Source of the DNA: an uncultured virus (IMG/VR IMGVR_UViG_3300011202_000008)
Lineage: Duplodnaviria > Heunggongvirae > Uroviricota > Caudoviricetes
Virus record (IMG/VR): IMGVR_UViG_3300011202_000008
DNA length: 64,000 nt
Reading direction: 5' to 3' (one strand)
This document shows, in pieces, positions 1 through 64,000 of the stretch. The notes under the pieces are model-generated. The model was not told the DNA's origin and made no database searches. It saw nothing but the letters and a program-made list of their open reading frames with translations. The translations under genes were made by a program, and so were the position numbers. How positions within the stretch are numbered: the stretch's first letter is position 1; every line of letters starts with the position of its first letter.

Positions 1-1407
1 ATGAAATTTAAAAAAACAGTTATTAGCTTATCGCTTGTTGTTTCTTTTTTTGCGGGTAATTGTTATGCGTATAATGAAGATCTTTTTGAGACGGACGCAC
101 CTTCAACTCCTCCACAAAAAGTAGAACCTAAAATTACACCTAAAGTAAACGTAGCACCTCCTGTAAAAAAGGCGGTAACACAACCTTTATCTACATCTAT
201 TAAAATTGATAGTAAACCAATTGACGATCCTAAGTATAATAAGATCGTTCTTGTACCTATTCCTGAAACTGTTCCAAAGGAAAAGAAGAAAATTAAATTA
301 CCTTCTGCCTTTGAAGATAATACACCAGTAGCTAAAATGGTAGATTATGAAGAATATTTAAAAACGCAGAAAAAAACAGAAAAACCCAAAAATATACAAA
401 AACAAGTTAATAAAGATGAGACACCAGAACAATATGTAGATAATTTTTTTGATTACAATAAAGAAAAAGATAATCAATTAAAAGTTGGATCCAATAAAGA
501 TGCTAATTTGGAAAATAATATTAGTAATTTCTTTGCTCAATATAATACAAGCTCTAAAAAAGCGGATAGTGAAGAAGCCAAACAGAAAAAAGTAGATGCT
601 AAAGTATCTCCTTTGGTGCCATCAACTAAAAAGGATGACCCTATAAAGAGTATTCAACAACCTAAAGTTTTATTAAAAGATGAAATTAATAAAAACAGTA
701 AAGATAAAATTTCTTTGATACCTATTCCTGAAACTTTACCTAAAAGACAGTACATTCCACATGCTATTAGAGGGGATAAAGTTGATACTAAAATGTTAGG
801 TTCTGAAGTTTATATACGTATTTTCAAAGAAGATCATTCTCTTGAAATGTATTTAAAGCAGGGAGAAAAATATTATCTTGCAAATGTTTACAATATCTGT
901 ACATATAATGGTGGATTAGGTCCTAAAAAATACTCAGGAGATAACAAAAGTCCAGAAGGTTTTTATAGAGTTAACTTAAACAGTTTACAACCTAACAGTA
1001 GCTATTATAAAGCAATCAACATTGGATTCCCTAATGCCTTTGATAGAAGTCATGGTTATACCGGAAAATATCTTATGATACATGGCGGGTGTCAATCTAT
1101 TGGATGTTATGCTATGACTAATGACTACATTAAAGAGATTTACCAATTTGTGCAAGCTTCTTTCAGAAATGGACAGAGAACAATCAATATTGATATATTC
1201 CCTTTCAGAATGACTGATGACAATCTTAACTCTCATAAAAATTCTCCAAACTATGCTTTTTGGAAACAATTACAACCGGGTTACAAATATTTTGAAGCGT
1301 ATAGGAAACCTCCAGAAGTTGATGTTGTAAAAGGTCAATATGTAGTAAATATGCCATCTAGCTATCAAGATCCAGATAAAATATCTCTCTTCGCTAATAA
1401 TCAATAA
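1..1407 (+). CDS. yafK: YafK/DpaA(LdtF)-family YkuD-domain peptidoglycan enzyme with signal peptide and long Pro/Lys-rich linker
   Basis: N-terminal signal peptide. The C-terminal ~200 aa carry VYIRIFKE, GLGPK..GD.KSPEGFY and YLMIHGGCQSIGCYAMT (catalytic His/Cys), typical of YafK. Confidence 0.85.
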   Translation: MKFKKTVISLSLVVSFFAGNCYAYNEDLFETDAPSTPPQKVEPKITPKVNVAPPVKKAVTQPLSTSIKIDSKPIDDPKYNKIVLVPIPETVPKEKKKIKLPSAFEDNTPVAKMVDYEEYLKTQKKTEKPKNIQKQVNKDETPEQYVDNFFDYNKEKDNQLKVGSNKDANLENNISNFFAQYNTSSKKADSEEAKQKKVDAKVSPLVPSTKKDDPIKSIQQPKVLLKDEINKNSKDKISLIPIPETLPKRQYIPHAIRGDKVDTKMLGSEVYIRIFKEDHSLEMYLKQGEKYYLANVYNICTYNGGLGPKKYSGDNKSPEGFYRVNLNSLQPNSSYYKAINIGFPNAFDRSHGYTGKYLMIHGGCQSIGCYAMTNDYIKEIYQFVQASFRNGQRTINIDIFPFRMTDDNLNSHKNSPNYAFWKQLQPGYKYFEAYRKPPEVDVVKGQYVVNMPSSYQDPDKISLFANNQ

Positions 1408-1412
1408 AAACT

Positions 1413-1439
1413 AAAATCCTCTGCCACAGAGGATTTTTT
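1413..1439 (+). terminator. Intrinsic terminator
   Basis: aaaatcctctg-cca-cagaggatttt plus T run, right after the stop codon. Confidence 0.8.
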
Positions 1440-1501
1440 CTTGTTTAACATACAATATTTATGTATAATAACGTCATATTTTAAAACATAAAGGTTAAAA
1501 A

Positions 1502-1954
1502 ATGATTCCATATAACGATAAAGTTAAATTTCCTCAACTGGTTATTCAAAAAGATAAATATGCTGATTCTCACTATTTAGCTAACTCTCTTGACGATTTG
1601 TTAAATATTGGCTGGCACATTTTTAAACAGTGGGTTGAAAATAATTACTTTGATTATCTTGAAGGACGTTCACAGCCAGAAGTTGATTTATTGAATCAAG
1701 AGCATGCAGATACTTTTCCTTGGGTTTATGCTCCATATTCCGTTCTTGACGCTTATAAATTTTATATTGAAGTTGTAGAACTTTTTGAAAACGGTGAGAA
1801 AAGCGAAGTATTGGAAAAAACGTTTAAATATCGTCCTGATCTCATTGAAAAAATGAGTGATACCAAATACTGGAAAATTAAAGCTCTAAAAGTTATCCGT
1901 GATACTCATGGTGAGTATATGGAAGTAGAAACTAAATCTTTTGACAAATTTTAA
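1502..1954 (+). CDS. Hypothetical protein
   Basis: 150 aa ORF with AAGG RBS and upstream TATAAT. Confidence 0.7.
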   Translation: MIPYNDKVKFPQLVIQKDKYADSHYLANSLDDLLNIGWHIFKQWVENNYFDYLEGRSQPEVDLLNQEHADTFPWVYAPYSVLDAYKFYIEVVELFENGEKSEVLEKTFKYRPDLIEKMSDTKYWKIKALKVIRDTHGEYMEVETKSFDKF

Positions 1955-1967
1955 TTAAAGGAATGAT

Positions 1968-3587
1968 ATGGATATTGATGATATTACTGTTAATCAATTT
2001 TTTTCTCCCGTTTCGGTTGATTTAATTGATAACGTTATTGCACGATATGAGTATGATAAAAATAAAATTGTGAGTGTTTCAGATAATCTAATTCGAGAAC
2101 TCTCAACCGTTTTCCATTACTTCGTTAATGGTAATTCTAGTAAAGATAGTATTTATCGATCTATTTCACCAGAAGTTCTTTTCAAAAAAGAAGGTGCTAT
2201 TCAAGATCTAAATGACAAATATTGGGATAGTATTTTAACGTTAACGGACGTTAGAAAGTTAATGCCTCAAAAACGTAGAGAAGAATGGGATAAGCAGATT
2301 GCTAACCATGAAACCCCTGAATTTAATCAAGAGAACGTAAGAGCTACTGTTATGTCTCTGCTAAACTCTCGTGCAGATTTTATCGCTGAAAAAGTTGATG
2401 GCGTTTTCAATAACCTTTCTAAAGTTCATGTTACTAACTGTCCAGAAGGTTTCTATAAAAGAATGATTATGGGTGGTGTATTTAGTGGCAATGATTACCC
2501 TGATTATAAACAAAAAGGTTATATTGATGATTTGAGAGATGTTGTTGGGCGAATTATGAAACGTGGCGAATATGACTATGGAACAACATATAGTATACTT
2601 GCCCATGCTTACAATAACTCTGGTAAGTGGATTTCTCTTGATGGTAATGCCATTAAAATAAAGGCATTTAAAAAAGGAACAGTTCATCTTGAGGTTCATC
2701 CTGATATTGCTTTAGAACTTAATATTATTTTATCGCATCTTTATCCGACTGCTATTCCTCAAAAAAATAGAGATCGTAAAGAAGCCATAAGAAATAAAGA
2801 TAAAAAATATGAGTTGAACTTGAATACTTTACCATTTAATATCATTAAAGCATTAAATGCTCTTGATAAACCACCCCTTATTCAGAAAGAAAGTAGTAGA
2901 TTTAGAGAATATCGTGGTTGGACAGATAATGAAAATAGTTTACGTATTTCTTCTACTATTAGTGATGTTGATAGTAAAGAAGTCTATAAAATATTAGAAT
3001 TCTTAGGTGGCGAACGTAAACAAATAAATATGGCTATTTGGCATGAATTTGATTATGACATTAAAAAAGTAATTCAAGAAATTGTTTTATCTGGCAATCT
3101 ACCAGATATTAAAACATTCCAATATTACCCTACTCCGGCACCTTTAGCAGAGTTTGTTGTTGATTGGGCTGATATTGATGATGATCATAAGTGCTTGGAG
3201 CCAAGTGCTGGTCAGGGAGGTATTGCTAAGTTTTTACCAATTGAACAAACTACATGTGTTGAGATTTCGAAACTAAATACAGAAATTTTAAAAAACAAAG
3301 GCTTCAATCAGATTATTAATGATGATTTTGTTCAATGGGCATCAAAAACTAGTGAGCGATTTGATAGAGTTGTTATGAATCCTCCATTTAGTGATGGACG
3401 TGCTGAACTTCATACTAAAATGGCTTTTTCGTTATTAAATAATGATGGAGTATTAGTTGCTATTCTTCCGGGATCATTTAAAAACAAACAGATTATAAAA
3501 GGCGCAAAACATGAATACTCTGATTCAATGAAGGACTTGTTTGCTGGAACAGGAGTTTCTGTTGTTGTTGTAAGAATTGAAAAATAA
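1968..3587 (+). CDS. DUF4942-like N-terminal domain fused to an N6-adenine DNA methyltransferase
   Basis: QYYPTP, LEPSAGQG (SAM motif I) and VMNPPF (catalytic motif); the N-terminal IKAFKKGTVHL region is typical of DUF4942 proteins. Confidence 0.8.
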   Translation: MDIDDITVNQFFSPVSVDLIDNVIARYEYDKNKIVSVSDNLIRELSTVFHYFVNGNSSKDSIYRSISPEVLFKKEGAIQDLNDKYWDSILTLTDVRKLMPQKRREEWDKQIANHETPEFNQENVRATVMSLLNSRADFIAEKVDGVFNNLSKVHVTNCPEGFYKRMIMGGVFSGNDYPDYKQKGYIDDLRDVVGRIMKRGEYDYGTTYSILAHAYNNSGKWISLDGNAIKIKAFKKGTVHLEVHPDIALELNIILSHLYPTAIPQKNRDRKEAIRNKDKKYELNLNTLPFNIIKALNALDKPPLIQKESSRFREYRGWTDNENSLRISSTISDVDSKEVYKILEFLGGERKQINMAIWHEFDYDIKKVIQEIVLSGNLPDIKTFQYYPTPAPLAEFVVDWADIDDDHKCLEPSAGQGGIAKFLPIEQTTCVEISKLNTEILKNKGFNQIINDDFVQWASKTSERFDRVVMNPPFSDGRAELHTKMAFSLLNNDGVLVAILPGSFKNKQIIKGAKHEYSDSMKDLFAGTGVSVVVVRIEK

Positions 3588-3603
3588 CTATTAAGGAAAT
3601 TAA

Positions 3604-3840
3604 ATGTCAGATTCTAAGTTAAGTTTTAAAGTAATTTATCGTAAAGGTCTTTGGTATGTAGAGGCAGAATATATTGTTTATAATGCTCGTGTAGATATAT
3701 ATGAGCCGCCTGTTGCTGAAATGATCTTGGATAAGAAATCTAGACCTTATAGTGCTCGACCTACACCTAAACAGATTAGAAGGGAAAAATCTTATTTAGG
3801 TGAGACCCTCAAATGGGAAGCTGTGTTAGAATGTGTTTAA
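3604..3840 (+). CDS. Hypothetical protein
   Basis: 78 aa ORF, AAGGA RBS, likely co-transcribed with the MTase. Confidence 0.6.
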   Translation: MSDSKLSFKVIYRKGLWYVEAEYIVYNARVDIYEPPVAEMILDKKSRPYSARPTPKQIRREKSYLGETLKWEAVLECV

Positions 3841-3847
3841 AATTATG

Positions 3848-3876
3848 TTGTATTTTAGTCTATAATACATTATAAT
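3848..3876 (+). promoter_or_regulatory. sigma70-type promoter upstream of a non-coding region
   Basis: TTGTAT-17 bp-TATAAT. Confidence 0.65.
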
Positions 3877-3880
3877 CATT

Positions 3881-4193
3881 CACAATGACGCCTGCAATGT
3901 TATTTAATGTTAGTGGGCTTTTATTTCGTCTTGTGGTGGCAAGACGTTAATGCGCTAAAGTAATCCTTATTAGGATGAACTCAAGTTGAGATTGGAGCTT
4001 ATGATGCTGACAGGACAGTATAGCTCGACACCTTAAGTGGTTTTCCTGCCACCATAAATATTTTGACAATAATACCATTTATTGTTATTATCAAAGCAAC
4101 TACACCTCTCTGGCCTCTTAATAATGCTCATTAAGAGAGGTTCTTTTTAAAGACCGATGCGCCGGGAATTGGACCCGTCCTATTTGGTCTTTA
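3881..4193 (+). ncRNA. Putative structured ncRNA (core domain 3938-4054)
   Basis: GC-elevated, ORF-free stretch after a promoter. Nested stems are closed by GGCAAGA (3938-44)/TCCTGCC (4044-50) followed by ACCA. Confidence 0.55.
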
Positions 4194-4216
4194 TCAATTT
4201 TACTGAGGATAAAAAT

Positions 4217-4708
4217 ATGAGAACTGACATAATACTTGATTTAGGGCTTTATTTTATTAGTAATACTTCTGGCATTAAAAATAAAGAACGTCTTAATGAT
4301 TTTATTGTGTTTTCTGAAATTCTCAAACTTCAATGTTTTCAGGATTCTTTAACTGATTCTGAATACTACATAAAAAATAATAAGATTATGGTTCTTTCTC
4401 TTGATGAAGTATTACAGAGCAGCACTCCACTTGAAGAAGTATTCTTTGAAACTGAATATGCTTATGATAACTTCTCTGTTGCTACTACAAAACTCCTTGA
4501 TGAAGCAATGGTTACTTTTGATAATCAACCTGATGTCGTTAAGACCCTCCTTTCAAAATCAATACCTAATAATAGGAATCTAGATGTATTTTCTGATGAG
4601 TTTTATTATTGTGTTTTAAAGCAAACAGAACTATCAGAAGAAAATATTACTTATGTTATTGATAGAATCAAGCATTTTCAATATATTTATAATACTTTCG
4701 CAGTTTAA
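4217..4708 (+). CDS. Hypothetical protein, possibly a degenerate Panacea/SocA (DUF4065)-like antitoxin domain
   Basis: GAGGA RBS before ATG 4217, so the ORF-track start at 4157 is likely too early. LYFI...KERLNDFIVFSE...SLTDSEY resembles the Panacea N-terminus. Confidence 0.4.
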   Translation: MRTDIILDLGLYFISNTSGIKNKERLNDFIVFSEILKLQCFQDSLTDSEYYIKNNKIMVLSLDEVLQSSTPLEEVFFETEYAYDNFSVATTKLLDEAMVTFDNQPDVVKTLLSKSIPNNRNLDVFSDEFYYCVLKQTELSEENITYVIDRIKHFQYIYNTFAV

Positions 4709-4779
4709 TTAGCTTTTGTTTTGAAATCAAACAAAACATAGTATATTATTAATCAACTATGTTTAAACAGGATTATAAT

Positions 4780-5229
4780 ATGAACTTTTCTTTAGATAAT
4801 ATTGCTATAGGCTTACTCACTTTCAGCATTATAATGGTTATTTTTATTATTGTTTCTATATTTAGAAATGCAAAAAGAAAAAATTATATCTATTCATCAT
4901 TGCTCTTGATTCCCTTTTTTATTGGTGTATTATCTGTTATTTTTTTCACTTTCGGTCTGGTTTACCCTTCTTTAAATATTCAGAAAAGCCAAATCAACAT
5001 TGGCTATGTAACACATAATCAAACAGATAGTAAAGATATTATTTATATTCAAACGAACAAAGGTTATGCCATCGCTTTTAATGGAAAAGAGGATTGTGTT
5101 CCTTCTGATTGGGATAAACATGATGAAATTAAATTAGTCACTTATAAACATGGCAATCAAAAAGTAAAATTTCCTATGATGGATATAAGCAGTTCACCTG
5201 TTTGTGATATCATAAGTATTAATAAGTAA
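4780..5229 (+). CDS. Membrane protein (2 TM)
   Basis: Two hydrophobic segments; AGGA RBS before ATG 4780. Confidence 0.65.
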   Translation: MNFSLDNIAIGLLTFSIIMVIFIIVSIFRNAKRKNYIYSSLLLIPFFIGVLSVIFFTFGLVYPSLNIQKSQINIGYVTHNQTDSKDIIYIQTNKGYAIAFNGKEDCVPSDWDKHDEIKLVTYKHGNQKVKFPMMDISSSPVCDIISINK

Positions 5230-5242
5230 TCTGGAGAACAAC

Positions 5243-5644
5243 ATGAAAAAATATACAGTAGGTTTTATATTTAGTGATGATTTTAAAAACGTATTATTAA
5301 TTAAGAAAACAAAACCTGCTGATCAAGCTGGTTTATTTAATGGTATTGGCGGAAAATTTGAAGAGTTTGATGTAGATGCCCCAGCTTGTGTTAGTCGAGA
5401 AGTAAAAGAAGAAACAGGGTTAGATATACTTCCAGATTTTTGGGCAGAAGTTGGATCATATTCTGACAATGAATATTATTATGTTTCTATTTTAACTTCT
5501 ATTGTTCCTTTTTCAACTTTATCAAATGCTCAGTCTCTAACAGAAGAAGAAGTTTCTATTGTTCCTATGGATAAGCTTGATGAAATTCCTTTCGCTAACA
5601 TGGCTAGAGAAATGCTTGAACATTGTCGAAAAGTTTATATTTAA
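5243..5644 (+). CDS. Nudix hydrolase (MutT-like)
   Basis: Nudix box GGKFEE...REVKEETGL. Confidence 0.85.
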   Translation: MKKYTVGFIFSDDFKNVLLIKKTKPADQAGLFNGIGGKFEEFDVDAPACVSREVKEETGLDILPDFWAEVGSYSDNEYYYVSILTSIVPFSTLSNAQSLTEEEVSIVPMDKLDEIPFANMAREMLEHCRKVYI

Positions 5645-5740
5645 AATATTTCGATATTTTATATCAAATATACTTGTCTTATTCCCTTTTACTTTTTATA
5701 ATAGATATATAATGTTAAAACTAAAAGGGAACATATAATT

Positions 5741-6562
5741 ATGGCAACTGAACCAACACAATATAAAGTAGATCAAGCAGTAGAGCTTCTTAATAGCCTT
5801 AACAGTGGTGTTATTGTTAAACTTGTTGATATTCAGCAAGACTGTCTTCATGGAGTAGTATGTGATAGACGTGTTTACGATAACAATTTAAACCCTCTCA
5901 TTTCTCTTCTTCAAACAACAAACTTCAATGTTGTAGAGCTTGATAAAATTATTGATGCTGCTAGTAACCTTACCGATAGCATCTATCATCCTAAAGCTGA
6001 ATTTGAAGTTGGTTATGATTTGCGTCATAACGCAATTGAAAATGCTAATGAAAGAGTCGCAGAAGTAACAGGTAATCTTGAAGTAGGTCAATCAATTAAA
6101 CTTGGTGTAAATGATAACTACAAAGATTTTATTCAAGCTAATATGAATAAAGCATTCCGTGACAATATCAGCAGCTATGCTAATGGTATTTTGATGAATG
6201 ATGCAGCAGAACATATGGAATTTATTAATAAAAAAGGACAAAAAGAAGGTCTTTCTCATGATGAAATTTCTGCTGAACAAGAAAAATTCATGACTGGTTT
6301 AAAATCTGGTGCATTTGGGTTAAGTGCTGAAGAAAAATACGAAAAACTTGGTAAAGCTATTAAAAAATATTCTTTATTTACTGAAGGTCAAATGCCTAAA
6401 GACCCTAAAACTCTTGCTAAAGATATCGCTCACTCTATTGATGGATTTATGGATGATCTTTATGTTCGTCGTAATGAAAGAAAAGTTGAAAGTGAAAGAC
6501 TTGGCCTTGATGTTAACAGTCAGCAAGGCTATGAATATCAAAGACCTCGCACTAAATTTTAA
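5741..6562 (+). CDS. Hypothetical protein with basic C-terminal tail
   Basis: 273 aa ORF with its own promoter and terminator (6582-6607); ends QRPRTKF. Confidence 0.75.
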   Translation: MATEPTQYKVDQAVELLNSLNSGVIVKLVDIQQDCLHGVVCDRRVYDNNLNPLISLLQTTNFNVVELDKIIDAASNLTDSIYHPKAEFEVGYDLRHNAIENANERVAEVTGNLEVGQSIKLGVNDNYKDFIQANMNKAFRDNISSYANGILMNDAAEHMEFINKKGQKEGLSHDEISAEQEKFMTGLKSGAFGLSAEEKYEKLGKAIKKYSLFTEGQMPKDPKTLAKDIAHSIDGFMDDLYVRRNERKVESERLGLDVNSQQGYEYQRPRTKF

Positions 6563-6703
6563 GACACATATATCTTATATCAAAAACCTGCTCCGGCAGG
6601 TTTTTTTATTCCTTTTTAATCTTTGATTTTCACGTTTAAATTATATAAAATCTCGCCATGAAAAATATAAAACAAATAACAATAAAAAAAGGATATAAAT
6701 AAA

Positions 6704-7252
6704 ATGGATAAAATAGCGATTATAGATTTAGAATGCACTTGTGACGATACAGGTAAAATAATTCCTAGACATGAAATGGAAATTATTGAGATTGGCTGCG
6801 TTATTGCTGATTTAAACGGTAATACTTATAATGAGTTCAACTGTTTTGTTAAGCCTATCATACATCAAACTCTTACTCCTTTCTGCACATCATTAACATC
6901 TATCACTCAAGAACAAGTTAATAACGGCATTTCTCTTGAAAAAGCCTTAAGTGCTCTTGATGACTTTTTGTTTAATGAAAATGTTAATCAATGGGGTTCT
7001 TGGGGAGGATTTGATGCAAATCAGATTCGTAAAGATATTAGAAATAATAAGCTTAGTGAAACATCATTCACCTTCTTAAAACTTGAACATATTAATCTTA
7101 GTGCTGAATATGTTATCCAAAATAAACTTCAAAAGAAAGTTGGCGTTAGGAAGGCATTGGGGCAAAATAAAATGAAGTTTATTGGCATTCCTCATCGTGG
7201 CATTGATGATGTAAGAAATATTGCTAGACTACTTCCTTATATTTTTAAGTAA
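6704..7252 (+). CDS. DEDDh 3'-5' exonuclease (ERI-1/KapD-like)
   Basis: IDLECTC, EIIEIG, SWGGFD and HRGIDD motifs. Confidence 0.85.
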   Translation: MDKIAIIDLECTCDDTGKIIPRHEMEIIEIGCVIADLNGNTYNEFNCFVKPIIHQTLTPFCTSLTSITQEQVNNGISLEKALSALDDFLFNENVNQWGSWGGFDANQIRKDIRNNKLSETSFTFLKLEHINLSAEYVIQNKLQKKVGVRKALGQNKMKFIGIPHRGIDDVRNIARLLPYIFK

Positions 7253-7811
7253 CTTTTTCTAGGTTTTTCTCTTTTATGGTTTTTAATGATTTTTCTTCTT
7301 TTATTATATCATCGACTTGCTTTATTATTTTTTTCGATGGTATTAATAATAAATAACTAATACTCAATGTAGATAATAAAAATACTATAGAAAATATACT
7401 TGTAAGTATTACTATATGATTCGTCTCTATAAAGTAAGACATAGCATTGCCAGAATATAACAATAAATCTATTAAATAAGTTATACCATACATAATAGGA
7501 TAAACTCCTGTTAAAAATGAAATCATTATATGATACATTTTTTTTCTCTTTATCATTTTCATTATTTCTGGTGTTATAATAAAATAGTTTTCTACTTTAT
7601 TATCATAATTAAATAATACTTCATCTTCTTTTATTAATGATATTATATCTCCTTTTTTTAAGTCTTTTACTTTTCCTTTTACTTTATATTTTTTATTATG
7701 CTTTAAATAGATGAAAGTTTGTATATCAACATTATAATCATCAGGATCAGACTTTCCTATAACAGTGGTTTCAATATTTTCAATTTCTCCAGATATTATT
7801 TTATTACTCAT
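7245..7811 (-). CDS. Membrane protein, paralogue family A
   Basis: N-terminal beta-rich domain (IISGEIENIET...KKGDII) followed by 2 TM. Confidence 0.7.
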   Translation of the reverse strand: MSNKIISGEIENIETTVIGKSDPDDYNVDIQTFIYLKHNKKYKVKGKVKDLKKGDIISLIKEDEVLFNYDNKVENYFIITPEIMKMIKRKKMYHIMISFLTGVYPIMYGITYLIDLLLYSGNAMSYFIETNHIVILTSIFSIVFLLSTLSISYLLLIPSKKIIKQVDDIIKEEKSLKTIKEKNLEKVT

Positions 7812-8320
7812 CTTCTTTCCTTATCATAGACTTTATTCATTTTAATATCATAGCCTTTGTCTTTATTTATAATATTTTTAGCTTCTCTTATAGTTTTATT
7901 ACTTGGTAGATTAATAAAAAGGAATATAGGCATAAAAGTTAAAACGAATAAAGGGAATAACATATCAACACCACCATTCATGATGTATGATAGATATGCC
8001 ATCTTATATATCAATAGATTATATACTACTAATATTGGACCTATCAAACAGGTTATTCCTATAGTTCCAAACATAAATCTCTCTATTTTCATCATTTTCA
8101 ATGTTTTTTTATTAATAACATCATAAAATTTAGCATGTTTATTTCTCTCGACTAAATATATATTGTCGCCTTTATTAAATCCTTTAATTATCCCTTTAAT
8201 TTTATAATTTTTATTATCGTTCAACGATATTAATGAATATACCTGAGTGGAACCATTTTCTTTTTCAGAAAAAATAGTCTCAATATTTTTTATCTTTCCA
8301 CTAATTATTGTATTATACAT
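7808..8320 (-). CDS. Membrane protein, paralogue family A
   Basis: IISGKIKNIET...NKGDNIYL plus 2 TM; overlapping start/stop with neighbours. Confidence 0.7.
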   Translation of the reverse strand: MYNTIISGKIKNIETIFSEKENGSTQVYSLISLNDNKNYKIKGIIKGFNKGDNIYLVERNKHAKFYDVINKKTLKMMKIERFMFGTIGITCLIGPILVVYNLLIYKMAYLSYIMNGGVDMLFPLFVLTFMPIFLFINLPSNKTIREAKNIINKDKGYDIKMNKVYDKERR

Positions 8321-8843
8321 TTGTATGCTGATAATCCTTAACTAATTGAATTAGACTTTCTTTTTTCTCAAATGGTATTGAGTTTAAATAATCATCTATA
8401 TTTTTCCTTTCTTTTTTATTACTAAAAAATATATAACAATTTAAACCAATCAAAATTACTGACATTACTAATAATAAATAAGATATACCCACATTTAAAT
8501 CTTTACTTATATTACTTACAGACATATATATAAAGAAAAATTGAGCACATAAATTAAACTTATCCATCCATTTAAATTTTCTTTTTTCTTTTATTTTTTC
8601 AGCGTTTTTTTGATTAATGAAATATTTTACTTGATTTCTATCATTATCTGATACAACAAAACCTATATAATCACCTTCCTTGAAATCAAGATCACAATCT
8701 GCATTTAGTATATATCCATTATCCATTGTTATGATATTTTGTGTTTTTAATAATGATTTAGTATGTTGTAAATATTCATCTGTTTCTTTTTCTTCAACTA
8801 TTAATGAATCTATTTTTTTTACTATACCTTTTATTAATATCAT
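8313..8843 (-). CDS. Membrane protein, paralogue family A
   Basis: LIKGIVKKIDS...KEGDYIGF plus 2 TM. Confidence 0.7.
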   Translation of the reverse strand: MILIKGIVKKIDSLIVEEKETDEYLQHTKSLLKTQNIITMDNGYILNADCDLDFKEGDYIGFVVSDNDRNQVKYFINQKNAEKIKEKRKFKWMDKFNLCAQFFFIYMSVSNISKDLNVGISYLLLVMSVILIGLNCYIFFSNKKERKNIDDYLNSIPFEKKESLIQLVKDYQHTNV

Positions 8844-8852
8844 AACATCTCC

Positions 8853-9083
8853 TTAAAAAGTATCTAAAACAGATGTTTCAATCATTTGTTCTTTTAGATC
8901 TCTATAAGCGGCTTGTTTCTGCAATACCTTTGTATCTTCCTTTAAAGCAATATCTATAGCGTGATCAATATCTAAAATATCAAATATGGTATTTGCTTGT
9001 TCAAGAGTTAGCTGTTTACCAAATTGGGTAGCAACAATCATTATATCATCAGTTGTTATTTCGAAACCTAAATCCATATCCAT
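8853..9083 (-). CDS. Hypothetical protein
   Basis: GAGG RBS before ATG 9083. Confidence 0.6.
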   Translation of the reverse strand: MDMDLGFEITTDDIMIVATQFGKQLTLEQANTIFDILDIDHAIDIALKEDTKVLQKQAAYRDLKEQMIETSVLDTF

Positions 9084-9198
9084 AAAGCCTCTCTTATATT
9101 TTTTAAATAGTATTTGTAATGAACCATCATAACACATGTATTATTTGAAAACAAATCGGATTTTAACTTACTATAACTTCACTTTTCATTTTTACCTC

Positions 9199-9768
9199 TT
9201 ATTTAATATCTACAATATTTTTAGATAACGACTCGTCAATATTGTAAATATCAGGAGCTTTTATATTTTTTCGTTTAGATTTAAAACTTATTATTGAAGA
9301 TAAAAGTTCTTTCTTTATTTTTATCTCTTTTTTAAAATCTACTAACTCTTTAATCCACATCTTAAAGGCAAAAATTAACGTTAAAAACATACTTCCCATT
9401 ACCACAATACGATTCATTATAGAAAGATTATCATTATCTAAAGGTAAAAATGCTGCATATGAAAATATTACAAGCATTAAAAATTTAAGAAATAACTCTA
9501 TATCAAATGGTTTTGTATCGTCTAATAATTTATTTTCAAATTCTAATGTTAATAATGATTCTATTTGATTATCACTATTAGCGATTAAAACGATTTCTTG
9601 CCCCTCTTTTTCTTTAATATCTATTGATGTTTTAAAAATCTGTCCATCTTCAAGTGTTAAAACTGTTGATGCTTCAAGATTTTTTATGTGATTTTTATTT
9701 TTATCCACACTTTCAGATTCTATATAAAATGTTTCTTTTTTTACAATTTTTTGATGTATTAGCTTCAT
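9199..9768 (-). CDS. Membrane protein, paralogue family A
   Basis: LTLEDGQIF...KEGQEIVL plus 2 TM. Confidence 0.65.
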   Translation of the reverse strand: MKLIHQKIVKKETFYIESESVDKNKNHIKNLEASTVLTLEDGQIFKTSIDIKEKEGQEIVLIANSDNQIESLLTLEFENKLLDDTKPFDIELFLKFLMLVIFSYAAFLPLDNDNLSIMNRIVVMGSMFLTLIFAFKMWIKELVDFKKEIKIKKELLSSIISFKSKRKNIKAPDIYNIDESLSKNIVDIK

Positions 9769-9918
9769 ATAAATTCTTATTCCAATAGTTAAAATGACAT
9801 TGTTATAAATAATAATATATTAGATGCTCAATATCAAAAATAAGTTAGATTAAAATTTTTCTTGTGATTAACCTAACTTATTGTTAAAATATAGTCATTA
9901 TTGAATATTGAGGTTATT

Positions 9919-10611
9919 ATGGAAATCAAAAAGAAGTACCCAAGAACATATCATTTAAGTTTCTCGGAAGCATTGCAATCTGATGACAAACTTATTGAAT
10001 CCCTTGAGGGTTTTATGGGTAAAGAAGTTTCTGTTTCTTTGAAAATGGATGGCGAAAACACAACACTATACCCTGATGAGCAAATGCATGCACGTAGTCT
10101 TGATAGCGCCCATAACTGGACGAGAGACGTTGCTAAACGTATTCACTCTGTTATCCGTCATGATATTCCCGAAGGCCATAGGCTTTGTTGTGAGAACGTT
10201 TATGCTAAACACTCAATCTACTATCCTGACGGATATTTAGAAGGTTATCTATATCTTCTTTCAGTTTGGAATGGTGATACTTGTTTATCTGTCGATGATA
10301 CGAACTTTTATGCTGAAGCATTAGATCTTCCAAGACCTAAAGAGTTATATCGTGGTGAGTTTGATATTGAAGTTCTTAAAAAACTATCTAAGTCACTAGA
10401 CAAGAGTATTGAGGAAGGTTTTGTTGTCCGTGTTACTGATGCTTTTGAATATAAAGATTTTAGTAAGTTTGTTACTAAGTTTGTTCGTGCTGGACATGTT
10501 CAACCTGAAAGTAAACATTGGCTTCAAACAGCAACGCCTAATGGCGAACCTATGCAGCCATGCAAACCTGCTTTTATGGCCTCTAATCCAAGACGTAAAG
10601 TAAAACCTTAA
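9919..10611 (+). CDS. RNA ligase (Rnl2-like nucleotidyltransferase domain)
   Basis: KYPRTYHL, motif I KMDGEN, EGFVVR, KFVR; GAGG RBS before ATG 9919. Confidence 0.85.
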   Translation: MEIKKKYPRTYHLSFSEALQSDDKLIESLEGFMGKEVSVSLKMDGENTTLYPDEQMHARSLDSAHNWTRDVAKRIHSVIRHDIPEGHRLCCENVYAKHSIYYPDGYLEGYLYLLSVWNGDTCLSVDDTNFYAEALDLPRPKELYRGEFDIEVLKKLSKSLDKSIEEGFVVRVTDAFEYKDFSKFVTKFVRAGHVQPESKHWLQTATPNGEPMQPCKPAFMASNPRRKVKP

Positions 10612-10646
10612 AAATAAAAAAGGCTTAGTTAACTAAGCCTTTCTTT

Positions 10647-10976
10647 TTACATTATCATACCAAGAGATGCAAAATCTATTTCTTCTTCTTTTGGTTTTTC
10701 TGGATATAATAATGATAAAATCTGTTGAGAGTAAATAACGTTAAATGTTTTTCCCTGATTTAGTATTTCTCTTTTTATACCTTTAATAAAATCTTCATGT
10801 TCATTCGTACTTTTATATCTATACATTTTATTTTCTATTCTATCCTTTAAATAATGAATAAAATGAGATTCAAAAATGTTTTCTCCGTTTAAGAAAACAA
10901 CGGCCTGATTCGAGTCTTTTTCTGATACTTCAATATATATATTATTTTTTGGCAAATAAACTAACTCTTTTTTCAT
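10647..10976 (-). CDS. Hypothetical protein
   Basis: 109 aa ORF with AAGGA RBS. Confidence 0.6.
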   Translation of the reverse strand: MKKELVYLPKNNIYIEVSEKDSNQAVVFLNGENIFESHFIHYLKDRIENKMYRYKSTNEHEDFIKGIKREILNQGKTFNVIYSQQILSLLYPEKPKEEEIDFASLGMIM

Positions 10977-11066
10977 TTCTTATCCTTTATTTTAATCTTT
11001 TCTGTTTATACTATATTTTTGCCAAAATAAAAGCACCCGAAGGTGCTTTTTTAAAACTTTCGAAAA

Positions 11067-11177
11067 TTAAGATACAAGTGATCTAAGTTTTTCGTGAACT
11101 TTTACAACGGTAGGATGATCACGGAAGAATGCTACAATCAAACCACCTACAACACCACCAACTACTACTCCGATCAT
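11067..11177 (-). CDS. Small membrane protein (36 aa), not in ORF track
   Basis: AGAGAGG RBS; MIGVVVGGVVGGLIVAFFRDHPTVVKVHEKLRSLVS; followed by the terminator hairpin at 11030-11052. Confidence 0.7.
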   Translation of the reverse strand: MIGVVVGGVVGGLIVAFFRDHPTVVKVHEKLRSLVS

Positions 11178-11311
11178 ATAAACCTCTCTTATTAGTTATT
11201 AATTTAAAATATAGACAACCTTTTACAACACAACCATTATAGATTGTTAAATTCAAAAAATCAAGAAAATATTACTTCATATTTTATATTTTTGATTTAT
11301 TTACAAAATAT

Positions 11312-12304
11312 TTAATAACCTAACCTTCTTTTTCTTGTATCTTCAAATTTTAACATCATTTCAGCATCAACAAAGAATCTAGTAGTAAAATCAGCGTCAA
11401 GCTCTTTTCCTTTTTCAGGGTTTTCTTTATAAGCTTTTAATATATTTGTGAAGCTTTCTTTTATTTCTTCGTTACTCATATCATTGAAACGAGATGAGTT
11501 TTGTTTTTCGTCAAAAACATTGCCACCTAAAAGGATAACTAAATCAGATGGAATAGCTTCTTTTACATAGGTGTCAAGATTTTTTGCTTTTACTATAGCT
11601 TCATCGACATAACCATCAGACAACAGATCAGACACATGCTTTAAATGCTTATAATCTTCTTTATCAGACTCTAATAAATGTAGCTTATCTTCATGCATCG
11701 CTGTTTTTTGAAAATCAAGAATATGTTCATTCATAGAATTCAAAACTTTTTTTAACTTACCTAATGTGTCTGCCACATGATATTTTGGAAGATCTTCTGT
11801 TCCATCATAAGCAGATATATCAGATTGATATTGGAAAATTTCAACGTCTTCATCAGGAACAACTTTATAACTTGGATTGTTGACTCTTATTGCCCCTTCA
11901 AACTGTTCAAACTGATTCTTTTTTTCAATAACAACGTGTTCTGGAACAGAGTGAACATTTTCGAAGTTTAACTCCATTTCAATCACTCTTACGGGTATTC
12001 CTTTTTCTTTAGCATAACTAATAAAAGGCTCCATTTCTGAAAGCTTAGTAAACGTATTGCTTACAACGACATTAAAACCTTTATCTAAGGCTTTTTTAGC
12101 TTTTTGTAGACATACATCTTTGGCTTTTTGATGATTAGCGAAATCAAATTTATAGATACCATTACTATCGGTAAAGAAAGCATCATTTTCAAATGATTGA
12201 TATCCGTTTAATTCATATTCATTAGACATTTTTGATTTTCCACTGCCGGGATGTCCCCTAACGATTAGTAATTCTTGTTCTGTTTTGAATCCTAAGTATT
12301 TCAT
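11312..12304 (-). CDS. P-loop kinase (AAA_33/polynucleotide kinase-like) fused to an unknown C-terminal domain
   Basis: VRGHPGSGKS, VVVSNTFT, NVHSVP; likely start MKYLG at 12304 (GAGG RBS). Confidence 0.75.
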   Translation of the reverse strand: MKYLGFKTEQELLIVRGHPGSGKSKMSNEYELNGYQSFENDAFFTDSNGIYKFDFANHQKAKDVCLQKAKKALDKGFNVVVSNTFTKLSEMEPFISYAKEKGIPVRVIEMELNFENVHSVPEHVVIEKKNQFEQFEGAIRVNNPSYKVVPDEDVEIFQYQSDISAYDGTEDLPKYHVADTLGKLKKVLNSMNEHILDFQKTAMHEDKLHLLESDKEDYKHLKHVSDLLSDGYVDEAIVKAKNLDTYVKEAIPSDLVILLGGNVFDEKQNSSRFNDMSNEEIKESFTNILKAYKENPEKGKELDADFTTRFFVDAEMMLKFEDTRKRRLGY

Positions 12305-12387
12305 GTTAAACCCTCTTTTACATTTAATACTCTTATTATAACAATATAGGATTATTATGTATAGAAAATTTATTATTTTATTTATGC

Positions 12388-12515
12388 AAAAATTAAGCCT
12401 CCCGAAGGAGGCTATAAACTTACACAAAAACTAAAATAACTAATAACTATAACAACTACTAAACAGGAGTCTATATCGTATTACTATGCTATTACGGAGA
12501 TTAGCAAGTTATACT
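12388..12515 (-). ncRNA. Putative small RNA
   Basis: TTGACT-17-TAATAT promoter (12550-12522), no ORF, and a cUUCGg terminator hairpin at 12396-12413 with the T tract on the minus strand. Confidence 0.5.
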
Positions 12516-12649
12516 TTATCTATATTATAACTATTATCTGTATAAGTCAATTTATTTTTACGTATAAAAATACAAAAAAAGCTAGAGTTAGATAACGCTA
12601 AATGTTATACTCTTTCTATCAAATGTGATTAACTTCTTGGAGAAATAAT

Positions 12650-13330
12650 ATGTCTTGTTATGAATATGAATACGGTACAATTAAACTATCTACCAAAGAA
12701 TTTTCTCGTGTTCGTCGAGCATTTGCTGAATCTTATAATGCTTGGCTTGATTCAAGTTTTAATAAAGCAGTAGCACTTTATGAACCCATGAAAGAACATG
12801 TTGCTAAAACTAAGAAAAATAAAGATCTTTATAAAGGTTCTAGAAATCCTGTATATTGTATTACTCATGATTTTCTTCAGCAAAGACTTAAAAATGAAGA
12901 TGAAACGACTTACGATAAGATTTTTCAATCTTTGGTTTCTACGAAAACTGTTGATGGTAAAACAAAAACAACGATTGTAAAACCAACTAAAAAATCTTTT
13001 AAGCATGTATCATTGTCCGAGAATGAATATAGTGATTCGGCTACCTATGTTACTTTTACTCCTGATACCAAAGAGTTTAATTGGCGTGTTGAAGAAAACA
13101 ACCATTCAGTAGATCAGGCTTGGATTAATATTCTTGGTAAAACTTTTAAGAAGGTATTTGCTAAAGTAGAATGGACCAGAGGTACGGGTGGTGTATTCTT
13201 CTATAACAGTGAATATAATCGTGAGAATGAAGGTTATGATGGTGCTGGTGGCGATCATGCTTCTCATTACTTTGGTCCTATTGGTGAAAAATATAAACAA
13301 GACCTTCTAAAACCTCGTAGATATCGGTAA
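12650..13330 (+). CDS. Hypothetical protein
   Basis: 226 aa ORF, GGAG RBS, terminator at 13338-13362. Confidence 0.75.
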   Translation: MSCYEYEYGTIKLSTKEFSRVRRAFAESYNAWLDSSFNKAVALYEPMKEHVAKTKKNKDLYKGSRNPVYCITHDFLQQRLKNEDETTYDKIFQSLVSTKTVDGKTKTTIVKPTKKSFKHVSLSENEYSDSATYVTFTPDTKEFNWRVEENNHSVDQAWINILGKTFKKVFAKVEWTRGTGGVFFYNSEYNRENEGYDGAGGDHASHYFGPIGEKYKQDLLKPRRYR

Positions 13331-13428
13331 CAATCTTAAAAAAGGCGCTTAAGCGCCTTTTTCATTTGCCAAAATAACAAAAATTAGGTATATATTCCTT
13401 TATGAATCGATACAAAAGGAATAAGATC

Positions 13429-14118
13429 ATGAATAAAAATATTATCGCAATAGCTTTAATCAGTATAGGTGTTACAGGATGTGCAGCAAATAATAATGCT
13501 AACAACGGAGAACTTCCTGCCAAGTATCAACAAAAAATAAATACAGCAGGAGAACATTTTGGTGATACAGCAGTACCTGCTTATATTGCTTTATTCCCTG
13601 AACATTTAGATAGTAAATATCTCAATAATGATAAAACATTAAACTCTCAAGCAGTTATTAGTGATTTTAGTAAAAATTGGAATACTTATTATAATGGTCA
13701 AGCTGAGTTTATAAATGTTATTTTGAATGTAAATCAAGAAAATAATAAAGAATATAGAAATATAGCGAAAGCAGAAGTAAAAGACTTAAAACTGGATGAA
13801 AATATTTCCCAAGATGTTATCTATAAATCTTGTGCTGGGAATCAATTTGTTCAGCAGTCTTCTGAACAACGTCTTTCATTTTATCAATGCGTATTCCTCA
13901 ATCAGATGTTAAATGCAGATAGAAAAATTATGGTTTCTCAAGTTTATCAGGTTTCAGATATAGAAAAACAGAAAATCATAGATCAGACAAGAGACTTAGC
14001 TGCTACAAGTTATCTTGAAATGATAAAAAACTCATTTAACACTAATAAATGGTATGCTGCTAAACCTGTTTATCCTCATACTAAATATACACATGGAAAG
14101 GATTTAATAATTAGATAA
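13429..14118 (+). CDS. Lipoprotein
   Basis: MNKNIIAIALISIGVTG-C lipobox; AAGGA RBS before ATG 13429. Confidence 0.7.
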   Translation: MNKNIIAIALISIGVTGCAANNNANNGELPAKYQQKINTAGEHFGDTAVPAYIALFPEHLDSKYLNNDKTLNSQAVISDFSKNWNTYYNGQAEFINVILNVNQENNKEYRNIAKAEVKDLKLDENISQDVIYKSCAGNQFVQQSSEQRLSFYQCVFLNQMLNADRKIMVSQVYQVSDIEKQKIIDQTRDLAATSYLEMIKNSFNTNKWYAAKPVYPHTKYTHGKDLIIR

Positions 14119-14194
14119 CTATTTAATTGAAATTTTTATATTCCTTTAAGTATAATATTTACTCTATTTACGATTATTATTTGAGGAATATATT

Positions 14195-14413
14195 ATGAGA
14201 AAAACGATTGTTAGTGTTATATTAGGAACAATACTTTTATCAACAACTGCTTATGCAGCATCTCCAGTAACATTATCGCCACAAGAGCAAAATGTTCAAA
14301 AAGAGATTTTAAAACAACTAAAAATTCAAAATGAAAAATTGGATGAAGTTGTAAAAGAGTTAAAGAAATCTAACGAAGCTCAAGAGCAAAGGTCTCACTT
14401 AGAAAAAGCATAA
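14195..14413 (+). CDS. Small secreted coiled-coil protein
   Basis: Signal peptide ending AYA; GAGG RBS. Confidence 0.65.
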   Translation: MRKTIVSVILGTILLSTTAYAASPVTLSPQEQNVQKEILKQLKIQNEKLDEVVKELKKSNEAQEQRSHLEKA

Positions 14414-14444
14414 AAAAAAGCACCGTAAGGTGCTTTTTCTTTTT

Positions 14445-14627
14445 TTACTCAAACTTATGAATCTCGTATCGCTGAACATTCTCAACAATGACACCATTCA
14501 TTTCATCATCGTGTTTAATTAATGAACCTTCTGAGTTCACTACGATGTTATTATCATACTTTCCCATCAACTTATCCCAAACACGATAAGCCATTTCTTT
14601 CCCAGTTACAACTTTATACTTACTCAT
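14445..14627 (-). CDS. Hypothetical protein
   Basis: AGGAG RBS; shares the bidirectional terminator at 14413-14440. Confidence 0.6.
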   Translation of the reverse strand: MSKYKVVTGKEMAYRVWDKLMGKYDNNIVVNSEGSLIKHDDEMNGVIVENVQRYEIHKFE

Positions 14628-14759
14628 ACTTCTCTCCTTGGCTTTATGTGTTAAGGTCTTTAATATAGCAAACTTTTTTAAGAGTTACAACATTTTTCTT
14701 TATTTAGATTCAATATTTCTATATAATGGTTCTGTTAACTTTTTACTAAGGATTTTCAA

Positions 14760-15590
14760 ATGACATGCAATATTAGGGTTTATTCAGATATACATCAAGA
14801 GTATCAAACAAAAAATAAAGAACTTCCAAAGTTTTTTAAAGATCCTTTTGATATTGCCGTTTATAAAGATGAAAAGCAGCAAACTCTCGTTATTGCTGGA
14901 GATTTGATTTATCTAAAAGATCTCAAAGATATTCGTTATATTCAATATCTTGAAGAATTGGCTAACCGTTTTAAACATGTTATTTATGTTTTTGGAAATC
15001 ATGAATTTTACATGTATAAATTGGGTAAAAACTACATTATCAAGGTTGCTGAAATGTTGTCTCATATTAAAAATCTTCATATCCTTTCAAGGTATACACC
15101 ATCTGTTGTAATAGATGGTGTTAAATTTGTTGGTGCAACATTGTGGACTGATTTTAATCATGAGCCTAAACTTTATCATTTTTATGAAGATACTACAGGT
15201 GATTTTAAATATATAAAATATAATGATGGTCCTTATTTTACTAAATTTAGATCTAATCATTGGGTAAAAGAACACGTTGAAGATTTTACTTGGATAAAAA
15301 ATGAAGTTCAACACTCTACAGAACCTGTTGTTGTTGTATCACACCATGCTCCAACTAGTGTTACTACAGATCCTGTTGATGATCCTAAATCAGAGTATAC
15401 GCAATTTTATACGTCTAATCTGGATGATTTCATAATCCAAAATCCTAATATATTGATGTGGATTCATGGTCATGTTCATTATCCTTTTGATTATAAAATG
15501 GGAACAACTAGAATTTTCTCTAATCCTAAAGATTATCATATTTCTATTGATGACAATCCTGAAAGAAGTTTCATTGAAATAAATCCTTAA
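14760..15590 (+). CDS. Calcineurin-like metallophosphoesterase
   Basis: SDIH, AGD, GNHE, HHAP and HGHVH motifs. Confidence 0.88.
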   Translation: MTCNIRVYSDIHQEYQTKNKELPKFFKDPFDIAVYKDEKQQTLVIAGDLIYLKDLKDIRYIQYLEELANRFKHVIYVFGNHEFYMYKLGKNYIIKVAEMLSHIKNLHILSRYTPSVVIDGVKFVGATLWTDFNHEPKLYHFYEDTTGDFKYIKYNDGPYFTKFRSNHWVKEHVEDFTWIKNEVQHSTEPVVVVSHHAPTSVTTDPVDDPKSEYTQFYTSNLDDFIIQNPNILMWIHGHVHYPFDYKMGTTRIFSNPKDYHISIDDNPERSFIEINP

Positions 15591-15686
15591 ATATAGTGGG
15601 ATTCGTCCCACTATCTATTTTTGACTATAGTATTAATTTTATGATATCTTTTCTACTATATTTTTAATATTAAAAAGGCACATTAC

Positions 15687-16397
15687 ATGATTTTTAGAAA
15701 AACATTGCGTGGAAAACTTATATCCATTGATAAAGTAAATGATAAAAAAGAAATATATACTATTCAAGAAGATAATGGAAAACAATATACTATTATTTTT
15801 GAACATGAAAAAGTAGGAACTTGTTCTGTTGGGGATGAAGTATACCTTGCTTACAATAACACTCCCCTGATAAAAAATAAAAAGGGATTATGGTTAACAA
15901 AAAATATTTACTTAGCTAATAAAAAGGCTAATTCTCCTTATTTTCAATATACACAACCTTTTCTTTATAGAATTATTGCACCATTCATTCTAATGTCATC
16001 TGCTCAGTTCTTTTTAACGCTATATAATGTTATGCCATATTGGTCTATATTTTTATTAACCTTTGTTGGGTTCTTTTTCATTCAGCATTTTCTTGGAAGG
16101 ATTGTTGAAAGAAATAGAGATCGTTTTGTTGTAGAAAAAGCAACTAAAGATTTCTTTAATCAATATGTAGATAAGCAGTTTTCTTTCCAAGAAAAGACGC
16201 TTAATAAGAAAATTGATGAAACACAAAAAACAAAATTACGTGATTCTATAAATAACTTAGATATTTCTGCTACGTTAAAGTTTGAATATATGAGTATTAT
16301 AGATAATAATGATCTACTTATTTCTGATATAAGGAAGATTGAATATTATAGAGAGAAATCTCATGTAGAAAGCATGAGTAATGTAAACTACAATTAA
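15687..16397 (+). CDS. Membrane protein, distant member of family A
   Basis: LRGKLISID...EDNGKQY...VGDEVYL plus 2 TM. Confidence 0.55.
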   Translation: MIFRKTLRGKLISIDKVNDKKEIYTIQEDNGKQYTIIFEHEKVGTCSVGDEVYLAYNNTPLIKNKKGLWLTKNIYLANKKANSPYFQYTQPFLYRIIAPFILMSSAQFFLTLYNVMPYWSIFLLTFVGFFFIQHFLGRIVERNRDRFVVEKATKDFFNQYVDKQFSFQEKTLNKKIDETQKTKLRDSINNLDISATLKFEYMSIIDNNDLLISDIRKIEYYREKSHVESMSNVNYN

Positions 16398-16409
16398 TCA
16401 GAGGATTAT

Positions 16410-17324
16410 ATGATTAAATCAAATACGGCAAAGCATAAACCATTTAAAACAGTGGAAGTTCCATCGCATTATTTTATTCGAGATGCTCAAATTTTTAGTG
16501 AACTTTTTCCTAATAAAAATCATCGTAGTTATGGATTAAATGAAGATATCCAGATTTCTTTGTTTTCAGAGTTTGATAAAAAAATAGCTTTATTGATGTA
16601 TCCTGAATGGAAAAATATTATTATTTATACTAACAAACAAATAAATAGTAGTGAAGGTAAGCAAATTATTAATATTTATTTATTTGATAAAGATGCTATT
16701 GAAAGCTTTGAACCGTATGAAACAATTTCTGGATTACAGAATATAACTCTTAGCAAAGAACATGTTTTTACTGACGAGCAATTAGGTAAAAATAAAGGCT
16801 CTCTTGTTATTTTAAAAAATGGTGAACTACATTTATTTCAAAACAATAGAGAAAAAAATGAATTTATTGAAACATTAGAAAATCCCGTTGTTTTAGATCA
16901 TATTCGTTATTATCAAGTAGGTGAAAAATATCTAATAGATGTGCCAAATCTTATTTTTCATTCTTCTAAAGATTATGTAGAACAGTTTAAAAATCAACCT
17001 GCTAATATTTTTAAAAGTGAAGATGATTTATATTATTTAACTAATTATTATAACGCTACTAATAATATTAAAGATGATCCTTCTAAATATCATTCTGTTG
17101 GTTTATTTGATGTAAAAGATAGTGGAGAAATGTCTCAATCTTATTATTTTATCAATAAAAATTCTGATTGTTTTGAATGTAATTTTAGATATCCGGTTAT
17201 TATTGATTATGAAATAAATGCTTGGATAGTTAAAAAAACCGTTGAAGTCGGATTATTAAAATCAGAAGTTTTATTTTTATTTGAATCTGATAAAGCCATT
17301 TTGGATCTTCCAATTAAAGAATAA
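16410..17324 (+). CDS. Hypothetical protein
   Basis: 304 aa ORF, GAGG RBS. Confidence 0.7.
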   Translation: MIKSNTAKHKPFKTVEVPSHYFIRDAQIFSELFPNKNHRSYGLNEDIQISLFSEFDKKIALLMYPEWKNIIIYTNKQINSSEGKQIINIYLFDKDAIESFEPYETISGLQNITLSKEHVFTDEQLGKNKGSLVILKNGELHLFQNNREKNEFIETLENPVVLDHIRYYQVGEKYLIDVPNLIFHSSKDYVEQFKNQPANIFKSEDDLYYLTNYYNATNNIKDDPSKYHSVGLFDVKDSGEMSQSYYFINKNSDCFECNFRYPVIIDYEINAWIVKKTVEVGLLKSEVLFLFESDKAILDLPIKE

Positions 17325-17349
17325 GCCACTCCGAGTGGCTTATTTATTT

Positions 17350-17886
17350 TTATATTTTTTGTTTAACTTTTTTAACAGGTTCAGGATCATCTAATTCTAC
17401 ACCATATTTATAAGCGAAATTACTTAATCCTTGTTTATTAGAAACAGCGATATTTATACCATCAAGGTTTTCAATATTTTTCACAATCTGTATTCCTACC
17501 ATTTCTTCGTGATATGGATCGTCTTTTAACATTGCTTCTTTAGCTACATTAAAAGCTTTTTCTTTATCTGTTGTTACTAGTATTTTTTTCTTACTTGCTG
17601 ACTCATATTGTTGAGATTCTGTTACAATAAATACTAAATTACTATTTTTTTCTTTTTCTATCTCATCATGAATTATTTTTATTCCATCCATTTTAAAGAA
17701 TCGTAATGTATTATCTTCTTGTGGAACCCCATCAATAAATTCACTTAATACTGCTGACTCTCCATCGGAAAGTTTAGAAAATATTTTTCCTATTCGGCAA
17801 AGGGCTTCATATCTATCAGATGTTTCCATATCAAACATTGGATCTTCATATATTTCTTTTCGTTCTACTAAATATCTTTTTTCCAT
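17350..17886 (-). CDS. Hypothetical protein with basic C-terminal tail
   Basis: AGGAG RBS; ends KKVKQKI. Confidence 0.7.
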   Translation of the reverse strand: MEKRYLVERKEIYEDPMFDMETSDRYEALCRIGKIFSKLSDGESAVLSEFIDGVPQEDNTLRFFKMDGIKIIHDEIEKEKNSNLVFIVTESQQYESASKKKILVTTDKEKAFNVAKEAMLKDDPYHEEMVGIQIVKNIENLDGINIAVSNKQGLSNFAYKYGVELDDPEPVKKVKQKI

Positions 17887-17983
17887 TTTTTACTCCTGTT
17901 TTCATATATCTTAAATTATAACCTATATTTTAAATAAAAAAAATAGCCCTTGAGAGGCTATTTTATTATTTAAACTTTTACTA

Positions 17984-18766
17984 TTAGAAATCAGTAATAT
18001 CAGGTTCAAACCAGTTAACGTTTTTAAGGAACTTATCAGCTCTATATACTTTCCCATCAACAGTTTGCTCTTTAGATGAATAAACTACAAGATATGGTTT
18101 ACCGCTTTCTTGGGCAAGTGGAGATTCTTTACTATAAACTTCTACACCTTTATCTCTATAGAACTTAAGTGTTGCTTCAAGCTCTTCATCATTACGACAT
18201 AACTTACTCATATTGCTATCTGTAACTCTATCTATAAGGAGATCAAGATCATATCCGGGTTTTGCTTTAGATATACATAAAGCTGTTATTTTAGAGTTTA
18301 ATTTATGCATGAATAGGTCAATAAGTTCTACATCTTTATTTTCTATTGACGCTATAAGTTCATCTATCATTGATTTAATTTCTTCATATATTTTTATATA
18401 AAGGACAGTATGACTATAATTCTTTAACTCTTCTGCTAAGCGAGCTGTATACCAATCATGTTTTTTATTAATTGGAATATCTACAAAATGTCCCACACCA
18501 TATAAAAATACAATTAGATCTGCTATAGCATCGAACATTTCTTTACGTCCAGATGCACTCTTAGGTTCTCTTTCTAAAACTGTAAAACCATCATCTCTGA
18601 GTTCATCAAGTTCATCATAAAGATTTCTTGCCTGAGCAACAAGACGACTAACACCCTTATCCGATATGATTTTAGCATCTTTTACTGCTGTTTCTTCTAG
18701 AGCAAGTCCCTTAATGTTGCCAAAAGCTGTATTCATGTCTGATATATTTTGATAAGCATTTTTCAT
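17984..18766 (-). CDS. MazG-like/PRA-PH family nucleotide pyrophosphohydrolase
   Basis: DELDEL, EMFDAIADLIVFLYG and DSNMSK motifs. Confidence 0.75.
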   Translation of the reverse strand: MKNAYQNISDMNTAFGNIKGLALEETAVKDAKIISDKGVSRLVAQARNLYDELDELRDDGFTVLEREPKSASGRKEMFDAIADLIVFLYGVGHFVDIPINKKHDWYTARLAEELKNYSHTVLYIKIYEEIKSMIDELIASIENKDVELIDLFMHKLNSKITALCISKAKPGYDLDLLIDRVTDSNMSKLCRNDEELEATLKFYRDKGVEVYSKESPLAQESGKPYLVVYSSKEQTVDGKVYRADKFLKNVNWFEPDITDF

Positions 18767-18903
18767 TTAATTCTCCTATATTATTTTTATCTAAAAAGTA
18801 TAACGCATTATGACCAAAAATAAAGTCAGATAGCAATTTTATTTCTAGTAAATTACACGTTTTAATGTTAGAATAAGCTACTTTAAAAGATAAGGATACA
18901 ACA

Positions 18904-19746
18904 ATGACTTTAGTTAACCTCTTTGCTGCTATTTATAAAAATGATATCGAGCAAATTAAAAACATCTTAACCAATGAGCCTTCGTTGGTGGAAACCGTTT
19001 TTAAAAACCCTGAAAAAGAGCCTCATGCTTTTACTACTAAACTCTATCATCTTTGTAATGATGATCGTCAGATTGATGACCCCAATTATAAAGCAGAAAC
19101 AGCCCTTCTTTTTGCCGCTCGTTTAGGACGTAAAGAAGTTTGCGAACTACTTGTTAATGATTTTAAAGCGGATGTTAATGCTACAAACACTTATGGTCAT
19201 AATGCTTTCATGTCAGCTATTGATAGAAAAACTGATGCGAACTTTGATACAGCGCTTATGATTTTAAATAATCCTACCCTTAATCTTCATCATACTACCT
19301 ATGGTTTACATGATGCTTTAGGTCAATTGTTAAGACATCTTCAGCATTTTGACCCAAGAGGAGAATTGTCAGCAGTTCATGCACAAGCTGTTATTGATGC
19401 GTTGCTGGATAAAGGTTTTGACTTGAATAAACCTCAAGGAAAATCAGGTGAAACAGCATTTCTTTTAGCTTGCCATGCCCACAGTTGGATTGTCGTTGTT
19501 TATCTCATTGCTAGAGGTGCTGATTATTCTGTTAAAAATAATTATCTTCATTATGAGCGCGATATGTATTCAGCTCTTACTACCAATCAATATCTTCCTC
19601 CAGCAGCAAAAGAAGAGGTGCTTAATCTTTTGAAAAATGTTATTATGGGTGTTGAAAACCGTTTTGGTGAGTATAAACGTCCTGATCATCTTTATATTGA
19701 TTTTGATGGTGAACCTATGGAGTTTGATGCTAAACGTTTTGGTTAA
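18904..19746 (+). CDS. Ankyrin-repeat protein
   Basis: ETALLFAARLG, ADVNATNTYGHNAF and GETAFLLAC...RGADYS repeats. Confidence 0.8.
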   Translation: MTLVNLFAAIYKNDIEQIKNILTNEPSLVETVFKNPEKEPHAFTTKLYHLCNDDRQIDDPNYKAETALLFAARLGRKEVCELLVNDFKADVNATNTYGHNAFMSAIDRKTDANFDTALMILNNPTLNLHHTTYGLHDALGQLLRHLQHFDPRGELSAVHAQAVIDALLDKGFDLNKPQGKSGETAFLLACHAHSWIVVVYLIARGADYSVKNNYLHYERDMYSALTTNQYLPPAAKEEVLNLLKNVIMGVENRFGEYKRPDHLYIDFDGEPMEFDAKRFG

Positions 19747-19774
19747 TATATTTTAATAAAAAGAGGATAAATAA

Positions 19775-20098
19775 ATGACTTTAGATGAAATGATTGATAT
19801 TTATAATGATTATAGTGAAAATTGTAGCCTTGATGATTTTAAGAATATGCTTGAATCTGAAAAGCTTCATAAACGAGCCGACATTCATGCTTTTTTACTT
19901 TTAGATAAAATTTTTGAACGTATGGATTCTCAAGAAAATAAAACGACAGATATTATTCAGTCTGCTGAGCATGATGTGATTTACTTAAGTATTGATATTG
20001 ATAATATCGCAGAAACTATTACCAAAGAAGAAATTATTAGTCTTGCTAAAGCTGGTGTATGCTTCAGCGAATATGATGGGCTATATATGTATGTTTAA
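19775..20098 (+). CDS. Hypothetical protein (phage-type)
   Basis: GAGG RBS; DIIQSAEHDVIYL segment. Confidence 0.65.
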   Translation: MTLDEMIDIYNDYSENCSLDDFKNMLESEKLHKRADIHAFLLLDKIFERMDSQENKTTDIIQSAEHDVIYLSIDIDNIAETITKEEIISLAKAGVCFSEYDGLYMYV

Positions 20099-20153
20099 AT
20101 TTTGCTAAAAATACTATACTTTAGATACTTTATTTTAAAAAATGAGGAATAAC

Positions 20154-20588
20154 ATGAATAAAAATATTACTATTAAAGAACTTCATCAGGCGAGCCAGAA
20201 TCATCCTTATTACTGTAGTGAAAGTAATTATTACTCTAATGACCCGGCAATGGAATTTCCTGATTTCCCTTCTTTTATGGCAGAGTTTAGTGATGCTGAT
20301 GTTGATATGAATCTTTGTTTCAGATGGGATTTATCATCACGAGATCCTAATGATAATAAAAATGATGCAGATATTCATTATTCAGAAGAAGAAATGAAAG
20401 ATATTAGAGAGGAAATTGAAGAACATGGTCATTATTATCTAAATCTTTTTATGATTCAGCAAAGAAAAGGTATTTTCAAACCTATTTATATTGTTAATTT
20501 TGAAGAAAAAGATATTCCTGATTTTATTAGATATCTTGAACCACATATTAGCACACTTAAAAAAATCTGGTCTCCTTTTGAGTTTTAA
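20154..20588 (+). CDS. Hypothetical protein (phage-type)
   Basis: GAGG RBS before ATG 20154; HPYYC and DMNLCFRWD motifs. Confidence 0.65.
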   Translation: MNKNITIKELHQASQNHPYYCSESNYYSNDPAMEFPDFPSFMAEFSDADVDMNLCFRWDLSSRDPNDNKNDADIHYSEEEMKDIREEIEEHGHYYLNLFMIQQRKGIFKPIYIVNFEEKDIPDFIRYLEPHISTLKKIWSPFEF

Positions 20589-20632
20589 ACAATAAATAAA
20601 AGCCATCCGGGAGGATGGCTTTTTTCAAAAAC

Positions 20633-22159
20633 TTAATTGCATGTATATAATCTTCTATCTGGTTCTCGACAATTACTTCCACCATTATTACATTCATTTC
20701 CTCGATATCTTGATACTTCTATTTGTTTTAAGCGATTAGGATCATTTGGGCAAGAACAACCTCCTGTATCTTTATTTGGAACATAGCATTTTCCTTCAAC
20801 AACAATAAACATTCTATTTATACTTCCTCCCCCTTCTTTCCAAACTCCATTAGAGCAAGATAATATAGAACCATCTGCTGTTCGTCCTTGCAAACCATTA
20901 GGAGAACATCCATTACCTGCATAGGCTACGCCATTGAGTTGAAGAAATTCCCCAACGGTTGTTCTACCACCAGATACAACACCTCCTGCCCCGTAAACCT
21001 GACCAGCAGCATCAATATTCCCGTTGGAATGAACATAGTTAGAGTTAAGGTTTCCTGATGCCCAAACATATGTTGCATTAACCGTTCCATTAGCATCTAT
21101 GTTTCCTGTTGATTTAACGTATCCACCATAGAATCCTGAAGTTGTTTGAACATTTTTACCCGCATAAGCGGTTATGGTGTTAGCATCGGTCATATTCCAG
21201 CCACCACCATACTTCTGGAAGTATATACCACCATCACCTAATGTTCTGAACCAGTTTTGAGTATAAGTTTCACCACGAGAAGTTACAGTTGTCCCTGAAA
21301 CAGTATTATTAGAATTAATGTTTCCATTAACCTGACTATTTCCTGCGACATTTAAATCAGACCCCATTGTAGCCACACCTCCTACATTTAGTGTAGAACC
21401 TACTGTAGTTGCGCCAGTAGAACTCAATGTTCCAGAAGTTGTATTCCCTACTGCTGTTATATCCTGAGCATTATAAATACTCTGACCACCCATATTAAGG
21501 TTTCCGGTCATAGGAAGTGTCCCATCACGACGAAGATAAACAGAATACATGGCTGAATTGTATCCCACTCTATATCCTAACATTCCAGCTTTTGCTATAG
21601 CAGGATATCCAGAAGAAGGATAATTCCAGTTATTACCATAACCATCAAGTTGAGTAGGAGATTTACTCATACCACTATCAATACCTGCTTCTTGCATAGC
21701 TTTACCAAGTAAATCATAACGGATACTCCCTCCTTCAACCCAAGAAGCATTAGTTATTATTAAACCATCAATAATATAGTGAGGACCTGTCCCTGAACGT
21801 TTTAGCTGTATAGAATAATCGGAACCAAAACTATTTCTGGCAACATAGGTTGATGGTAACAACCCTTCATTGATTAATGTTTGATAAGTAATGGAGCATA
21901 GATTTCCAGAACATGTTCTTGGTCCCGGATCGGTACCATTTTCAGCAGCAGCAGATAAACTGGCGAGTTTATCATATCTTATATTGATATATCCATTAAC
22001 CGCTTCTCCCAACTGCTTAATTTGCTGACCTGTAGCTGTTGCTTTTATATCTTCCTGATCTTTTACCATATCTTGAAATTTTATAAATGCTAATGATGTC
22101 CCTATACCAAGCACTAAAATAATTTCAAGTAATGAAAATCCTTTTTTATATTTCATCAT
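20633..22159 (-). CDS. pilV: PilV-like type IVb pilus tip adhesin
   Basis: Class III signal KKGFSLLE, shufflon-PilV-like N-domain, YLRRDGTLPMTGNL, WFRT...YGGGW.M.D and CS.G.W before the variable tip. Confidence 0.8.
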   Translation of the reverse strand: MMKYKKGFSLLEIILVLGIGTSLAFIKFQDMVKDQEDIKATATGQQIKQLGEAVNGYINIRYDKLASLSAAAENGTDPGPRTCSGNLCSITYQTLINEGLLPSTYVARNSFGSDYSIQLKRSGTGPHYIIDGLIITNASWVEGGSIRYDLLGKAMQEAGIDSGMSKSPTQLDGYGNNWNYPSSGYPAIAKAGMLGYRVGYNSAMYSVYLRRDGTLPMTGNLNMGGQSIYNAQDITAVGNTTSGTLSSTGATTVGSTLNVGGVATMGSDLNVAGNSQVNGNINSNNTVSGTTVTSRGETYTQNWFRTLGDGGIYFQKYGGGWNMTDANTITAYAGKNVQTTSGFYGGYVKSTGNIDANGTVNATYVWASGNLNSNYVHSNGNIDAAGQVYGAGGVVSGGRTTVGEFLQLNGVAYAGNGCSPNGLQGRTADGSILSCSNGVWKEGGGSINRMFIVVEGKCYVPNKDTGGCSCPNDPNRLKQIEVSRYRGNECNNGGSNCREPDRRLYTCN

Positions 22160-22322
22160 ATTTTATCACCACTTAAATTAGTTTAACTGTCAATTAAATG
22201 GTAGAAATACATAAGTATTTCGTCAAGAAATAAAATAATTATTAATATTTTGAAATATTTAGTAATAAATTTAATAGCTTTTAAAATAGTTTAAAAAAGT
22301 TTCATTTTGCTTAATAAATGTT

Positions 22323-23129
22323 TTAAAATGCTTTAATTAATATACTGTTATTAACATCATTTAATCTTAATAAAAACTTCATCATAAGATTTACATTTAT
22401 TTCAACTTTGTTATTTTTAGCACTTTTAACAATTTTAAACTTACCATTTTTCATTTGATAAATTAAACCACATCCTTCTGGCATCTCTTCTTTTTTTATT
22501 AAATCTTCAGGACATACGTAATATAGTTTATCAGCTATTTCCAAATAAGACTTTCTCTTGTTCTCATTTTTTATATCTGAAAGAAAATCAGAACGACTAT
22601 GCTTTACTTCAAATGCTGTCGGACACATATATTTAGTGTTTAACGTTTTCTTCATGGTTAAAACATCGGGACGACTTATTCCATATTTGGTTTGTATTTC
22701 CATATCGCCTACAACAAGCAGATCTTCATCTTCTTTTGCTGTTATTAAGTCAGCAAGAATACGGTTATGTCCAGACTGATTTTTTCTTGCCCCTAAGTTT
22801 AAAATACGGCATATTTCAACACCATATTCTGTTAAATAAGGACATTTACATATTACTATTTGTTCTCTTTCATTTCTCATTGGACTATAATATTTTTTTT
22901 CTTCATCTCTAACAGACAACATTCCAAAATTAATGAGGTCATTAATATATTTTATATTATATTGATCAACTATTGAATCATGAGAAAAATAATGCCTCAT
23001 TCCAGATCCAGAAATAAGGTTGTTCTCAAAAGCTTTTTTAAGTATTTTTTTATGATCAGCCTTTAGTTTTAATACGTCATCTTTAGCTATTTCTGAATAT
23101 AGTCTAATCTTTTTAACTTCAGTTTTCAT
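22323..23129 (-). CDS. MmcB-like PD-(D/E)xK nuclease
   Basis: RPDV...FEVKHSRSDFLSD...YYVCP...GCGLI. Confidence 0.7.
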   Translation of the reverse strand: MKTEVKKIRLYSEIAKDDVLKLKADHKKILKKAFENNLISGSGMRHYFSHDSIVDQYNIKYINDLINFGMLSVRDEEKKYYSPMRNEREQIVICKCPYLTEYGVEICRILNLGARKNQSGHNRILADLITAKEDEDLLVVGDMEIQTKYGISRPDVLTMKKTLNTKYMCPTAFEVKHSRSDFLSDIKNENKRKSYLEIADKLYYVCPEDLIKKEEMPEGCGLIYQMKNGKFKIVKSAKNNKVEINVNLMMKFLLRLNDVNNSILIKAF

Positions 23130-23244
23130 TTTTTCTCTCCATTTCGATTATTGAATTTTATCACTTTTTTATGATTTAAGTAAACTTTTTCTTTGACTAT
23201 TAAGTAAACTAAAAACTATAATAGAAAATAAAAAAGAGGATAAC

Positions 23245-23853
23245 ATGAAAAATTTAAAAACAATCCAAGAAATCATTGATTATGTAGGACCTGTAAATCC
23301 ATTAAATATACATTATTCATTATTTGAAAATGTTATTGACTATAATGATTTTAGAGAAACTATAAAAACACATAAAAATGACCATCTTTATATCAAATAT
23401 AGAGATCTTATATTAGAAATGAATAAATCTTTTGCTCCTGTTTTGGAAGGCGAGAAAGTGATTCTTTCAGGAAAAGATGTCAGAAGAAAATGTGTTGAAG
23501 CATTTCTATCCACAATCGAAAAATTTTCAGACTATGAGGATGATGAGTTATACGAAATAGATTATAGAGTTTTTGATGGACTTAACAAAGACTCTAATGG
23601 ACTTTCTTTCGATATGAGAAGTGTTGATACTCTTAATTATATTGAATCTGATGAAGATGTAATTAAGAAAATAGAGAAAGCTATAGAAAACTATTATAAG
23701 CCTTACTATTCTGCATTATCTTCTTACAAAATAATACAGAATAACTCTAACTTTATGGATAAAGAAGATCAACAAAAAATATTAGACGCTTATATAGATG
23801 GCATAAAAGATGAAAAAATAAAACAGTATGTCATGAAAAACCAAAATAAATAA
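23245..23853 (+). CDS. Hypothetical protein
   Basis: 202 aa ORF, GAGG RBS. Confidence 0.7.
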   Translation: MKNLKTIQEIIDYVGPVNPLNIHYSLFENVIDYNDFRETIKTHKNDHLYIKYRDLILEMNKSFAPVLEGEKVILSGKDVRRKCVEAFLSTIEKFSDYEDDELYEIDYRVFDGLNKDSNGLSFDMRSVDTLNYIESDEDVIKKIEKAIENYYKPYYSALSSYKIIQNNSNFMDKEDQQKILDAYIDGIKDEKIKQYVMKNQNK

Positions 23854-23956
23854 TATCTACCATTAAAAGATGTCATCCCTGTTTTTTTGATTTTAGATAT
23901 ATTTGATTATTGAAATGGGGTATGGTTTAATTTTCATCATTAAAAGAGGAATGATT

Positions 23957-24598
23957 ATGACAGACTTTACAGATATAAAGCTTAAAATCAATGAGATTAT
24001 AAATAAGAATAAAAAAAAATATTTTAATAGTAAGACTATTGCAGACATAGAAGAGTTTGAATTATCTCGAAAACAAAAGAGAATAGAAGAATTAGATTTT
24101 TTTCCTTCTCTCTTAATGTCTCTACTCTTAGGATTTATCTCAAGTATTTTTATTGTTTCTTTATTTCCTATGCCATCATCTCATATTCCTACACTAGCAG
24201 GAAGTTCTGTTTTATTTTTATTTCCTTTAGGTATGTATTTTACTCGTAAAATAGGTTCTTATCTTGTTAAAAAATCAGTCAAAAAGAAAATTAATAAAAT
24301 TGAAAATGGAACTCTTAGTAAACATAAAATTACAGAAGAACTTTTTAAAGATTTGTTTTGGACTAGTTCAATTGATAAAGAAACAGAAACTGTTTTAAAA
24401 ATGATACTTCCATATAATTTGTATTTAATGCTTCATAGTCAAAGACCTTCTGGACTGACTTATTTGGATGTTTCCAAATTTTTAGAACATATTGAGAAAT
24501 ATGAAAAAGAAGTAAAAGATATTGAGGATAAAAGAATATCAATGGGAATGGATATTATCAAAACATCTGATATTAAAAATAACGTTTTAGTAATTTAG
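23957..24598 (+). CDS. 2-TM membrane protein, paralogue family B
   Basis: Two TM, then ID.E....LK...TYLDV..F; GAGG RBS. Confidence 0.7.
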   Translation: MTDFTDIKLKINEIINKNKKKYFNSKTIADIEEFELSRKQKRIEELDFFPSLLMSLLLGFISSIFIVSLFPMPSSHIPTLAGSSVLFLFPLGMYFTRKIGSYLVKKSVKKKINKIENGTLSKHKITEELFKDLFWTSSIDKETETVLKMILPYNLYLMLHSQRPSGLTYLDVSKFLEHIEKYEKEVKDIEDKRISMGMDIIKTSDIKNNVLVI

Positions 24599-24607
24599 AG
24601 AATAAAG

Positions 24608-25273
24608 ATGAATAAATTTGATAACATAAGAAATAACATCAATTTAGTTATTGAAGAAAGCAAAAAAACATATATAGATGAACAGAAAAATTTAGATGAA
24701 CAAAAAAGATTGGATAAAATTTCTGCGTCACAGCATGAAGTCTTAGTGCTCAGTAAACCTGTTAGATTTTTATCTGCTTTTACTTTATTACCTTTATCTT
24801 TATTTATGAATTATAAGATTTATACTATTTTATCTTCGATTATTCCTAATACTTTGGCAAAATCTGATATTGTAGAAAAACCAGAAGCAGCAATGATATC
24901 AACAATAATTAGTTTTTTTGCTATTCTCATAATATGTTTAGGAATATTAAAGATATTCGGGAAAAAAGAGATACGAACTCATGAAATTAATGAAATTTAT
25001 AGAAATTATAATTCCGATTTCTCTCACTCTAAGATTGATAATAATACGGAATTAGCCCTTAAAATGTTTTTACCCCATGATCTTTATATAATGTTTAGAT
25101 CTTCAGGACGAAGTTATATGACTACATATCATGATGTTGAACGATTTTTGAATAATATTCAAGGGCATCACTCTTATTTAAAACGCATTGAAAACGAAAA
25201 ATATAATATTGATATGAATGAATTAAAAAACTTAGAAAATAATAAAATTATGAACAATCTAATTATTAAATAA
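24608..25273 (+). CDS. 2-TM membrane protein, paralogue family B
   Basis: IDNNTELALKMFLP...TYHDVERF. Confidence 0.7.
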   Translation: MNKFDNIRNNINLVIEESKKTYIDEQKNLDEQKRLDKISASQHEVLVLSKPVRFLSAFTLLPLSLFMNYKIYTILSSIIPNTLAKSDIVEKPEAAMISTIISFFAILIICLGILKIFGKKEIRTHEINEIYRNYNSDFSHSKIDNNTELALKMFLPHDLYIMFRSSGRSYMTTYHDVERFLNNIQGHHSYLKRIENEKYNIDMNELKNLENNKIMNNLIIK

Positions 25274-25290
25274 TAAGGTAAATAGTAAAT

Positions 25291-25845
25291 ATGAAAGATT
25301 TAATAAAAGAAAAATTTGAACTATATATATCAAAAAAAACAAGAAGTCATGCTTTTGATATCGTATCAAAAGAAAACTATGATAATCCTTTGAAGGATAT
25401 TTTTATGTTTATTATGCCTTTTTTAATAATCATTTTTTTATCTTGTTTGATTAATTCATATTTTAGTGAAGACTCTGCTATGGCATTTTTGATCTTTACT
25501 ACTCCTGTATTAATGTTTTATAGTGTGTATTCGAGCAAGCAAAGAGAATATAAATATTTTTGCAATAAAGTTGATAATATGGATGAAGAGGCTTTAAAAG
25601 ATTTGTTTCGTATGTATTGCTATTATGAATTCCTTGATACGTATATTGATGATGAAATTTTAGACCTTTTAAAATTAAAATATTCAACAGAAAAGTTCAA
25701 AGAACTAATACTTTCATCTAAAAATAAAATACCTACTTATTCTGAAGTTATAACGTTTCATGAAAAATATGAATTAATAGAAGATTCAAAATATAGAGTA
25801 GATATTAAGAATATCAAAAAAGAAAAAATATTAAATTTAGCATAA
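25291..25845 (+). CDS. 2-TM membrane protein, paralogue family B
   Basis: LILSSKNKIPTYSEV; ends IKKEKILNLA. Confidence 0.7.
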   Translation: MKDLIKEKFELYISKKTRSHAFDIVSKENYDNPLKDIFMFIMPFLIIIFLSCLINSYFSEDSAMAFLIFTTPVLMFYSVYSSKQREYKYFCNKVDNMDEEALKDLFRMYCYYEFLDTYIDDEILDLLKLKYSTEKFKELILSSKNKIPTYSEVITFHEKYELIEDSKYRVDIKNIKKEKILNLA

Positions 25846-25860
25846 TAAAGAGGTATAAAT

Positions 25861-26430
25861 ATGAAAGAAATGATAGAGACTCAATTTGAATTATATATGT
25901 TAGAAAAAAACAATGAGGAACTTATTCAAATATTATCCAAAGACAAGAGTGAAAAAGATGAAATGTTACAGTGCTCATTTTTCTTCTTATTATTCATACC
26001 TCAATTTTTTGGCGTTCTTTTCTTATCCGATTGGTTTGATAATCATGTTTCAAGTGGAGCAGGAGTATTAAGTGTTATGATTGGAATAACATCAATACTA
26101 TTTTTAAATGTTTTTTGTTTAAATAAAATAAGACGTAAATTATTGTCTAAAAAAATTGGGAATATTGAAGATATAGATGTAAAAAAAATGTTTAACCAAC
26201 ATTACTATTCTTATTTTCTTGAACAAACTGCTAATACCCAAATCCTTGATCTTTCGAAGTTAAAATATTCTAGAGAACAGTTTGAAGCTCTTATTCTTTC
26301 ATCTAAAAATAAACTTCCTACCTATGCAGAAATTTTAGCATTTGATGAAAAATATGAATATTTACAAGAAGAAAAATATAAAGTAAATATTAATAATATT
26401 AAAAAAGAAAAAATATTAAATTTAGCTTGA
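25861..26430 (+). CDS. 2-TM membrane protein, paralogue family B
   Basis: LILSSKNKLPTYAEI; ends IKKEKILNLA. Confidence 0.7.
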   Translation: MKEMIETQFELYMLEKNNEELIQILSKDKSEKDEMLQCSFFFLLFIPQFFGVLFLSDWFDNHVSSGAGVLSVMIGITSILFLNVFCLNKIRRKLLSKKIGNIEDIDVKKMFNQHYYSYFLEQTANTQILDLSKLKYSREQFEALILSSKNKLPTYAEILAFDEKYEYLQEEKYKVNINNIKKEKILNLA

Positions 26431-26458
26431 TAAAAAAGGAGCACCGCTCCTTTTTTTA

Positions 26459-27370
26459 TTATTTAAATATACCATTAATATTTCTTTTATCGAAACACGG
26501 TTTTAGAAGAATAATATTTCCATTACTTTCCATTTTTAGCATCATCTTCATCATAACAGCTAACGTCATTTTTCCTTTACCTTTCTTAGCATTTTTTATA
26601 GTTTTAAATGATTTATCTGCCAGTTGATATATTAACCCGCACTCTTTAGGTAAATCTTCTTTTTTGATTATTCCTTCTGGACAAACATAATAAAGTTTTT
26701 CTGATACTTCTAAATAAGATTTCCATTTATCAGGCTTTTTCATATCTGATAAGAAATCAGCACGGCTATGTTTGATTTCATATGTTGTTGGCTTCATATT
26801 ATCTTCGTTTAGCGTTTTATCCACTGTAAACACGTCTGGACGACTTACGCCATATTGTGTCTTGATTTCCATATCTTCAAAAACAAAACACCCCATAGAT
26901 TCTCTAAACTTGATAAAATCATAAATAATATTATTATGACCGCTCTGATTCTTTTTACTATTGAGGTTCAAATAATTATAAATAGCCAAGCCATAATTTG
27001 TTGGAACAAAAAACTCTTCTTCAATACCCATGATTTCTCTACAGGTATCTTCATCAATCTCTTTGTTAATCTGCCCTCTTCTTATGGCATGACCTTGCAT
27101 TATCTTACCGTATTTTTTAGTTTGATAATCAACCATACCCCAAGACAATAGATCATAAACTAGTTTTTGATTCATATTATTAACTCTAAAGCCATTATGC
27201 ATAATTCCATTAAATTTATGGTCTATAATAGCTCTTAATATGACTTTATGGTTATAAGCCATACTTAACAGATGCTCATCACCTCTATTCTCATAGAGCT
27301 TAATTAAATTTTCCTGAACTGTCATTTTAAAAGTTTTAGGACGCTCTTTTTCTTTTCTAATGAATACCAT
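26459..27370 (-). CDS. MmcB-like PD-(D/E)xK nuclease, paralogue of 22323-23129
   Basis: KNQSGHN, YGVSRPDV, YEIKHSRADFLSD, YYVCPEG. Confidence 0.7.
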   Translation of the reverse strand: MVFIRKEKERPKTFKMTVQENLIKLYENRGDEHLLSMAYNHKVILRAIIDHKFNGIMHNGFRVNNMNQKLVYDLLSWGMVDYQTKKYGKIMQGHAIRRGQINKEIDEDTCREIMGIEEEFFVPTNYGLAIYNYLNLNSKKNQSGHNNIIYDFIKFRESMGCFVFEDMEIKTQYGVSRPDVFTVDKTLNEDNMKPTTYEIKHSRADFLSDMKKPDKWKSYLEVSEKLYYVCPEGIIKKEDLPKECGLIYQLADKSFKTIKNAKKGKGKMTLAVMMKMMLKMESNGNIILLKPCFDKRNINGIFK

Positions 27371-27431
27371 TTTTTTACCTATTCGATTAATATTTTCTTT
27401 ATTCTATCATTTTTTTTAGTGTAAATGTAGA

Positions 27432-28115
27432 TTAAATTTTAACTTTTAGTCTATTTATTTTATTCTCTACAACACTACTCAACGACTTAAACTCTATTCC
27501 TTTTACTTTATCAAGCTTGTAGATAACCTGATCTTCACCTTCAATTACAAAATCTTTAGGCAATGTTATTTCAGCGAGTTTTAAACCTTTATTCTCCATT
27601 TCATGAATAATTTGTTCATTATTTAACCATAGCTTTAACTGCTCTTGATCTTTGCAGGCAAAACGCCATTTTTCTGTATATGTTGTTTTAGTAGACATTG
27701 AGGTAAAGATCATCTTTAAATTTTTATCATCATGAGGAGACATTCCTGCTTCTAAAAACTTATATCCTAATCCCATTGAATATATTCCCTTATTATCCTC
27801 ATTACATAGTCTAACAATAGTAATTAAATCTTTTTCATCTGCAATATTAAGATTATCATAAAGTTCATTCAAATTAACTTCTACTTGATATCTCCACCCA
27901 TCAATCTCTGGATTATCTTCCATAAACATCCAATCTGGAAATACTTTAAATAAACTCTTATTTTCATCTTCTATATTAACAGGAAAAGTTGTTATAAATT
28001 TTTTTAATACTTCTTCATCTGCTGAACTATTATCCATTTGAACATCACAACAATATTTATATTCTTTGTTAATATTTATGGGATCAAATAATTTCAAAAA
28101 ATCTTGCCTTTTCAA
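27432..28115 (-). CDS. Hypothetical protein (phage-type) with basic C-terminal tail
   Basis: 227 aa ORF, start uncertain (TTG); ends RLKVKI. Confidence 0.6.
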   Translation of the reverse strand: MKRQDFLKLFDPININKEYKYCCDVQMDNSSADEEVLKKFITTFPVNIEDENKSLFKVFPDWMFMEDNPEIDGWRYQVEVNLNELYDNLNIADEKDLITIVRLCNEDNKGIYSMGLGYKFLEAGMSPHDDKNLKMIFTSMSTKTTYTEKWRFACKDQEQLKLWLNNEQIIHEMENKGLKLAEITLPKDFVIEGEDQVIYKLDKVKGIEFKSLSSVVENKINRLKVKI

Positions 28116-28206
28116 TCTTCCATTCCTTTTTAAATTATATTTTTTATATTATAACATTTTATAATAATACTAAAAGAGTAAAAGCTCCCGAAGGAGCTTT
28201 TCTTTA

Positions 28207-29130
28207 TTAAATATGACAATCTACAATCGTCATCCAAGTATCATCAGGAATGCTATCAATGTAGTTTTGGAACTGTTCCTTATGTTCCTTCTCATTTAAC
28301 CCTTCTTTAGAATAAAATAAACCATCTAATCCAATAAAAGCATGTGGGGTATAAGAACTAATACCTTTATATTTCACAAACTCTTCCCTTGAAAAAAGAA
28401 ATTCATCTAAACTAAAAATATATTTTTTATTTAAATATTGTTTTAATAAATTATTACTATCTAATGATAAAATCATTTTAATAACTTCTTGTTCATCATG
28501 AATATTTACCAGTTCTTCTTTTGATAAATTTAAACTTTTATTTTCATCTTCAATTGTTTTAAAAGACTTATAAACAGGCATTGATTTAGTTAAATCTTTA
28601 TAAAGGTCGTAAATAGGTAGATAATCTTTTACGAAATCTTCACGCATACCTTTAAAATCAATATCTTTTTTACGGATAGAGTCAGCATATCCCTTGATGA
28701 TTAATTTTTGATTACAGCCTTCAATATCTACCTCGTAATCATCTTCACTTACGCCATCCTTCACTTTAAAAAAGCTTGTCCATCCACCACTTTCAGAATA
28801 CCAATCCCACTCAGATTGATGATTGAAGTAATCATTAATCGCAATAACTTCTGTTCTCTCATCATTAACTAAAACATACGATGTTTCTGGATGTCCATCT
28901 TCTTCAAATTCACTTTCAGTCATCACAACATAATCAGCCCATTCAAGAACTTTCTCTAGTAATTCTTCAAACTCTAAAGATTTAATATCAACTTCATGAT
29001 GATTAGAAATACCTGCTAAAACAGCTTCTGTTACATTCTGATCGGTAAAATAATCATTATCATTTTCAGAATAAGGGGCAAGTTTATCACTTACATCAGA
29101 ACCGAATACAACTAAAGAATAGTGACTCAT
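28207..29130 (-). CDS. Hypothetical protein (phage-type)
   Basis: Start MSHYSLVV after GAGGAG; WDWY..GG and C-terminal VDCHI motifs. Confidence 0.7.
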   Translation of the reverse strand: MSHYSLVVFGSDVSDKLAPYSENDNDYFTDQNVTEAVLAGISNHHEVDIKSLEFEELLEKVLEWADYVVMTESEFEEDGHPETSYVLVNDERTEVIAINDYFNHQSEWDWYSESGGWTSFFKVKDGVSEDDYEVDIEGCNQKLIIKGYADSIRKKDIDFKGMREDFVKDYLPIYDLYKDLTKSMPVYKSFKTIEDENKSLNLSKEELVNIHDEQEVIKMILSLDSNNLLKQYLNKKYIFSLDEFLFSREEFVKYKGISSYTPHAFIGLDGLFYSKEGLNEKEHKEQFQNYIDSIPDDTWMTIVDCHI

Positions 29131-29300
29131 TATAGTTTCTCCTCTATGTTTTAATGTAGCTATTATAACAATTAACGTCTTGATGCACAAGGAAAAAATA
29201 CGTTTTTTAGCGTTTTTTTATCTTATTAAAAATAAATATTGTAAGGCATTTGCTAATAAGGTATGATATGATGGGGACTTAAAAAAAGGATAATAAAAAT

Positions 29301-30317
29301 ATGAAACACATTTTGAAATGGCATGGAAGTAAAGGTTCCGAACTTGATATTATACATAAAAACAAACCTTCAAAAATTAACAGATTTATTGAACCTTTCC
29401 TTGGTAGTGGTGCCGTTTACTTCTCATTAGAGCATACATCAAATATAGTTAATGATTTTCATAAAGAATTGATGAGCTTTTATTCTATTATTAATAATCA
29501 AAAAGATTTTTCTATTTTTAAAGATATTATTGAACACGCAGAAGAAGAAAGAAGATTGGCCCGAAATATTACTAGTTTAGAACATATTTATGATGAGGCA
29601 TTAATCATCAATGATACTCCTATTTTTCATAAATATTTAATTAAGGAATTAAAATCAAAAGAAAAAACAATAGAAAAGATTAATCTTAAAAATGGCTATA
29701 TTTTGCCAGATAATGAAATATTAGACATAAAGATAACAGGAGTATGTGCAGCTCTTTATTATATGTATAGAGAGTTGTATAACATAAAAAATAAATCATC
29801 ATCTCTCGATGCTGAACACTTATCTTATTGGTTTATAATGAGAGAAATATGTTATTCAGGGATGTTTCGTTTTTCTGCTAAGGGCAATTTTAATGTTCCT
29901 TATGGGGGCCTTTCATATAATACTAAAATTTTTTCTAATAAACTTAAGCAAATAGAGATAATGAAAGAAAAATACTTCTTTAATAATACAGAGTTTAATA
30001 ATTTAGATTTTGAATCTTTATTCGTTAAGTATAACTTTTTTAATGAAAATGATTTTATTTTTCTTGATCCGCCTTATGATAGTGAGTTTTCCCAATATAA
30101 CATAGAGTCAGATTTCACCAAAATAGACCATATTCGATTAAGAGATAGTCTACTTAAGACTAAAGCTAATATTATGATGGTAATAAAAAATACTGATTTT
30201 ATTTATGAACTATATAAGGATAACTTTAAAATACAAATATTCGATAAAAGTTATAATGTTAATTTTAAAAATAGAAATAATAGAGATACACAGCATCTTA
30301 TTATTACTAATTATTAA
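29301..30317 (+). CDS. Dam-like (D12 class) DNA adenine methyltransferase
   Basis: LKWHGSK, EPFLGSGAV, FNVPYG, FLDPPY. Confidence 0.88.
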   Translation: MKHILKWHGSKGSELDIIHKNKPSKINRFIEPFLGSGAVYFSLEHTSNIVNDFHKELMSFYSIINNQKDFSIFKDIIEHAEEERRLARNITSLEHIYDEALIINDTPIFHKYLIKELKSKEKTIEKINLKNGYILPDNEILDIKITGVCAALYYMYRELYNIKNKSSSLDAEHLSYWFIMREICYSGMFRFSAKGNFNVPYGGLSYNTKIFSNKLKQIEIMKEKYFFNNTEFNNLDFESLFVKYNFFNENDFIFLDPPYDSEFSQYNIESDFTKIDHIRLRDSLLKTKANIMMVIKNTDFIYELYKDNFKIQIFDKSYNVNFKNRNNRDTQHLIITNY

Positions 30318-30388
30318 TTTGTTCTATTTGATTAATCACATTTTCTTGTTTATCATTAAATATAACTTAGGGAAAATAAGGTTAAAAC

Positions 30389-30970
30389 ATGATTATAACT
30401 ACAAATAATACCAATTCTACAGAACAGCAAATAGTTAATGATATAACAAAACAGATAGTCAGGTATCTTTTCTCACAATACCTTAATGTATCTGATCAAC
30501 CTATTGGATTTAGATGGACCAATTTTAAAGAAATGATGAATGTTTTTTGTCAAAAGCATTTTATTAAAAGCTTTGATGGAAAAACGAAAGAAGAAATTGG
30601 GGATATTTCCTCCATTATTCAAAACTCAGTAAACGAAGAATGTGATAAAATTATGTCCAATAGATCTATTACAGATTTACCTACCAAACAAATCTTTGAT
30701 GAGGTTGATTTATTAAATAGTATTTATTTTGATATCACAGTTAGCCTTTTAAATTCTTATTATCATGAAGATTATTTTTCTCATTTTTTCGAGTATAACG
30801 CATCTAACCAAACTCCATCAATATCACATTATCTTGATAGTAATCGTTCATTTATCAAACAGAGAGCTATCGAAAGATTGGATACTCTTTGTATTAACTT
30901 TAAAATAGATGATATCGACAAACAAATACTCACTAAGAAATTGGATAAATATTATTCTATCTCTCTTTAA
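30389..30970 (+). CDS. Hypothetical protein, paralogue family C
   Basis: QPIGFRW...SFIKQRA matches the next gene. Confidence 0.65.
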   Translation: MIITTNNTNSTEQQIVNDITKQIVRYLFSQYLNVSDQPIGFRWTNFKEMMNVFCQKHFIKSFDGKTKEEIGDISSIIQNSVNEECDKIMSNRSITDLPTKQIFDEVDLLNSIYFDITVSLLNSYYHEDYFSHFFEYNASNQTPSISHYLDSNRSFIKQRAIERLDTLCINFKIDDIDKQILTKKLDKYYSISL

Positions 30971-31038
30971 CGAATAATTGTATTTGAAATTTAAGTTTTT
31001 ATAGATTATATAATAACTATATTGGTTTTTTATAAGGG

Positions 31039-31647
31039 GTGAAAATGCAAGATAAATCAGAAAAAATTAAAAATTCTGAAAAAATAAAAAATGATACAAT
31101 TGAACTTTGTAGGCAATGTTTTGGGCAAAAACTGGTGCCTGTTAACCAGCCTATTAATTTTGATTGGGAAACCTTTCCAGAAGATATTGCTATACTGGCT
31201 AAAATGTTAATACCAGAAAAAGGTAAGCATGGTCATTATGGAAAGTATCAAATAGAAACCGTACAAAAAATCGCTTATAATACTGCAATAGCTGAAATTA
31301 ATAATTGGATGGAAGAAATAACAGATATTGGCCCTCTTCCTATTCGTTTATGGAAAAATGATAATGAAAAATTTAGAGACATCTTTATTTCATGCACTAC
31401 CTTTTTCTTAATGTCTTGGCCTTATTATTACTTTAAAAAAACAGGAAACTATGTTAGCGATAACCCCTATGATAACAGTAATAACATGTCTTTTATTAAG
31501 GATGAAGCTCTTGAGCTAGCTTTAGAACTTTCTAAAAAGTTTTTTAGCAAAAGTGCAAAAATACAAGAGGATCTTTATAGTCAAGTAAGCATTTTCTACA
31601 ATAACTATGAGAATAATGTTGGTTATTTCATGATTATTTCTAAGTAG
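31039..31647 (+). CDS. Hypothetical protein, paralogue family C
   Basis: QPINFDW...SFIKDEA. Confidence 0.65.
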   Translation: MKMQDKSEKIKNSEKIKNDTIELCRQCFGQKLVPVNQPINFDWETFPEDIAILAKMLIPEKGKHGHYGKYQIETVQKIAYNTAIAEINNWMEEITDIGPLPIRLWKNDNEKFRDIFISCTTFFLMSWPYYYFKKTGNYVSDNPYDNSNNMSFIKDEALELALELSKKFFSKSAKIQEDLYSQVSIFYNNYENNVGYFMIISK

Positions 31648-31744
31648 TTTAATACCTCTATTGTTCTAATAGAGGTTTATTTTATGTTTAATCATGTTAT
31701 AATATTTGATATTATTAAAATAACTATTTAAGGAATCGAATATT

Positions 31745-32380
31745 ATGCAACATTTAGATAAATTTAATATTATAAATTTTGATATTCCTATTAATTCCAA
31801 TAAAGCTATAAGACAAACAGAATATTTAAAAAAAATAGCTGAACAACATACTTTAATATTTCCTGTTACCTTTTATGAAAATGATAACTATTTGAAATCA
31901 AAAATAGATAAAGAACAACTTTACTTAGCATTCACAGAACCAAATAGTGAATCAATGAATGTTATTATGGATTATTATGAAAAAGCATTTCTCAACTTAG
32001 TTAGACAAACTTGCAATATCATATTTATCAAAATAGATGAATGTGAGAACCAAGGGAAAAATATTAACTTTAGTAATGAAGATCCTGTTTTGTGGTTTTT
32101 AAGTAATAATACTGTTCCTGAAAGTATTCAAGAAACTTACCTTGTTCAATATTCTATTAATAGATTCTTAATAGAATTAGCATTTAAAGAAGCATGTGCT
32201 CTCATATTTGATAACCTATTTGATCACTCAACGATGTTTCTTCCTATATATAAAGAACACCTCATTAAAAAATATTATAACAGTCAAAATACAACATATA
32301 ACGCAAATGTTAATAGGATTAAGGAAATAGAAATAAAAAACACAATATCTCTACTATCCCAATCTATTAATATTTCTTAA
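31745..32380 (+). CDS. Hypothetical protein
   Basis: 211 aa ORF, AAGGA RBS. Confidence 0.65.
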   Translation: MQHLDKFNIINFDIPINSNKAIRQTEYLKKIAEQHTLIFPVTFYENDNYLKSKIDKEQLYLAFTEPNSESMNVIMDYYEKAFLNLVRQTCNIIFIKIDECENQGKNINFSNEDPVLWFLSNNTVPESIQETYLVQYSINRFLIELAFKEACALIFDNLFDHSTMFLPIYKEHLIKKYYNSQNTTYNANVNRIKEIEIKNTISLLSQSINIS

Positions 32381-32412
32381 ATATATCAGCCATGCAATGG
32401 CTGATATTATAT

Positions 32413-33429
32413 TTAAGGCAATGGTGGATTTAAACCATAATCCTTAACGTCTACTATGATTTCTCCATCTCTCTCTTCAAGAGGATAAAAGGCTTTATTT
32501 AATTCTTTAGTGTTAAAACTTAACTTTTTATAATCAAAATAAACATTACCCCAAGTAATAAAAGCACTTTCCTTATTTCTTAATAATAAACTATTTTTAT
32601 CTTTTTTTAATCCTATAACAACTTTAGAATTTTCTACAATAGTATCTATTTCAGGTGTTTCTTCATTATAAACCATTACAACAGTTCTATCATCAGACAA
32701 ACTTCTAACAAACGATTTTAGATCTTTCTCTCTTGTAGAACGATAAATAACATCCATATTATCAAAAAATATAATATCAGGATTAATTTTATCTATAAAT
32801 TCTTTTAGGGAATCTTTATTTGTTAAGAAATTATAGTTCACATCCAATTTTAAAGGAATAAATGTTTCTGAATATTTTTCAAAATTTATTTTTCCTTTTA
32901 TTTGTTTTTCTAATATATATGAGAATATTTCATCTGTTAAACTATTATTTATATATAATACTTTACTTTGCTGTGTCGGGCATAAAAATACAGGATAACC
33001 TATAGATATTGCTAATGCTATTTGTAGAGCAAAACTTGTTGAACTCTCATGACTTCTTGAGGTTTGAGGCCCATACAATACAACATCATCTCCATAACAT
33101 ACTAACCCACGAATGATATTATTCTTTTTGAAAATTTTATACTTTTCTTCTAAATTGGCATATTCATGATTTTTTAAATCAATATTACTACTTACAACAT
33201 CTTGTATTTCTGAAAAACTATAATCTGTATATTTTTCGAAAAAAAATGGAATTGATTCTAATGTTTTTATATCTTCTTTGTTTTTCATTAAAGATACTTT
33301 ATCAATAGTTTTATTTATATGCTCATCATCATTATTTTCAACAAATACTAAGCCTTTAGAATTTTTATAACTACTATGGGATGTCTCTTTTATATAATTT
33401 AATAGCATTTTTTTAAATGTCTTATTCAT
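32413..33429 (-). CDS. RecA-fold (AAA_25/RepA helicase-like) protein with degenerate Walker A
   Basis: VLYGP...STSFALQIALAIS.G, KVLYIN and PDIIFFD; no GKS/T. Confidence 0.55.
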   Translation of the reverse strand: MNKTFKKMLLNYIKETSHSSYKNSKGLVFVENNDDEHINKTIDKVSLMKNKEDIKTLESIPFFFEKYTDYSFSEIQDVVSSNIDLKNHEYANLEEKYKIFKKNNIIRGLVCYGDDVVLYGPQTSRSHESSTSFALQIALAISIGYPVFLCPTQQSKVLYINNSLTDEIFSYILEKQIKGKINFEKYSETFIPLKLDVNYNFLTNKDSLKEFIDKINPDIIFFDNMDVIYRSTREKDLKSFVRSLSDDRTVVMVYNEETPEIDTIVENSKVVIGLKKDKNSLLLRNKESAFITWGNVYFDYKKLSFNTKELNKAFYPLEERDGEIIVDVKDYGLNPPLP

Positions 33430-33577
33430 ATTTATACTCTCTATTTTAATTCATATAATACCTTAACATGTTTTTTTCATTTAGATAACCTTTTTATTTT
33501 TAAAATTTTGCATTTTTATTTTTTTAATATAATATAATCTTCAGTAATACATAAACTATAAAACGAAGGAAATATAA

Positions 33578-33943
33578 ATGACAATAAATATTATACTTGC
33601 GATCATCCTTATTGGTGTGATTGGCTGGTATTCATACATAAAGTATCAAACTCATAATATTATTGAATATCATAATAGGGATGTTAGAGCTTATAAAGTA
33701 AAAAAATCTAAACGCTCATGTTTAAATGCCTGTAAGGAAAGAATGAATCTCGTTACTAAATATGAGAATACGCCATCTCTTATTGATATTCCAGCACTTA
33801 AAACAAAAATCAACAATCTTATTGTTGTTCTTCAATCTCCTAAAAACACAGATATGAATATGGCATACAATAAATTAAAAGAAATAGATACCGAGCTACT
33901 TATATTACTTAGCTCATCTTTAGGAGAAGAAGCATATGAATGA
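33578..33943 (+). CDS. Membrane-anchored protein
   Basis: N-terminal TM. Confidence 0.65.
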   Translation: MTINIILAIILIGVIGWYSYIKYQTHNIIEYHNRDVRAYKVKKSKRSCLNACKERMNLVTKYENTPSLIDIPALKTKINNLIVVLQSPKNTDMNMAYNKLKEIDTELLILLSSSLGEEAYE

Positions 33944-34325
33944 TTTAATTGTACCTGTTATAATGTTACTTGTTATTGCTTTTTTTGCTAATGCCGCTTT
34001 TAAAGCTTTAATTATAAAAACAGACAAACAAGACAGACAAGATAAGTATCAAGATGATATGAATATCCATCATGATAAGTTTATTGAAATACTCAATATT
34101 GTTAATAAAATAGAAGCTAAATGTGAACCTCAAGATAAAGCTGCATTAATGATGTTTCAAATGAAAATCAGAGAATTTGTTGAGCTTGTTGATAATGATA
34201 GCTATTGGTTAGAAAATCCATTCTATGATGTTGATGAAATGCTTCAACAGGCTGAATTCTTCTTTGGACAATATGGTTATAATGACCGCAAAGGCATACT
34301 TAAATTTGTTAATCTCCCTGATTAA
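33936..34325 (+). CDS. Membrane-anchored protein
   Basis: N-terminal TM; overlaps the upstream stop. Confidence 0.65.
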   Translation: MNDLIVPVIMLLVIAFFANAAFKALIIKTDKQDRQDKYQDDMNIHHDKFIEILNIVNKIEAKCEPQDKAALMMFQMKIREFVELVDNDSYWLENPFYDVDEMLQQAEFFFGQYGYNDRKGILKFVNLPD

Positions 34326-34486
34326 TGCCATCTTATCTTACCTTAAAGACCGACATTCCTTGTCGGTTTTTCTTTTTTTATTCATATAGTTAAAAAAATC
34401 TTTTTCTACGATAAAAAAAGCTAGCATTCAACAAAACATAGGCTTATAATAGCTCCCATACCGTTAATCACATAGGAAATAAATAA

Positions 34487-35818
34487 ATGAAGAAAGTTCT
34501 TAGTAGTCTGATTCTTGCTTTTGCCCTTTTGGTTTCAGCTCAGGCTTTTGCTGATCCTTCTGCTCGTTCAATGGATGCTATTAAATCTAAAGATTGGCAA
34601 CGTGCTGAACAATCTCTTTCTCAAGATCTTAAAGAAAACCGAAAAGATCCAGTTGCTTGGTATTTTCGTGCTCAAGTTCTGAATCATCTTCAGCGCCCTG
34701 ATGATGCTCTTAAATGCCTTGATAATGTTGTTAAACTTGATCCTAATTTCCGAAAAGATGCTGTAGATAGTTTGCGTCAGCGTCTACAATCTAACAGTAA
34801 GATTGTGGCAAATAGTAAAGCTACAGGTCAGCGTGTTGTTACAGAGTCTTCATTAGAGCGTAAACGCGCAGAACAAAATGATACATATGTTCGTAATACT
34901 ACTGTAGTTCCGGCTCCATCGGTTTCTGTTAGCCGTAGTGAACCTGTTTCAAAACCTGTAGCACCAACTCAAGTTGCTTCTACAAGTCATAATGAAAGTA
35001 GTGGTAGTGGTTTCCTTGGTTTTATGATTGCGTTGTTTGTTGTTGTAGGTGGCGGCTTCTTAGCATTCACATTTGTTAGCAAGCGTAGCACAGATAAAGC
35101 TATTCAGAAGTTCACTAAAGAAACGATTGCGAAATTGGTTGATGCTTATGAATCTCTTAAAGAAAAACGTGAGTTTTTGGATGTTAGTGATAAAAAAGGC
35201 ACATATTTGTTCGGACGTATTGAAACATTGATGCTGGATATTGATAGCCATACTCGTAAACTTAAAGCAGGTGATGCTGGTTATGATGGTTATGCTATCG
35301 AACGCACTCTCGATGAAGTAAAAACTGTAGAACGTAAATTTGAACTTAAAAGTTATGATGCTCCAGTTCAGCAACCTAAACCAGAGCCTGTTCGTAAACC
35401 TGTAGAGCCAGTTCGTCATTATGAAAGTGCTCCAGCTCCACGAAAAACTGAACAGCCTCGCTATGAACATCGTAATGAACGTAGCCACCGTGATAATGGT
35501 CATACTACAATCATTAATAATGGTAATAATGGTAGTGATTTGTTGAATACAGTAGCGACAACGATTTTAGTAAATGAGGCTCTAAATAGTAATCATCGCT
35601 CAAGAGAACGTGAAGTTGTTCGTGAAACACCTGTTTATCAGGATGATAGTAAAAATGATGATTTTAGCTTGGGTAGTGTGTTTGGTGGTAGCTCTTCATC
35701 AAGTTCAAGTATTTTTGATGATAGTAGTAGTCGTGATGATTTTAGTTTTGGTAGTGGTTCATCTGATAGTTCAAGCACCTATTCAGATAGTTCTAGCGAT
35801 GATGATTTTAAACTGTAA
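34487..35818 (+). CDS. Exported TPR protein with TM and Ser/Asp/Gly-rich tail
   Basis: Signal peptide (AFA), TPR helices (PVAWYFRAQVL...ALKCLDNVVKLDP), TM near aa 175-196, low-complexity C-terminus. Confidence 0.7.
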   Translation: MKKVLSSLILAFALLVSAQAFADPSARSMDAIKSKDWQRAEQSLSQDLKENRKDPVAWYFRAQVLNHLQRPDDALKCLDNVVKLDPNFRKDAVDSLRQRLQSNSKIVANSKATGQRVVTESSLERKRAEQNDTYVRNTTVVPAPSVSVSRSEPVSKPVAPTQVASTSHNESSGSGFLGFMIALFVVVGGGFLAFTFVSKRSTDKAIQKFTKETIAKLVDAYESLKEKREFLDVSDKKGTYLFGRIETLMLDIDSHTRKLKAGDAGYDGYAIERTLDEVKTVERKFELKSYDAPVQQPKPEPVRKPVEPVRHYESAPAPRKTEQPRYEHRNERSHRDNGHTTIINNGNNGSDLLNTVATTILVNEALNSNHRSREREVVRETPVYQDDSKNDDFSLGSVFGGSSSSSSSIFDDSSSRDDFSFGSGSSDSSSTYSDSSSDDDFKL

Positions 35819-35925
35819 TAAATAAGGGGGAACTCCCCCTTTTTATTAAAAAAAAGCTTGCTTTTAACAGTGTTTGTTCGTAAAATACAAACACTTAAAC
35901 AATACTACTTTATAGGAAAATTTAA

Positions 35926-36621
35926 ATGACTAAAAACTTTATTTCTAAACTCTTTGGCGGCGCATCTGTTTTCATTAATGAAATCGTAGAGAAAGGCATT
36001 GGCGCTGAACGTCTTGAAAAGGCAAGCCTTAATGAAATTAAAGAAAAGCTTGATGAAGTTGAAGTTGAGCAAAAAAATTATCAAGCTACATTTAATATTA
36101 TGAATAAAGATCTTGAAACGCTTGAACAGAAAATTGCTGAACTTGTAGGTATTCGTGATATGAATGTTGCGAAGTTTAAAGAAACTAATGATGAATCTTA
36201 TCGTGCTCGTGGTGTAAAAGCGATTGACATGATTAAGAAAGAAGAAGCTAAACGTGATGAAAAACAGAAAGAAATTGCTGATCACAAAGTTAGTCTCGAT
36301 GCCATTAATAATGCTGTAGCTGAACTTACTAAAGTTTATGAAGAACGTCAGAAACAACATGATTCGGCAGTTTCTCGTAGCACTATTGCTCAGGGAACTT
36401 CTAAAGCGGCAGATTTGATTGAAGATATTAGTTCATTTACCAATGCTAATGGTAATAGTAAGTTTGCGGAAGAAACTCGCCATCAAGAAGAACTTGCTAA
36501 ACTTAAAATCGCTGGCATTACTAAAGGTAGTGAAGATAATGTTGACGACTTTATTAAACAATCTAAAGCAGCACAGAATCAATCTTCTTCTTCGGATGAA
36601 TTTGATAACTTGCTTAAGTAA
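35926..36621 (+). CDS. PspA/IM30-like coiled-coil protein
   Basis: Amphipathic N-terminus (NFISKLFG), long heptad coiled coil, 231 aa. Confidence 0.5.
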   Translation: MTKNFISKLFGGASVFINEIVEKGIGAERLEKASLNEIKEKLDEVEVEQKNYQATFNIMNKDLETLEQKIAELVGIRDMNVAKFKETNDESYRARGVKAIDMIKKEEAKRDEKQKEIADHKVSLDAINNAVAELTKVYEERQKQHDSAVSRSTIAQGTSKAADLIEDISSFTNANGNSKFAEETRHQEELAKLKIAGITKGSEDNVDDFIKQSKAAQNQSSSSDEFDNLLK

Positions 36622-36683
36622 TAAATAAATCATTATAATATAAAGTAGAGCTTCGGCTCTACTTTCTTCTTAGGGGAAAGATT

Positions 36684-37469
36684 ATGACTCTTACAAAAAA
36701 TACCGTATATAGCCTCGATCAACAAATTAATATTCATAATAGTAAAAACACATATTCTCAAAGCGATTTCGCTTATGTTGTTAAGGTAGGTAAGAAAAAT
36801 GATGTTCTTCTTATTAGCTCTAAAAACCCAAAACAAGTTAGCATTATTTCTACTCCAAAACTTAAAGTTATACCTTTAACAAAAGAAAAAGAAGCTATTT
36901 TCAATAGCCTTCCTATTGTTTCCTATTTTGATTATAAAAAAGGTGATGCTGTAGTTCTGAAACAACCTTTTGATATTGGTGGAACTGAACTTCCTGTTGG
37001 GACTCGACTTACTATTAAAAGCCCTAAGATTCCATTCGTATTTGAATTTATTAATCCAGATAATAAAGAACAAACTATGTCTCTGTCTTTATTTTCTCCA
37101 TGTGAACTGGATATTGAAAAAGCAGAATCTTTAATTGAAGATGAAATTAAAGACTATAATCTTTCAGGTTTTAAAAGCTTGGGTTATGGTCATGATTCAG
37201 AAGTCTATAAGGGCAATATTAAAAAAGGTAAAAAAAAGGTATTTTCATTTAGTGATGATGGATGGGGTGGTGAACTACAGATAGATATCGTTGATAAAGA
37301 AGAGTTCGAGCTTCTTAAAGATAAAATGACATCTATTATCTTATCTTCTTTGTATTGCCAAAAAATGAACGTTAATGCGATTGGTTCTTATGATTTTTTC
37401 GTAGCATACTTACGACATCAATCTTATAACTATCACTCTTTTAAAGATTATCTTGATAGTTTCCTATAA
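36684..37469 (+). CDS. Hypothetical protein
   Basis: 261 aa ORF; DDGWGG motif. Confidence 0.65.
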   Translation: MTLTKNTVYSLDQQINIHNSKNTYSQSDFAYVVKVGKKNDVLLISSKNPKQVSIISTPKLKVIPLTKEKEAIFNSLPIVSYFDYKKGDAVVLKQPFDIGGTELPVGTRLTIKSPKIPFVFEFINPDNKEQTMSLSLFSPCELDIEKAESLIEDEIKDYNLSGFKSLGYGHDSEVYKGNIKKGKKKVFSFSDDGWGGELQIDIVDKEEFELLKDKMTSIILSSLYCQKMNVNAIGSYDFFVAYLRHQSYNYHSFKDYLDSFL

Positions 37470-37537
37470 CCTGTTAAATGCTCCTATAAGTCTATAGGAG
37501 CATCTTTTTTTAAACAGTAAAAAGATTATTCACCTAT

Positions 37538-37915
37538 TTAAAAAACCTCACATAAACCCGCACATCCACCATTATGATAATAAATAATCTTTATACTGAC
37601 ATTACTAACATCGAAACCTGATTTTTTTAACCAGTTTTTTATTTTATTAACTTTTTTCAAATCTATTGATTCATTGATATAATCTACATCAACGTTATCA
37701 TTGAGGATATAATCTAAACATATCTTTCCTTTTATCTCATATACTGCTATTGGATGTTTACCTTCATATTTAAAATAAGATATATCTTCACTCTTATATT
37801 TCTTTGACACATCATTAGCTTCTTCATTAAAAACATTTTTAGCTATTTCGTATAGCTCTGATATACTTTTTTCTTGTATAGCTCTTATTGCTATAGATGA
37901 ACACATGTAAGACAT
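37538..37915 (-). CDS. Hypothetical protein
   Basis: 125 aa ORF, GAGG RBS. Confidence 0.6.
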   Translation of the reverse strand: MSYMCSSIAIRAIQEKSISELYEIAKNVFNEEANDVSKKYKSEDISYFKYEGKHPIAVYEIKGKICLDYILNDNVDVDYINESIDLKKVNKIKNWLKKSGFDVSNVSIKIIYYHNGGCAGLCEVF

Positions 37916-38040
37916 TATTTTATCCTCATTTAATATTTTATCAATTAAACCATATTTTTATTTTTTAATCAAAAGTAAAACAACTTGATTTTAACTAATA
38001 AAATAGATATTATAGTTATTCTAAACAAAAAGGATATATC

Positions 38041-38115
38041 ATGGATTATTTAGCAAAAAATATAAATGTGTCGTTAACGAGCTTTCGTTGGCGTTGGCAA
38101 ACTTATATCTGCTAG
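38041..38115 (+). CDS. trpS leader peptide (24 aa, two Trp codons)
   Basis: AAGGA RBS; MDYLAKNINVSLTSFRWRWQTYIC; promoter TTGATT-17-TATTAT at 37985-38013. Confidence 0.8.
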   Translation: MDYLAKNINVSLTSFRWRWQTYIC

Positions 38116-38116
38116 A

Positions 38117-38184
38117 TAACCAAAGTCTATTGCTCATGCATCCTTTGGTTAAAATTAATGTCAAAATTTAAAAACCAAAAGGAT
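38117..38184 (+). promoter_or_regulatory. Translational attenuator (anti-SD / anti-anti-SD) of trpS
   Basis: Segment B (atcctttggtta, 38140-51) can pair with either A (taaccaaag, 38117-25) or C (aaccaaaaggat, 38173-84), which contains the trpS SD. Confidence 0.7.
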
Positions 38185-38191
38185 AAAAAAA

Positions 38192-39223
38192 ATGAATAAA
38201 CACCTCCCTATCAGTCTAACTGGTGATCGCCCTACTGGTCCTTTACATATTGGACACCTCGTAGGAAGTCTTTTAAACAGAGTTGCTATACAAGATACTC
38301 ATCAATCTTTTATCATGATTGCTGATGCTCAAGCATATACTGATAACATTGATAATAAAGAAAAGGTTCAAAAAGCTATTTTCCAAGTCGTTGAAGACTA
38401 TCTTTCTGTTGGTATCGATCCAAGTAAAACAACGATTTTTCTTCAATCAGCTATTCCAGAGTTATTTGAACTAACCTTCTATTTTACAAACTTTGTTACT
38501 GTCTCTCGTTTAGAACGAAACCCTACTATTAGACATGAAATATTCCAACGATTTACCTCTGAAAAAACAGAAATGGAATATATCCCTAGAAATATACCCA
38601 CTGGATTTTTAATTTATCCTATTAGTCAGGCCGCAGATATTTTAGCATTTAATGCCGATATAGTTCCAGTGGGTGAAGACCAACTCCCCATGATTGAACA
38701 GGCTAATGAAATAGCTCTTTCTCTTAATAGAAATGTAGGAGAAAATATTCTTAAAACTTGTTCTCCTATGCTTAGTTCATCAGCTAGACTTCCCGGCATA
38801 GATGGCAACAGCAAAATGGGTAAAAGCTTAGGAAATACGTTGAATCTCAATTCTACTAATGATGAGATAATTAAGATAGTTAAAAAAATGTATACTGATC
38901 CTAATCATCTTCGTATATCAGATCCCGGCAAAATAGAAGGAAATACAGTATTTTCATATTTAGATGCTTTTCATCATGATAAAAACTTAATTTCAGACCT
39001 AAAAGAACACTATCAACGAGGCGGTCTTGGAGATAGTTCGGTTAAAAAAATATTATCTGATACTCTTTTAGAATTCTTTGAACCTATACAAAAAAGACGT
39101 TCTTCTATCGAGGAAGAACAACTTAAACAAATCATAAAAGACGGAACTTTTTATGCTAGGAATATCGCATCTGATACCGTTAATAAAGTGAAAAAATCTT
39201 TAGGATTAGGAATTCAGTTTTAA
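38192..39223 (+). CDS. trpS: Tryptophanyl-tRNA synthetase (TrpRS II type)
   Basis: TGDRPTGPLHIGH, YPISQAADIL, VPVGEDQ, KMGKS. Confidence 0.95.
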   Translation: MNKHLPISLTGDRPTGPLHIGHLVGSLLNRVAIQDTHQSFIMIADAQAYTDNIDNKEKVQKAIFQVVEDYLSVGIDPSKTTIFLQSAIPELFELTFYFTNFVTVSRLERNPTIRHEIFQRFTSEKTEMEYIPRNIPTGFLIYPISQAADILAFNADIVPVGEDQLPMIEQANEIALSLNRNVGENILKTCSPMLSSSARLPGIDGNSKMGKSLGNTLNLNSTNDEIIKIVKKMYTDPNHLRISDPGKIEGNTVFSYLDAFHHDKNLISDLKEHYQRGGLGDSSVKKILSDTLLEFFEPIQKRRSSIEEEQLKQIIKDGTFYARNIASDTVNKVKKSLGLGIQF

Positions 39224-39240
39224 ATATTCTGAAAATAAAA

Positions 39241-39269
39241 TTGACATAATAAAAACAATATTTTATACT
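39241..39269 (+). promoter_or_regulatory. Near-consensus sigma70 promoter
   Basis: TTGACA-17 bp-TATACT. Confidence 0.8.
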
Positions 39270-39275
39270 TTCCTA

Positions 39276-39460
39276 TAGTGGCAAGAGCTTGGTCTTTATG
39301 TTATCCGATTATTGCTAAAAGATTCTTGGGCCACCAGACTATCGGAAGTCTGAATAAATGATTGTTATATTGGGAACGATATATGTCTTGGAACCTTAAT
39401 GCTAACAAGAAGCTGCGATCATAATGTGAAAAAAAGGCTGGTTAATCCAGCCCTTTTTTT
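39276..39460 (+). ncRNA. Putative structured ncRNA (~185 nt)
   Basis: Lies between a consensus promoter and the terminator ggctgg-ttaat-ccagcc+T run; several stems; no credible ORF. Confidence 0.65.
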
Positions 39461-39723
39461 ATGCATTTTAAATCTACCATACTAATATACAAAAATAAAT
39501 CTCCTTATTTTGTTATTCTTAAATAGAATATATAATGCTATTTGTTATAATAAAATATCATAAATCGTAACCTTATGATCCTTAAAAATAAAAGAAAATA
39601 TGTATATAAATCATTGTATTTTAAAGAAATATATACCAAATTAAACTTTGATCCTCAACTGAAAATCTGCTATTATTTATTAGTCAAAACCCGATAAAAT
39701 AAATAAGATAAGAGGATAATAAA

Positions 39724-39960
39724 TTGTCAAATTTAACTGAAAAAACGTTTACTGTAATTCAAACTTACCCTAATGAAGAGGGCGTTATAGTTAGTAGAAC
39801 CATAGTTATTGAAAATGTTATTCATGACCTGATTTTCCAAGGCCCATATATTGTTTTTAAACTGAAAGATGAAAGCGTTCGCAGGCTACATCAGGAAAGC
39901 TGTGTTGATATCAATGAAGTTATTATTAAACGTGATGCTATTTCCGCTCCAGCTATCTAA
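39724..39960 (+). CDS. Hypothetical protein
   Basis: GAGG RBS, TTG start, terminator at 39973-39996. Confidence 0.6.
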   Translation: MSNLTEKTFTVIQTYPNEEGVIVSRTIVIENVIHDLIFQGPYIVFKLKDESVRRLHQESCVDINEVIIKRDAISAPAI

Positions 39961-40054
39961 TATTTCTAACCTAAAAGAGCCGCAAGGCTCTTTTTTCTAG
40001 TATAACATTTCCATTTTTGTTATAATGAGCAAAATAACTAATGAGGATTATGAT

Positions 40055-40807
40055 ATGAGTACTCGCGCCGCCTACGGTTTTAGACATAAAAATCAAGACT
40101 ATATTTCTTATAATCATAGTGATGGTTATCCAAATGGTCTTGGATATGAAGTTCTTGAAGCTCTTACTTCTTTTACTTTAACTAAAGATATTGGACATCT
40201 CCGCGCTTGTGTTGAGAATGTTAAATTGATTAGCAAAGAAGATAATCATACCTTTTCTAAAGAAGAATTTTTATCTGTTGTTGAACGTCTTGATAATCTT
40301 GGCATTTATAATAATTTAAAGTCTGAATATTCATCTATCACTGAAATTCCAGCGATTCCTGTTCTTTATCATACGGCAGGTAAAGTTGATACGGTTATTG
40401 ATCGAGAGAATGCTATTCCTTATATGCTGGATAGCGGTAACTTTATGAATGACTCTCTTTTTTGCGAGTGGGCCTATGTTATCAATCTTGATGAACAGGT
40501 TGTAGAGTTTTATCGAGGCTTTAATCAAAATCCAGAAGCTAAGGGCCGTTATGCGGCTAAGACAAATGATTATGGCTCAACAGAATATAATGGTGTAGCT
40601 CTCATTGGAACTGTTCCATTTTCTATCATTGATTCATGGACAAAAGATGATCTCGCTAACTTCACAATTAAATTAGAGCATCTCGCTAATTTTATTGTTG
40701 GAAAATGTAATATTGAAGAAGAATATAACAATATTAAACAATACGTAATTGATCAAGCTCTTGTTGATTTAAGTAGTATAAAAGATGTTGTTTTAGATGA
40801 TGAGTAA
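40055..40807 (+). CDS. Hypothetical protein (phage-type)
   Basis: MSTRAAYG...YNHSDGYP.GLG and CEWAYVINLD motifs; GAGG RBS before 40055. Confidence 0.7.
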   Translation: MSTRAAYGFRHKNQDYISYNHSDGYPNGLGYEVLEALTSFTLTKDIGHLRACVENVKLISKEDNHTFSKEEFLSVVERLDNLGIYNNLKSEYSSITEIPAIPVLYHTAGKVDTVIDRENAIPYMLDSGNFMNDSLFCEWAYVINLDEQVVEFYRGFNQNPEAKGRYAAKTNDYGSTEYNGVALIGTVPFSIIDSWTKDDLANFTIKLEHLANFIVGKCNIEEEYNNIKQYVIDQALVDLSSIKDVVLDDE

Positions 40808-40836
40808 AAAAATAAGGACTCCTCGGAGTCCTTTTC

Positions 40837-41346
40837 TTATTTTGTTAAAAATTCAATGTATTTTTTAGGTTGACCGTAATACAAACTATAAATAGCATTA
40901 AAAAACTCTATCGCTTGCTCCTCATTGTTTAATGTATTCTCTGGCAATATATCTTTCATTAATGGCATTCCATATTCAAAATAATTAAAATACATCTTTA
41001 TTAATCTTCTTGATTTATCAGCGCATCCACTACTTCCATCTTTTTCAACGATCATATTTTCCAAATGTGATTTAACAAAAGAAAAATTATTAGCTAAAAA
41101 AACTGCTTGATGTGTTCTTATCCCTTTTTCTTTTAATAAACCATTATTTAACCTTTTTTGATTTGATATAAGGTGTAAGTTATAATGTTCTATATTGAAA
41201 ATCCCATCTTTAAAAATTTTATCAAATAATAATGCATTATCTTCATTTGATAAATAATTTTTAGCCTTACTTTTTTCATCACTATTTATATTTTCAAATA
41301 CATGCTTTAATACATTTTCAATATCTTTTTCTTCATTTGTATTCAT
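40837..41346 (-). CDS. Hypothetical protein
   Basis: AGGAGG RBS; GCADKSR motif. Confidence 0.65.
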   Translation of the reverse strand: MNTNEEKDIENVLKHVFENINSDEKSKAKNYLSNEDNALLFDKIFKDGIFNIEHYNLHLISNQKRLNNGLLKEKGIRTHQAVFLANNFSFVKSHLENMIVEKDGSSGCADKSRRLIKMYFNYFEYGMPLMKDILPENTLNNEEQAIEFFNAIYSLYYGQPKKYIEFLTK

Positions 41347-41506
41347 ATCCCCTCCTGTATTTAACTATAGACATATATCGGCAAATAAAGTTCATTTTTT
41401 ATACCTTGCTTAAAAAAAAGATATCCTTTTATTTTTATTTATGATAAAGTTACAATGGGATTATATAGCCTTATTTCAAATTTTAGTTATAAAAGAATCT
41501 CTTCTT

Positions 41507-41848
41507 TTATTTATTTTTACTGGCATTAAAACCATCACGATAAGCTTTTTCAATAACAGCCATATTTTTACTAAAATCTTCTGGCAATAACAATCTGGAT
41601 CTAGCATATTCTTGAGTACTAGAATACGTTAGGTCATATATATCATGTAAAACCTCTTTAGAGAACTTCTCATGCCCCTTATAGGATGATATAACACAAT
41701 CTCTTAACTCTTCCTCAAATTCTTCCTGTGCCTTTGTAGCGCTTTCAAAACGATCTACGTAACCATCTTTATTTTCATTAAGAATGACTTCCATAACATG
41801 TCCGAAAGCATTATTTATATCATCAGAAATTTCTTGTATTGAACGCAT
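41507..41848 (-). CDS. Hypothetical protein
   Basis: AGGAGG RBS. Confidence 0.65.
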   Translation of the reverse strand: MRSIQEISDDINNAFGHVMEVILNENKDGYVDRFESATKAQEEFEEELRDCVISSYKGHEKFSKEVLHDIYDLTYSSTQEYARSRLLLPEDFSKNMAVIEKAYRDGFNASKNK

Positions 41849-41963
41849 TTATTCCTCCTTTTGACAACGTAGTTTAAACCATTCACTTATGGTATTCAAC
41901 ATTTATTGATTATTTTACTAAAAAATTGTATATTATACCAAATCTAAAATGAGGAGGTATTAT

Positions 41964-42239
41964 ATGAAATTTTCTAATATTTTTATAGCTAGTGCATTAA
42001 TGTTATTTACGGCATCTTCTTTTGCTATTAATACTGTTCAACTTACTGAGAAGAATGGTATTGATTTTTCTGATGGTAAACCTAAGTTTAAAAAAGGGGT
42101 TATTATTAAGAATGGTAAAGCTGTTCAATATGATAAATGCCAATACAGAAATCCCAACGATCCAAATAAAAAACCTGAATCAGGTATGCAATATTGTGCC
42201 GATAATGTTACTAGTACTAATGATGATAATGACGAATAA
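41964..42239 (+). CDS. Small secreted protein
   Basis: GAGGAGG RBS; signal peptide ending SFA; two Cys. Confidence 0.65.
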   Translation: MKFSNIFIASALMLFTASSFAINTVQLTEKNGIDFSDGKPKFKKGVIIKNGKAVQYDKCQYRNPNDPNKKPESGMQYCADNVTSTNDDNDE

Positions 42240-42268
42240 AAAAAAGCCCTCAGAAGAGGGCTTTTATA

Positions 42269-42817
42269 TTATAACTCAAGCTCACCATTTTTAAACACCC
42301 TATAAGCATTCCAGTGGATAAACATTTCTTTTACTATTTTATAGGTAAAGTATACCTGTAATGTATAAAATAGAACGGCTCCGGGAGCTACCAACCAATT
42401 GTATCCTAATCTATTCATACATAGTTCTAATAAAAATGTTGCTGCTATTAAGAATGGATAAACTTTTAATGTAAAAAGCAAATCTCTTAACGGTTTCTCA
42501 ATACCTTTATCTTTCGTTTTTTCTTTATCTGTTAAACCAGCAAAATACGTATTATAAATAACACTATACTCTCTCACTGAATACATATTCTTATGATAAT
42601 AATCTCTTATTTTACCTTTAACAAAAAGCATTGAAAATCCAAAGATTAACATAATCCAACTAAAAGTAATGAAAACGAAACTTGTTAGCAATATCTCAAC
42701 TTTATGATACATAAATCCAGATAGAACTAAAACAGCCGCATACACCATAAAGCATAGCCACTTTTTATCACCTTTTGTCAATTCTTCATCATCATAAAAA
42801 TAGTTTTTCTTTCCCAT
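42269..42817 (-). CDS. 4-TM membrane protein, paralogue family D
   Basis: Four hydrophobic segments; KIRD....MY...Y..IY and PLRDL. Confidence 0.65.
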   Translation of the reverse strand: MGKKNYFYDDEELTKGDKKWLCFMVYAAVLVLSGFMYHKVEILLTSFVFITFSWIMLIFGFSMLFVKGKIRDYYHKNMYSVREYSVIYNTYFAGLTDKEKTKDKGIEKPLRDLLFTLKVYPFLIAATFLLELCMNRLGYNWLVAPGAVLFYTLQVYFTYKIVKEMFIHWNAYRVFKNGELEL

Positions 42818-42879
42818 CTTTTTTTCCTTCAGTATTATTTTTAAACATTATATACGATGAGGAATATTAATTTCAATCT

Positions 42880-43917
42880 TTAAATATCATATCCATCGTT
42901 ATATTCTTGCTCGAACCAGCATTGATTTATAAAAACAAGGGATAAACAAATATGGTTGAAAGCACTTTCTATAATATCATGCCTATCTTTATACTCATCT
43001 TTTATTTTTACCTTTATTGTTTCTCTTTGTCTTTTATCTTCAACACATCTAACAGTTATAATCATATTTCCGTTATTATACCTGCTTATTTCATACCAAA
43101 AAGGCATGTCTACATATTCTTCATCAAAATCATAATCGTCGTATTCATCATCACCATATTCATCTAAAATAATATTAGAATCATTCATGATTTCTTTATA
43201 ATAATCTTCTTCTAACTCATTGAGTATGGCATATAATCTTTTTCTATCTACCCACGGCAAATCTTCTTTTTTATAACAATACATTATAGCATCGTGATAA
43301 TTATCAAAATGTTCTTCAATATAAATAGATAATTCATTAAATCCTGTCATACAAAGTTTATCTATTAATAAAAATAAATCTTGAGCATCATCATCTACAT
43401 CATCAGATGATTCGTAATTGTATGAAAGTATATAATTTAGATCATCTACGTAATCTTCACTTTTATATTTTGTTTTTTTGTTTTTATATACTTTTTCAAA
43501 TACATCATCTATTCTGTAATAATATGGAATATACAGTTTATGATTATATTCAACAATATATATACTATTTATGTGGGATTCATTAAAACTTTTTTCGCTA
43601 TCTTTAAGAATAGAAATGTAGGGGCTATTATATTTATACAAATAAATATTTCCATAATCTATACTTATTTGTTCTGGTAAGCCATTTTCATTCATTATTG
43701 TTAAATAGCTTTTATTTTCTTCATCTTTTAGGAAGAAATATTGCGGTAAAGATTTATCTATATCTTCTTCTGAACAGAAAGAATTTCCTCGTCTAAGATT
43801 AACTTCTTCTTCTAATATCCAATCCCCATTGATAAACAAGGGATTAACATACCAAAAACCATGAGAATTATCTAATAACACTTTTCTTATAAAATCTACA
43901 TGCCTTTTTTCACTCAT
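42880..43917 (-). CDS. Acidic hypothetical protein
   Basis: 345 aa ORF rich in D/E/Y. Confidence 0.65.
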   Translation of the reverse strand: MSEKRHVDFIRKVLLDNSHGFWYVNPLFINGDWILEEEVNLRRGNSFCSEEDIDKSLPQYFFLKDEENKSYLTIMNENGLPEQISIDYGNIYLYKYNSPYISILKDSEKSFNESHINSIYIVEYNHKLYIPYYYRIDDVFEKVYKNKKTKYKSEDYVDDLNYILSYNYESSDDVDDDAQDLFLLIDKLCMTGFNELSIYIEEHFDNYHDAIMYCYKKEDLPWVDRKRLYAILNELEEDYYKEIMNDSNIILDEYGDDEYDDYDFDEEYVDMPFWYEISRYNNGNMIITVRCVEDKRQRETIKVKIKDEYKDRHDIIESAFNHICLSLVFINQCWFEQEYNDGYDI

Positions 43918-44023
43918 AAAATAACCGCCTTATATTTTTGATTACTTCTAAATAAAGAATAGACAACTATTAATGAAATTACAAGATAAAAATAAAAAAA
44001 GGAAGCATGGCCTCCTTATTTTA

Positions 44024-44569
44024 TTACTTCTTAAAATTATACAACACTTTTAGATTAGCATAGATAAAATATGTACTAATTAAAGCGGCTAACAATGATA
44101 GAGCAAAAACTAGTAAACTCACAATATCAACTAAAATATTTTGACTAACATGTTTCATAGCGATGAATAATGGATACACCAATATCATTGTCCATCCACA
44201 TGATCTTACCATATCAACAAGATGATTTAGAGGTCCATATTTATTGGAATAACACTCATCTCCAATAATTTTAGGTTGACCATTTTTTCTCATATTTGCT
44301 TGTTCGTAAATATTATCATATTTTACAGTATCAAACATTTTAACAATCAAAATATCTTTTAGTTTTGAAATGGTGGCTACATAAAATAAGCCAAGCACCG
44401 CCAAAATAAAGACAAATGAATTTACAAAACCGCTTCTAATAAAATCATTTAAGTTTTCATGAAACCCCAGCCAAACAGCTACAGAAATAAATAAAATCAA
44501 AAGATAGTAGCCTAATACTTTTTGAGATGTAATTTTACCTTGTCCAAACATATTTCCTACCTCAATCAA
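44024..44569 (-). CDS. 4-TM membrane protein, paralogue family D
   Basis: KLKD....MF...Y..IY and PLNHL; true start may be 44551. Confidence 0.65.
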   Translation of the reverse strand: MIEVGNMFGQGKITSQKVLGYYLLILFISVAVWLGFHENLNDFIRSGFVNSFVFILAVLGLFYVATISKLKDILIVKMFDTVKYDNIYEQANMRKNGQPKIIGDECYSNKYGPLNHLVDMVRSCGWTMILVYPLFIAMKHVSQNILVDIVSLLVFALSLLAALISTYFIYANLKVLYNFKK

Positions 44570-45257
44570 TAAAACCTAAGAATTTATCATGCTTAACGAT
44601 TTCATCTAAGAAATCACGATAAGCGCCCATTGAATTGTAATCTTTAACTCTCAGGAAGAAACCTGTAGCCATTTCAAGAGGCAGTTCTTTACCATGAGCT
44701 TGTTTACGTTTTTCATGAAAATTACATTGTTCCCACTCATCATAAAGATCATTAACCTTATTCTGAATAGACTCTTCTTCTTCTTCTGATAACTTCCCAC
44801 TGTATAACAGGTTATTTAACTCATCCATCTCTTTTTCAAGACGATACTGCTTTTCTTCATGCTCATGCAGTGATTCTAAGAAACCACCACTCATAATAAA
44901 CTCTTCACGTTCTTGCTTAGCATGAGCATTATCTTTTACTAAACAGAAATTCCATGCGTATGGCTTAACTTTAAAACGAGTTTGAAGATTACTTTTCTCA
45001 AAAGCAAAAAGCACTTCGCCAAAGGTTTTAGATACATTAATATCACGACTCATACACCAGCCGTATTTGAAATGAGACTTCTCATAATCAGGATGATCTT
45101 CACGCAAAAAGATTCCATTATCCCAAAAACGTTGACTTGTAAAAGCTTTAAAAGAGCCTTGGTTAAAAACTTTTTTAGCATTCTCTACAGTGGTACCATG
45201 CCACAAAACACCTTTCTTATTCAGATCAATTTTTTCTTTATGCGTTAATACTTTCAT
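44562..45257 (-). CDS. Putative ADP-ribosyltransferase-fold protein
   Basis: LWHGT, CMSRD....FG and EREE in ART-like order. Confidence 0.45.
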   Translation of the reverse strand: MKVLTHKEKIDLNKKGVLWHGTTVENAKKVFNQGSFKAFTSQRFWDNGIFLREDHPDYEKSHFKYGWCMSRDINVSKTFGEVLFAFEKSNLQTRFKVKPYAWNFCLVKDNAHAKQEREEFIMSGGFLESLHEHEEKQYRLEKEMDELNNLLYSGKLSEEEEESIQNKVNDLYDEWEQCNFHEKRKQAHGKELPLEMATGFFLRVKDYNSMGAYRDFLDEIVKHDKFLGFID

Positions 45258-45376
45258 TTTCCATTCACTCTTTTATTATTCCTCACTGAGGCATGAAGTA
45301 ACTATATCAAAAACGTAGATAATGCACAAGTATTATTTTAAAATAGAAAGAAAAAAGGAGCCGAAGCTCCTTTATT

Positions 45377-45505
45377 TTATTTAGACATGTAAACTGAAAA
45401 AGCAATAGCAACCGCTATCCAAAATAGCGCACAAGAACCAAAAACAATTTGACGTTGTTTATGTGGAGCAGCAGCCAGAAAACGATTAGTAATGGAATTA
45501 AACAT
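45377..45505 (-). CDS. Small membrane protein (42 aa), not in ORF track, YmiA-like TM
   Basis: MFNSITNRFLAAAPHKQRQIVFGSCALFWIAVAIAFSVYMSK; terminator at 45354-45373. Confidence 0.6.
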   Translation of the reverse strand: MFNSITNRFLAAAPHKQRQIVFGSCALFWIAVAIAFSVYMSK

Positions 45506-45564
45506 ATGATATCTACCCTTAAGTTAAACTTTGTTTGAACATTATATGATAATTCTGGTGTTAA

Positions 45565-45987
45565 TTACAACCTAATTTTAAGAAAACTCTGTATATTTTT
45601 TACATAATTGCTGACTAAAGGCTGACTGTAATTGTTTTCTATGGACCATAAATCAATTTTTTTACTTTCTTCAAAGTCATACTTATAACTTAAAACATAG
45701 ATATTCTCATTTTTTTCATTTATGATACTTATCTCATCATATGATTCATCATCAGCATTACTTACATTACTTAATTCGAAATACCATCCTTCATTAATTA
45801 AAGGAGATTTTAACATCCATGATAATTGGTATGCCATCTTACGGCTTCTTGGGAGTAGATCTTTTTTAGGGCAACTCCAACAAAACCAATATTTCATCAA
45901 AATAAGATCAATATCTACATTAGACTCTTTTAAATGCTGACATAATTCGTCATATTGCTTTTTTATATTCATTTTGCCCTCCATTTT
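45565..45987 (-). CDS. Hypothetical protein
   Basis: ORF; likely start MNIKK at 45972 after GGAGG. Confidence 0.55.
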   Translation of the reverse strand, partial: KMEGKMNIKKQYDELCQHLKESNVDIDLILMKYWFCWSCPKKDLLPRSRKMAYQLSWMLKSPLINEGWYFELSNVSNADDESYDEISIINEKNENIYVLSYKYDFEESKKIDLWSIENNYSQPLVSNYVKNIQSFLKIRL

Positions 45988-46017
45988 TATTATTATACAG
46001 ATATATATCATGAAAGC

Positions 46018-46046
46018 AAAAAAGGCCACCTTGGGTGACCTTTTTT
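46018..46046 (-). terminator. Intrinsic terminator closing the tRNA-like unit
   Basis: ggtcacc-caa-ggtggcc with T runs on both strands. Confidence 0.7.
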
Positions 46047-46090
46047 AGTTGGATATATTTATCATTATTTGGCACAGCCAAACTATTTTT

Positions 46091-46161
46091 TTGATCACAG
46101 GGGATTGAACCCTATCTTTCACTCCTACTGGAGGACGTGCCACCTATTACACTATAAATCC
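46091..46161 (-). ncRNA. tRNA-like module 2 (non-canonical anticodon arm, no CCA)
   Basis: D arm GTGT-AATAGGTG-GCAC; T arm TAGGG-TTCAATC-CCCTG; anticodon region CTCC-AGTA-GGAG. Confidence 0.6.
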
Positions 46162-46213
46162 AAAAAATATATTATGACTTATTAATATATCCTTTTGCAC
46201 ACAAGGTGCATAC

Positions 46214-46280
46214 ACATTCAAAGCTGGCTTAAAGCTTTTCCTCTTACACTGTAAGTGTGCCACCATTACACCATCAATAT
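46214..46280 (-). ncRNA. tRNA-like module 1 (3-nt anticodon loop, no CCA)
   Basis: ATATTGA/TGAATGT acceptor; GTGT-AATGGTG-GCAC; CTTAC-AGT-GTAAG; AAGCT-TTAAGCC-AGCTT. Confidence 0.6.
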
Positions 46281-46390
46281 GTTATTATTTATACTTCCTC
46301 TATTCACAGAAAAGAGTTTTGAAGTATGAAAAGAATATAACTCATTTTATTCCAAATATCAAATTATTTATAAAAATAACCATTTCTTTA

Positions 46391-46876
46391 TTATTGATAT
46401 TCTATTTTTAATAAACTATCTTTCTCAATAATACTTTCATGTAATTTTTTTGAAAATGTATGAGCAAAATCATGAAGAGTCATAAATATCAGATCATCAC
46501 CATCTTTCTTTATAACCCTTTTATCTTTTAAATGATATTCTTTTTGTTCTTCGTCTAGAAAACTATCTAAATATTCTTCACCTTTTTCGTTTAATTTGAA
46601 CGTGATCTTATCATTTAAATTAAACGTCATATTATCAAATATAACAGCATTAGATTCGATAACCGTAAATGCACCAACAAACAATGTTGGACCAAATACA
46701 GCCAATAAATCAGAGAAAGACGATTTATAGGTTTTACCATCATATAAAAAATTATTAAATGATAGTCTTTTTTTATTGCTATCTTGCCAATTTCTTAAAT
46801 GCTGTAAGCCTCTATCCGTTAATTTAAACTCAACGACTCCATTTATAGGTAATGTCAAAGCATATTTTTTATTCAT
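46391..46876 (-). CDS. Hypothetical protein with two internal repeats
   Basis: V/ITFKL..(R/K)G..(H/Y)L...L.DL/F..F occurs twice; coupled to the tilS stop. Confidence 0.65.
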   Translation of the reverse strand: MNKKYALTLPINGVVEFKLTDRGLQHLRNWQDSNKKRLSFNNFLYDGKTYKSSFSDLLAVFGPTLFVGAFTVIESNAVIFDNMTFNLNDKITFKLNEKGEEYLDSFLDEEQKEYHLKDKRVIKKDGDDLIFMTLHDFAHTFSKKLHESIIEKDSLLKIEYQ

Positions 46877-47847
46877 TTTTCAATCCAAATTTTTCTACCA
46901 TTTGTCAGTAGTTGACCATTTTTAAATTGAACTTTTCTTAATTTTGAACAATTTTTATTTTCACTCAGTACGACATTCAGTAGATTATTAAAGTTTTTAG
47001 TTCCCTTGTTTTCTTCATCAATACTCTCAACATAACGATGTAAAACATTTTTCATACGAGATGTTGAAAGAGATTTAAGTTTGTCCATATCAAGAATATC
47101 ATTATGACTTACTCCAGCTTTATCTACAAATTTAATTGCTTCCAGATCTTCTTTAGCAATTTCATTAAGCAGTGATTCAGCTTCTTGTGCTTTTTCTGTT
47201 AAAGCAGTAATGTTAGAAATAACAGCTTTCCAACGACTACCTACTAACGGAAGGACTTCATTACGAATAAAGTTACGGCTGTATTTTGAATCACTATTGG
47301 AATCATCCTCTACCCACTGTAAGCCTTTTTCTACAGCATATGATTTAATATCTTGACGAAGAACATTTAACATAGGACGAACTAATAAAGCATTTCCCAT
47401 CATACGAGATTCTGGAATACCCATTAAGCCTTTAATACCAGTTCCACGGAAAAGACGGAATAAAATAGTTTCAGCGTTATCATTTTTATGATGACCCATG
47501 AAAAGAATATCGCCTTTTTTTGTATTAGCATTGATAAATTCATAACGAAGCTCTCTGGCTTTTTCTTCAACACCAGAAGTATCTTTCATATTGAGATGCG
47601 CTACGTTAATTTCAGCATTATACATTTTAGCTGTTTCAATAGCTTGATTTTCCCAATCTTCTGCTAGAACATTAAGACCATGATTGACATGAAGAAGCTT
47701 GATCTTCTTCCCTTCTGGCTTAATAGAAGATAAAACATCTAGCATAACACGAGAATCTACACCACCAGAATAAGCGATTACCCAATCACCATTCATGTTA
47801 TGATCATATTTAGCTACGGATTGTTTCATCAGTTCTACAATTTTCAT
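46873..47847 (-). CDS. tilS: tRNA(Ile)-lysidine synthetase, short form lacking the distal C-terminal domain
   Basis: AYSGGVDS, HVNHG, ARELRY, HHKNDNAET, RPML, D.SN, RNFIR. Confidence 0.92.
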   Translation of the reverse strand: MKIVELMKQSVAKYDHNMNGDWVIAYSGGVDSRVMLDVLSSIKPEGKKIKLLHVNHGLNVLAEDWENQAIETAKMYNAEINVAHLNMKDTSGVEEKARELRYEFINANTKKGDILFMGHHKNDNAETILFRLFRGTGIKGLMGIPESRMMGNALLVRPMLNVLRQDIKSYAVEKGLQWVEDDSNSDSKYSRNFIRNEVLPLVGSRWKAVISNITALTEKAQEAESLLNEIAKEDLEAIKFVDKAGVSHNDILDMDKLKSLSTSRMKNVLHRYVESIDEENKGTKNFNNLLNVVLSENKNCSKLRKVQFKNGQLLTNGRKIWIEK

Positions 47848-47973
47848 TTTATTTCCTATATTTTTTTATAGTTAATCATTCAATACAGGCTATTATACGC
47901 TTTTCTCTTTTTATGCACAAGCTTTTTTGCAAAGAAAAAGAGTCTTTAAAGACTCTTTTTTATTATTTTTTTA

Positions 47974-48213
47974 TTATCTATTATGGTTATCATTCACCCA
48001 CTGACCATCTGCCTTAACTTCACCAAAACCATATTTGTAATATACATCTGGTGCATTAGGGGAAACTCTTTCTTCAACTTGTTCTGTTGAAACTGTTGCG
48101 CTTTGAACAGCCATTGTATCTTGTGTTTGATATGAATCTTCAGCATTAGCCATAGATGACATACCTAAAACAGACATTATTCCAAATGATAAACCTAAAA
48201 TTGCTTTTTTCAT
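47974..48213 (-). CDS. Small secreted protein
   Basis: AGGAG RBS; signal peptide ending ANA. Confidence 0.7.
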   Translation of the reverse strand: MKKAILGLSFGIMSVLGMSSMANAEDSYQTQDTMAVQSATVSTEQVEERVSPNAPDVYYKYGFGEVKADGQWVNDNHNR

Positions 48214-48235
48214 GTTATTCTCCTTAATTTATATA

Positions 48236-48257
48236 AAATGCGATACTCATCACATTA
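48236..48257. promoter_or_regulatory. CRP-like binding site
   Basis: aaaTGCGA-tactca-TCACAtta versus consensus aaaTGTGA-N6-TCACAttt. Confidence 0.5.
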
Positions 48258-48531
48258 TTAGTCTAATAATAGTTACTCTATAAACTATTTTCTTTACAAA
48301 TAATGCTATATTTTTTAATATTAAATATCCTATTTGAATACTGTGAGAATACATTTATCACTTTTGGCTATTTTTTCAACTAGTTAATCTTTTTATACAT
48401 TTTATACAATTCTATTTTTAAAAATATAAAACTATATAATATCGATTTATTATTTTTATTTTATTTTCTATAAAATAAAAAACTATAAATATAGAAAATT
48501 ACACTATTGTGAATAATGTGTGAAATATATG

Positions 48532-49089
48532 TTATTTAGTATAGAAAGTAATATTGTTATACTTTTCAGAACAACCTTTAGCTACATTATCTATATTTAG
48601 TTCCATATTTTTATAAACGTTTTTTATAAATGATGTTTTTTGATTGTTATTTTGTAGGTAAGATACATCTGTTTTTATTGCTCCAAAACTTTTTTCTACG
48701 GAGCTTACAAATAATGCACATTGATCTTGAGGTATGTTTGTATATTTTATGCTAAGCATAGAATATTTATTTCCAGTTTTATAATCGGATATTATTACTT
48801 CGCCCTTCCATGAATTTGTTATTTTATACAGTGTATTTGAAACCATTGTATTTGGAACTATTTTTGCTTCTAAAAGAATTTTATTACTAAGACCATTATA
48901 GTTGTTCCCATTATATATACCATAAATACCACTCAATATAGTATTTAGATTTGATACTTCTATATTTACGGTATTTGAATTCTTTAATTTAGGATAAAAA
49001 TAAAATACAGAAACAATAATACTAGCAATAATTCCTATAACTATTAATACTTCTAATAGGGAATATCCTTTTCTATTGATTATTTTCAT
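48532..49089 (-). CDS. Type IV pilin, PilS-like
   Basis: Class III signal RKGYSLLE, hydrophobic helix, NSWKG, Y.NIP...C and a second C-terminal Cys. Confidence 0.75.
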   Translation of the reverse strand: MKIINRKGYSLLEVLIVIGIIASIIVSVFYFYPKLKNSNTVNIEVSNLNTILSGIYGIYNGNNYNGLSNKILLEAKIVPNTMVSNTLYKITNSWKGEVIISDYKTGNKYSMLSIKYTNIPQDQCALFVSSVEKSFGAIKTDVSYLQNNNQKTSFIKNVYKNMELNIDNVAKGCSEKYNNITFYTK

Positions 49090-49250
49090 TTTATATCCTC
49101 AATTTCCTTATAGTGATTAGAATATATCATACATTTTTTATTTTAAAAGCCTTTTTAAATAATCAGTTAGCAAATAAATTGATCTTAATTTTGTTTAGCT
49201 TAAGAAAGTGTGTTATTTTAGAAATATCTTAATATTTGGAGAAAAAATCT

Positions 49251-49745
49251 ATGATAAATTATATTTTTTGTGATACTGAAATAGGTAAATCTCTTATTGC
49301 ACAAAAGAATAATAAAGTTTGTGCTTTAATATTGGGTGATAATAAAACCGATATGCTAAAAGAATTATATAAAGGCTTTTCAGATGAGATATTTACTGAA
49401 AAGGAAGTGCCTAATAATATAGATACTGCTGCTTTGGATGTTATTAAAAATCCTTATGGTCCTAACTATGTCCCTTTACACCTAACAGGAACGCAGTTTC
49501 AGTTAAAAGTATGGGAACATCTAAAAACAATCCCTGCGGGTAAAACAGAAACATATTCTGAAGTCGCTCAATACTTAGGCCATACACAATCCCATAGAGC
49601 TGTTGCTAATGCTTGCGCTAATAATAAAATAGCGATACTTATTCCATGTCATAGAGTAGTTAATAAAGATAAAAAACTTACAGGTTATAGATGGGGAGCA
49701 GATTTTAAAAGAAAGCTTTTAGAAAAAGAACAAAAAAGAGGCTGA
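49251..49745 (+). CDS. ogt: Methylated-DNA-protein-cysteine methyltransferase
   Basis: GTQFQLKVW, IPAGKT.TY, RAVANAC, PCHRV, GYRWG. Confidence 0.9.
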   Translation: MINYIFCDTEIGKSLIAQKNNKVCALILGDNKTDMLKELYKGFSDEIFTEKEVPNNIDTAALDVIKNPYGPNYVPLHLTGTQFQLKVWEHLKTIPAGKTETYSEVAQYLGHTQSHRAVANACANNKIAILIPCHRVVNKDKKLTGYRWGADFKRKLLEKEQKRG

Positions 49746-49770
49746 TGCCTCTTTTTTATTTTAGTTTTAA

Positions 49771-50580
49771 TTATAATTTAATATGAATAAGTATGATTTC
49801 ACCTTTTTCATTTCTTGCTACATGCACTTCAAATGTTCCACCACCAAAACCTGTATTACTTACAAATCCTGAATTTTCTATTTTTGAGGCAGCATATTTT
49901 CTTTTAAGACCAAGAGTTTCAAGAAGTTCATGGTCTCTTGTTGAAGCAATGTAATAAAGTTCAGATAGATTTTCAGTGTTTTCTTTTTGTTCTACAAAAT
50001 AATCATAATCAAAAAGACCTATAGCACTACCATTTGTTTCTACATTTCCTAACTTTTCATATGACAAGTTTTCTAAACTCTCAAGTTTAAACGCCTCGTG
50101 GTCTTTATAATCCTCATGAACAATAACGATACTATTCATAGAGCAAAAAAGTGATTTCTCAATTTCATATTGCGGATCACGAGAAAAACCTAAATCTCTT
50201 TTTAATTCTCTTAACTCATCTCGTTGGGCTATAGATAACTTATAATGAATAAAATCTTTACTTTCTGATGCTTCTAAAAGATCTAATTGTTTAAAGGAAT
50301 CACTGTATTTTTTGTCAATTTTATCTTTATGTTCTTTTAGCTGTAAATAGTTATTACAAACATCATAAAATCTCCAATCACCAAAACCTACAAAAGATTT
50401 ACCTTCCCATTTTCCATTTTTTACTTCAATATTTAAAACATCAGAATCATCAATAGGAGCCGACCAGTCTGAAACTCTGATTTTCCCTGAATTAACTTTT
50501 ACTTCACCCAAATATTCTTCTCTTGAAGGACGTAAATCAACACCATACTCATTTGCTAAATCAATATATTTTTGTTCCAT
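49771..50580 (-). CDS. DUF4241-like protein
   Basis: LGEVKVNSGKIRVSD and C-terminal TGFGGG.F.V....GEII.I. Confidence 0.5.
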   Translation of the reverse strand: MEQKYIDLANEYGVDLRPSREEYLGEVKVNSGKIRVSDWSAPIDDSDVLNIEVKNGKWEGKSFVGFGDWRFYDVCNNYLQLKEHKDKIDKKYSDSFKQLDLLEASESKDFIHYKLSIAQRDELRELKRDLGFSRDPQYEIEKSLFCSMNSIVIVHEDYKDHEAFKLESLENLSYEKLGNVETNGSAIGLFDYDYFVEQKENTENLSELYYIASTRDHELLETLGLKRKYAASKIENSGFVSNTGFGGGTFEVHVARNEKGEIILIHIKL

Positions 50581-50610
50581 TTTATTTCCTTTCATTTAAT
50601 TTTAGTAAAA

Positions 50611-51177
50611 TTAATTCAGTTTTACTAATATGTTAAGTTCTTTATAACTACAAATATTTTCTATATTAGCTTTAGATTTCAGGACATCTTTTAAAGGCTC
50701 ATCATTGATGTAAATCTTTGATGTTCTTTCATCATTACCGCTAAGTTTAAGAATAAAACTATCACAAATTATTGATTGCAATGGAATATTCGCATATTTT
50801 ACATTCATTGAATCTCCATTAAATTTAAAATAATAATTTCCACTGTATACGATATTATTCAATAGATATATTTTATCTTTCGTTGATAAAATTTTTAGAT
50901 TATCAGCCTCAACTACAGAATTTACTTCTTTTCCAGAATCAGCATAATTAATGATGGTTTTAACAATTATGTTATTTGTTGAACTAGCAGCCAAAATATA
51001 ATGACCTATTGTTCCTAATATACCTACCATTAGAAAAGCAATAGTCCATAAAAGCATCTTGGTGTTTTTTGTCACTATATATTGGATACTTTTTAGTAAT
51101 AAAAATAATGATAGCAAAAATCCTAATATAAATATATACCCAATATGATCTTCAGTTATTAACATTTTACTCTCCAT
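50611..51177 (-). CDS. Membrane protein with pilin-like C-terminal domain
   Basis: 2 TM, then YANIP....C and IND....C like the adjacent pilins; no class III cleavage site. Confidence 0.5.
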   Translation of the reverse strand: MESKMLITEDHIGYIFILGFLLSLFLLLKSIQYIVTKNTKMLLWTIAFLMVGILGTIGHYILAASSTNNIIVKTIINYADSGKEVNSVVEADNLKILSTKDKIYLLNNIVYSGNYYFKFNGDSMNVKYANIPLQSIICDSFILKLSGNDERTSKIYINDEPLKDVLKSKANIENICSYKELNILVKLN

Positions 51178-51229
51178 TTTCAGAAGATTATATTATAACT
51201 GAAATTCAAGTTCCAGTACAATCTTTATT

Positions 51230-51787
51230 TTATAAAATATAAGTTAAATTGATTGAAACCAAATCATCCATGTAAGGTTTTGAACAATTTTCAGATATTT
51301 TAGCTACATCTATTTGATCTGATGGAGACGATTTTATCGATGCTCCAGAAACTTTTATAATTGCGGTCATTGGAAAAACAGCAGTAATGAATTTTGTACA
51401 GGCATTTTCTGACACCTCATAAATTAGTGTATACCCCGCACTGTAAGTATATCCAGATTCTGGCGTAGAATATAGACTATATCTTACATTTCTACCCCAA
51501 GCATTTCTGTATTCTGATGTGGATTCGGAAAATATCATGTTATCAGGTAAAGCCTTAGCTTTAACTAAAACATTTAAAGACCATTTTGAATAATCGGATG
51601 ATGAACTAAATAACTCTTTACTAGCAGCGTAGATAGCCGAAAGGTTCTTGGTTTCTTGGTTTACTTCATTTGATGCTTTAACTCCGGGATAAACTAAAAA
51701 CGCAGCAACAATAAATGCTGATATTATTGCTAGTGATAATAATAATTCAAGAAGAGAAAAGCCTTTTTTATTCCTTATTATTTTCAT
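51230..51787 (-). CDS. Type IV pilin, PilS-like
   Basis: KKGFSLLE signal, NAWG, two Cys. Confidence 0.75.
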   Translation of the reverse strand: MKIIRNKKGFSLLELLLSLAIISAFIVAAFLVYPGVKASNEVNQETKNLSAIYAASKELFSSSSDYSKWSLNVLVKAKALPDNMIFSESTSEYRNAWGRNVRYSLYSTPESGYTYSAGYTLIYEVSENACTKFITAVFPMTAIIKVSGASIKSSPSDQIDVAKISENCSKPYMDDLVSINLTYIL

Positions 51788-51874
51788 TTAAATAATCCTT
51801 TTATGTTAACTTTTTATATACATATATATAACAAAAAAGGAAATATTTTCAAATTACTACATTTATATTAATCT

Positions 51875-53290
51875 TTACTTAATCTTATTTATCTCTTCCC
51901 ATATTTTTTTAAGACTTTCTTTAACTTTATTATTGTTATTTAATATACCTAAAGCTACCGCATTTGCTAACCTCTCTTCTAAAGATAAAAAATAACCATA
52001 ATGATTCGGAGAAGCATCAAACCCTCTTTCAGCATGATTTGTGGGTGAAGGGTAAAAACATTTTAATTTCATATCAGAACTAAACATTATTACTTTTATT
52101 TCAGATAAATGTTTTAGAACAAGATCATCTATAAAGCTTGTTGGTTGATTGAATAATATTTTTAAATTATTATAGCTATGCTTATCATCTACTAATCCTA
52201 AAACTCTCTCCGCAATATCTTTAAATAAATACATACTGTTATGTTTTAGTTCCATAAACTCATAAGATGCGGGGCTATAAAAAGGAGAAAACATTCTTGA
52301 TATTAAATTTTCTATCACTTTGGAATAAATAAATTCACTATCCTCTTCAGAAGGAACTTCTCTATTATTAAAGTTATAAGTATTAAATAATAGCTTTCTA
52401 TATTCTTTTTTTATTTGGGGATATTTAGATATTGTTTTTTCATCTAATGAACTAAACAAATTATTTTCAACATTGGGAATATGTTTTCCTATATAAAAAT
52501 CCATAGCATGAGTATGCTCATGTATTAAAACTTCTAATATTTGCTCATCATTATTTAATGAACGAATCATAATGGTTAAATCGCCTGTAATATGGCTATT
52601 ACTTTTATCAGCAACAAAATAACCAAGAGATTCATAATTTTTTGAATCTTCATTATTACTAATATTAAAATCCTTTGTATTATTCAATCTTATATTAATA
52701 CTATTATTTAATCCAAGTTGTTCTTTTTCATATCCTGTATAAGCTTTAAACTTTTCAAATAAAAGTGATAAGTCCTTGAAATAATTTTCATTATAAGGTT
52801 CATGTAGACTGAATGACAAACCATTTAATCCATATTTTTGACAAAAATTATAAGCCTCATTAAAATAAGCGTAATCAGGAACCACACTATTTACTAACAT
52901 AGGATTTTTAATAAAAGGTTTATAAATAGTTCCTAACACATTATTTTTTAATCTAGTTAAATAGCTTTGTTTTTGTTCTTCTGTTTCTACAAACTCTTTA
53001 ACAGCGATAACTAACTCATTTACTCTTTCTGAATCGAAATAATTTATCCATAGATTTGAGCCTATATTTTTTTCCAAAAAATCATCATACTCTTTTACTT
53101 CTTGTATCATTGATTCTATACTTGAACATTCTAATACCATTTTTAATAGCAACTCATATCTTGACCATACTGCTTTTATTTTGTCAGTATCTATATTTGA
53201 TATGTATAAAGGAGGAACCATATAGTTAACAGCTATTGATAAGATGTTATTTTTTACAGCTTTTATGTATATTGGATTACTGTTGTTCAT
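51875..53290 (-). CDS. Zincin-like metallopeptidase-domain protein
   Basis: HEHTHAMD (HExxH) and a distal Y....EERLA. Confidence 0.55.
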   Translation of the reverse strand: MNNSNPIYIKAVKNNILSIAVNYMVPPLYISNIDTDKIKAVWSRYELLLKMVLECSSIESMIQEVKEYDDFLEKNIGSNLWINYFDSERVNELVIAVKEFVETEEQKQSYLTRLKNNVLGTIYKPFIKNPMLVNSVVPDYAYFNEAYNFCQKYGLNGLSFSLHEPYNENYFKDLSLLFEKFKAYTGYEKEQLGLNNSINIRLNNTKDFNISNNEDSKNYESLGYFVADKSNSHITGDLTIMIRSLNNDEQILEVLIHEHTHAMDFYIGKHIPNVENNLFSSLDEKTISKYPQIKKEYRKLLFNTYNFNNREVPSEEDSEFIYSKVIENLISRMFSPFYSPASYEFMELKHNSMYLFKDIAERVLGLVDDKHSYNNLKILFNQPTSFIDDLVLKHLSEIKVIMFSSDMKLKCFYPSPTNHAERGFDASPNHYGYFLSLEERLANAVALGILNNNNKVKESLKKIWEEINKIK

Positions 53291-53304
53291 CCTTACCTCT
53301 CTTT

Positions 53305-53574
53305 TTATATTAATATGCCATCTATATTTTTTGTTTTTTCTTGTATACTATTATAAAATTTATGAAAATCAAATGATTCTATTTCTATTCCATCAACCTC
53401 TTTGACATCAATTTCATCCTCATTTACATCGAAAACAACAGAAACCAGACCATCATTATTACTATATGATAATAGGAATCTGTTATCATTTTTAAACAAT
53501 AAAACATGTTCTTTCGAAGACACTTCCCAATGAATATATCGTTCCCTTTGTAAAGTTTTGATAAATTTTTTCAT
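53305..53574 (-). CDS. Hypothetical protein
   Basis: AAGGA RBS. Confidence 0.6.
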   Translation of the reverse strand: MKKFIKTLQRERYIHWEVSSKEHVLLFKNDNRFLLSYSNNDGLVSVVFDVNEDEIDVKEVDGIEIESFDFHKFYNSIQEKTKNIDGILI

Positions 53575-53651
53575 AGATATTTCCTTTTTATTTTTTTGCT
53601 TTTATATTATAAAAAAGATATTATCACTATAAATCATAATTTAAAAGAGAA

Positions 53652-53888
53652 ATGCTTATGCTAAAGAAAATAAAACTATACAAACTTGTCATTCTTGCTA
53701 TTGTTGCTTTTATCTTACTCGATCTTGCCATTACCATTGGCATACGTGTAGCTATCATTATCGCTCCTATTTTTCTTGTTTATTGGGGTTATAAAAAATA
53801 TAAACATTCAAAAGCTAATGAAGGTCTTGATCCAGAAACAGCTAAAAAGTTTACAGATCCAATCAATGATATAATCAATCATAAATAA
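53652..53888 (+). CDS. Small membrane protein
   Basis: Long hydrophobic segment. Confidence 0.55.
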   Translation: MLMLKKIKLYKLVILAIVAFILLDLAITIGIRVAIIIAPIFLVYWGYKKYKHSKANEGLDPETAKKFTDPINDIINHK

Positions 53889-54007
53889 TATTTATAAAAA
53901 GGTTATTAAGTATAACCTTTTTTATTTTTTCAAGACTATTCCTATTTTCTTTTTTTTGAGATATACATTACACTTATAGTATCTCATAAATTTAAATAGG
54001 TGATTAA

Positions 54008-54196
54008 ATGTTAAAGTTTTTTTCAAAGTCTTTTGATGTTATTTTGTTAATGGCTATCGTTTTGTCTGTTATGTTAGTTTTTATAGATTTGAAACTTACA
54101 TCTATCTTGGTTGCTTCTCTCGTTACTGTTCTTATTGTTAAAAAAATCCTTGTATCCCTGTCTTTAAAATTCCATAAACATATCTATTTGAAATAA
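54008..54196 (+). CDS. Small membrane protein
   Basis: AGGTG RBS; 2 TM. Confidence 0.55.
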   Translation: MLKFFSKSFDVILLMAIVLSVMLVFIDLKLTSILVASLVTVLIVKKILVSLSLKFHKHIYLK

Positions 54197-54314
54197 ATCT
54201 CTCGTTTCTTTCCAGCAATTTAAAATAGCTTATTTTTCTGTTTAAGCCTTTTAAATTGCTTTTTTTTGTTTTAAATTATATAAATACTTATTAATAATTA
54301 AAAGAGAGATAATA

Positions 54315-55391
54315 ATGAATTTATTTGATGAACGCTACCTTGACTTACTTGATAAAAAAATCAAACCTCAATTTCCAAAAACAAGATATCAGGGAAGTAA
54401 ATATAAATTAAAAGAATGGATAGATAGCGTTTTATCTAGAGTTGAATATGATACTGTTTTAGATGCTTTTTCAGGAACCAGTTCGGTTTCATACACTTTA
54501 AAAAAATCAGGCAAACAAGTTTTTTCAAATGACTTATTATTATCAAACTATATAACAGCTAAAGCACTTGTAGAGAATAACCAATATACGATTTCTAAAG
54601 AAGATATTCTTTTTGTTTTAACTCAACATTCTGGCTATCCTTACAAAGACATTATATCAACTCACTTTGAAGATATTTATTATCTCTCTGATGAAAATAT
54701 TTGGCTTGATATAGTTACTCAAAATATTCATCGTGTAGAAAACCCTTATAAAAAAGCAATTTTAATGTGGGCATTATTCCAATCTTGTCTTTCGAAAAGA
54801 CCATATAATTTATTTCATAGAAAAAATCTTTATGTAAGAACAGCAATTGTTGAACGTTCATTTGGTAATAAAGCTACTTGGGATAAACCTTTTGCATCTC
54901 ATTTTATTAAGTTTGTAGCAGAAGCTAATGCAGCTATATTTTCTAACGAAAAAAATAATATATCCTATAATACAGATATACTCTCTCTGAGCTTACCAGA
55001 AGCTCCAGATTTAGTTTATATTGATTCTCCTTACATTCCTTCCACTGGAACATTAACTCTTTATAGAGATTTCTATCACTTTTTAGAAGGTCTTTCCGAT
55101 TATGATAATTGGGTAGGATTAATTGATCACAATATGAAAAACAAGGGTTTTTCAAAAATACCATCTTCTTGGGAAGATAAAAAGAAAATTAGTTCTGCTT
55201 TTGATGACCTCTTTGCTAAGTTTAGTGATAGTAAAATAGCTGTTTCATATCGTTCAGATGGTATACCATCTATTAATGACTTGATAGATAAGTTAAAATA
55301 TCACGGTAAAAAAGTCTCTATACATCAGATTGATTATCAATATGTTCTTTCTGAGAAAAACACACAAGAAGTACTTATTTTAGCAGAATAA
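54315..55391 (+). CDS. D12-class DNA adenine methyltransferase
   Basis: RYQGSKYKL and DAFSGTSSV; the catalytic motif reads IDSPY. Confidence 0.8.
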   Translation: MNLFDERYLDLLDKKIKPQFPKTRYQGSKYKLKEWIDSVLSRVEYDTVLDAFSGTSSVSYTLKKSGKQVFSNDLLLSNYITAKALVENNQYTISKEDILFVLTQHSGYPYKDIISTHFEDIYYLSDENIWLDIVTQNIHRVENPYKKAILMWALFQSCLSKRPYNLFHRKNLYVRTAIVERSFGNKATWDKPFASHFIKFVAEANAAIFSNEKNNISYNTDILSLSLPEAPDLVYIDSPYIPSTGTLTLYRDFYHFLEGLSDYDNWVGLIDHNMKNKGFSKIPSSWEDKKKISSAFDDLFAKFSDSKIAVSYRSDGIPSINDLIDKLKYHGKKVSIHQIDYQYVLSEKNTQEVLILAE

Positions 55392-55453
55392 TTGATTTTT
55401 ATTAAGTTAGTGTATATAATACAATAACTAAGCAAGATAAAAGGAAATATATC

Positions 55454-56290
55454 ATGAATAAAAACTATATTATTAATTTAAAATTTAATTATGATAGCGA
55501 GACAAAGGAAAAACAAGCTACAATTAATTGTATAAGAGATAAAATTACTCGATTAATGAAAGAGCATAATATTTCTTTAGCTTCGAAAGATGATGATCAT
55601 GTGGATTATGTATTCGCTATTGGTGGCGATGGAACAATGCTTCATTCTATGCATCAATATATTAATAAAGATTCTTTAATTATTGGTATTAATGCGGGGA
55701 ATGTTGGATTTTTAACTCCTTATGAAATTAGTGATCTTAATAATGATTCTCTTTTTAAATTTTTAGAACCCGGCAGCAATCCTCGTATTGAAAAACGTTG
55801 TATTCTTGAATATGAATTTGAAGGTCAACGATTTGGTGCAGTCAATGAATATGCATTTACCGCTAATCATCCTAATAATGTAATTAGTTTTACTGTTGAA
55901 TCTGAGATAGATGGTATTATAAGTAAAACAGGATTATATAAAGCTAATACATTGCTTTTATCTACACCATCTGGTTCTACGGCTTATAACATGAATGCTG
56001 GTGGCGCTATTGTAGACCCTTCTATGAGATCTATACAAATGCTTATGATTGCCCCTACGGTATTAGGGAATAGACCTCTAATATTTAATGAAAAAGCGAC
56101 ATTACATGTTACCTTTACAACAGATATTGAAGTCTTTTCAGATGCTTTACTTACTTCTACTATTCCTGCAGGTAAAACATTATCTATTGGATTAATGAAA
56201 AAAGACTCTAGGATTTTAGTTCCTGATGATTGGAATTTTTATAGCATTCTTAGTAAAAAACTTCATTGGAATAATGGTAGAGATGTTTAA
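55454..56290 (+). CDS. nadK: NAD kinase
   Basis: GGDGT, GINAGNVGFL, NE, TPSGSTAYNMNAGG. Confidence 0.9.
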   Translation: MNKNYIINLKFNYDSETKEKQATINCIRDKITRLMKEHNISLASKDDDHVDYVFAIGGDGTMLHSMHQYINKDSLIIGINAGNVGFLTPYEISDLNNDSLFKFLEPGSNPRIEKRCILEYEFEGQRFGAVNEYAFTANHPNNVISFTVESEIDGIISKTGLYKANTLLLSTPSGSTAYNMNAGGAIVDPSMRSIQMLMIAPTVLGNRPLIFNEKATLHVTFTTDIEVFSDALLTSTIPAGKTLSIGLMKKDSRILVPDDWNFYSILSKKLHWNNGRDV

Positions 56291-56312
56291 AATAAAAGCC
56301 CGTAAGGGCTTT

Positions 56313-56924
56313 TTAATCTTCATATTCTTCATAAAAGTCGTTATCGTTTTCTAAAGAATCTTTTATAAAGCTATCGTAGTTTTTAATATCATCTTCAATA
56401 TACGAAAAACCTTCATTTTCGAAAACGATAGGAAGATTATTTTTTTCTCTTAACTCTTTCATAACTTTAATCAAATTAACAACTTCATCTTCATATTGCT
56501 TTCTTTCAAATGTTAAAATATATTCTTTATCTTTTTCTTCCAATAAACTCTTACTTTCATCTGATAACAAATTATCATAATGATGCTTATTCATCTTCCA
56601 GAAGATGTTATCTATTGTTTTGGATACTTTAATTGGAGACCAAATACCAGCACATCCCGGAATACCACAAGAACAATTATAAATGTATAACGATTGTTCT
56701 TCCGATACCCTTTGAGAAAGATCTAAACTAATAACACAAACATTTCGCGGGATAAACTTTTTATCATTTACTTTTATATCTACGCTGAAAACATCATAAA
56801 TCATTAGGTCTTCATCAGGATTCATGTATTCAGCATCTTTCGTGTTAGTAAAATCTAAATTTTTTAATTTATAGTCCAACTTAAGTTTAGATATCATTAT
56901 GCTCTCCGATTTTATAGATATCAT
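56313..56924 (-). CDS. Hypothetical protein with CxCGxxGC motif
   Basis: YNCSCGIPGCAG; start may be 46 nt-scale downstream (MISKL). Confidence 0.6.
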   Translation of the reverse strand: MISIKSESIMISKLKLDYKLKNLDFTNTKDAEYMNPDEDLMIYDVFSVDIKVNDKKFIPRNVCVISLDLSQRVSEEQSLYIYNCSCGIPGCAGIWSPIKVSKTIDNIFWKMNKHHYDNLLSDESKSLLEEKDKEYILTFERKQYEDEVVNLIKVMKELREKNNLPIVFENEGFSYIEDDIKNYDSFIKDSLENDNDFYEEYED

Positions 56925-57017
56925 ATTGTATTATATTATTACCTTAATATCTACCTTTTTTTGATTTCATATAACTAAAAATGATAGCATTAAACATAAT
57001 AAAAAAGAGGACAAAAT

Positions 57018-57410
57018 ATGGGACTTTGTTTAAAATCAAATAAAAGCACAATGAATGTACGTATGCCTTATAGTGCTTTTAATCGAATGAGATACTTAAT
57101 TCTTGCTTATGTACAAAATGAAAAATTAGAAACGGTAAGTAATAATGATTACCTTTATCATTTCCTTTCTGCCTATTCTGACGACTCCTATTCTTTTAAA
57201 TATTTCATAGAACATAGTGATTGTGATGGTTCATGGAACAAAGAAAAAATAGATACTTTAATATCAGAGTTTAATGAGCATTATTCTCGAATAGTTGAAC
57301 ATAATAAAAAACATAATGATTTTCAAGATGGCTATGATGATGAAATACTTTTTATTCCTTTAATTAAATTACTTAACGAAAGTAAAAATGGAAAAATAGT
57401 TTTTAGTTGA
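57018..57410 (+). CDS. Hypothetical protein (phage-type)
   Basis: GAGG RBS; HSDCDG motif. Confidence 0.65.
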   Translation: MGLCLKSNKSTMNVRMPYSAFNRMRYLILAYVQNEKLETVSNNDYLYHFLSAYSDDSYSFKYFIEHSDCDGSWNKEKIDTLISEFNEHYSRIVEHNKKHNDFQDGYDDEILFIPLIKLLNESKNGKIVFS

Positions 57411-57445
57411 AAACAAAAAAGGAGACTTAACATCTCCTTTATTCA

Positions 57446-57739
57446 TTAAAAATCTTTTATTTTATATTCATATACTTTTAAGCTACATAAACCTTTATCT
57501 TTTCTCATTCTCCAAAACTCTAACAAAGCATCTTTAGTTTTATGAAGAGCAGTTACTATTTCAGCAGATACAAATCCTGATTGTTTTAAGCTTTTATCTC
57601 TTTTCTCCATCAGCTCATATTCACTTTTTATGAGACTCTTTAAACTTTCAATTTTACGTTCATCTATTTCTAAATAACTTAAAAACTGAGCATTTATCTC
57701 AGCTATTTTTTTATCGTGATAATATACATTTAAATCCAT
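57446..57739 (-). CDS. Hypothetical protein
   Basis: AGGAG RBS. Confidence 0.6.
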   Translation of the reverse strand: MDLNVYYHDKKIAEINAQFLSYLEIDERKIESLKSLIKSEYELMEKRDKSLKQSGFVSAEIVTALHKTKDALLEFWRMRKDKGLCSLKVYEYKIKDF

Positions 57740-57834
57740 AACAAACTCCTTAATATTCGCATGTATTTTAAATATATCACAATTAATTTTCGATTCAAAT
57801 AAAAGCTGATATTTTTACGTATCAGCTTAATATT

Positions 57835-59043
57835 TTATTTCATCTTCCTACTTCTGATTATTGCAGGTTCTTTTTCGTTTTCCAATTTTGGTAGATCCAA
57901 ATAAGCCAAACTATAATCTTGAAGTTTATTTCTTTCAAAATAAGTTATTAAATCTGGTTCTTTTCCTCTTAATGAGATTAATACAAAACCTTTTAATGGA
58001 TTATCAGGCATTTCATTATTTATCTTCAAAGCAGCAGTCTTCATATCAAGACCTTTTAATAATTCAACGTTTTCTGCTATATATGTTTCCATTTTATTTA
58101 GTTCTGCTAATACATTACTTTCTATCGATTCAAGTTTAGTAATATCATAACCATCTGTTTTTAAAGCACCCTTTACATCATCAAGAGTGCCGTCTAAGAA
58201 CATTTTAGCAACATCTCTTTCTCTTAATCCAGCTTCTGCTCTATGTTGGGCATTATACCAGTCACTTTTTATTTTAATCATTCTTCCATCATTAAATTGC
58301 ATTACATATCCTTCAATGCCTTCAATAACTTTTAAATCTTCCAAAACAGAATCTATATCAAGTACACCTTTTTCTGTTTGCTTAAGATTTAATGGAGCTA
58401 ACCTTCTAACATTGTGTTTCTCAACTAATGCTGTTAAGTCAGGATCATTAAATGGAATATAACTACCTGTTTTTATATGTCTTACATGAAGTAAAACAAC
58501 ATCCATTTTTTTATGACTAATAACTATCGTATTTTCAGGATCTGTAAACTCAAATACTGGAGTAAACTCATCAACTAATTCATTACAGAATTTTAGAATA
58601 TTCTGATTTTCTGGTTTTGATAAAAATTGAGTTGCTCTTTTAGCTTCATTACTTAAAAAGCTTTTCTTTGTTTTTACAGCAAGATTACCATTAACCCTAT
58701 GTAGGGAAATCATTGTTCCATCTATTTTATCCCAAATAGAGAAAATATCTGAAAATTTTACATTACTCTTTAATGTATCTTCTCTTTCTCCAAGATTGAA
58801 AAACTTATGCAGTGGTCTACCAATAATATTGCCAGTCTCTTTATCAAATGTAATACCCCTTGCCTCACAAGCTAATGGATCTTTAAAAGTATTTCTGTCT
58901 GAAATATTGTAAGCTACAGATAATGTTCCAAGACCACTATCTATTAATCTTAATTCTGGTCTTGCTTCTAAAACAGGTTTCATTTGTGAAAGATTTTCAA
59001 TGTATGGAAAATCCGTTTCTGGCACTTTAATTTTTATAGTCAT
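57835..59043 (-). CDS. T4 Rnl1 (RnlA)-family RNA ligase
   Basis: EARGITFD, RPLHKFFNLGE, motif I KIDGT, FEF, EGYV, KIKSDWY. Confidence 0.88.
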   Translation of the reverse strand: MTIKIKVPETDFPYIENLSQMKPVLEARPELRLIDSGLGTLSVAYNISDRNTFKDPLACEARGITFDKETGNIIGRPLHKFFNLGEREDTLKSNVKFSDIFSIWDKIDGTMISLHRVNGNLAVKTKKSFLSNEAKRATQFLSKPENQNILKFCNELVDEFTPVFEFTDPENTIVISHKKMDVVLLHVRHIKTGSYIPFNDPDLTALVEKHNVRRLAPLNLKQTEKGVLDIDSVLEDLKVIEGIEGYVMQFNDGRMIKIKSDWYNAQHRAEAGLRERDVAKMFLDGTLDDVKGALKTDGYDITKLESIESNVLAELNKMETYIAENVELLKGLDMKTAALKINNEMPDNPLKGFVLISLRGKEPDLITYFERNKLQDYSLAYLDLPKLENEKEPAIIRSRKMK

Positions 59044-59167
59044 CTATTTATCCTTTTTAACATGATATTTTACTATTATACTTGGTAAATTATTTTTCGT
59101 ATAGCATTAAAACAAAAAAGCCCGAAATTTCTATTTCAGGCTTTAGGTATTTTTTAACTTGAATATT

Positions 59168-59470
59168 CTATTTAGAGAGTTTAGAATGAAGAATAAAACC
59201 AACTTCTGTTATATTTGTTTTTATACCTTGTCGCCACGATTCTTCAAAAATCAAATTCCACTCTTGCTTAAATGCCATTTCATTTAGCTTACTTTTACCT
59301 ACACCTTTTAGAAAATTATGAACATCCTGTTTAAACTGCTTCATTATGATAACTTTATCATTTTTATTTAATGCCTTATCAAATCTATTTTGATGGAACC
59401 AACATAAAAAGTTCAGTTCTTCTGGATTTGTTTCTATCTTTGTATAATTTCTTAGTTTAGTATTGCTCAT
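59168..59470 (-). CDS. Hypothetical protein
   Basis: ORF directly downstream of MYG1; GGAG RBS before MSNTK. Confidence 0.55.
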   Translation of the reverse strand: MSNTKLRNYTKIETNPEELNFLCWFHQNRFDKALNKNDKVIIMKQFKQDVHNFLKGVGKSKLNEMAFKQEWNLIFEESWRQGIKTNITEVGFILHSKLSK

Positions 59471-59474
59471 ATTA

Positions 59475-60389
59475 TTACTCCGCCTTTTCAATATTAATAA
59501 TGGTTTTTGCTAACTCTTTTACTTCCTGTTCTGAACCTTCTAAAACACAAATAAAACCACCTTTATGACAAAAACGGAGATTAAAACCGGAGATATCTTT
59601 AAGTGCTTGCCCTTCTACTCCACACCATGCTTTAGGCATTCTTTGGCGAGAACTAAAGGGATCATTTATATCAGAAGGAATAGATTTTACTGACCATTCC
59701 ATTAACCCTTTTTCTTCATCTTTATAACCAGCAATATATAATTTTGCTTTTGATTTCTCTATAGCAATATCTCTACCACCCGGTAATGAATCATATACAA
59801 TCAAAAAATCTTCATGATTACCATCAATACTTTCTTTAATAGCTTTCTCAATTTTTTCATTGTTTTCTTTTTCTAATTCAGCTTTAAAGATAAGATTATC
59901 AATATAATCTTCTGCTGCTCTTAAAGCTTTTCTAAACTGTTTATTTTCAATAGTTCTATCATCAGAATGGTTGTAAGCTCTGAAAAACTTATTATCTTCC
60001 CAAATTTGTTTACCATTATCATGCTGATCAACAGTGTAAGCAAAATCTTCTAATTTCGAGATAGTATAATCTGAAATAGATTTTAATTTTCCTTCTTTTT
60101 TTAGCCATCTAAAAATAAGACCGCAAGAAGATAATGGTCCACCATTTTCCCACACCAAGTTAGGATCCGATTGATGATGATCAAAGTTTAGTTTTTCAGA
60201 ACTGTATTCACGACCAACATCAATAACAAAATCGTTACTGTTTTTGGCTACAGAAAGGATATTTTCATCGCGGGTTCGAATAACGTTGAGGTCTTCCACA
60301 GAAACATCAAAATGAAATCTTGCTAACAAGGCAATGGCCATTAATTCATCAGCATGAAAAGAATCACAATGGGTATAAATATTAATCAT
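59475..60389 (-). CDS. MYG1-family (DHH-like) nuclease/hydrolase
   Basis: THCDSFHADE, RTRD, IDVG, FDHHQ, LSSCGL, FCHKGGFI. Confidence 0.88.
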   Translation of the reverse strand: MINIYTHCDSFHADELMAIALLARFHFDVSVEDLNVIRTRDENILSVAKNSNDFVIDVGREYSSEKLNFDHHQSDPNLVWENGGPLSSCGLIFRWLKKEGKLKSISDYTISKLEDFAYTVDQHDNGKQIWEDNKFFRAYNHSDDRTIENKQFRKALRAAEDYIDNLIFKAELEKENNEKIEKAIKESIDGNHEDFLIVYDSLPGGRDIAIEKSKAKLYIAGYKDEEKGLMEWSVKSIPSDINDPFSSRQRMPKAWCGVEGQALKDISGFNLRFCHKGGFICVLEGSEQEVKELAKTIINIEKAE

Positions 60390-60531
60390 TAAAATAAGAC
60401 TCCTTATTATGTTACTTCTAATATTACATTAAAATAAGTGTAACAAAAGTCTTAGTTACTTACAACAAATATTTTTCCAGTTTTTTCCAAAAAAAAAGCA
60501 ACCCGCAGGTTGCTTCACATTTTTCTAATAT

Positions 60532-61113
60532 TTATTTTTTAGTTGCCATATACCAATAAAGAGCAATATTATTTGTTCCAGCGTTTAACTTACCTTCTTT
60601 TAACATTTTAAATGCTTCGTCAACAGAACATGTATAAATCTCAATCAATTCATCTTCTGTAGAACAACCAGCATACTCTGGAAGATTACTCAAATCAGCT
60701 TCCGCATAATAAAGACTAACTTTCTCACTACAAGCACCACAAGAAGGGTAATACTCAGAAATAAACTCAATGTTATGAAGTTCAGTAACACCAGCTTCTT
60801 CCATACTTTCACGTTTGATAGTTTCTACTGGATCTTCATTACCATCCAACATGCCAGCGACAACTTCATACATCCACGGCTGACCATTAGCATAGCTACC
60901 CGGACGAAACTGCTTAGTAAATAAAAATGTTTCTGTTTTAGGATCTTTAATCAGAACAGCAGCAGCATGACCACGATTAATCAACTCTCGTGTAAAAGGC
61001 TTAGTCCAGCTACCATCAGGCAGCTCTTGAGTAAGAGTTAACTTATCTACTTTAATAAAACCAGCATAGGCACGTTCTTTTGCTACTTCTTGAAAACCGA
61101 GTTGTTTAGTCAT
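60532..61113 (-). CDS. nudF: ADP-ribose pyrophosphatase (NudF-like), copy 1
   Basis: RGHAAAVL, QFRPG, EVVAGMLD...KRESMEEAG, YPSCG. Confidence 0.8.
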   Translation of the reverse strand: MTKQLGFQEVAKERAYAGFIKVDKLTLTQELPDGSWTKPFTRELINRGHAAAVLIKDPKTETFLFTKQFRPGSYANGQPWMYEVVAGMLDGNEDPVETIKRESMEEAGVTELHNIEFISEYYPSCGACSEKVSLYYAEADLSNLPEYAGCSTEDELIEIYTCSVDEAFKMLKEGKLNAGTNNIALYWYMATKK

Positions 61114-61223
61114 TTTTATTTACCTTTTTTATTATCCTCTATAGTTATTGATAATAATACAATAAGTAAGATAAAGCAAGTTTTATTTGCATTTAATGTA
61201 AAAAAAGAGGCTCCCATAGCCTC

Positions 61224-61820
61224 TTATATTTTTCCAAGCAATCTTTCTTTCATTAACCAATACAAAGCCGCATGTCCATTTGCTGTTCCAAATTTTCCTT
61301 TTTCAAGCCATTTAAAAGCTTCATCAACTGATATCAAAAGTGTTTCAATAACTTCATGTTCTTCTGGACAACCTCCATATTCAGGAACATTACTTAAATC
61401 AGCTTCTGCATAATATAAAAATACTTTTTCAGAGCAGCCCCCACAAGATGGATAATATTGAGAAACTTCTTTTATATTCTTTAGATTTTCTATACCAGCT
61501 TCTTCTTTTGCTTCTCTTCTAAGAGCTGTTATTCTATCCTCATCAGGATCTATTAATCCTGCGACCATTTCATAAATCCAAGGTTCATTTTGGATATATG
61601 ATCCAGCTCTTAATTGTTTCGTAAATAATAGAGTGTCTGTTTTAGGATCTCTAATTAATACAGCTACAGCATTTCTTCTATATATTACTTCTCTGCTGAA
61701 CTCTTCTGTCCATATTCCAAACACATCTTCTTGTTTAAAATAGATCTTATCTATTGCTAAAAAACCTTTATATACTCTTTCTCTTTTTATCTCTTTAAAC
61801 TTCAAATCATTATTATTCAT
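61224..61820 (-). CDS. nudF: ADP-ribose pyrophosphatase (NudF-like), copy 2
   Basis: AVAVLIRDP, EMVAGLID...RREAKEEAG, YPSCGGCSE. Confidence 0.8.
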   Translation of the reverse strand: MNNNDLKFKEIKRERVYKGFLAIDKIYFKQEDVFGIWTEEFSREVIYRRNAVAVLIRDPKTDTLLFTKQLRAGSYIQNEPWIYEMVAGLIDPDEDRITALRREAKEEAGIENLKNIKEVSQYYPSCGGCSEKVFLYYAEADLSNVPEYGGCPEEHEVIETLLISVDEAFKWLEKGKFGTANGHAALYWLMKERLLGKI

Positions 61821-61889
61821 TAATTGAAAATCCTATTTATCCTTAAAAATCCTTATTTTAAATTATAACAGATTCTTAATCTGATAAAA

Positions 61890-62135
61890 CTATAATTTTA
61901 TAATATTACTTACATATTCATTATTTTTTTCTATTTTGTATTTTATATTATTTTCTTTTAGTAAAAGAGATATACTATCAATATAATTTATAGGTACTTC
62001 GAAAACTTCCCTTGTTTCTCCATCTATTATTTTTTTCACTATAAATCTTATCGCTATATTTTGTTCTATTTGTGGTTCTAAATTTACAACAATCTCTAGT
62101 TTATCTTTAATCAGATCTTTAATTAACATACTCAC
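61890..62135 (-). CDS. Hypothetical protein
   Basis: 81 aa ORF with AGGAG RBS. Confidence 0.5.
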   Translation of the reverse strand: MSMLIKDLIKDKLEIVVNLEPQIEQNIAIRFIVKKIIDGETREVFEVPINYIDSISLLLKENNIKYKIEKNNEYVSNIIKL

Positions 62136-62426
62136 TCCTATTTTTATTCATAATATAATATGTATTTATTAAAAGCAAAAACTCATACTTTAATTATTTT
62201 AACGTTTTTGAAGCAGTATTCATATACAATCATTTTTACTCATAAATAATCACTTAATGATTAACAAAAAATCAGAAGTCTTTATTTTTAATCAATAAAT
62301 AAAAAAATATATAAAACATAAAGTTATATAGACCGAATAGCATAAAAAATTGGATTTTTACATTTTGATACATATACTAAAAATTTAAAGAATATATCAT
62401 ATATTTTTAAACCATTAGGAGTTCTT

Positions 62427-63953
62427 ATGTATTTAAATTATAAAAAAGGTTTTAGTCTATTAGAATTGATTTTAGTATTAGGTGTAGGGATCGCATTTGC
62501 TTTTATGAGATTTCAGGAAATGTTACAGCAACAAGACGAAATAAGAGCAAGCGTATCTGGAAAACAAATAAAACAAATAGGTGATGCTACAAATGGTTAT
62601 ATTTCTTTAAGATATGATAAAATTTCATCATTATCTAATGCAGCAGGAAACGGTACCGATCCGGGGCCAAGAAACTGTTCTGGAAATATCTGTACTATAA
62701 CATATCAAACTTTGGTTAATGAAGGTCTTCTTCCTTCAACATATGTTGCTAAGAATGGTTTTGGATCTGGATATAATATTCAAATTAGCCGTTCAGGTAT
62801 CAGTCCTAACTATATCATAGATGGTGTAGTATTAACCAATGCTGCTTGGGTTGAAGGCGGTAAAGTTCGGTATGATCTGTTGGGTAAAGCTATGCAGTCA
62901 GCAGGGATTGACAGTGGGGTAAGTAAAAATACAACCACTGTAAATGGGTATGGTGGTGGATGGAGTTCGTCTTCTTCGACCTATTCTTTAATAAATAAAA
63001 CTGGATTATTAGCTTATCGTACAGGATATAACTCTTTTGCTTATTCTGCTTATTTAAGACGTGATGGCACACTCCCTATGACCGGAAATCTTGATATGGG
63101 GGCCAATGATATCAATAATGCTAAAAATATTACAGCTTCTGGTAACGCATCCTTTGGGGGAACTGGAAACTTTATAGGAAATTTAATAACAATGGGGAGC
63201 GTTTTAGCAGCAAAAGAGCTAATAGCTCATAATGGTTATGGTGATGCTATTTATTTTGGTGGAGACACGGCAAACAATGATTATGAAATACGTTTAGGAG
63301 CACCTAAACAACTTACTATATATTCACCATCAGCAGGAAATTATACTACCGTATTACAAGTTAATAGAAACGTCAAAATAGATCAAAGACTTGGATTAAT
63401 GGGATACGATCCCAATGATATACCTATTGGATGGAATGGAGGCTTACGAACAGTTGATGTTTATGCTGAAGGAGCTATTGGAATAAAAAGAGCCAATGGT
63501 TCAGGAAATAGTGATTTAGCTTTTTCTGCTAACAATGATGGTAATGTTTTCTCATCTGGTAATATTACTACAAATCAAAGAGTTATAGCTAATGATATTC
63601 AAATTAAAAAAATATACTCTGTCGGCTCACCATGCACTCCAAATGGTCTTATTGGCATTAGTAGTGATGGTAACTCATTATCCTGTATTAACGGTTTATG
63701 GCAGAAAATATCTTTTAATTATTCTCAATATGAACTTACATACACTGCGCCTACAGAAGGAACTCAAGATATTATTCAAACTAAAGTTATGGGCAAACAT
63801 TTAGTTTGTTTTTTAACTGGAGATCAACATAATCCGGGGCTTCAAAAACACTCTTTAGTCTTTAGAAATGGCGATGAGTGGATTTTAGAACAGAGAATGA
63901 TAAAATGGCCTGCCCAAATCATAACATGGGCAAAAGCCACCTGCATTGACTAA
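62427..63953 (+). CDS. pilV: PilV-like type IVb pilus tip adhesin, second copy
   Basis: KKGFSLLE. The N-terminal ~240 aa closely match 20633-22159 (GTDPGPR.CSGN.C.ITYQTL.NEGLLPSTYVA); the distal part differs. Confidence 0.8.
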   Translation: MYLNYKKGFSLLELILVLGVGIAFAFMRFQEMLQQQDEIRASVSGKQIKQIGDATNGYISLRYDKISSLSNAAGNGTDPGPRNCSGNICTITYQTLVNEGLLPSTYVAKNGFGSGYNIQISRSGISPNYIIDGVVLTNAAWVEGGKVRYDLLGKAMQSAGIDSGVSKNTTTVNGYGGGWSSSSSTYSLINKTGLLAYRTGYNSFAYSAYLRRDGTLPMTGNLDMGANDINNAKNITASGNASFGGTGNFIGNLITMGSVLAAKELIAHNGYGDAIYFGGDTANNDYEIRLGAPKQLTIYSPSAGNYTTVLQVNRNVKIDQRLGLMGYDPNDIPIGWNGGLRTVDVYAEGAIGIKRANGSGNSDLAFSANNDGNVFSSGNITTNQRVIANDIQIKKIYSVGSPCTPNGLIGISSDGNSLSCINGLWQKISFNYSQYELTYTAPTEGTQDIIQTKVMGKHLVCFLTGDQHNPGLQKHSLVFRNGDEWILEQRMIKWPAQIITWAKATCID

Positions 63954-64000
63954 AATAAAGATGGAAAGGACTCCATTAATGTTGTACTGACATAAAAGAT

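Follow-up and report, generated by a model that had tools for sequence, protein, structure and literature searches.

The 376-nt gap ahead of a gene for a 163-amino-acid (163-aa) protein in the 64,000-nt window, i.e., the whole stretch of DNA that was analysed, holds conserved elements on the plus strand. With moderate confidence, we interpret it as a plus-strand small-RNA or leader cassette, which would be attenuating and possibly protein-binding, and not as a tRNA mimic. Conservation of sequence and structure, compensatory changes, conservation of the promoters, a strand preference and synteny with the 163-aa gene are observed. The eye-catching 'tRNA-like' domain within the gap is a lineage-specific insert. 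The elements are listed in Table 1.

Table 1. Elements of the gap and of the gene that follows it, numbered from the first nucleotide of the window
Element	Position	Strand	Description
P1	3848..3876	+	TTGTAT 3848-3853, 17-nt spacer, TATAAT 3871-3876; predicted start ~3884-3885
Hairpin 1 and U run UUUUAUUU	3890-3918 and 3919-3926	+	putative terminator-like end of a ~40-nt P1 RNA
Multi-stem insert (117-nt domain of an earlier note)	3929..4058	+	~128-130 nt; present in the window, L001 and L002
P2	4063..4091	+	TTGACA 4063-4068, 17-nt spacer, TG-extended TATTAT 4086-4091; predicted start ~4098
Hairpin 2 and U run	4104-4141 and 4141-4148	+	8-bp outer stem, 3-bp inner stem, 11-nt loop
Hairpin 3 and U-rich tail	4149-4192, tail to 4201	+	terminator-like; predicted to end the P2 RNA at ~100 nt
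Shine-Dalgarno sequence GAGGA (4205-4209) and 163-aa ORF (ATG 4217)	4205..4708	+	

Five related metagenome loci (L001 to L005) were found, and the cassette is located upstream of a gene of the 163-aa family in six of six sequences, the window included. L001 and L002 are identical in sequence and both are nearly identical to the window; L003 to L005 are distant loci, in which the downstream orthologue is 40-44% identical to the 163-aa protein of the window. This amounts to about three independent lineages in all and, thus, several of the 'compensatory' changes described below may be single events. The three distant loci keep the plus-strand order of P1, hairpin 1, U run, P2, hairpin 2, U run, hairpin 3 and U run, and the conserved blocks coincide exactly with P1, hairpin 1, P2, hairpin 2 and hairpin 3. 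Between the window and L001, only 3 of the 376 nt of the gap are mismatched, compared with approximately 5% in the flanking genes; no selection is inferred from this comparison, because divergence is patchy and stretches with zero mismatches are also found in coding DNA.

The region from 3875 to 4200 folds with -87.6 kcal/mol on the plus strand (z -2.96 against shuffles) and with -78.5 kcal/mol on the minus strand (z -2.24), and shuffles are beaten on both. An earlier note on this DNA had proposed structured RNA-type elements in the gap, and this is borne out by their conservation, yet none of them reaches an Rfam gathering score. Rfam gave no match at the gathering threshold in the whole window, and ARAGORN predicted neither tRNA nor tmRNA genes in the 64 kb. 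No match was obtained when the gap and the module of L003 were compared by blastn with phages and with 72,556 plasmids, and DNA patterns representing hairpins 1 and 2 did not occur in a viral contig collection. A covariance model built from our sequences recovered only the six known copies and found no further one in the window, at an Erwinia plasmid locus or in phage phiC2.

Position and spacing of the promoter TTGTAT-17-TATAAT, which had been recognized in the window alone, are kept in distant relatives. P1 of L003 to L005 has TTGCAT as -35 hexamer, the 17-nt spacing and TATGAT, TATAGT or TATAAT as -10 hexamer, and the pattern across the loci is TTGYAT-17-TATRAT. P2 is of the sigma-70 type with 11 of 12 consensus matches and an upstream TG; both hexamers, TTGACA and TATTAT, recur with the same 17-nt spacing in L003 and L004, and L005 has TATTGT as -10 hexamer. 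Three more hairpins had been proposed up to position 4193. All of them are present, but the stretch 4063-4094 is the conserved promoter P2, where a local hairpin pairs the -35 with the -10 hexamer; this hairpin is absent from L003 to L005. In the distant loci, hairpin 3 and the 163-aa gene are separated by a DUF4325 gene and a third promoter-like site (TTGCAA-17-TATAAT); in the window, no promoter is found between hairpin 3 and the 163-aa ORF.

A long, structured non-coding gap with -35 and -10 boxes downstream of a leading-region-type orphan methyltransferase is reminiscent of the Frpo/ssi elements of plasmid leading regions (available text of PMC11541004; Masai and Arai 1997, as cited there), and the gap could serve a conjugative leading region as a promoter or priming signal in single-stranded DNA. 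The gene upstream of the gap encodes an orphan DUF4942 methyltransferase, which is a hallmark of leading regions: it occurs in at least 5000 plasmid records, of which 3999 among those listed are conjugative, and in the Erwinia plasmid pEP1 a DUF4942 methyltransferase gene resides among psiA, ParB-like and DUF932 genes. With this methyltransferase as query, no relatives were obtained from genome and viral contig collections. The genes around the gap are all co-oriented, and the gap itself is highly structured. However, the -35 and -10 boxes of Frpo are located in a long hairpin, where they pair with a complementary arm (available text of PMC11541004), whereas P1 and P2 are linear, their boxes are not paired to any such arm, and the alignment contains no conserved partner arm. 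The gap is also unmatched in the 72,556 plasmids, despite 13,089 Frpo homologues reported from such elements in the same portion of PMC11541004, and its G.U pairs favour the plus strand, which is the RNA-sense and not the template strand. We therefore consider a Frpo/ssi-type function highly improbable.

The 27 pairs of hairpins 2 and 3 are 100% paired in 135 cells of the alignment, and compensatory double changes are found in 6 of the 27 pairs, with none broken. Three of the outer-stem pairs of hairpin 2 covary; in hairpin 3, three of 16 pairs show compensatory double changes and, again, none is broken. The covariation score of both hairpins together is 0.296, compared with 0.175 for shuffles, none of the 500 attaining 0.296, and with at most 0.156 when the partners were slid. 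The signal shows a strand preference: no cell is broken on the plus strand, in contrast to five cells in three pairs on the minus strand, and the energies are -32.5 versus -29.4 kcal/mol. Promoters and U runs likewise favour the plus strand. The earlier note had suggested looking for covariation among homologues; it is seen in hairpins 2 and 3, but the 117-nt domain that the note had emphasized is absent from L003 to L005. The loci have strongly diverged elsewhere, yet the loop of hairpin 2 hardly varies among them. The tail of hairpin 3 is UUUUUU in L003 to L005 and the weaker UUUAUCAAUUUU in the window.

From these features we infer that the cassette is transcribed and terminated, that it would control read-through and that it might bind a protein. 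P1 and P2, both sigma-70-type promoters, would each give rise to a short RNA with terminator-type hairpins at its end: a hairpin RNA of ~40 nt from P1, and an RNA from P2 whose length would be ~50 nt with a stop after hairpin 2 and ~100 nt with a stop after hairpin 3. Read-through from P1 in the lineage of the window would run into the inserted multi-stem domain of ~128 nt. The 163-aa gene of the window has a ribosome binding site (RBS) but no promoter of its own, and its expression would thus be possible only by read-through of the hairpins. This dependence makes it most likely that the cassette is a cis-acting, attenuating leader, which keeps the expression of the 163-aa gene low. Control of read-through would not be needed in L003 to L005, because these loci contain the third promoter-like site and the DUF4325 gene. 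By analogy with the antitoxin RNA RCd22, which is described below, the cassette may also function as a free small RNA and bind a partner protein.

Two candidate interactions of the RNAs were rejected. Pairing between the P1 and P2 RNAs (sRNA1-sRNA2) yielded long discontinuous duplexes only and was unconvincing. Pairing of the linker between hairpins 2 and 3 with the RBS of the DUF4325 gene was reached by few shuffles in L004 (7 of 300) and L005 (6 of 300), but it is not conserved, as it was reached by 57 of 300 shuffles in L003 and is absent from the window (212 of 300 shuffles).

Hairpin 1 has a weak fold, with energies of -9.7 to -11.9 kcal/mol. It has 17 pairs in the alignment fold, one of which is compensatory (U-A to C-G), and two pairs are broken in L001. 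The blocks flanking it are identical at the nucleotide level, although the neighbouring proteins are only 40-44% identical. The stem between cacaa-t-gacg (3881-3890) and cgtc-ttgtg (3927-3935) and the competing hairpin cgtcttg/caagacg, which the earlier note had described after the promoter, are both present. The same stretch contains a possible leaderless frame of 21 codons that starts with ATG at 3885, and P1 could accordingly produce a leaderless mRNA for a hydrophobic peptide of 21-23 residues (MTPAML..VSGLLF), similar to type I toxins or leader peptides, with the hairpins being secondary. The ATG follows the -10 hexamer by 8 nt (7 nt in L003 and L005), every locus has an open frame of 21-23 codons there, and translation by eye shows the N-terminal 14 residues to be largely kept. 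Nevertheless, when loci with 40-44% identical proteins are compared, the conserved codons lack synonymous variation, the positions that vary are those of the hairpin loop, and the single change in the stem is compensated. In addition, codon 3 is changed from Pro to His in L001, and the C-terminal halves of the peptides are unrelated. This pattern of variation fits a constraint at the nucleotide level and not at the peptide level, which makes a function as leaderless mRNA very unlikely.

The earlier note had centred on the 117-nt domain, which it saw as part of a promoter-driven non-coding RNA that is possibly processed to an ACCA-ended tRNA mimic. Its GGCAAGA (3938-3944), its TCCTGCC-ACCA (4044-4054) and its inner hairpins are all present as described, P1 is real by the criterion of conservation, and the domain alone, taken as 130 nt, folds better than shuffles (-41.7 kcal/mol, z -3.34). 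A similar pair of ends is also found at 39280-39336. The closing helix is, however, a 14-nt imperfect inverted repeat (3931-3944 and 4044-4057) with 12 of 14 Watson-Crick pairs and one G.U pair, in which ACCA (4051-4054) is paired with UGGU (3934-3937). It therefore leaves no free acceptor-like tail, whereas tRNAs and tRNA-like mimics require a free 3' NCCA. The minus strand folds equally well (z -3.25), the domain is positioned downstream of a terminator-like hairpin, ARAGORN predicted no gene, and Rfam gave no match to tRNA, tmRNA or RNase P. Moreover, the domain is missing from L003 to L005, which have ~22-30 nt instead, and it is thus not part of the conserved core. Taken together, we give almost no credence to the tRNA mimic. 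MITE-like insertions have terminal inverted repeats, a target-site duplication and multiple genomic copies; the insert has inverted repeats that match at 12 of 14 positions, but no second copy of it was found within the 64-kb window, and no target-site duplication was seen beside it by eye.

A different relationship is suggested by hairpin 2. Although the Rfam scan that had been proposed for the gap gave nothing at gathering level, the best match to hairpin 2 in three of three lineages tested was the abiF motif (RF03085), with 23.1 bits for the window (E 0.13, model positions 1-37), 20.5 bits for L003 (E 0.29) and 23.1 bits for L005 (E 0.068). The matches are full-length, but all three are below the gathering score of 37 bits, and they are not independent because the sequences are homologous to one another. 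The term 'undescribed RNA family' used by the earlier note therefore holds as far as gathering scores are concerned, but it has to be qualified, because the core reproducibly resembles a described motif below the threshold. For comparison, phage phiC2 carries two abiF copies upstream of its annotated AbiF gene, which score 19.5 bits (copy 1) and 37.6 bits (copy 2), and the genuine copy 1 thus scores lower than hairpin 2 of the window. The RF03085 alignment contains no non-canonical pair in the window or L005, and RNAalifold independently recovered the same pairs. Hairpin 2 has the abiF architecture of a 6-bp outer stem, an internal loop, a 3-bp inner stem and a loop of ~11 nt, and like the motif it combines an asymmetric internal loop with the loop sequence GCCUCU..AA..AUGC(U)CA. 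A covariance model made from our own sequences did not match the RCd22 region of phiC2, which says little about kinship with abiF, since this model is dominated by five near-identical loops.

According to the available text of PMC12373285, the abiF motif forms the hairpin by which RCd22, the RNA antitoxin of AbiF (Abi_2, HEPN) in Clostridioides difficile prophages, binds protein; AbiF and its RNA are discussed there as ancestors of Cas13 and its guide. The layout of RCd22 in this text, with promoter, motif hairpin, terminator, RBS and gene, is similar to that of the cassette. There are also differences. As described in the same text, RCd22 carries two copies of the motif, whereas the cassette has one. 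The 3' internal loop of abiF is CAAAU, in contrast to CAUUAA or AAUUA in hairpin 2, and abiF precedes Abi_2/AbiF genes, whereas the cassette precedes an unrelated 163-aa protein. Finally, RCd22 belongs to Bacillota, while the lineage of the cassette is low in GC and probably Gram-negative. No Abi_2 (PF07751) or AbiF protein was found among the 92 distinct ORFs of the window that were scanned, as 94 entries in four rounds, or among 15 ORFs scanned in L005. At E up to 10, Abi_2 was likewise missing from all 12 members of the 163-aa family, and PADLOC did not detect it either.

The resemblance to abiF could also be due to chance, and the gap could be ordinary regulatory DNA, in which two promoters and three intrinsic terminators or insulators are maintained as such, the RNAs do nothing more than end transcription, and the 128-nt insert is functionless (MITE-like or a local expansion). 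U runs after all three conserved hairpins, non-independent abiF matches with E values of 0.07-0.29, the missing Abi_2 partner in the ORFs scanned, and an insert with imperfect terminal inverted repeats that is absent from L003 to L005 are in line with this explanation. Still, the loop of hairpin 2 is more invariant than a plain terminator needs, promoters that fire straight into terminators make no sense unless short RNAs or attenuation matter, and the insert has neither a second copy in the 64-kb window nor a visible target-site duplication. We consider plain regulatory DNA unlikely, but to be taken seriously, and prefer the attenuating cassette. Even if the likeness is accidental, a small, lineage-restricted leader or small-RNA cassette with promoters, terminators and covariation would be a useful, if modest, finding.

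The 163-aa protein has 12 relatives with 44-98% identity, which form a small, lineage-restricted family of only three clusters among 1.84 billion representatives; seven further members, whose loci are outside the set L001 to L005, are ~49-64% identical. A 156-aa membrane protein is encoded downstream of the 163-aa gene. A profile HMM detected no relatives outside the family, the protein or its alignment found none in viral and genome contig collections, and the 12 members gave no Pfam match at E up to 10 and no PADLOC match. A feature search in the ESM Atlas returned SocA_Panacea clusters in 27 of 30 cases for the protein of the window and in 30 of 30 for the orthologue of L005, which is 44% identical to it, with scores of 0.95 and 189-197 of 256 shared features. 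Panacea proteins (SocA/PanA, PF13274) are antitoxin-domain proteins. As a lead, language-model features thus suggest that the 163-aa protein is Panacea-antitoxin-like. Its size and its prediction as all-helical fit, and as in a two-gene module, the 163-aa gene of L003 to L005 overlaps the stop codon of the upstream DUF4325 gene. By contrast, the family has no Pfam match, a PF13274 search of two records was negative for both, and the AlphaFold model is poor (pLDDT 61.6) and lacks a fold match: Foldseek found none in the PDB at E up to 0.001, VIA-align wide gave a best Z of 5.5 that covers the C-terminal helix pair only, and a PDB profile search returned nothing meaningful.

If these leads are combined, the P2 RNA could be an abiF-type antitoxin RNA that became uncoupled from AbiF and that serves either as an orphan decoy disarming AbiF/HEPN toxins or as a partner or regulator of a Panacea-like module; we regard this as doubtful. 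Recruitment by a Panacea module would link RNA antitoxins (type III-like) with Panacea antitoxins (type II). The decoy variant, in which the RNA would neutralize AbiF (HEPN) toxins of the host or recipient, has an analogue in phage-encoded pseudo-ToxI mimics of type III antitoxins. It is compatible with an abiF-like hairpin that has its own promoter and terminator, with the lack of Abi_2 in the ORFs scanned, and with a neighbourhood of counter-defence type that includes the DUF4942 methyltransferase of plasmid-leading-region type, two Dam-type methyltransferases, RNA ligases, a kinase, NUDIX proteins and an exonuclease. On the other hand, membership in the abiF family is putative, a single motif copy faces the two of RCd22 in the available text of PMC12373285, no sign of transfer of the cluster was found, and the tight synteny of cassette and 163-aa gene points to a local role; a decoy is hence as questionable as the broader proposal. 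Were the P2 RNA truly related to abiF, it would represent an antitoxin RNA without a HEPN toxin in front of a different, uncharacterised small protein, which would bear on the exchange of RNA antitoxins between defence and counter-defence modules and on the range of partners that such hairpins can serve.

The second GGCAAGA...GCCACCA site at 39280-39336, which the earlier note had pointed out, exists as well (one match versus none in 100 shuffles), but the two sites share only 9 and 7 terminal bases and their interiors are unrelated. RNAs of the Csr/Rsm type expose several GGA motifs in loops, which is not the case in the 3848-4193 region: ACAGGA (4010-4015), which the earlier note had likened to a CsrA site, was the sole loop GGA considered, a single motif in the non-conserved insert, and the loop of hairpin 3 has UGGA in the window and UAGA in L003 to L005. 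No CsrA gene was found among 20 ORFs chosen by eye because they did not fall within larger ORFs; 17 of the 20 came from the set of 81 ORFs with a length of 50-99 aa. The second site shares with the 3848-4193 region only the 9 and 7 terminal bases of its first hairpin. It is part of a distinct element (39277-39460), for which the best structured-RNA match was PrrB_RsmZ (18.6 bits, E 0.025; gathering score 44) and which resembles the RsmY/RsmZ small RNAs in having a promoter (TTGACA-17-TATACT), a strong terminator and three GGA motifs in or at hairpin loops.

The feature in the 376-nt non-coding gap (3841-4216) is a conserved, lineage-restricted RNA cassette. A blastn search of phage and plasmid collections with the gap returned no match; the missing plasmid match and promoter boxes without a partner arm speak against a single-stranded promoter of the Frpo/ssi type, which we consider hardly credible. 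The 163-aa protein encoded downstream has 12 relatives with 44-98% identity (alignment A1), and A1 as query yielded five metagenome loci, L001-L005. The encoded protein is 93% identical to that of the window in L001 and L002, whose gaps are identical to each other, and 40-44% identical in L003, L004 and L005. Alignment of the related loci revealed five conserved blocks, i.e. two predicted promoters (P1, P2) and three hairpins. The gene order is common to the window, L004 and L005: YkuD-domain protein, ~150-aa ORF, DUF4942 methyltransferase, small ORF, cassette, 163-aa gene, ~152-aa membrane protein, NUDIX, ~275-aa ORF and RNase_T-type exonuclease.

Positions of the cassette, its neighbours and further features (window positions unless a locus is named)
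Feature	Position	Strand	Remarks
P1	TTGTAT 3848-3853, 17-nt spacer, TATAAT 3871-3876	+	Predicted promoter; across loci TTGYAT, 17 nt, TATRAT
Hairpin 1	3890-3918, then UUUUAUUU	+	Conserved block
P2	4063-4091	+	TTGACA, 17 nt, TATTAT; 11/12 consensus matches, TG upstream
Hairpin 2	4104-4141, then U run	+	Conserved block
Hairpin 3	4149-4192, then U-rich tail	+	Conserved block
539-aa DUF4942-type N6 methyltransferase	1968-3587	+	Upstream of gap
78-aa ORF	3604-3840	+	Directly upstream of gap, after methyltransferase
163-aa ORF	ATG 4217; SD GAGGA 4205-4209	+	Downstream of gap
DUF4325 gene	L003 1662-1994; L004 and L005 5669-6001
Candidate sRNA promoter	TTGACA 39241-39246, 17-nt spacer, TATACT 39264-39269	+
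Candidate sRNA body and terminator	Terminator ~39436-39460	+	~185 nt; strong terminator
RNA_ligase-family protein	9901-10611		RNA-repair-type set
AAA_33 kinase-like protein	11312-12427		RNA-repair-type set
Metallophosphatase	14760-15590		RNA-repair-type set
T4 Rnl1-type RNA ligase	57835-59043		RNA-repair-type set

The earlier note had described an RNA with a tRNA-acceptor-like closing helix. Its promoter (P1), the competing 5' stems, the inner hairpins, GGCAAGA (3938-3944) and TCCTGCC-ACCA (4044-4054) are all present, as are three more hairpins up to 4193, although the one at 4063-4094 is P2 and is not conserved as a hairpin. The closing helix, however, is longer than the note had it, at 14 nt (3931-3944/4044-4057; 12 Watson-Crick pairs and one G.U), so that ACCA (4051-4054) pairs with UGGU and leaves no free tail. 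This pairing also argues against a tRNA mimic, and ARAGORN finds neither tRNA nor tmRNA; we give this reading practically no credence. The 117-nt domain (3929-4058 including the helix) occurs only in the window, L001 and L002 and is lineage-specific, because L003-L005 carry ~22-30 unrelated bases instead. It has inverted-repeat ends, while neither a second copy within the 64-kb window nor a target duplication at its ends was seen, and on its own it folds at -41.7 kcal/mol (z -3.34; reverse complement z -3.25). As judged from the alignment, the conserved core of the cassette lies outside this domain, which had drawn the attention; the observation is partly borne out and its interpretation only partly supported.

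The whole gap folds better than shuffles on both strands (+ strand -87.6 kcal/mol, z -2.96; - strand -78.5, z -2.24). The covariation suggested as a check was found in hairpins 2 and 3, outside the domain absent from L003-L005. RNAalifold on their five-sequence alignment (A3) gave 27 pairs, six with compensatory double changes and none broken (135 cells, 100% paired), while hairpin 1 has 17 pairs, of which one carries a compensatory change and two are broken in L001; since the sequences represent effectively three lineages, all these counts overstate independent events. The covariation score of hairpins 2 and 3 (0.296) compares with 0.175 in shuffles, was reached by 0/500 shuffles and fell to <=0.156 when partners were slid by 1-3 columns. 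Hairpin 1 is also weaker in energy (-9.7 to -11.9 kcal/mol). A leaderless peptide of 21-23 codons from an ATG at 3885 is very improbable, because synonymous changes are absent from the conserved codons and the variation tracks the hairpin loop. The consensus of hairpins 2 and 3 is weaker on the reverse strand (-29.4 vs -32.5 kcal/mol), with five broken cells in three pairs; together with several G.U pairs on the + strand, promoter orientation and U runs, this points to a + strand RNA. A + strand small-RNA/leader cassette is the best-supported reading, to which we assign about an even chance.

In all lineages, a reading frame in phase with the downstream gene starts at an ATG within hairpin 3 (window 4157-4216; L005 5573-5668), and two homologues (P0001, P0002) are listed at 194 aa, as gene callers took this ATG or one further upstream. 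Substitutions in this frame are compensatory stem changes that alter residues (Q/R, L/P), and no good SD was found for this ATG. The N-terminal extension is probably an annotation artefact.

No Rfam family matched the 64 kb at gathering thresholds, but a relaxed scan placed hairpin 2 as top match, in each lineage tested, to the full 37 positions of the abiF motif (RF03085), the hairpin of the antitoxin RNA RCd22. Scores were 23.1 bits in the window (E 0.13), 20.5 in L003 (E 0.29) and 23.1 in L005 (E 0.068), below the gathering score of 37 for formal membership, and the three matches are homologous to one another and hence not independent. Plain promoters and terminators with a junk insert and a chance resemblance to abiF are an unlikely, though appreciable, alternative. 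In phage phiC2, which has an annotated AbiF gene (27175-28038) preceded 5' by an RCd22-type RNA, an Rfam scan scored the motif copies at 37.6 and 19.5 bits; thus, real copies can score below hairpin 2. A covariance model from the cassette sequences (R1) did not match phiC2, a weak negative as R1 is dominated by the near-invariant hairpin loop. The published account of RCd22 (PMC12373285) describes two abiF motifs and a terminator, ~17-fold lower abiF expression through RCd22, and neutralisation of the AbiF toxin by direct RNA binding in cis and trans. Both systems share one layout: promoter, motif hairpin, terminator hairpin, RBS and gene. Searches for the AbiF domain Abi_2 were negative in 94 window entries from four scans, which represent 92 distinct ORFs, in 15 ORFs of L005 and, with E values up to 10 admitted, in all 12 proteins of the 163-aa family; PADLOC found nothing either. 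The abiF/RCd22 antitoxin RNA is the closest known relative, but the score and the lack of an Abi_2 neighbour tell against membership of the cassette in that family.

An orphan antitoxin-RNA decoy against AbiF-type defence would fit the absence of Abi_2 from the scanned ORFs and a neighbourhood of counter-defence flavour, and is improbable on balance. Among plasmids, the DUF4942 methyltransferase has matches in at least 5000 records, of which 3999 are conjugative, and it is also encoded in the leading region of pEP1; the neighbourhood further includes a kinase, RNA ligases and two methyltransferases of Dam type. For the small-RNA/leader cassette, we propose that P1 would produce a hairpin RNA of ~40 nt and P2 an RNA of ~50 or ~100 nt with the abiF-like hairpin and the terminator hairpin. 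No promoter was found in the window between hairpin 3 and the 163-aa gene, which would thus depend on read-through from P2 or P1. Termination would hold this gene low by cis attenuation, and free cassette RNA may, by analogy with RCd22, bind a protein. The sequence data establish conservation, covariation, promoters, strand and synteny, whereas transcription, termination and binding are inferences.

The 163-aa family is small (three clusters among 1.84 billion representatives) and has no Pfam match; the structural model is poor (pLDDT 61.6) and no fold match was found. In an ESM Atlas feature search, the window protein and its L005 orthologue (44% identity) adjoin SocA_Panacea (PF13274) clusters in 27/30 and 30/30 hits, respectively (score 0.95; 189-197 shared features). 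The Panacea likeness amounts to a lead rather than a test; should it hold, the gene would encode an antitoxin-type protein.

L003-L005, but not the window lineage, contain an additional 110-aa DUF4325 (STAS-like) gene between cassette and 163-aa gene. This gene has a promoter-like site of its own (TTGCAA-17-TATAAT), and its stop codon overlaps the 163-aa gene start, an arrangement resembling a two-gene toxin-antitoxin-like module. In L004 and L005, the hairpin 2-3 linker RNA is complementary to the DUF4325 ribosome-binding site (-26 to -29 kcal/mol; reached by 6-7/300 shuffles). L001 harbours an IscB-type gene (10505-11800, - strand; RRXRR and HNH, 431 aa) followed by a HEARO/omega RNA (11917-12207, - strand; 123 bits vs gathering score 83). 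Approximately 1.7 kb (~10459-12205) are without counterpart at ~8675 of the window in blastn blocks, which points to a mobile IscB element (10505-12207) inserted in this relative.

The second GGCAAGA...GCCACCA site (39280-39336) exists (one match vs 0 in 100 shuffles), but both sites share only 9 + 7 terminal bases and no other blastn similarity. It forms the first hairpin of a candidate sRNA gene (39241-39460, + strand) 3' of the TrpRS gene. The candidate folds at -54.3 kcal/mol (z -3.17) with three GGA motifs in or at hairpin loops. Its best Rfam match is PrrB_RsmZ (18.6 bits, gathering 44; E 0.025), and it could be a Csr/Rsm-type RNA.

Besides three NUDIX genes and an RNA-repair-type gene set (9901-15590 and 57835-59043), the window carries three methyltransferases, one of DUF4942 type and two of Dam type (29301-30317 and 54315-55391). 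A tandem array at 7245-9768 (- strand) comprises four ORFs of 170-189 aa without a Pfam match; their N-termini are alike by eye, they contain hydrophobic stretches and may be paralogous membrane proteins. ORFs of similar size occupy the same position in L005 (9501-11584). One 163-aa homologue is located on a 1.3-Mb contig. Type IVb pilus components (20633-22159, 48532-49089, 51230-51787, 62427-63953), namely two Shufflon_N (PilV-like) and two PilS/bundlin-type pilins, an ankyrin-repeat protein (18904-19746) and a GC content of ~29% suggest a host-associated bacterium or a large conjugative element.

Follow-up and report, generated by a model that had tools for sequence, protein, structure and literature searches.

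A probable tryptophan-sensing leader ahead of a trpS gene on a phage-like element

How is a tryptophanyl-tRNA synthetase (TrpRS) gene that travels on a phage-like element switched on? tRNA synthetases are frequent in large phages and similar elements, and we know of hardly any information on when such phage-borne genes are expressed. The DNA analysed here, a stretch of 64,000 nucleotides to which we refer as the window, carries a trpS gene preceded by a short open reading frame (ORF) with two Trp codons. We propose that this ORF belongs to a ribosome-mediated leader in which the sensing of Trp codons controls the initiation of translation on the element-borne trpS, and we consider this reading likely. 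The 24-codon, two-Trp ORF lies in a switchable fold before the phage-like trpS, and the enzyme is probably made only when charged tRNA-Trp runs low. The signals and genes of the proposed unit are as follows; L002 is a metagenomic relative described below.

37985..38013, plus strand: sigma-70-like promoter TTGATT-17-TATTAT, with 9 of 12 consensus matches and both hexamers in place in L002
38030..38035, plus strand: leader Shine-Dalgarno (SD) sequence AAGGAT, 5 nt 5' of the leader ATG
38041..38115, plus strand: leader ORF of 24 codons plus TAG, with an ATG start, MDYLAKNINVSLTSFRWRWQTYIC, identified by ORF translation and by a homologue in L002
38089..38097, plus strand: regulatory codons TGG-CGT-TGG, that is Trp17, Arg18 and Trp19, with TGG at 38089 and 38095
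38192..39223, plus strand: trpS, 343 aa, tryptophan--tRNA ligase of the TrpRS II (trpS2) clade, assigned by PF00579, TIGR00233 and the tree

The promoter, the ribosome-binding site, the 24-codon ORF and the TGG-CGT-TGG triplet had been described in an earlier note on this DNA, and all of them were found again at these positions. The promoter scan alone is not evidence, because 9 promoter-like sites were seen where shuffled sequences gave an expectation of 8.7. The predicted ORF lies upstream of trpS, possesses its own SD and carries its Trp codons, numbers 17 and 19, near its end; the 3' part of the leader SD is paired with 38128-31 in the fold of the free RNA. Dinucleotide shuffling of the 250 nt preceding trpS produced a short ATG ORF with two Trp residues in this manner (W..W) 14 times in 3000, and a 250-nt frame slid along the 64 kb contained one at 21 of 2550 positions. 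Short ORFs are frequent in AT-rich DNA, which could favour the view that this is a chance ORF beside an ordinary stable 5' untranslated region. Against that view stand the shuffling result, the homologue in L002 and a family-wide association, since W..W ORFs were located within 250 nt upstream in 17 of 80 distinct trpS loci but in only 2 of 80 when the reverse complement served as control. By comparison with the relatives, a chance origin seems close to refuted, and we give it almost no credence.

The ORFs of at least 100 aa in the window (85 under translation table 11) end in TAA in 70 cases, in TGA in 9 and in TAG in 6. Since table 11 fits and TAG ends these 6 long ORFs, TAG is taken as a stop codon here. 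TAG read-through, by which the leader frame would continue as far as a TAA that overlaps the start of trpS, was rejected, as ORFs are dense under table 11, TAG terminates long ORFs and no tRNA gene was found in the 64-kb window.

The RNA between the leader start and trpS contains four segments that can pair in alternative ways:

38042..38055, plus strand: segment 1, the 5' end of the leader ORF, pairing with segment 2 (pair list of the minimum free energy, MFE, structure)
38110..38125, plus strand: segment 2, comprising the last codon, the stop codon and A, pairing with segment 1 or with B
38140..38151, plus strand: segment 3, B, the anti-SD strand, ATCCTTTGGTTA, pairing with A or with C
38173..38184, plus strand: segment 4, C, AACCAAAAGGAT, holding the trpS SD AAGGA

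A as a whole extends over 38117-25 and its core, AACCAAAG, over 38118-25. In the MFE fold of 38030-38200 (-39.1 kcal/mol, z -4.36, equalled by 0 of 200 shuffles), B (38140-50) is paired with C (38173-84) and the trpS SD is buried, as in the B:C state of the earlier note. Once C is withheld, A (38116-25) and B form a hairpin of -12.0 kcal/mol. The two pairings, A:B at -12.0 and B:C at -12.2 kcal/mol in the window, with a barrier of about 10.6, compete for B and are thus mutually exclusive, as had been claimed; the corresponding values in L002 are -11.7 and -8.8 kcal/mol. According to this energy model, A:B and B:C are nearly equal in energy and the switch is a balanced one. Because the first part of the leader ORF forms a helix with the stop codon and A, the layout is that of a four-segment attenuator, in which 1:2 together with 3:4 is predicted to exclude 2:3. 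Neither this four-segment layout nor the kinship to proteobacterial trpS2 leaders described below had been part of the earlier note.

The metagenome scan yielded at least one close relative, L002, the only one among the matches listed. Its TrpRS is 74% identical to that of the window and the divergent upstream gene is 48% identical, hence the two loci are syntenic. The promoter of L002, TTGCTT-17-TAACAT, keeps the hexamer positions and the spacing of 17, and a GGAG occupies the place of the leader SD and is likewise paired. The leader homologue has 26 codons, MRYLENIVVAYSTTSSRWRSYWRASK, including RWRSYW, with TGG codons at L002 positions 2902 and 2914. The A, B and C cores (that of B being CTTTGGTT) show no difference between the two sequences, while the intervening spacers have diverged; the stop codon is placed 4 nt differently relative to A, whose core begins inside the stop codon in L002. 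The L002 RNA folds into the same two-domain shape (z -4.54). Helix 1:2 has 13 pairs, set in a common register against the ATG and A in the two sequences, and differs by one compensatory change (C:G to A:U) and two one-sided changes, none of them disruptive. Since the two element-type sequences do not differ in the A, B and C cores, they give no covariation signal for A:B or B:C. The conservation that the note had proposed to look for upstream of a homologous trpS is thus present in L002 in the promoter spacing, the two-TGG leader and the A/B/C cores.

No terminator-like site was detected between 37985 and 38192, and C is followed by a run of A and then by the trpS ATG, with no U tract, so that the output is not intrinsic termination; the segments A, B and C and the missing U tract are as the note had placed them. 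The intrinsic terminator that forms the 3:4 helix in the classical trpL type has no counterpart here, because in the window, as in L002, B:C leads into a stretch of A. Trp might nevertheless be sensed with a transcriptional output, either by Rho polarity or through B:C as a weak terminator or pause site, the masking of the SD being secondary. Rho polarity acts on untranslated RNA and is well established, and the leaders of the cellular relatives bear GC-rich hairpins with U-rich tails. In addition, the available part of a preprint on Salmonella (bioRxiv 10.64898/2026.09.09.750475) terms trpS2 'attenuation-controlled', possibly at the level of transcription. The stretch from the promoter to trpS that is free of terminator-like sites, and the AU-rich B:C helix followed by A residues in both sequences, argue against a transcriptional output, which we hold to be unlikely.

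The preferred reading, control of trpS translation by Trp-codon sensing, would work in the following manner. A transcript from the single promoter at 37985 would carry the leader ORF and the four segments. In the free RNA, or when the leader is read through, 1:2 and 3:4 would form and the trpS SD would be buried. A shortage of charged tRNA-Trp would halt the leader ribosome at Trp17 or Trp19, keeping the long leader hairpin from closing and leaving A uncovered; A would then capture B directly upon its transcription, C would stay single-stranded and a 30S subunit could load on trpS. If the stalled ribosome advanced to the stop codon, A would be covered, B freed and B:C formed again.

Ribosome positions were modelled on the assumption that a ribosome covers -12 to +15 nt relative to its P site. 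A ribosome at the leader stop then reaches 38125, where A ends, and the geometry accords with the note's proposal that such a ribosome masks A; one whose A site holds the second TGG reaches only about 38107, and A is free. Of the note's further proposal that stalling exposes the SD, the uncovering of A at the Trp codons stands, but in equilibrium folding with footprint masks the opening of the SD does not follow: the probability that the window SD is unpaired is 0.16 for the free RNA, for a ribosome at the stop and for one at the Trp codons, and a trailing ribosome does not alter it. L002 shows no more than a rise from 0.29 to 0.42-0.46. Because masked equilibrium folding leaves the window SD closed, the switch would need to act kinetically, and we infer that stalling lets A:B win while B is being transcribed and so changes expression. 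A further difficulty is that a stall at the Trp codons leaves segment 1 uncovered, and helix 1:2 can still close around the stalled ribosome in the nearest-neighbour model; the steric argument is what would exclude such closing.

It also speaks against the preferred reading that the best fold of the window RNA 3' of the stalled ribosome combines B:C with a small hairpin at 38113-38129 (-14.2, against -12.0 for A:B), which displays AACCAAA in a 7-nt loop with CCA at its centre. CCA is the Trp anticodon. Autoregulation by tRNA mimicry as in E. coli thrS, where the synthetase binds a tRNA-like hairpin at its own SD, would have TrpRS bind this hairpin or C and so keep the ribosome off; it could account for both the hairpin in these folds and its loop. 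The flanks in L002 are unable to form the stem and L002 folds give A:B instead, and tRNA mimicry leaves the conserved Trp codons unexplained; we regard it as very improbable. CCA occurs in the loop because it is complementary to the GG of the anti-SD strand. A thrS-type operator was rejected as a candidate, the anticodon-arm-like hairpin being found in the window and not conserved in L002.

The window TrpRS matches PF00579 (1.5e-51) and TIGR00233 (238 bits against a cut-off of 176.75); of the class I motifs, HIGH is there, and the counterpart of KMSKS is KMGKS. It is 53.5% identical to the product of a Salmonella gene noted as 'tryptophanyl-tRNA synthetase II' and 29% identical to the housekeeping TrpS. 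In a quick IQ-TREE analysis of 87 TrpRS, 16 of the 16 leader-bearing rows were placed in a single clade of 23 rows (SH-aLRT 99) together with the window and L002, the gene under control thus lying within the leader-carrying group. The leader-bearing rows of the clade include Enterobacter, Klebsiella, Citrobacter and Vibrio, and a W-codon leader is also present in Salmonella, which was examined separately. WW near the leader end was observed in 14 further trpS loci, and in the Enterobacterales and Vibrio-type members the leader ends in a conserved SD-masking hairpin. As judged from these sequences, the window TrpRS is in a clade where short W-rich leaders are the rule. Together with L002, the clade comparison bears out the core of the note's interpretation, a Trp leader with exclusive pairings and an SD hidden in B:C.

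The closest TrpRS homologues (P0003-P0006 and P0008) are 71-95% identical to the window protein, and a further group (P0009-P0021) is at 60-66%. A protein search of viral_contigs returned relatives at 45-54% identity only, plus L097 (75% over 48 residues), in which tRNA-Arg and no leader was found before trpS; the Acinetobacter trpS (L086, 55% identity) likewise has no W-rich leader upstream. The exact A..B..C pattern had no match in viral_contigs and 4 matches in genome_contigs, none with trpS, and a looser version of the pattern detected 44 viral loci, also none with trpS. An Rfam cmscan of 37400-38700 with E up to 10 gave chance-level matches to unrelated families (the best reaching 21.2 bits where the gathering score is 90) and no match to Trp_leader (RF00513) or the T-box, and none of nine related loci matched Rfam at the gathering score. 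The wider trpS2 leader family is thus one without an Rfam model.

The leader may be set beside known attenuators. In trpL, 1:2 and 3:4 form by default and 2:3 forms when a ribosome stalls at the Trp codons. The logic proposed for the window is that of the E. coli and Salmonella trpL (RF00513), with the differences that 3:4 in the window masks an SD instead of terminating transcription, that segment 1 is not itself occupied by the stalled ribosome, and that a synthetase gene takes the place of a biosynthetic operon. In the translational attenuation of resistance genes of the erm and cat type, a drug-bound ribosome stalled with an arrest peptide lets the mRNA re-pair and a masked SD be released. 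The output design, with leader ORF, re-pairing and SD release, is as in the window, whereas the signal proposed for the window is the supply of charged tRNA-Trp read at ordinary Trp codons, not a drug and an arrest peptide. Attenuation control of an auxiliary TrpRS has reportedly been studied experimentally in S. coelicolor. A predicted attenuator of trpS2 is described in S. avermitilis, and trpL2 before trpS in S. lividans, the latter with a single Trp and 'no uridine-enriched sequence', in the accessible portions of two papers (PMC1262725, PMC8079986). Likened by that description, the Streptomyces elements share with the window a Trp-codon leader peptide before a TrpRS gene but are GC-rich, actinobacterial and described as transcription attenuators. 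The accessible text of a ribosome profiling study (PMC4117421) gives a putative leader coding sequence in the trpS mRNA of Caulobacter crescentus, by description another translated small coding sequence before a proteobacterial trpS.

The nearest parallels are the proteobacterial trpS2 leaders. A leader with tandem TGG before Salmonella trpS2 (STM4508), and the increase of TrpS2 in a Salmonella miaA mutant, are already contained in the available part of the preprint cited above (bioRxiv 10.64898/2026.09.09.750475). The proteobacterial leaders and that of the window have in common a TrpRS of one clade, Trp codons near the ORF end about 70-120 nt before trpS, and a stop-adjacent segment engaged in alternative pairings; in the Enterobacterales and Vibrio-type leaders the last hairpin, too, masks the SD. 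The cellular leaders are 12-19 codons long, their two Trp codons adjacent (WW) and followed by 2-3 more, whereas the window has W-R-W and a longer tail of 5 codons, a spacing that counts somewhat against the preferred reading. A further, GC-rich hairpin stands in the middle of the cellular leaders, in many cases with a tail rich in U (a terminator-like relay of six segments), in contrast to the four AT-rich segments and absent terminator of the window, and the cellular leaders are on the chromosome while the window leader is on a phage-like element. What was known is a Trp leader before Salmonella trpS2; the variant here is terminator-less, SD-masking and on a phage-like element.

It could be supposed that trpS was acquired with a cellular leader whose regulation has since been lost, B:C merely damping translation constitutively. 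The nesting of the TrpRS within the cellular leader-bearing clade and the closed SD of the window under equilibrium modelling would suit such a vestige. Yet the leader frame has stayed open despite strong divergence of the window and L002, in which beyond the differences in TrpRS and neighbour the spacers have been rewritten, and both have kept two TGG codons, a helix 1:2 with compensatory change and exact A/B/C cores. The replacement of the cellular terminator by a new AT-rich design points to continued selection as well. We find a vestige quite unlikely and retain Trp-codon-sensing control of trpS translation.

The earlier note had placed trpS on a mobile element. Phage-type auxiliary genes make this likely, although no capsid, portal or terminase gene was found in the 64 kb. 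The response to TrpRS inhibitors or tRNA attack that the note had suggested is a conjecture. The Gly of KMGKS is shared by 7 of 7 members of the window group (its own TrpRS and the 6 closest homologues, 71-95% identity), compared with 12 of 121 in the whole TrpRS set. According to the accessible text of PMC6581861, HipT phosphorylates E. coli TrpS at S197 of KMS197KS; the KMGKS loop of the window is without a serine equivalent to this target. The leader and TrpRS could conceivably be a putative phage sensor-effector against shutdown of host Trp-tRNA charging, an idea that we consider improbable. In such a case, the stall at the Trp codons would report that host TrpRS is off (through a HipT/HipA2-type kinase, an inhibitor or loss of tRNA-Trp) and would unmask translation of the phage KMGKS-type enzyme.

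Among the titles and abstracts listed by a search on phage-encoded synthetases, none dealt with their regulation, and a second search, likewise judged by title and abstract, gave no paper on a leader peptide or attenuator of a phage synthetase. The conserved SD-masking hairpin of the trpS2 leaders suggests that translational control may extend to the wider family, for which the literature, in its accessible parts, describes transcriptional attenuation. The window would represent a rebuilding of the attenuator, from the cellular six-segment version with a terminator to a four-segment, SD-masking, AT-rich version. If the proposed reading is true, the element reads the charged tRNA-Trp of its host through the host's own ribosomes and would make TrpRS only on demand, and the leader would be a compact, virus-borne physiological sensor.

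The window is AT-rich (GC content about 23-35%) and the standard code fits its reading frames. In an earlier note, the region ahead of its trpS gene was read as a Trp-sensing leader peptide with a translational attenuator, and the claimed promoter, RBS, 24-codon ORF with two TGG codons and segments A, B and C were all found in the sequence, as follows.

37538-37915, minus strand: gene flanking the intergenic region
37916-38191: intergenic region between this gene and trpS
37985-38013, plus strand: sigma-70-like promoter (sequence match), TTGATT-17-TATTAT
38030-38035, plus strand: leader SD, AAGGAT
38041-38115, plus strand: leader ORF of 24 codons, MDYLAKNINVSLTSFRWRWQTYIC, TGG at 38089 and 38095
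38118-38125: segment A, core AACCAAAG
38140-38151: segment B
38173-38184: segment C, including the trpS SD, 8 nt ahead of the ATG
38192-39223, plus strand: trpS, tryptophan--tRNA ligase, 343 aa (PF00579, 1.5e-51; TIGR00233, 238 bits, cut-off 176.75)

The proposed absence of a terminator was borne out: no terminator-like site was found upstream of trpS in the leader region, and the B:C hairpin is followed by an A run. Rfam gave only chance-level matches for this region (E up to 10). The leader region is also well folded, as 38030-38200 has an MFE of -39.1 kcal/mol (z -4.36), equalled by none of 200 shuffles. Of 3000 dinucleotide shuffles of the 250-nt stretch ahead of trpS, 14 contained a short ATG-initiated ORF carrying two Trp codons within four residues, as did 21 of 2550 sliding windows across the 64 kb.

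The nearest TrpRS proteins share 95-71% identity with that of the window. Among the matches listed, the comparison of element-type DNA comprises the window and one relative, L002, a trpS locus on a 243-kb metagenome contig (GC 39% over the 7-kb locus). The two TrpRS share 74% identity and their divergently transcribed upstream neighbours 48%; therefore, the L002 locus is syntenic and well diverged. It keeps the promoter position (TTGCTT-17-TAACAT), a two-TGG leader ORF (26 codons, MRYLENIVVAYSTTSSRWRSYWRASK) and the A/B/C cores AACCAAAG, CTTTGGTT and AACCAAAAGGA, which are identical in both loci with the spacers rewritten, and it folds into two domains as in the window (-47.6 kcal/mol, z -4.54). 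The features are thus conserved upstream of a homologous trpS.

In both loci, segment 1 (ATG+1 to +14), the opening stretch of the leader ORF, pairs with a stretch running from the last codon(s) through the stop codon to the middle of A, a pairing absent from the earlier list of parts. The predicted layout therefore has four segments, with 1:2 and 3:4 (B:C) in free RNA and 2:3 (A:B) as the alternative. The 1:2 helix has 13 pairs in a register relative to the ATG and A that is common to the window and L002, between which one pair has changed in a compensatory way (C:G to A:U), two have changed on one side only and none is disrupted; the position of the stop codon relative to A differs by 4 nt. 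Below this helix the leader SD region pairs just 3' of A, with letters differing between the two loci. This logic is common to trpL, but an SD-masking hairpin stands in the window at the place of the trpL terminator.

The claim that ribosome position sets the switch fits the geometry. If the footprint is assumed to span -12 to +15 nt relative to the first base of the P site, a ribosome whose A site holds the stop codon reaches 38125, the last base of A, whereas with Trp19 in the A site the footprint ends at about 38107 and A is uncovered; under the same assumption the geometry of L002 agrees (TGG at 2902 and 2914, stop at 2929, A at 2930-2937). In the RNA downstream of the stalled ribosome, A:B and B:C have energies of -12.0 and -12.2 kcal/mol in the window and -11.7 and -8.8 kcal/mol in L002, with barriers from A:B of about 10.6 and 7.1 kcal/mol, respectively. 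Several results count against a switch. Equilibrium folding with ribosome masks gave a probability that the SD is unpaired of 0.16 in all states of the window, and a change from 0.29 to just 0.42-0.46 in L002; the best downstream fold of the window is B:C plus a small hairpin (-14.2 kcal/mol); and in the nearest-neighbour model 1:2 is able to close around the stalled ribosome, which we discounted on steric grounds only. Since the equilibrium folds leave the window's SD closed, a switch is plausible only if it is kinetic and co-transcriptional: because transcription reaches C last, A:B would be the first to form when A is free.

To place the leader in a family, 250 nt upstream of trpS was scanned in 80 distinct loci. 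Among the matches listed, an ATG ORF of 8-45 codons with W..W was present at 17 of 80 loci, compared with 2 when the reverse complements of the 80 were scanned; the W..W ORF of one locus, L052, appears to be chance. Besides the window and L002, 14 loci carry tandem WW, placed two to three codons ahead of the stop, and these leaders end 93-120 nt upstream of trpS (for example MNINHAVLTVNRWWLPS). Exact look-up assigned proteins to Klebsiella, Enterobacter, Citrobacter, Pseudoalteromonas/Psychrosphaera, Vibrio brasiliensis, Herbaspirillum, Burkholderia stagnalis and a Pseudolabrys MAG. A quick IQ-TREE of 87 TrpRS places all 16 leader-bearing rows in one 23-row clade (SH-aLRT 99), which also includes 4 leaderless rows and 3 whose upstream sequence is too short; the window and L002 are sisters within this clade.

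Both enzyme types are present in Salmonella. The housekeeping trpS, in the order dam-rpe-gph-trpS, shares 29% identity with the protein of the window, and the second gene, noted as 'tryptophanyl-tRNA synthetase II' (STM4508), 53.5%; upstream of STM4508 we read MNTKRSNATQRHLRWWLPS. Passages of a preprint (bioRxiv 10.64898/2026.09.09.750475) describe a leader with a tandem TGG pair upstream of Salmonella trpS2, name trpS2 among attenuation-controlled genes and report TrpS2 up in a miaA mutant. Elsewhere, the relevant passages predict a classical attenuator upstream of S. avermitilis trpS2 (Seliverstov et al. 2005, PMC1262725), place trpL2 upstream of trpS in an S. lividans re-annotation (PMC8079986) and give a putative leader CDS on Caulobacter trpS mRNA (Schrader et al. 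2014, PMC4117421). Titles and abstracts of open-access papers and preprints on phage-borne synthetases yielded nothing on their regulation.

The cellular leaders have a GC-rich middle hairpin and often a U-rich tail, whereas the window leader is AT-rich and without a terminator. A conserved SD-masking last hairpin, with compensatory changes in two cellular subgroups (7 and 5 sequences), occurs in leaders of Enterobacter, Klebsiella, Citrobacter, Salmonella, Vibrio and Pseudoalteromonas types (L013, L016, L025, L005, L023, L012, L017; L011, L015, L019, L043, L090; L098 2832-2994), and cellular trpS2 may be controlled at translation in addition to transcription. None of 9 related leader loci matched Rfam at gathering score.

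On an E. coli plasmid (NZ_CP147089.1, 36411-36952), adjacent to the fosfomycin resistance gene FosA8, lies a trpS2-type gene that, with its upstream region, matches the Enterobacter-type L013 at 92% identity; the leader-trpS unit therefore moves on plasmids too. A GC-rich viral contig (L097, 1900-2145) has a trpS (75% identity over the 48 residues available) directly 3' of tRNA-Arg(CCT) with no leader ORF upstream, so that virus-borne trpS genes also occur in another arrangement. Some phage-collection records resemble, by gene content, contigs of bacterial chromosomes: 'Acinetobacter phage MD-2021a' (CAKLQF020000003.1, L086) has sucC and sucD adjoining trpS, and two Salmonella Infantis contigs (AFYI01000007.1, L098; AFYI01000003.1, L099) carry dam-rpe-gph-trpS.

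In the window TrpRS, the class I KMSKS loop is KMGKS (residues 208-212). Gly replaces the first Ser in 12 of the 121 proteins of the search set, and in 7/7 of the window and its six closest homologues (71-95% identity). A passage on HipT gives this Ser in E. coli TrpS as its phosphorylation target (PMC6581861).

Just 3' of trpS on the plus strand, 39241-39460 is a candidate small RNA, with a strong promoter-like site (TTGACA-17-TATACT, 11/12) and, about 170 nt past it, a GC hairpin and T run (39436-39461); its sole Rfam match is a weak one to PrrB/RsmZ (18.6 bits vs gathering score 44, E 0.067). Genes of tRNA repair/modification type, namely both RNA ligases, the PNK-like ATPase, the metallophosphoesterase and the TilS N-domain protein, co-occur with trpS on the element; they are listed here with its other genes.

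9901-10611, plus strand: second RNA ligase, PF09414
11312-12427, minus strand: PNK-like ATPase
14760-15590, plus strand: metallophosphoesterase
18904-19746, plus strand: ankyrin-repeat protein (PF12796, 4.2e-12), here on a bacterial mobile element
20633-22159, minus strand, and 62427-63953, plus strand: two Shufflon_N (PilV-like) proteins, PHROGs 'tail collar fiber protein'
46873-47847, minus strand: TilS N-domain protein (TIGR02432, 171 bits vs 93.6)
48532-49089 and 51230-51787, both minus strand: two PilS/bundlin-type type IVb pilins
57835-59043, minus strand: T4 Rnl1-type RNA ligase
elsewhere in the window: three DNA methyltransferases, MazG, three NUDIX proteins, NAD kinase and MGMT

The pilins and Shufflon_N proteins are unusual cargo and blur the distinction between phage and plasmid. 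Several genes have strong matches to PHROG families, many ORFs are without family assignment, and no capsid, portal or terminase gene was found in the 64-kb window. A large phage is the likeliest identity of the element, and a large plasmid-like element is a less likely one.

Taken as a whole, the earlier observation is confirmed and its reading supported: the feature is probably a four-segment, Trp-codon-sensing translational attenuator. The window leader is derived from, or related to, the proteobacterial trpS2 leader, rebuilt in AT-rich form; what is novel is this terminator-free version of a known leader type on a phage-like element.

What the first reader, a model, noticed from the sequence alone, without database searches (positions are those of the whole stretch)
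39241..39460. Stand-alone structured ncRNA downstream of trpS, related at its ends to the 3938 RNA
Seen: TTGACA-17-TATACT, then a 57-nt hairpin GGCAAGAG...TTCTTGGGCC-ACCA (39280-39336) and a hairpin cagact-atcgga-agtctg. A three-way junction follows, closed by atgattg/cgatcat, containing tatattg-GGAA-cgatata (GNRA loop) and tcttg..caaga, and then a strong terminator. Only 6- and 13-codon ORFs without a clear RBS are present. Inference: an abundant RNA with an acceptor-minihelix-like domain; several GGA loops also allow a CsrA-sponge role.
Basis: partly seen in the sequence, partly recalled or inferred. Interest (0 to 1): 0.7.

Follow-up and report, generated by a model that had tools for sequence, protein, structure and literature searches.

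The report
Conserved structured small RNA in huge phage
Just downstream of a phage-borne tryptophanyl-tRNA synthetase gene lies a separate gene for a roughly 185-base, tightly folded non-coding RNA that a distant relative has kept fold-for-fold, matches no catalogued RNA family, and has no known function.

Summary
A near-consensus promoter (39241-39269), a 57-nt hairpin, a 6-bp hairpin, a three-way junction with a GNRA hairpin, and an intrinsic terminator are all present.

The window looks like the accessory region of a huge AT-rich phage. One relative could be reached as DNA (L082, TrpS 74% identical). It carries the same RNA at the same place.
- All 41 base pairs are kept: 6 by double compensatory changes, 3 by wobble changes, none broken.
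- Random placement of the same substitutions broke a mean of 11 pairs, and never fewer than 2 in 20,000 trials.
- The RNA is 79.5% identical, against 70% for trpS DNA and about 56% for the spacers.

It is a real, selected, structured RNA with no Rfam family.

- The "ACCA" is base-paired and covaries away in L082.
- GGA is not enriched (3 observed, about 3 expected). The weak RsmZ score comes mostly from the terminator.
- The 3938 RNA is not homologous.

The function is not known. My best guess is a trans-acting folded RNA that binds a conserved partner. An invariant CCGAU/AUCGG loop pair hints at kissing-loop contacts.

The parts
39241..39269 (+). Sigma-70-type promoter, TTGACA-17-TATACT. The start site is inferred at A39275-G39278.
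   Evidence: 11/12 consensus matches. L082 keeps it as TTGACT-17-TATATT at the same distance from hairpin H1.
39278..39334 (+). Hairpin H1: a long imperfect hairpin closed by GUGGC/GCCAC. It has a conserved internal loop (AAG / NGG) and a 12-nt apical loop that carries the invariant CCGAUUAUUG (39305-39314).
   Evidence: Minimum-energy fold. 16 pairs are kept in both homologues, 4 of them by changes on both sides (helices 1-3).
39335..39352 (+). Hairpin H2: CAGACU-AUCGGA-AGUCUG. It abuts H1 with no linker. The loop AUCGG (39341-45) is complementary to CCGAU in the H1 loop.
   Evidence: 6 invariant pairs. for the loop-loop complementarity; probability unpaired at least 0.92 for both loops in both homologues.
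39358..39422 (+). Three-way junction. P1 is AUGAUUG/CGAUCAU. P2 is UAUAUUG-GGAA-CGAUAUA (39366-83), with a GNRA loop that reads GAAA in L082. P3 is UCUUG-GAACCUUAAUGCUAA-CAAGA (39386-39410), with conserved GGAACC and UGCUAAC. The junction strand AGCUG is 39411-15.
   Evidence: P3 has 2 pairs changed on both sides. P1 and P2 each have one wobble-compatible change. No pair is broken.
39423..39460 (+). AAUGUG and A7, then the intrinsic terminator GGCUGG-UUAAU-CCAGCC-C-U7. The flanking A and U tracts give it a bidirectional look.
   Evidence: Conserved in L082.
38192..39223 (+). trpS (tryptophan--tRNA ligase). No terminator-like site lies on the + strand between its stop codon and the RNA, so trpS transcripts probably also end at 39460.
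   Evidence: TIGR00233, 238 bits against a cutoff of 176.75. Terminator scan.
39461..39490 (.). Conserved block just past the terminator (AUGCAUUU ... CUACCAUACUA). Its function is unexplained.
   Evidence: Alignment A2. The rest of the spacer is about 56% identical.

Best explanation
This is a separate gene for a highly structured non-coding RNA of about 185 nt, carried by a huge AT-rich phage.

How it is made (inferred). The host sigma-70 RNA polymerase transcribes it from its own near-consensus promoter. It probably also forms the 3' end of trpS mRNA. It ends at an intrinsic terminator. The 5' hairpin begins 1-3 nt after the inferred start site, and with the terminator hairpin at the other end it should make the RNA stable.

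What is shown. The fold is H1, H2, then a three-way junction with a GNRA arm and an arm bearing a 15-nt loop. This fold is under strong purifying selection.

Most likely mechanism (inferred). It works in trans as a folded RNA. Its invariant loops and junction strands contact a slowly evolving partner. That partner could be a host RNA-metabolism or translation component, or the co-transcribed phage TrpRS. The RNA would then be a scaffold or decoy of a ribonucleoprotein, not a simple antisense RNA. The CCGAU/AUCGG loop pair would lock the fold or join molecules.

Confidence by part. About 0.9 that it is a real, independently transcribed, selected structured RNA. About 0.4 for the trans-acting partner-binding mechanism. 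The confidence number given for this explanation (0.4) is that of the mechanism.
For: - Fold: z -3.35, strand-specific.
- Homologue: L082 holds the RNA in the same gene order, and TrpS there is 74% identical.
- Pairing: 41 of 41 pairs are kept in both sequences. 6 pairs changed on both sides, 3 changed on one side in a wobble-compatible way, and 0 are broken. Slid controls give 35-47% of cells paired and 0-1 double changes.
- Substitution test: the 32 substitutions placed at random break a mean of 11.1 pairs. 0 of 20,000 trials break none.
- Conservation: the RNA body is 79.5% identical. trpS DNA is 70% (third codon positions 45%), spacers 56%, neighbouring genes 51-61%. The adjacent small protein is 30% identical, 24/80 residues.
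- Transcription unit: promoter and terminator are conserved. The next gene has its own conserved promoter and ribosome-binding site.
- Loops: most loop and junction nucleotides are invariant, and the tetraloop keeps its GNRA class (GGAA to GAAA). This pattern is typical of RNAs with tertiary structure or protein partners.
- Accessibility: the loops are predicted unpaired, P at least 0.92 for CCGAU and AUCGG.
Against: - Only two sequences are available, so covariation rests on a single comparison. The column-shuffle control reaches the observed values in 9 of 500 shuffles.
- There are no expression data.
- No partner is identified. No CsrA, Hfq or ProQ family was found among the 76 large ORFs, the 30 small ORFs or the neighbouring ORFs scanned.
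- The loop-loop complementarity is invariant, so it shows no covariation. A stretch of 5 bp or more arises in 47 of 1000 column shuffles.
- Conserved loops would fit a kissing-loop antisense RNA equally well.
Confidence: 0.4

Rival explanations
1. Base-pairing regulator. The RNA acts as a kissing-loop or Hfq-type antisense sRNA. Its conserved loops (CCGAUUAUUG in H1; UGCUAAC in P3, which contains a YUNR-like CUAA) nucleate pairing with host or phage mRNAs.
For: - It has the architecture of a stand-alone sRNA gene: promoter, then a Rho-independent terminator with U7 preceded by an A-rich stretch.
- The loops are invariant and predicted accessible.
Against: - Complements of the loops occur in the window at chance level: 5 matches against 3.56 expected, and 2 against 0.48 expected where one of the two is the RNA itself.
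- Too many separate loops and junctions are invariant for a single-seed sRNA. A class-conserved GNRA loop points to tertiary structure instead.
- The host genome is unknown, so host targets could not be searched.
Confidence: 0.2
2. Cis-acting element. Three forms were considered: a structured 3' end that stabilises trpS mRNA; a put-like nascent RNA that modifies RNA polymerase to read through 39436 into the two downstream genes; or a ligand-sensing riboswitch.
For: - No terminator separates trpS from the RNA, so it also forms the trpS 3' UTR.
- The structure starts at about +1 of a strong promoter with no ORF behind it. This resembles HK022 put (recalled, not tested).
Against: - Its own conserved near-consensus promoter argues for independent expression.
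- The downstream gene lies 263 nt away and has its own conserved promoter.
- I saw no alternative pairing between the junction and the terminator on reading the sequence.
- No riboswitch, T-box or leader family scores near threshold.
Confidence: 0.12
3. tRNA-related mimic. An acceptor-minihelix-like domain would be recognised by TrpRS, the CCA-adding enzyme, RNase P or a tRNA-targeting defence nuclease.
For: - It sits next to trpS, is probably co-transcribed with it, and this placement is conserved.
- TrpRS and the RNA are the two most conserved features of the locus.
- CCAGACU is invariant.
- The window holds RNA-repair and tRNA-modification genes: two RNA ligases, an AAA_33 kinase-like protein, and a PP-loop protein of the TilS family.
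Against: - 'ACCA' is base-paired and covaries to GCUGC-CA in L082.
- On reading the sequence, there is no T-arm, no 7-nt anticodon loop and no free 3' NCCA.
- ARAGORN finds 0 genes. Rfam finds no tRNA, tmRNA, Y-RNA or T-box match.
- There is no similarity to T4 rnaC/rnaD.
Confidence: 0.08
4. CsrA/RsmA sponge. GGA-bearing loops would titrate the host's CsrA.
For: - All three GGA lie at or in hairpin loops and are kept in L082.
- H2 aligns to the first stem-loop of RsmZ.
- PrrB/RsmZ has the lowest E-value of any Rfam family on the plus strand, 0.047.
Against: - GGA is not enriched: 3 observed against 3.3 and 2.6 in shuffles, with P(at least 3) of 0.74 and 0.52. There are 0 A-N-GGA motifs.
- The score is 18.6 bits against a gathering score of 44. 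The terminator alone gives 14.9-17.6 bits on the wrong strand.
- One GGA is simply part of a GNRA tetraloop, and another has its first G inside a stem.
- Known sponges carry many more sites (recalled).
Confidence: 0.06
5. mRNA for a micro-peptide: the 13-codon ATG frame, or one of the 20-28-codon GTG/TTG/ATG frames.
For: Short frames exist. Two are partly similar in L082.
Against: - No Shine-Dalgarno sequence precedes the 13-codon frame.
- In L082 that frame changes L to S and G to E, and its stop codon moves.
- One frame runs through the terminator, so the terminated RNA would carry no stop codon for it.
- Substitutions follow base pairing, not codon position.
Confidence: 0.02

Closest known systems
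Stand-alone phage small stable RNAs, for example T4 rnaC/rnaD (species 1 and 2 RNAs)
   Same: Small, stable-looking, non-coding RNAs of unknown function. They are encoded in the accessory region of a large lytic phage, close to translation-related genes.
   Different: T4 rnaC has a tRNA-like T-arm and lies inside the tRNA cluster. The covariance model of the present RNA finds nothing at rnaC or rnaD. This RNA has its own promoter and terminator and shows no tRNA features.
PrrB/RsmZ (RF00166) and other CsrA-titrating sRNAs
   Same: A promoter-to-terminator sRNA gene with GGA in hairpin loops. H2 resembles one RsmZ stem-loop.
   Different: The score is far below the family threshold. GGA is not enriched and there is no A-N-GGA motif.
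phi29-type packaging RNA (pRNA)
   Same: A phage RNA built round a three-way junction, with two loops complementary to each other. In pRNA such loops join molecules into a ring (recalled).
   Different: There is no Rfam match. Here the complementary loops sit on two hairpins outside the junction. The phage is of a different type and size. Nothing links this RNA to packaging. The resemblance is an analogy only.
Candidate structured RNAs catalogued from IMG/VR (PMC10690425)
   Same: Phage intergenic RNAs defined by conserved, covarying structure, with no assigned function.
   Different: In the passages I searched, that paper mentions no synthetase-linked, three-way-junction or kissing-loop motif (main-text term search only, supplements not read). 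Four sequence patterns from this RNA gave no true homologue in IMG/VR.

Membership tests
PrrB/RsmZ-CsrB type CsrA sponge | Scores at or above the Rfam gathering threshold for RF00166 | tested here: not met
   18.6 bits (window) and 18.7 bits (L082) against a threshold of 44. The alignment covers H2 and the terminator only.
PrrB/RsmZ-CsrB type CsrA sponge | Many GGA / A-N-GGA motifs, enriched over composition | tested here: not met
   3 GGA in each homologue against shuffle means of 3.3 and 2.6. 0 A-N-GGA motifs.
PrrB/RsmZ-CsrB type CsrA sponge | Binds CsrA/RsmA | not testable with these tools
   This needs a gel shift. The host is unknown. No CsrA family was found in the window.
tRNA / acceptor minihelix / tmRNA | Detected by ARAGORN or by the Rfam tRNA or tmRNA models | tested here: not met
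   0 genes in the window. No tRNA-clan match even at E up to 10.
tRNA / acceptor minihelix / tmRNA | Acceptor helix followed by a single-stranded NCCA 3' end | tested here: not met
   The AC of 'ACCA' pairs with the 5' GU and covaries in L082. The CA begins the H2 stem.
T-box leader | Rfam T-box match and a position upstream of the regulated aaRS gene | tested here: not met
   No match. The element lies downstream of trpS.
T4 rnaC/rnaD | Similarity in sequence and structure | tested here: not met
   Model R1 run with filters off over the T4 region: best hit 5.3 bits, and none at rnaC or rnaD on their strand.
phi29 pRNA | Rfam pRNA match | tested here: not met
   No match in the window-wide scans or the local scan.
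phi29 pRNA | Intermolecular loop-loop pairing that forms oligomers | not testable with these tools
   Only the complementarity CCGAU/AUCGG is seen.
Same family as the window's '3938 RNA' | Shared fold or sequence beyond the ends | tested here: not met
   R1 finds no plus-strand hit at 3925-4065. The 3938 element folds as a multi-branch structure. The shared 9-mer is not kept in L082.

The most novel reading that the evidence does not exclude
The RNA self-assembles. H1 and H2 abut with no linker, so if they stack coaxially their loops point in opposite directions. The invariant, accessible CCGAU (H1 loop) and AUCGG (H2 loop) could then pair only between molecules. That would give antiparallel closed dimers or head-to-tail chains or rings, which makes this a small natural RNA-only assembly in a huge phage, analogous to pRNA rings or the recently described multimeric phage-associated RNAs. 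The three-way-junction domain would be displayed to bind a partner such as the co-transcribed TrpRS.
Probability: 0.1. Interest if true: 0.8.

Novelty: new variant of a known kind. Interest (0 to 1): 0.5.

Why it matters
Huge phages carry many translation-related genes, but their non-coding RNAs are almost unexplored. This RNA is more conserved at the nucleotide level than any neighbouring gene. It has a complex fold and matches no Rfam family. It travels with a phage-encoded TrpRS.

If it binds a host or phage factor, or self-assembles, it would add a new RNA player to phage takeover of host translation or RNA metabolism. It is short enough for direct structural and biochemical study.

As it stands, it is a well-supported new candidate RNA class with unknown function, among many thousands of phage candidates.

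Tried and rejected
**Searching for more homologues**
- GTDB genomes by TrpS: the best 80 of 212 relatives were kept, none above 56% identity. Model R1 found nothing in those 80 loci plus L081.
Among the 80 loci kept, only L082 is close. R1 found L082 and a weak hit in L124 (19.6 bits, E 0.033), which I judged to be chance.
- The closer TrpS relatives (95, 87, 85, 85 and 71% identical) are known only as proteins.
- IMG/VR by TrpS: L173 (75% identical) ends inside trpS, so the RNA lies off the contig.
I screened them with nhmmer over all 399 loci held, and ran R1 on the 15 best. No homologue appeared.
- L214 and L229 are an identical intergenic region in two complete 144- and 179-kb phages that lack trpS. 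They scored 16.3 bits, but the fold z-score is -0.97, the score is not significant genome-wide, and the alignment beyond the forced pattern is poor. Rejected.
- GenBank phages and plasmids by blastn: only matches of 29-41 nt to the AT-rich promoter stretch.

**Other checks that led nowhere**
- Earlier findings of this scan: nothing on record.
- G001 lacks the genes that flank the 3938 element, so that RNA could not be compared.
- Literature: two searches and one paper term search produced no description of this RNA.

**Readings rejected**
- CsrA sponge, acceptor minihelix, T-box, micro-peptide mRNA and homology to the 3938 RNA. Reasons are given under the rivals and the membership rows.
- The DGR template and retron readings were set aside because the Pfam scan of the window's ORFs shows no reverse transcriptase and no second copy of the RNA was found.
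- The guide-RNA reading was set aside because no TnpB or IscB family was found.

Full report
**1. The observation**

- The consensus scan gives TTGACA-17-TATACT with 11 of 12 matches. It also finds a terminator, GGCTGG-TTAAT-CCAGCC followed by a T run.
- In the 1.2-kb region scanned, 2 terminator-like sites were found against 0.4 expected.
- Across 60 kb, only 8 promoter-like sites reach 11/12, while terminator-like sites run at about four times expectation (19-20 found against 4.9 expected per 20 kb).
It gives -53.9 kcal/mol, z -3.35, and 0 of 200 shuffles fold as well.
- The reverse strand gives z -1.6.

**2. What replicon this is**

- The window has 28.7% G+C, and no genome is held for it.
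- Of 76 ORFs of at least 90 codons, most have no Pfam family. Those that do include:
  - TrpRS;
  - a PP-loop protein of the TilS family;
  - two RNA ligases (PF09414, and T4 Rnl1-type PF09511);
  - an AAA_33 kinase-like protein;
  - three NUDIX proteins and two Dam-type methylases;
  - Ogt, NAD kinase and MYG1;
  - PilS-type pilins and two proteins with a Shufflon_N domain.
- PHROGs adds tail-collar-fibre hits and several strong matches to phage-only families.
- TrpS relatives at 95-71% identity exist only in metagenomes, on contigs up to 443 kb.
- An IMG/VR fragment with 75% identical TrpS is rated 9% complete at 41.6 kb. That implies a genome of several hundred kb.
- I read the window as the accessory region of a huge phage that uses sigma-70-type promoters and intrinsic terminators. 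The host is unknown. The best non-phage TrpS and methylase relatives point loosely to Proteobacteria.

**3. A homologue, and what it shows**

One relative could be read as DNA. L082 is part of a 243-kb metagenome contig, with TrpS 74% identical. It keeps the gene order: a 125-aa ORF on the minus strand, trpS, the RNA, a small ORF, and an ORF of about 255 aa.

- The RNA region aligns end to end.
- RNAalifold gives the same architecture.
- On the 41 pairs of the body, 100% of cells are paired in both sequences. 6 pairs changed on both sides: two in the H1 closing helix, two deeper in H1, two in P3. 3 pairs changed on one side to a wobble-compatible pair. None is broken.
- Sliding the 3' partners by 1-3 columns gives 35-47% paired and 0-1 double changes.
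- With only two rows, the column-shuffle control reaches the observed values in 9 of 500 shuffles.
- A placement test is sharper. The 32 substitutions placed at random break a mean of 11.1 pairs, never fewer than 2 in 20,000 trials. The observed number broken is 0.

Nucleotide identity across the locus:

| Feature | Identity |
|---|---|
| RNA body | 79.5% |
| trpS DNA | 70.0% (third codon positions 45%) |
| Spacer upstream of trpS | 55.8% |
| Spacer downstream of the RNA | 56.3% |
| Neighbouring ORFs | 51-61% |

- The small downstream protein is 30% identical.
- The promoter is kept as TTGACT-17-TATATT, and the terminator is kept.
- The downstream gene has its own conserved promoter (TTGAT(C/T)-17-TATTAT) and ribosome-binding site. 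The rest of that spacer has diverged.

The RNA is therefore an independent, strongly selected, structured transcript. No terminator-like site separates it from trpS on the + strand. trpS mRNA probably ends in it as well.

**4. It is not coding**

- The 13-codon ATG frame has no Shine-Dalgarno sequence. In L082 it changes L to S and G to E, and its stop codon moves.
- The GTG/TTG/ATG frames of 20-35 codons are not kept. One runs through the terminator.
- Substitutions follow base pairing.

**5.

(a) Acceptor minihelix.
- The H1 closing helix is GUGGC/GCCAC. In L082 it is GCAGC/GCUGC.
- So A and C of 'ACCA' are paired and covary, and GCCACCA is not conserved.
- The CA that follows opens the H2 stem.
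- ARAGORN finds no tRNA or tmRNA in 64 kb. Rfam finds none either.

(b) CsrA sponge.
- Each homologue has 3 GGA, against 3.3 and 2.6 in dinucleotide shuffles, and no A-N-GGA.
- One GGA is part of a tetraloop that changes GGAA to GAAA, staying GNRA. Another has its first G inside the P3 stem.
- The PrrB/RsmZ score is 18.6-18.7 bits against a gathering score of 44. It aligns only H2 and the terminator. The terminator alone scores 14.9-17.6 bits on the opposite strand.
- No CsrA, Hfq or ProQ family is encoded in the window.

(c) Relation to the 3938 RNA.
- A covariance model of the RNA body (R1), run with filters off, finds only the RNA itself in the window: 186 bits, with the next best at 13.3 bits.
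- The 3938 element folds as a different, multi-branched structure.
- The shared 9-mer occurs exactly twice in the window, but it is not kept in L082.

**6. Comparison with known families**

- Rfam 15 has no family at gathering score anywhere in the window. Nothing convincing appears at relaxed thresholds.
- R1 finds nothing at T4 rnaC or rnaD, which have a tRNA-like T-arm.
- It finds nothing in 161 trpS loci other than L082 and a weak hit in L124 (19.6 bits) that I judged to be chance.
- It finds nothing in the three IMG/VR records reached.
- blastn against GenBank phages and plasmids gives only matches of 29-41 nt to the AT-rich promoter stretch.
- Four pattern scans of IMG/VR gave no true homologue.
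- A partial look-alike in two complete phages (L214/L229) was rejected.
- Two literature searches and a term search of the IMG/VR structured-RNA catalogue paper turned up no description. I saw the search listings, and for PMC10690425 the passages only. Its supplements were not read and could list such a motif.

**7. How it may work**

What is shown is a promoter-to-terminator unit with a conserved complex fold. Most loop and junction nucleotides are invariant:
- CCGAUUAUUG in the H1 loop;
- AUCGG in the H2 loop;
- GGAACC and UGCUAAC in the P3 loop;
- AAGCU in the junction;
- the GNRA class of the P2 loop.

Invariance spread over many unpaired segments, together with a class-conserved tetraloop, is the pattern of RNAs that fold in three dimensions or are read by a macromolecule. 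It is not the pattern of a one-seed antisense RNA.

The RNA evolves more slowly than the phage proteins around it. Its partner is therefore probably slow-evolving too: a host component, or the co-transcribed TrpRS, which is the other well-conserved feature of the locus.

Among unpaired columns, the only complementarity of 5 bp or more kept in both sequences is CCGAU with AUCGG.
- A stretch of that length arises in 47 of 1000 column shuffles, so the evidence is suggestive only.
- Both loops are predicted unpaired, P at least 0.92. The loop duplex is worth -6 to -8 kcal/mol.
- H1 and H2 abut without a linker, so the contact would need either a sharp bend in H1 or pairing between molecules.

I found no targets for the loops within the window above chance.

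My ranking:

| Reading | Probability |
|---|---|
| Trans-acting folded RNA that binds a conserved partner | about 0.4 |
| Kissing-loop or Hfq-type antisense regulator | 0.2 |
| Cis-acting (3' UTR, antitermination, riboswitch) | 0.12 |
| tRNA-related mimic | 0.08 |
| CsrA sponge | 0.06 |
| Peptide mRNA | 0.02 |

The remainder is left open.

**8. Verdict**

The feature is real and well supported as a new candidate class of structured phage RNA. The function remains open. Only two sequences and no expression data limit the case.

Noticed in passing
window 3885-4150 (+): The '3938 RNA' region contains an 18-codon ORF (3907-3963, MLVGFYFVLWWQDVNALK) with tandem UGG-UGG Trp codons. These codons lie exactly on the 5' strand of the long closing helix GUGGUGGCA.../...UGCCACCA. 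The element has a multi-branch fold (z -3.16). It is followed by an 11/12 promoter at 4063-4091 and a hairpin plus T-run at 4105-4148, which gives a weak abiF-RNA match (23.1 bits against 37). This could be a trp-leader-like attenuator in a phage that carries TrpRS. No homologue could be found to test it.
   Followed up: partly
window 46085-46290 (-): Downstream of the PP-loop (TilS-family) gene lie two tRNA-like pieces that share GUGUAAU(A)GGUGGCAC. One has a canonical-looking T-arm (UAGGG-UUCAAUC-CCCUG) but a 4-nt loop where the anticodon loop should be. ARAGORN and Rfam call neither. They may be degenerate tRNAs or T4-rnaC-like RNAs.
   Followed up: partly
window-wide: The heptamer GCCACCA (TGGTGGC on the other strand) occurs 9 times against 1.18 expected, and 0 of 100 shuffles reach that count. 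Four of the nine sites lie in the putative RNA loci at 3934, 4048, 39330 and 46259.
   Followed up: no
window 39461-39490; L082 3788-3815: A block just past the terminator (AUGCAUUU ... CUACCAUACUA) is nearly invariant between the two phages, while the rest of the spacer has diverged. It could be a protein-binding site or a minus-strand promoter. Unexplained.
   Followed up: no
window 20633-22159 (-), 62427-63953 (+), 48532-49089 (-), 51230-51787 (-): Two proteins hit the PHROGs tail-collar-fibre family (phrog_523) and also carry a Pfam Shufflon_N domain. Two PilS/bundlin-type pilin-like genes are also present. This is an unusual combination for a phage, and may relate to variable receptor binding.
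   Followed up: no
L214 193-525 = L229 (IMG/VR; complete 144-kb and 179-kb phages): The two phages share an identical intergenic stretch of about 330 nt that ends in a terminator. It shares GGCAAG-GCAUG, a paired CCGAU/AUCGG, a UAUAU hairpin and CUGGAACC-N4-UGCUAAC with the RNA. Overall it neither aligns nor folds significantly. It may be a chance resemblance or a very distant relative.
   Followed up: partly
window 1-60000: Intrinsic-terminator-like hairpins run at about four times expectation (19-20 found against 4.9 expected per 20 kb). Many are bidirectional, with A-tract and T-tract flanks. Almost every gene or gene pair appears to be its own transcription unit.
   Followed up: no
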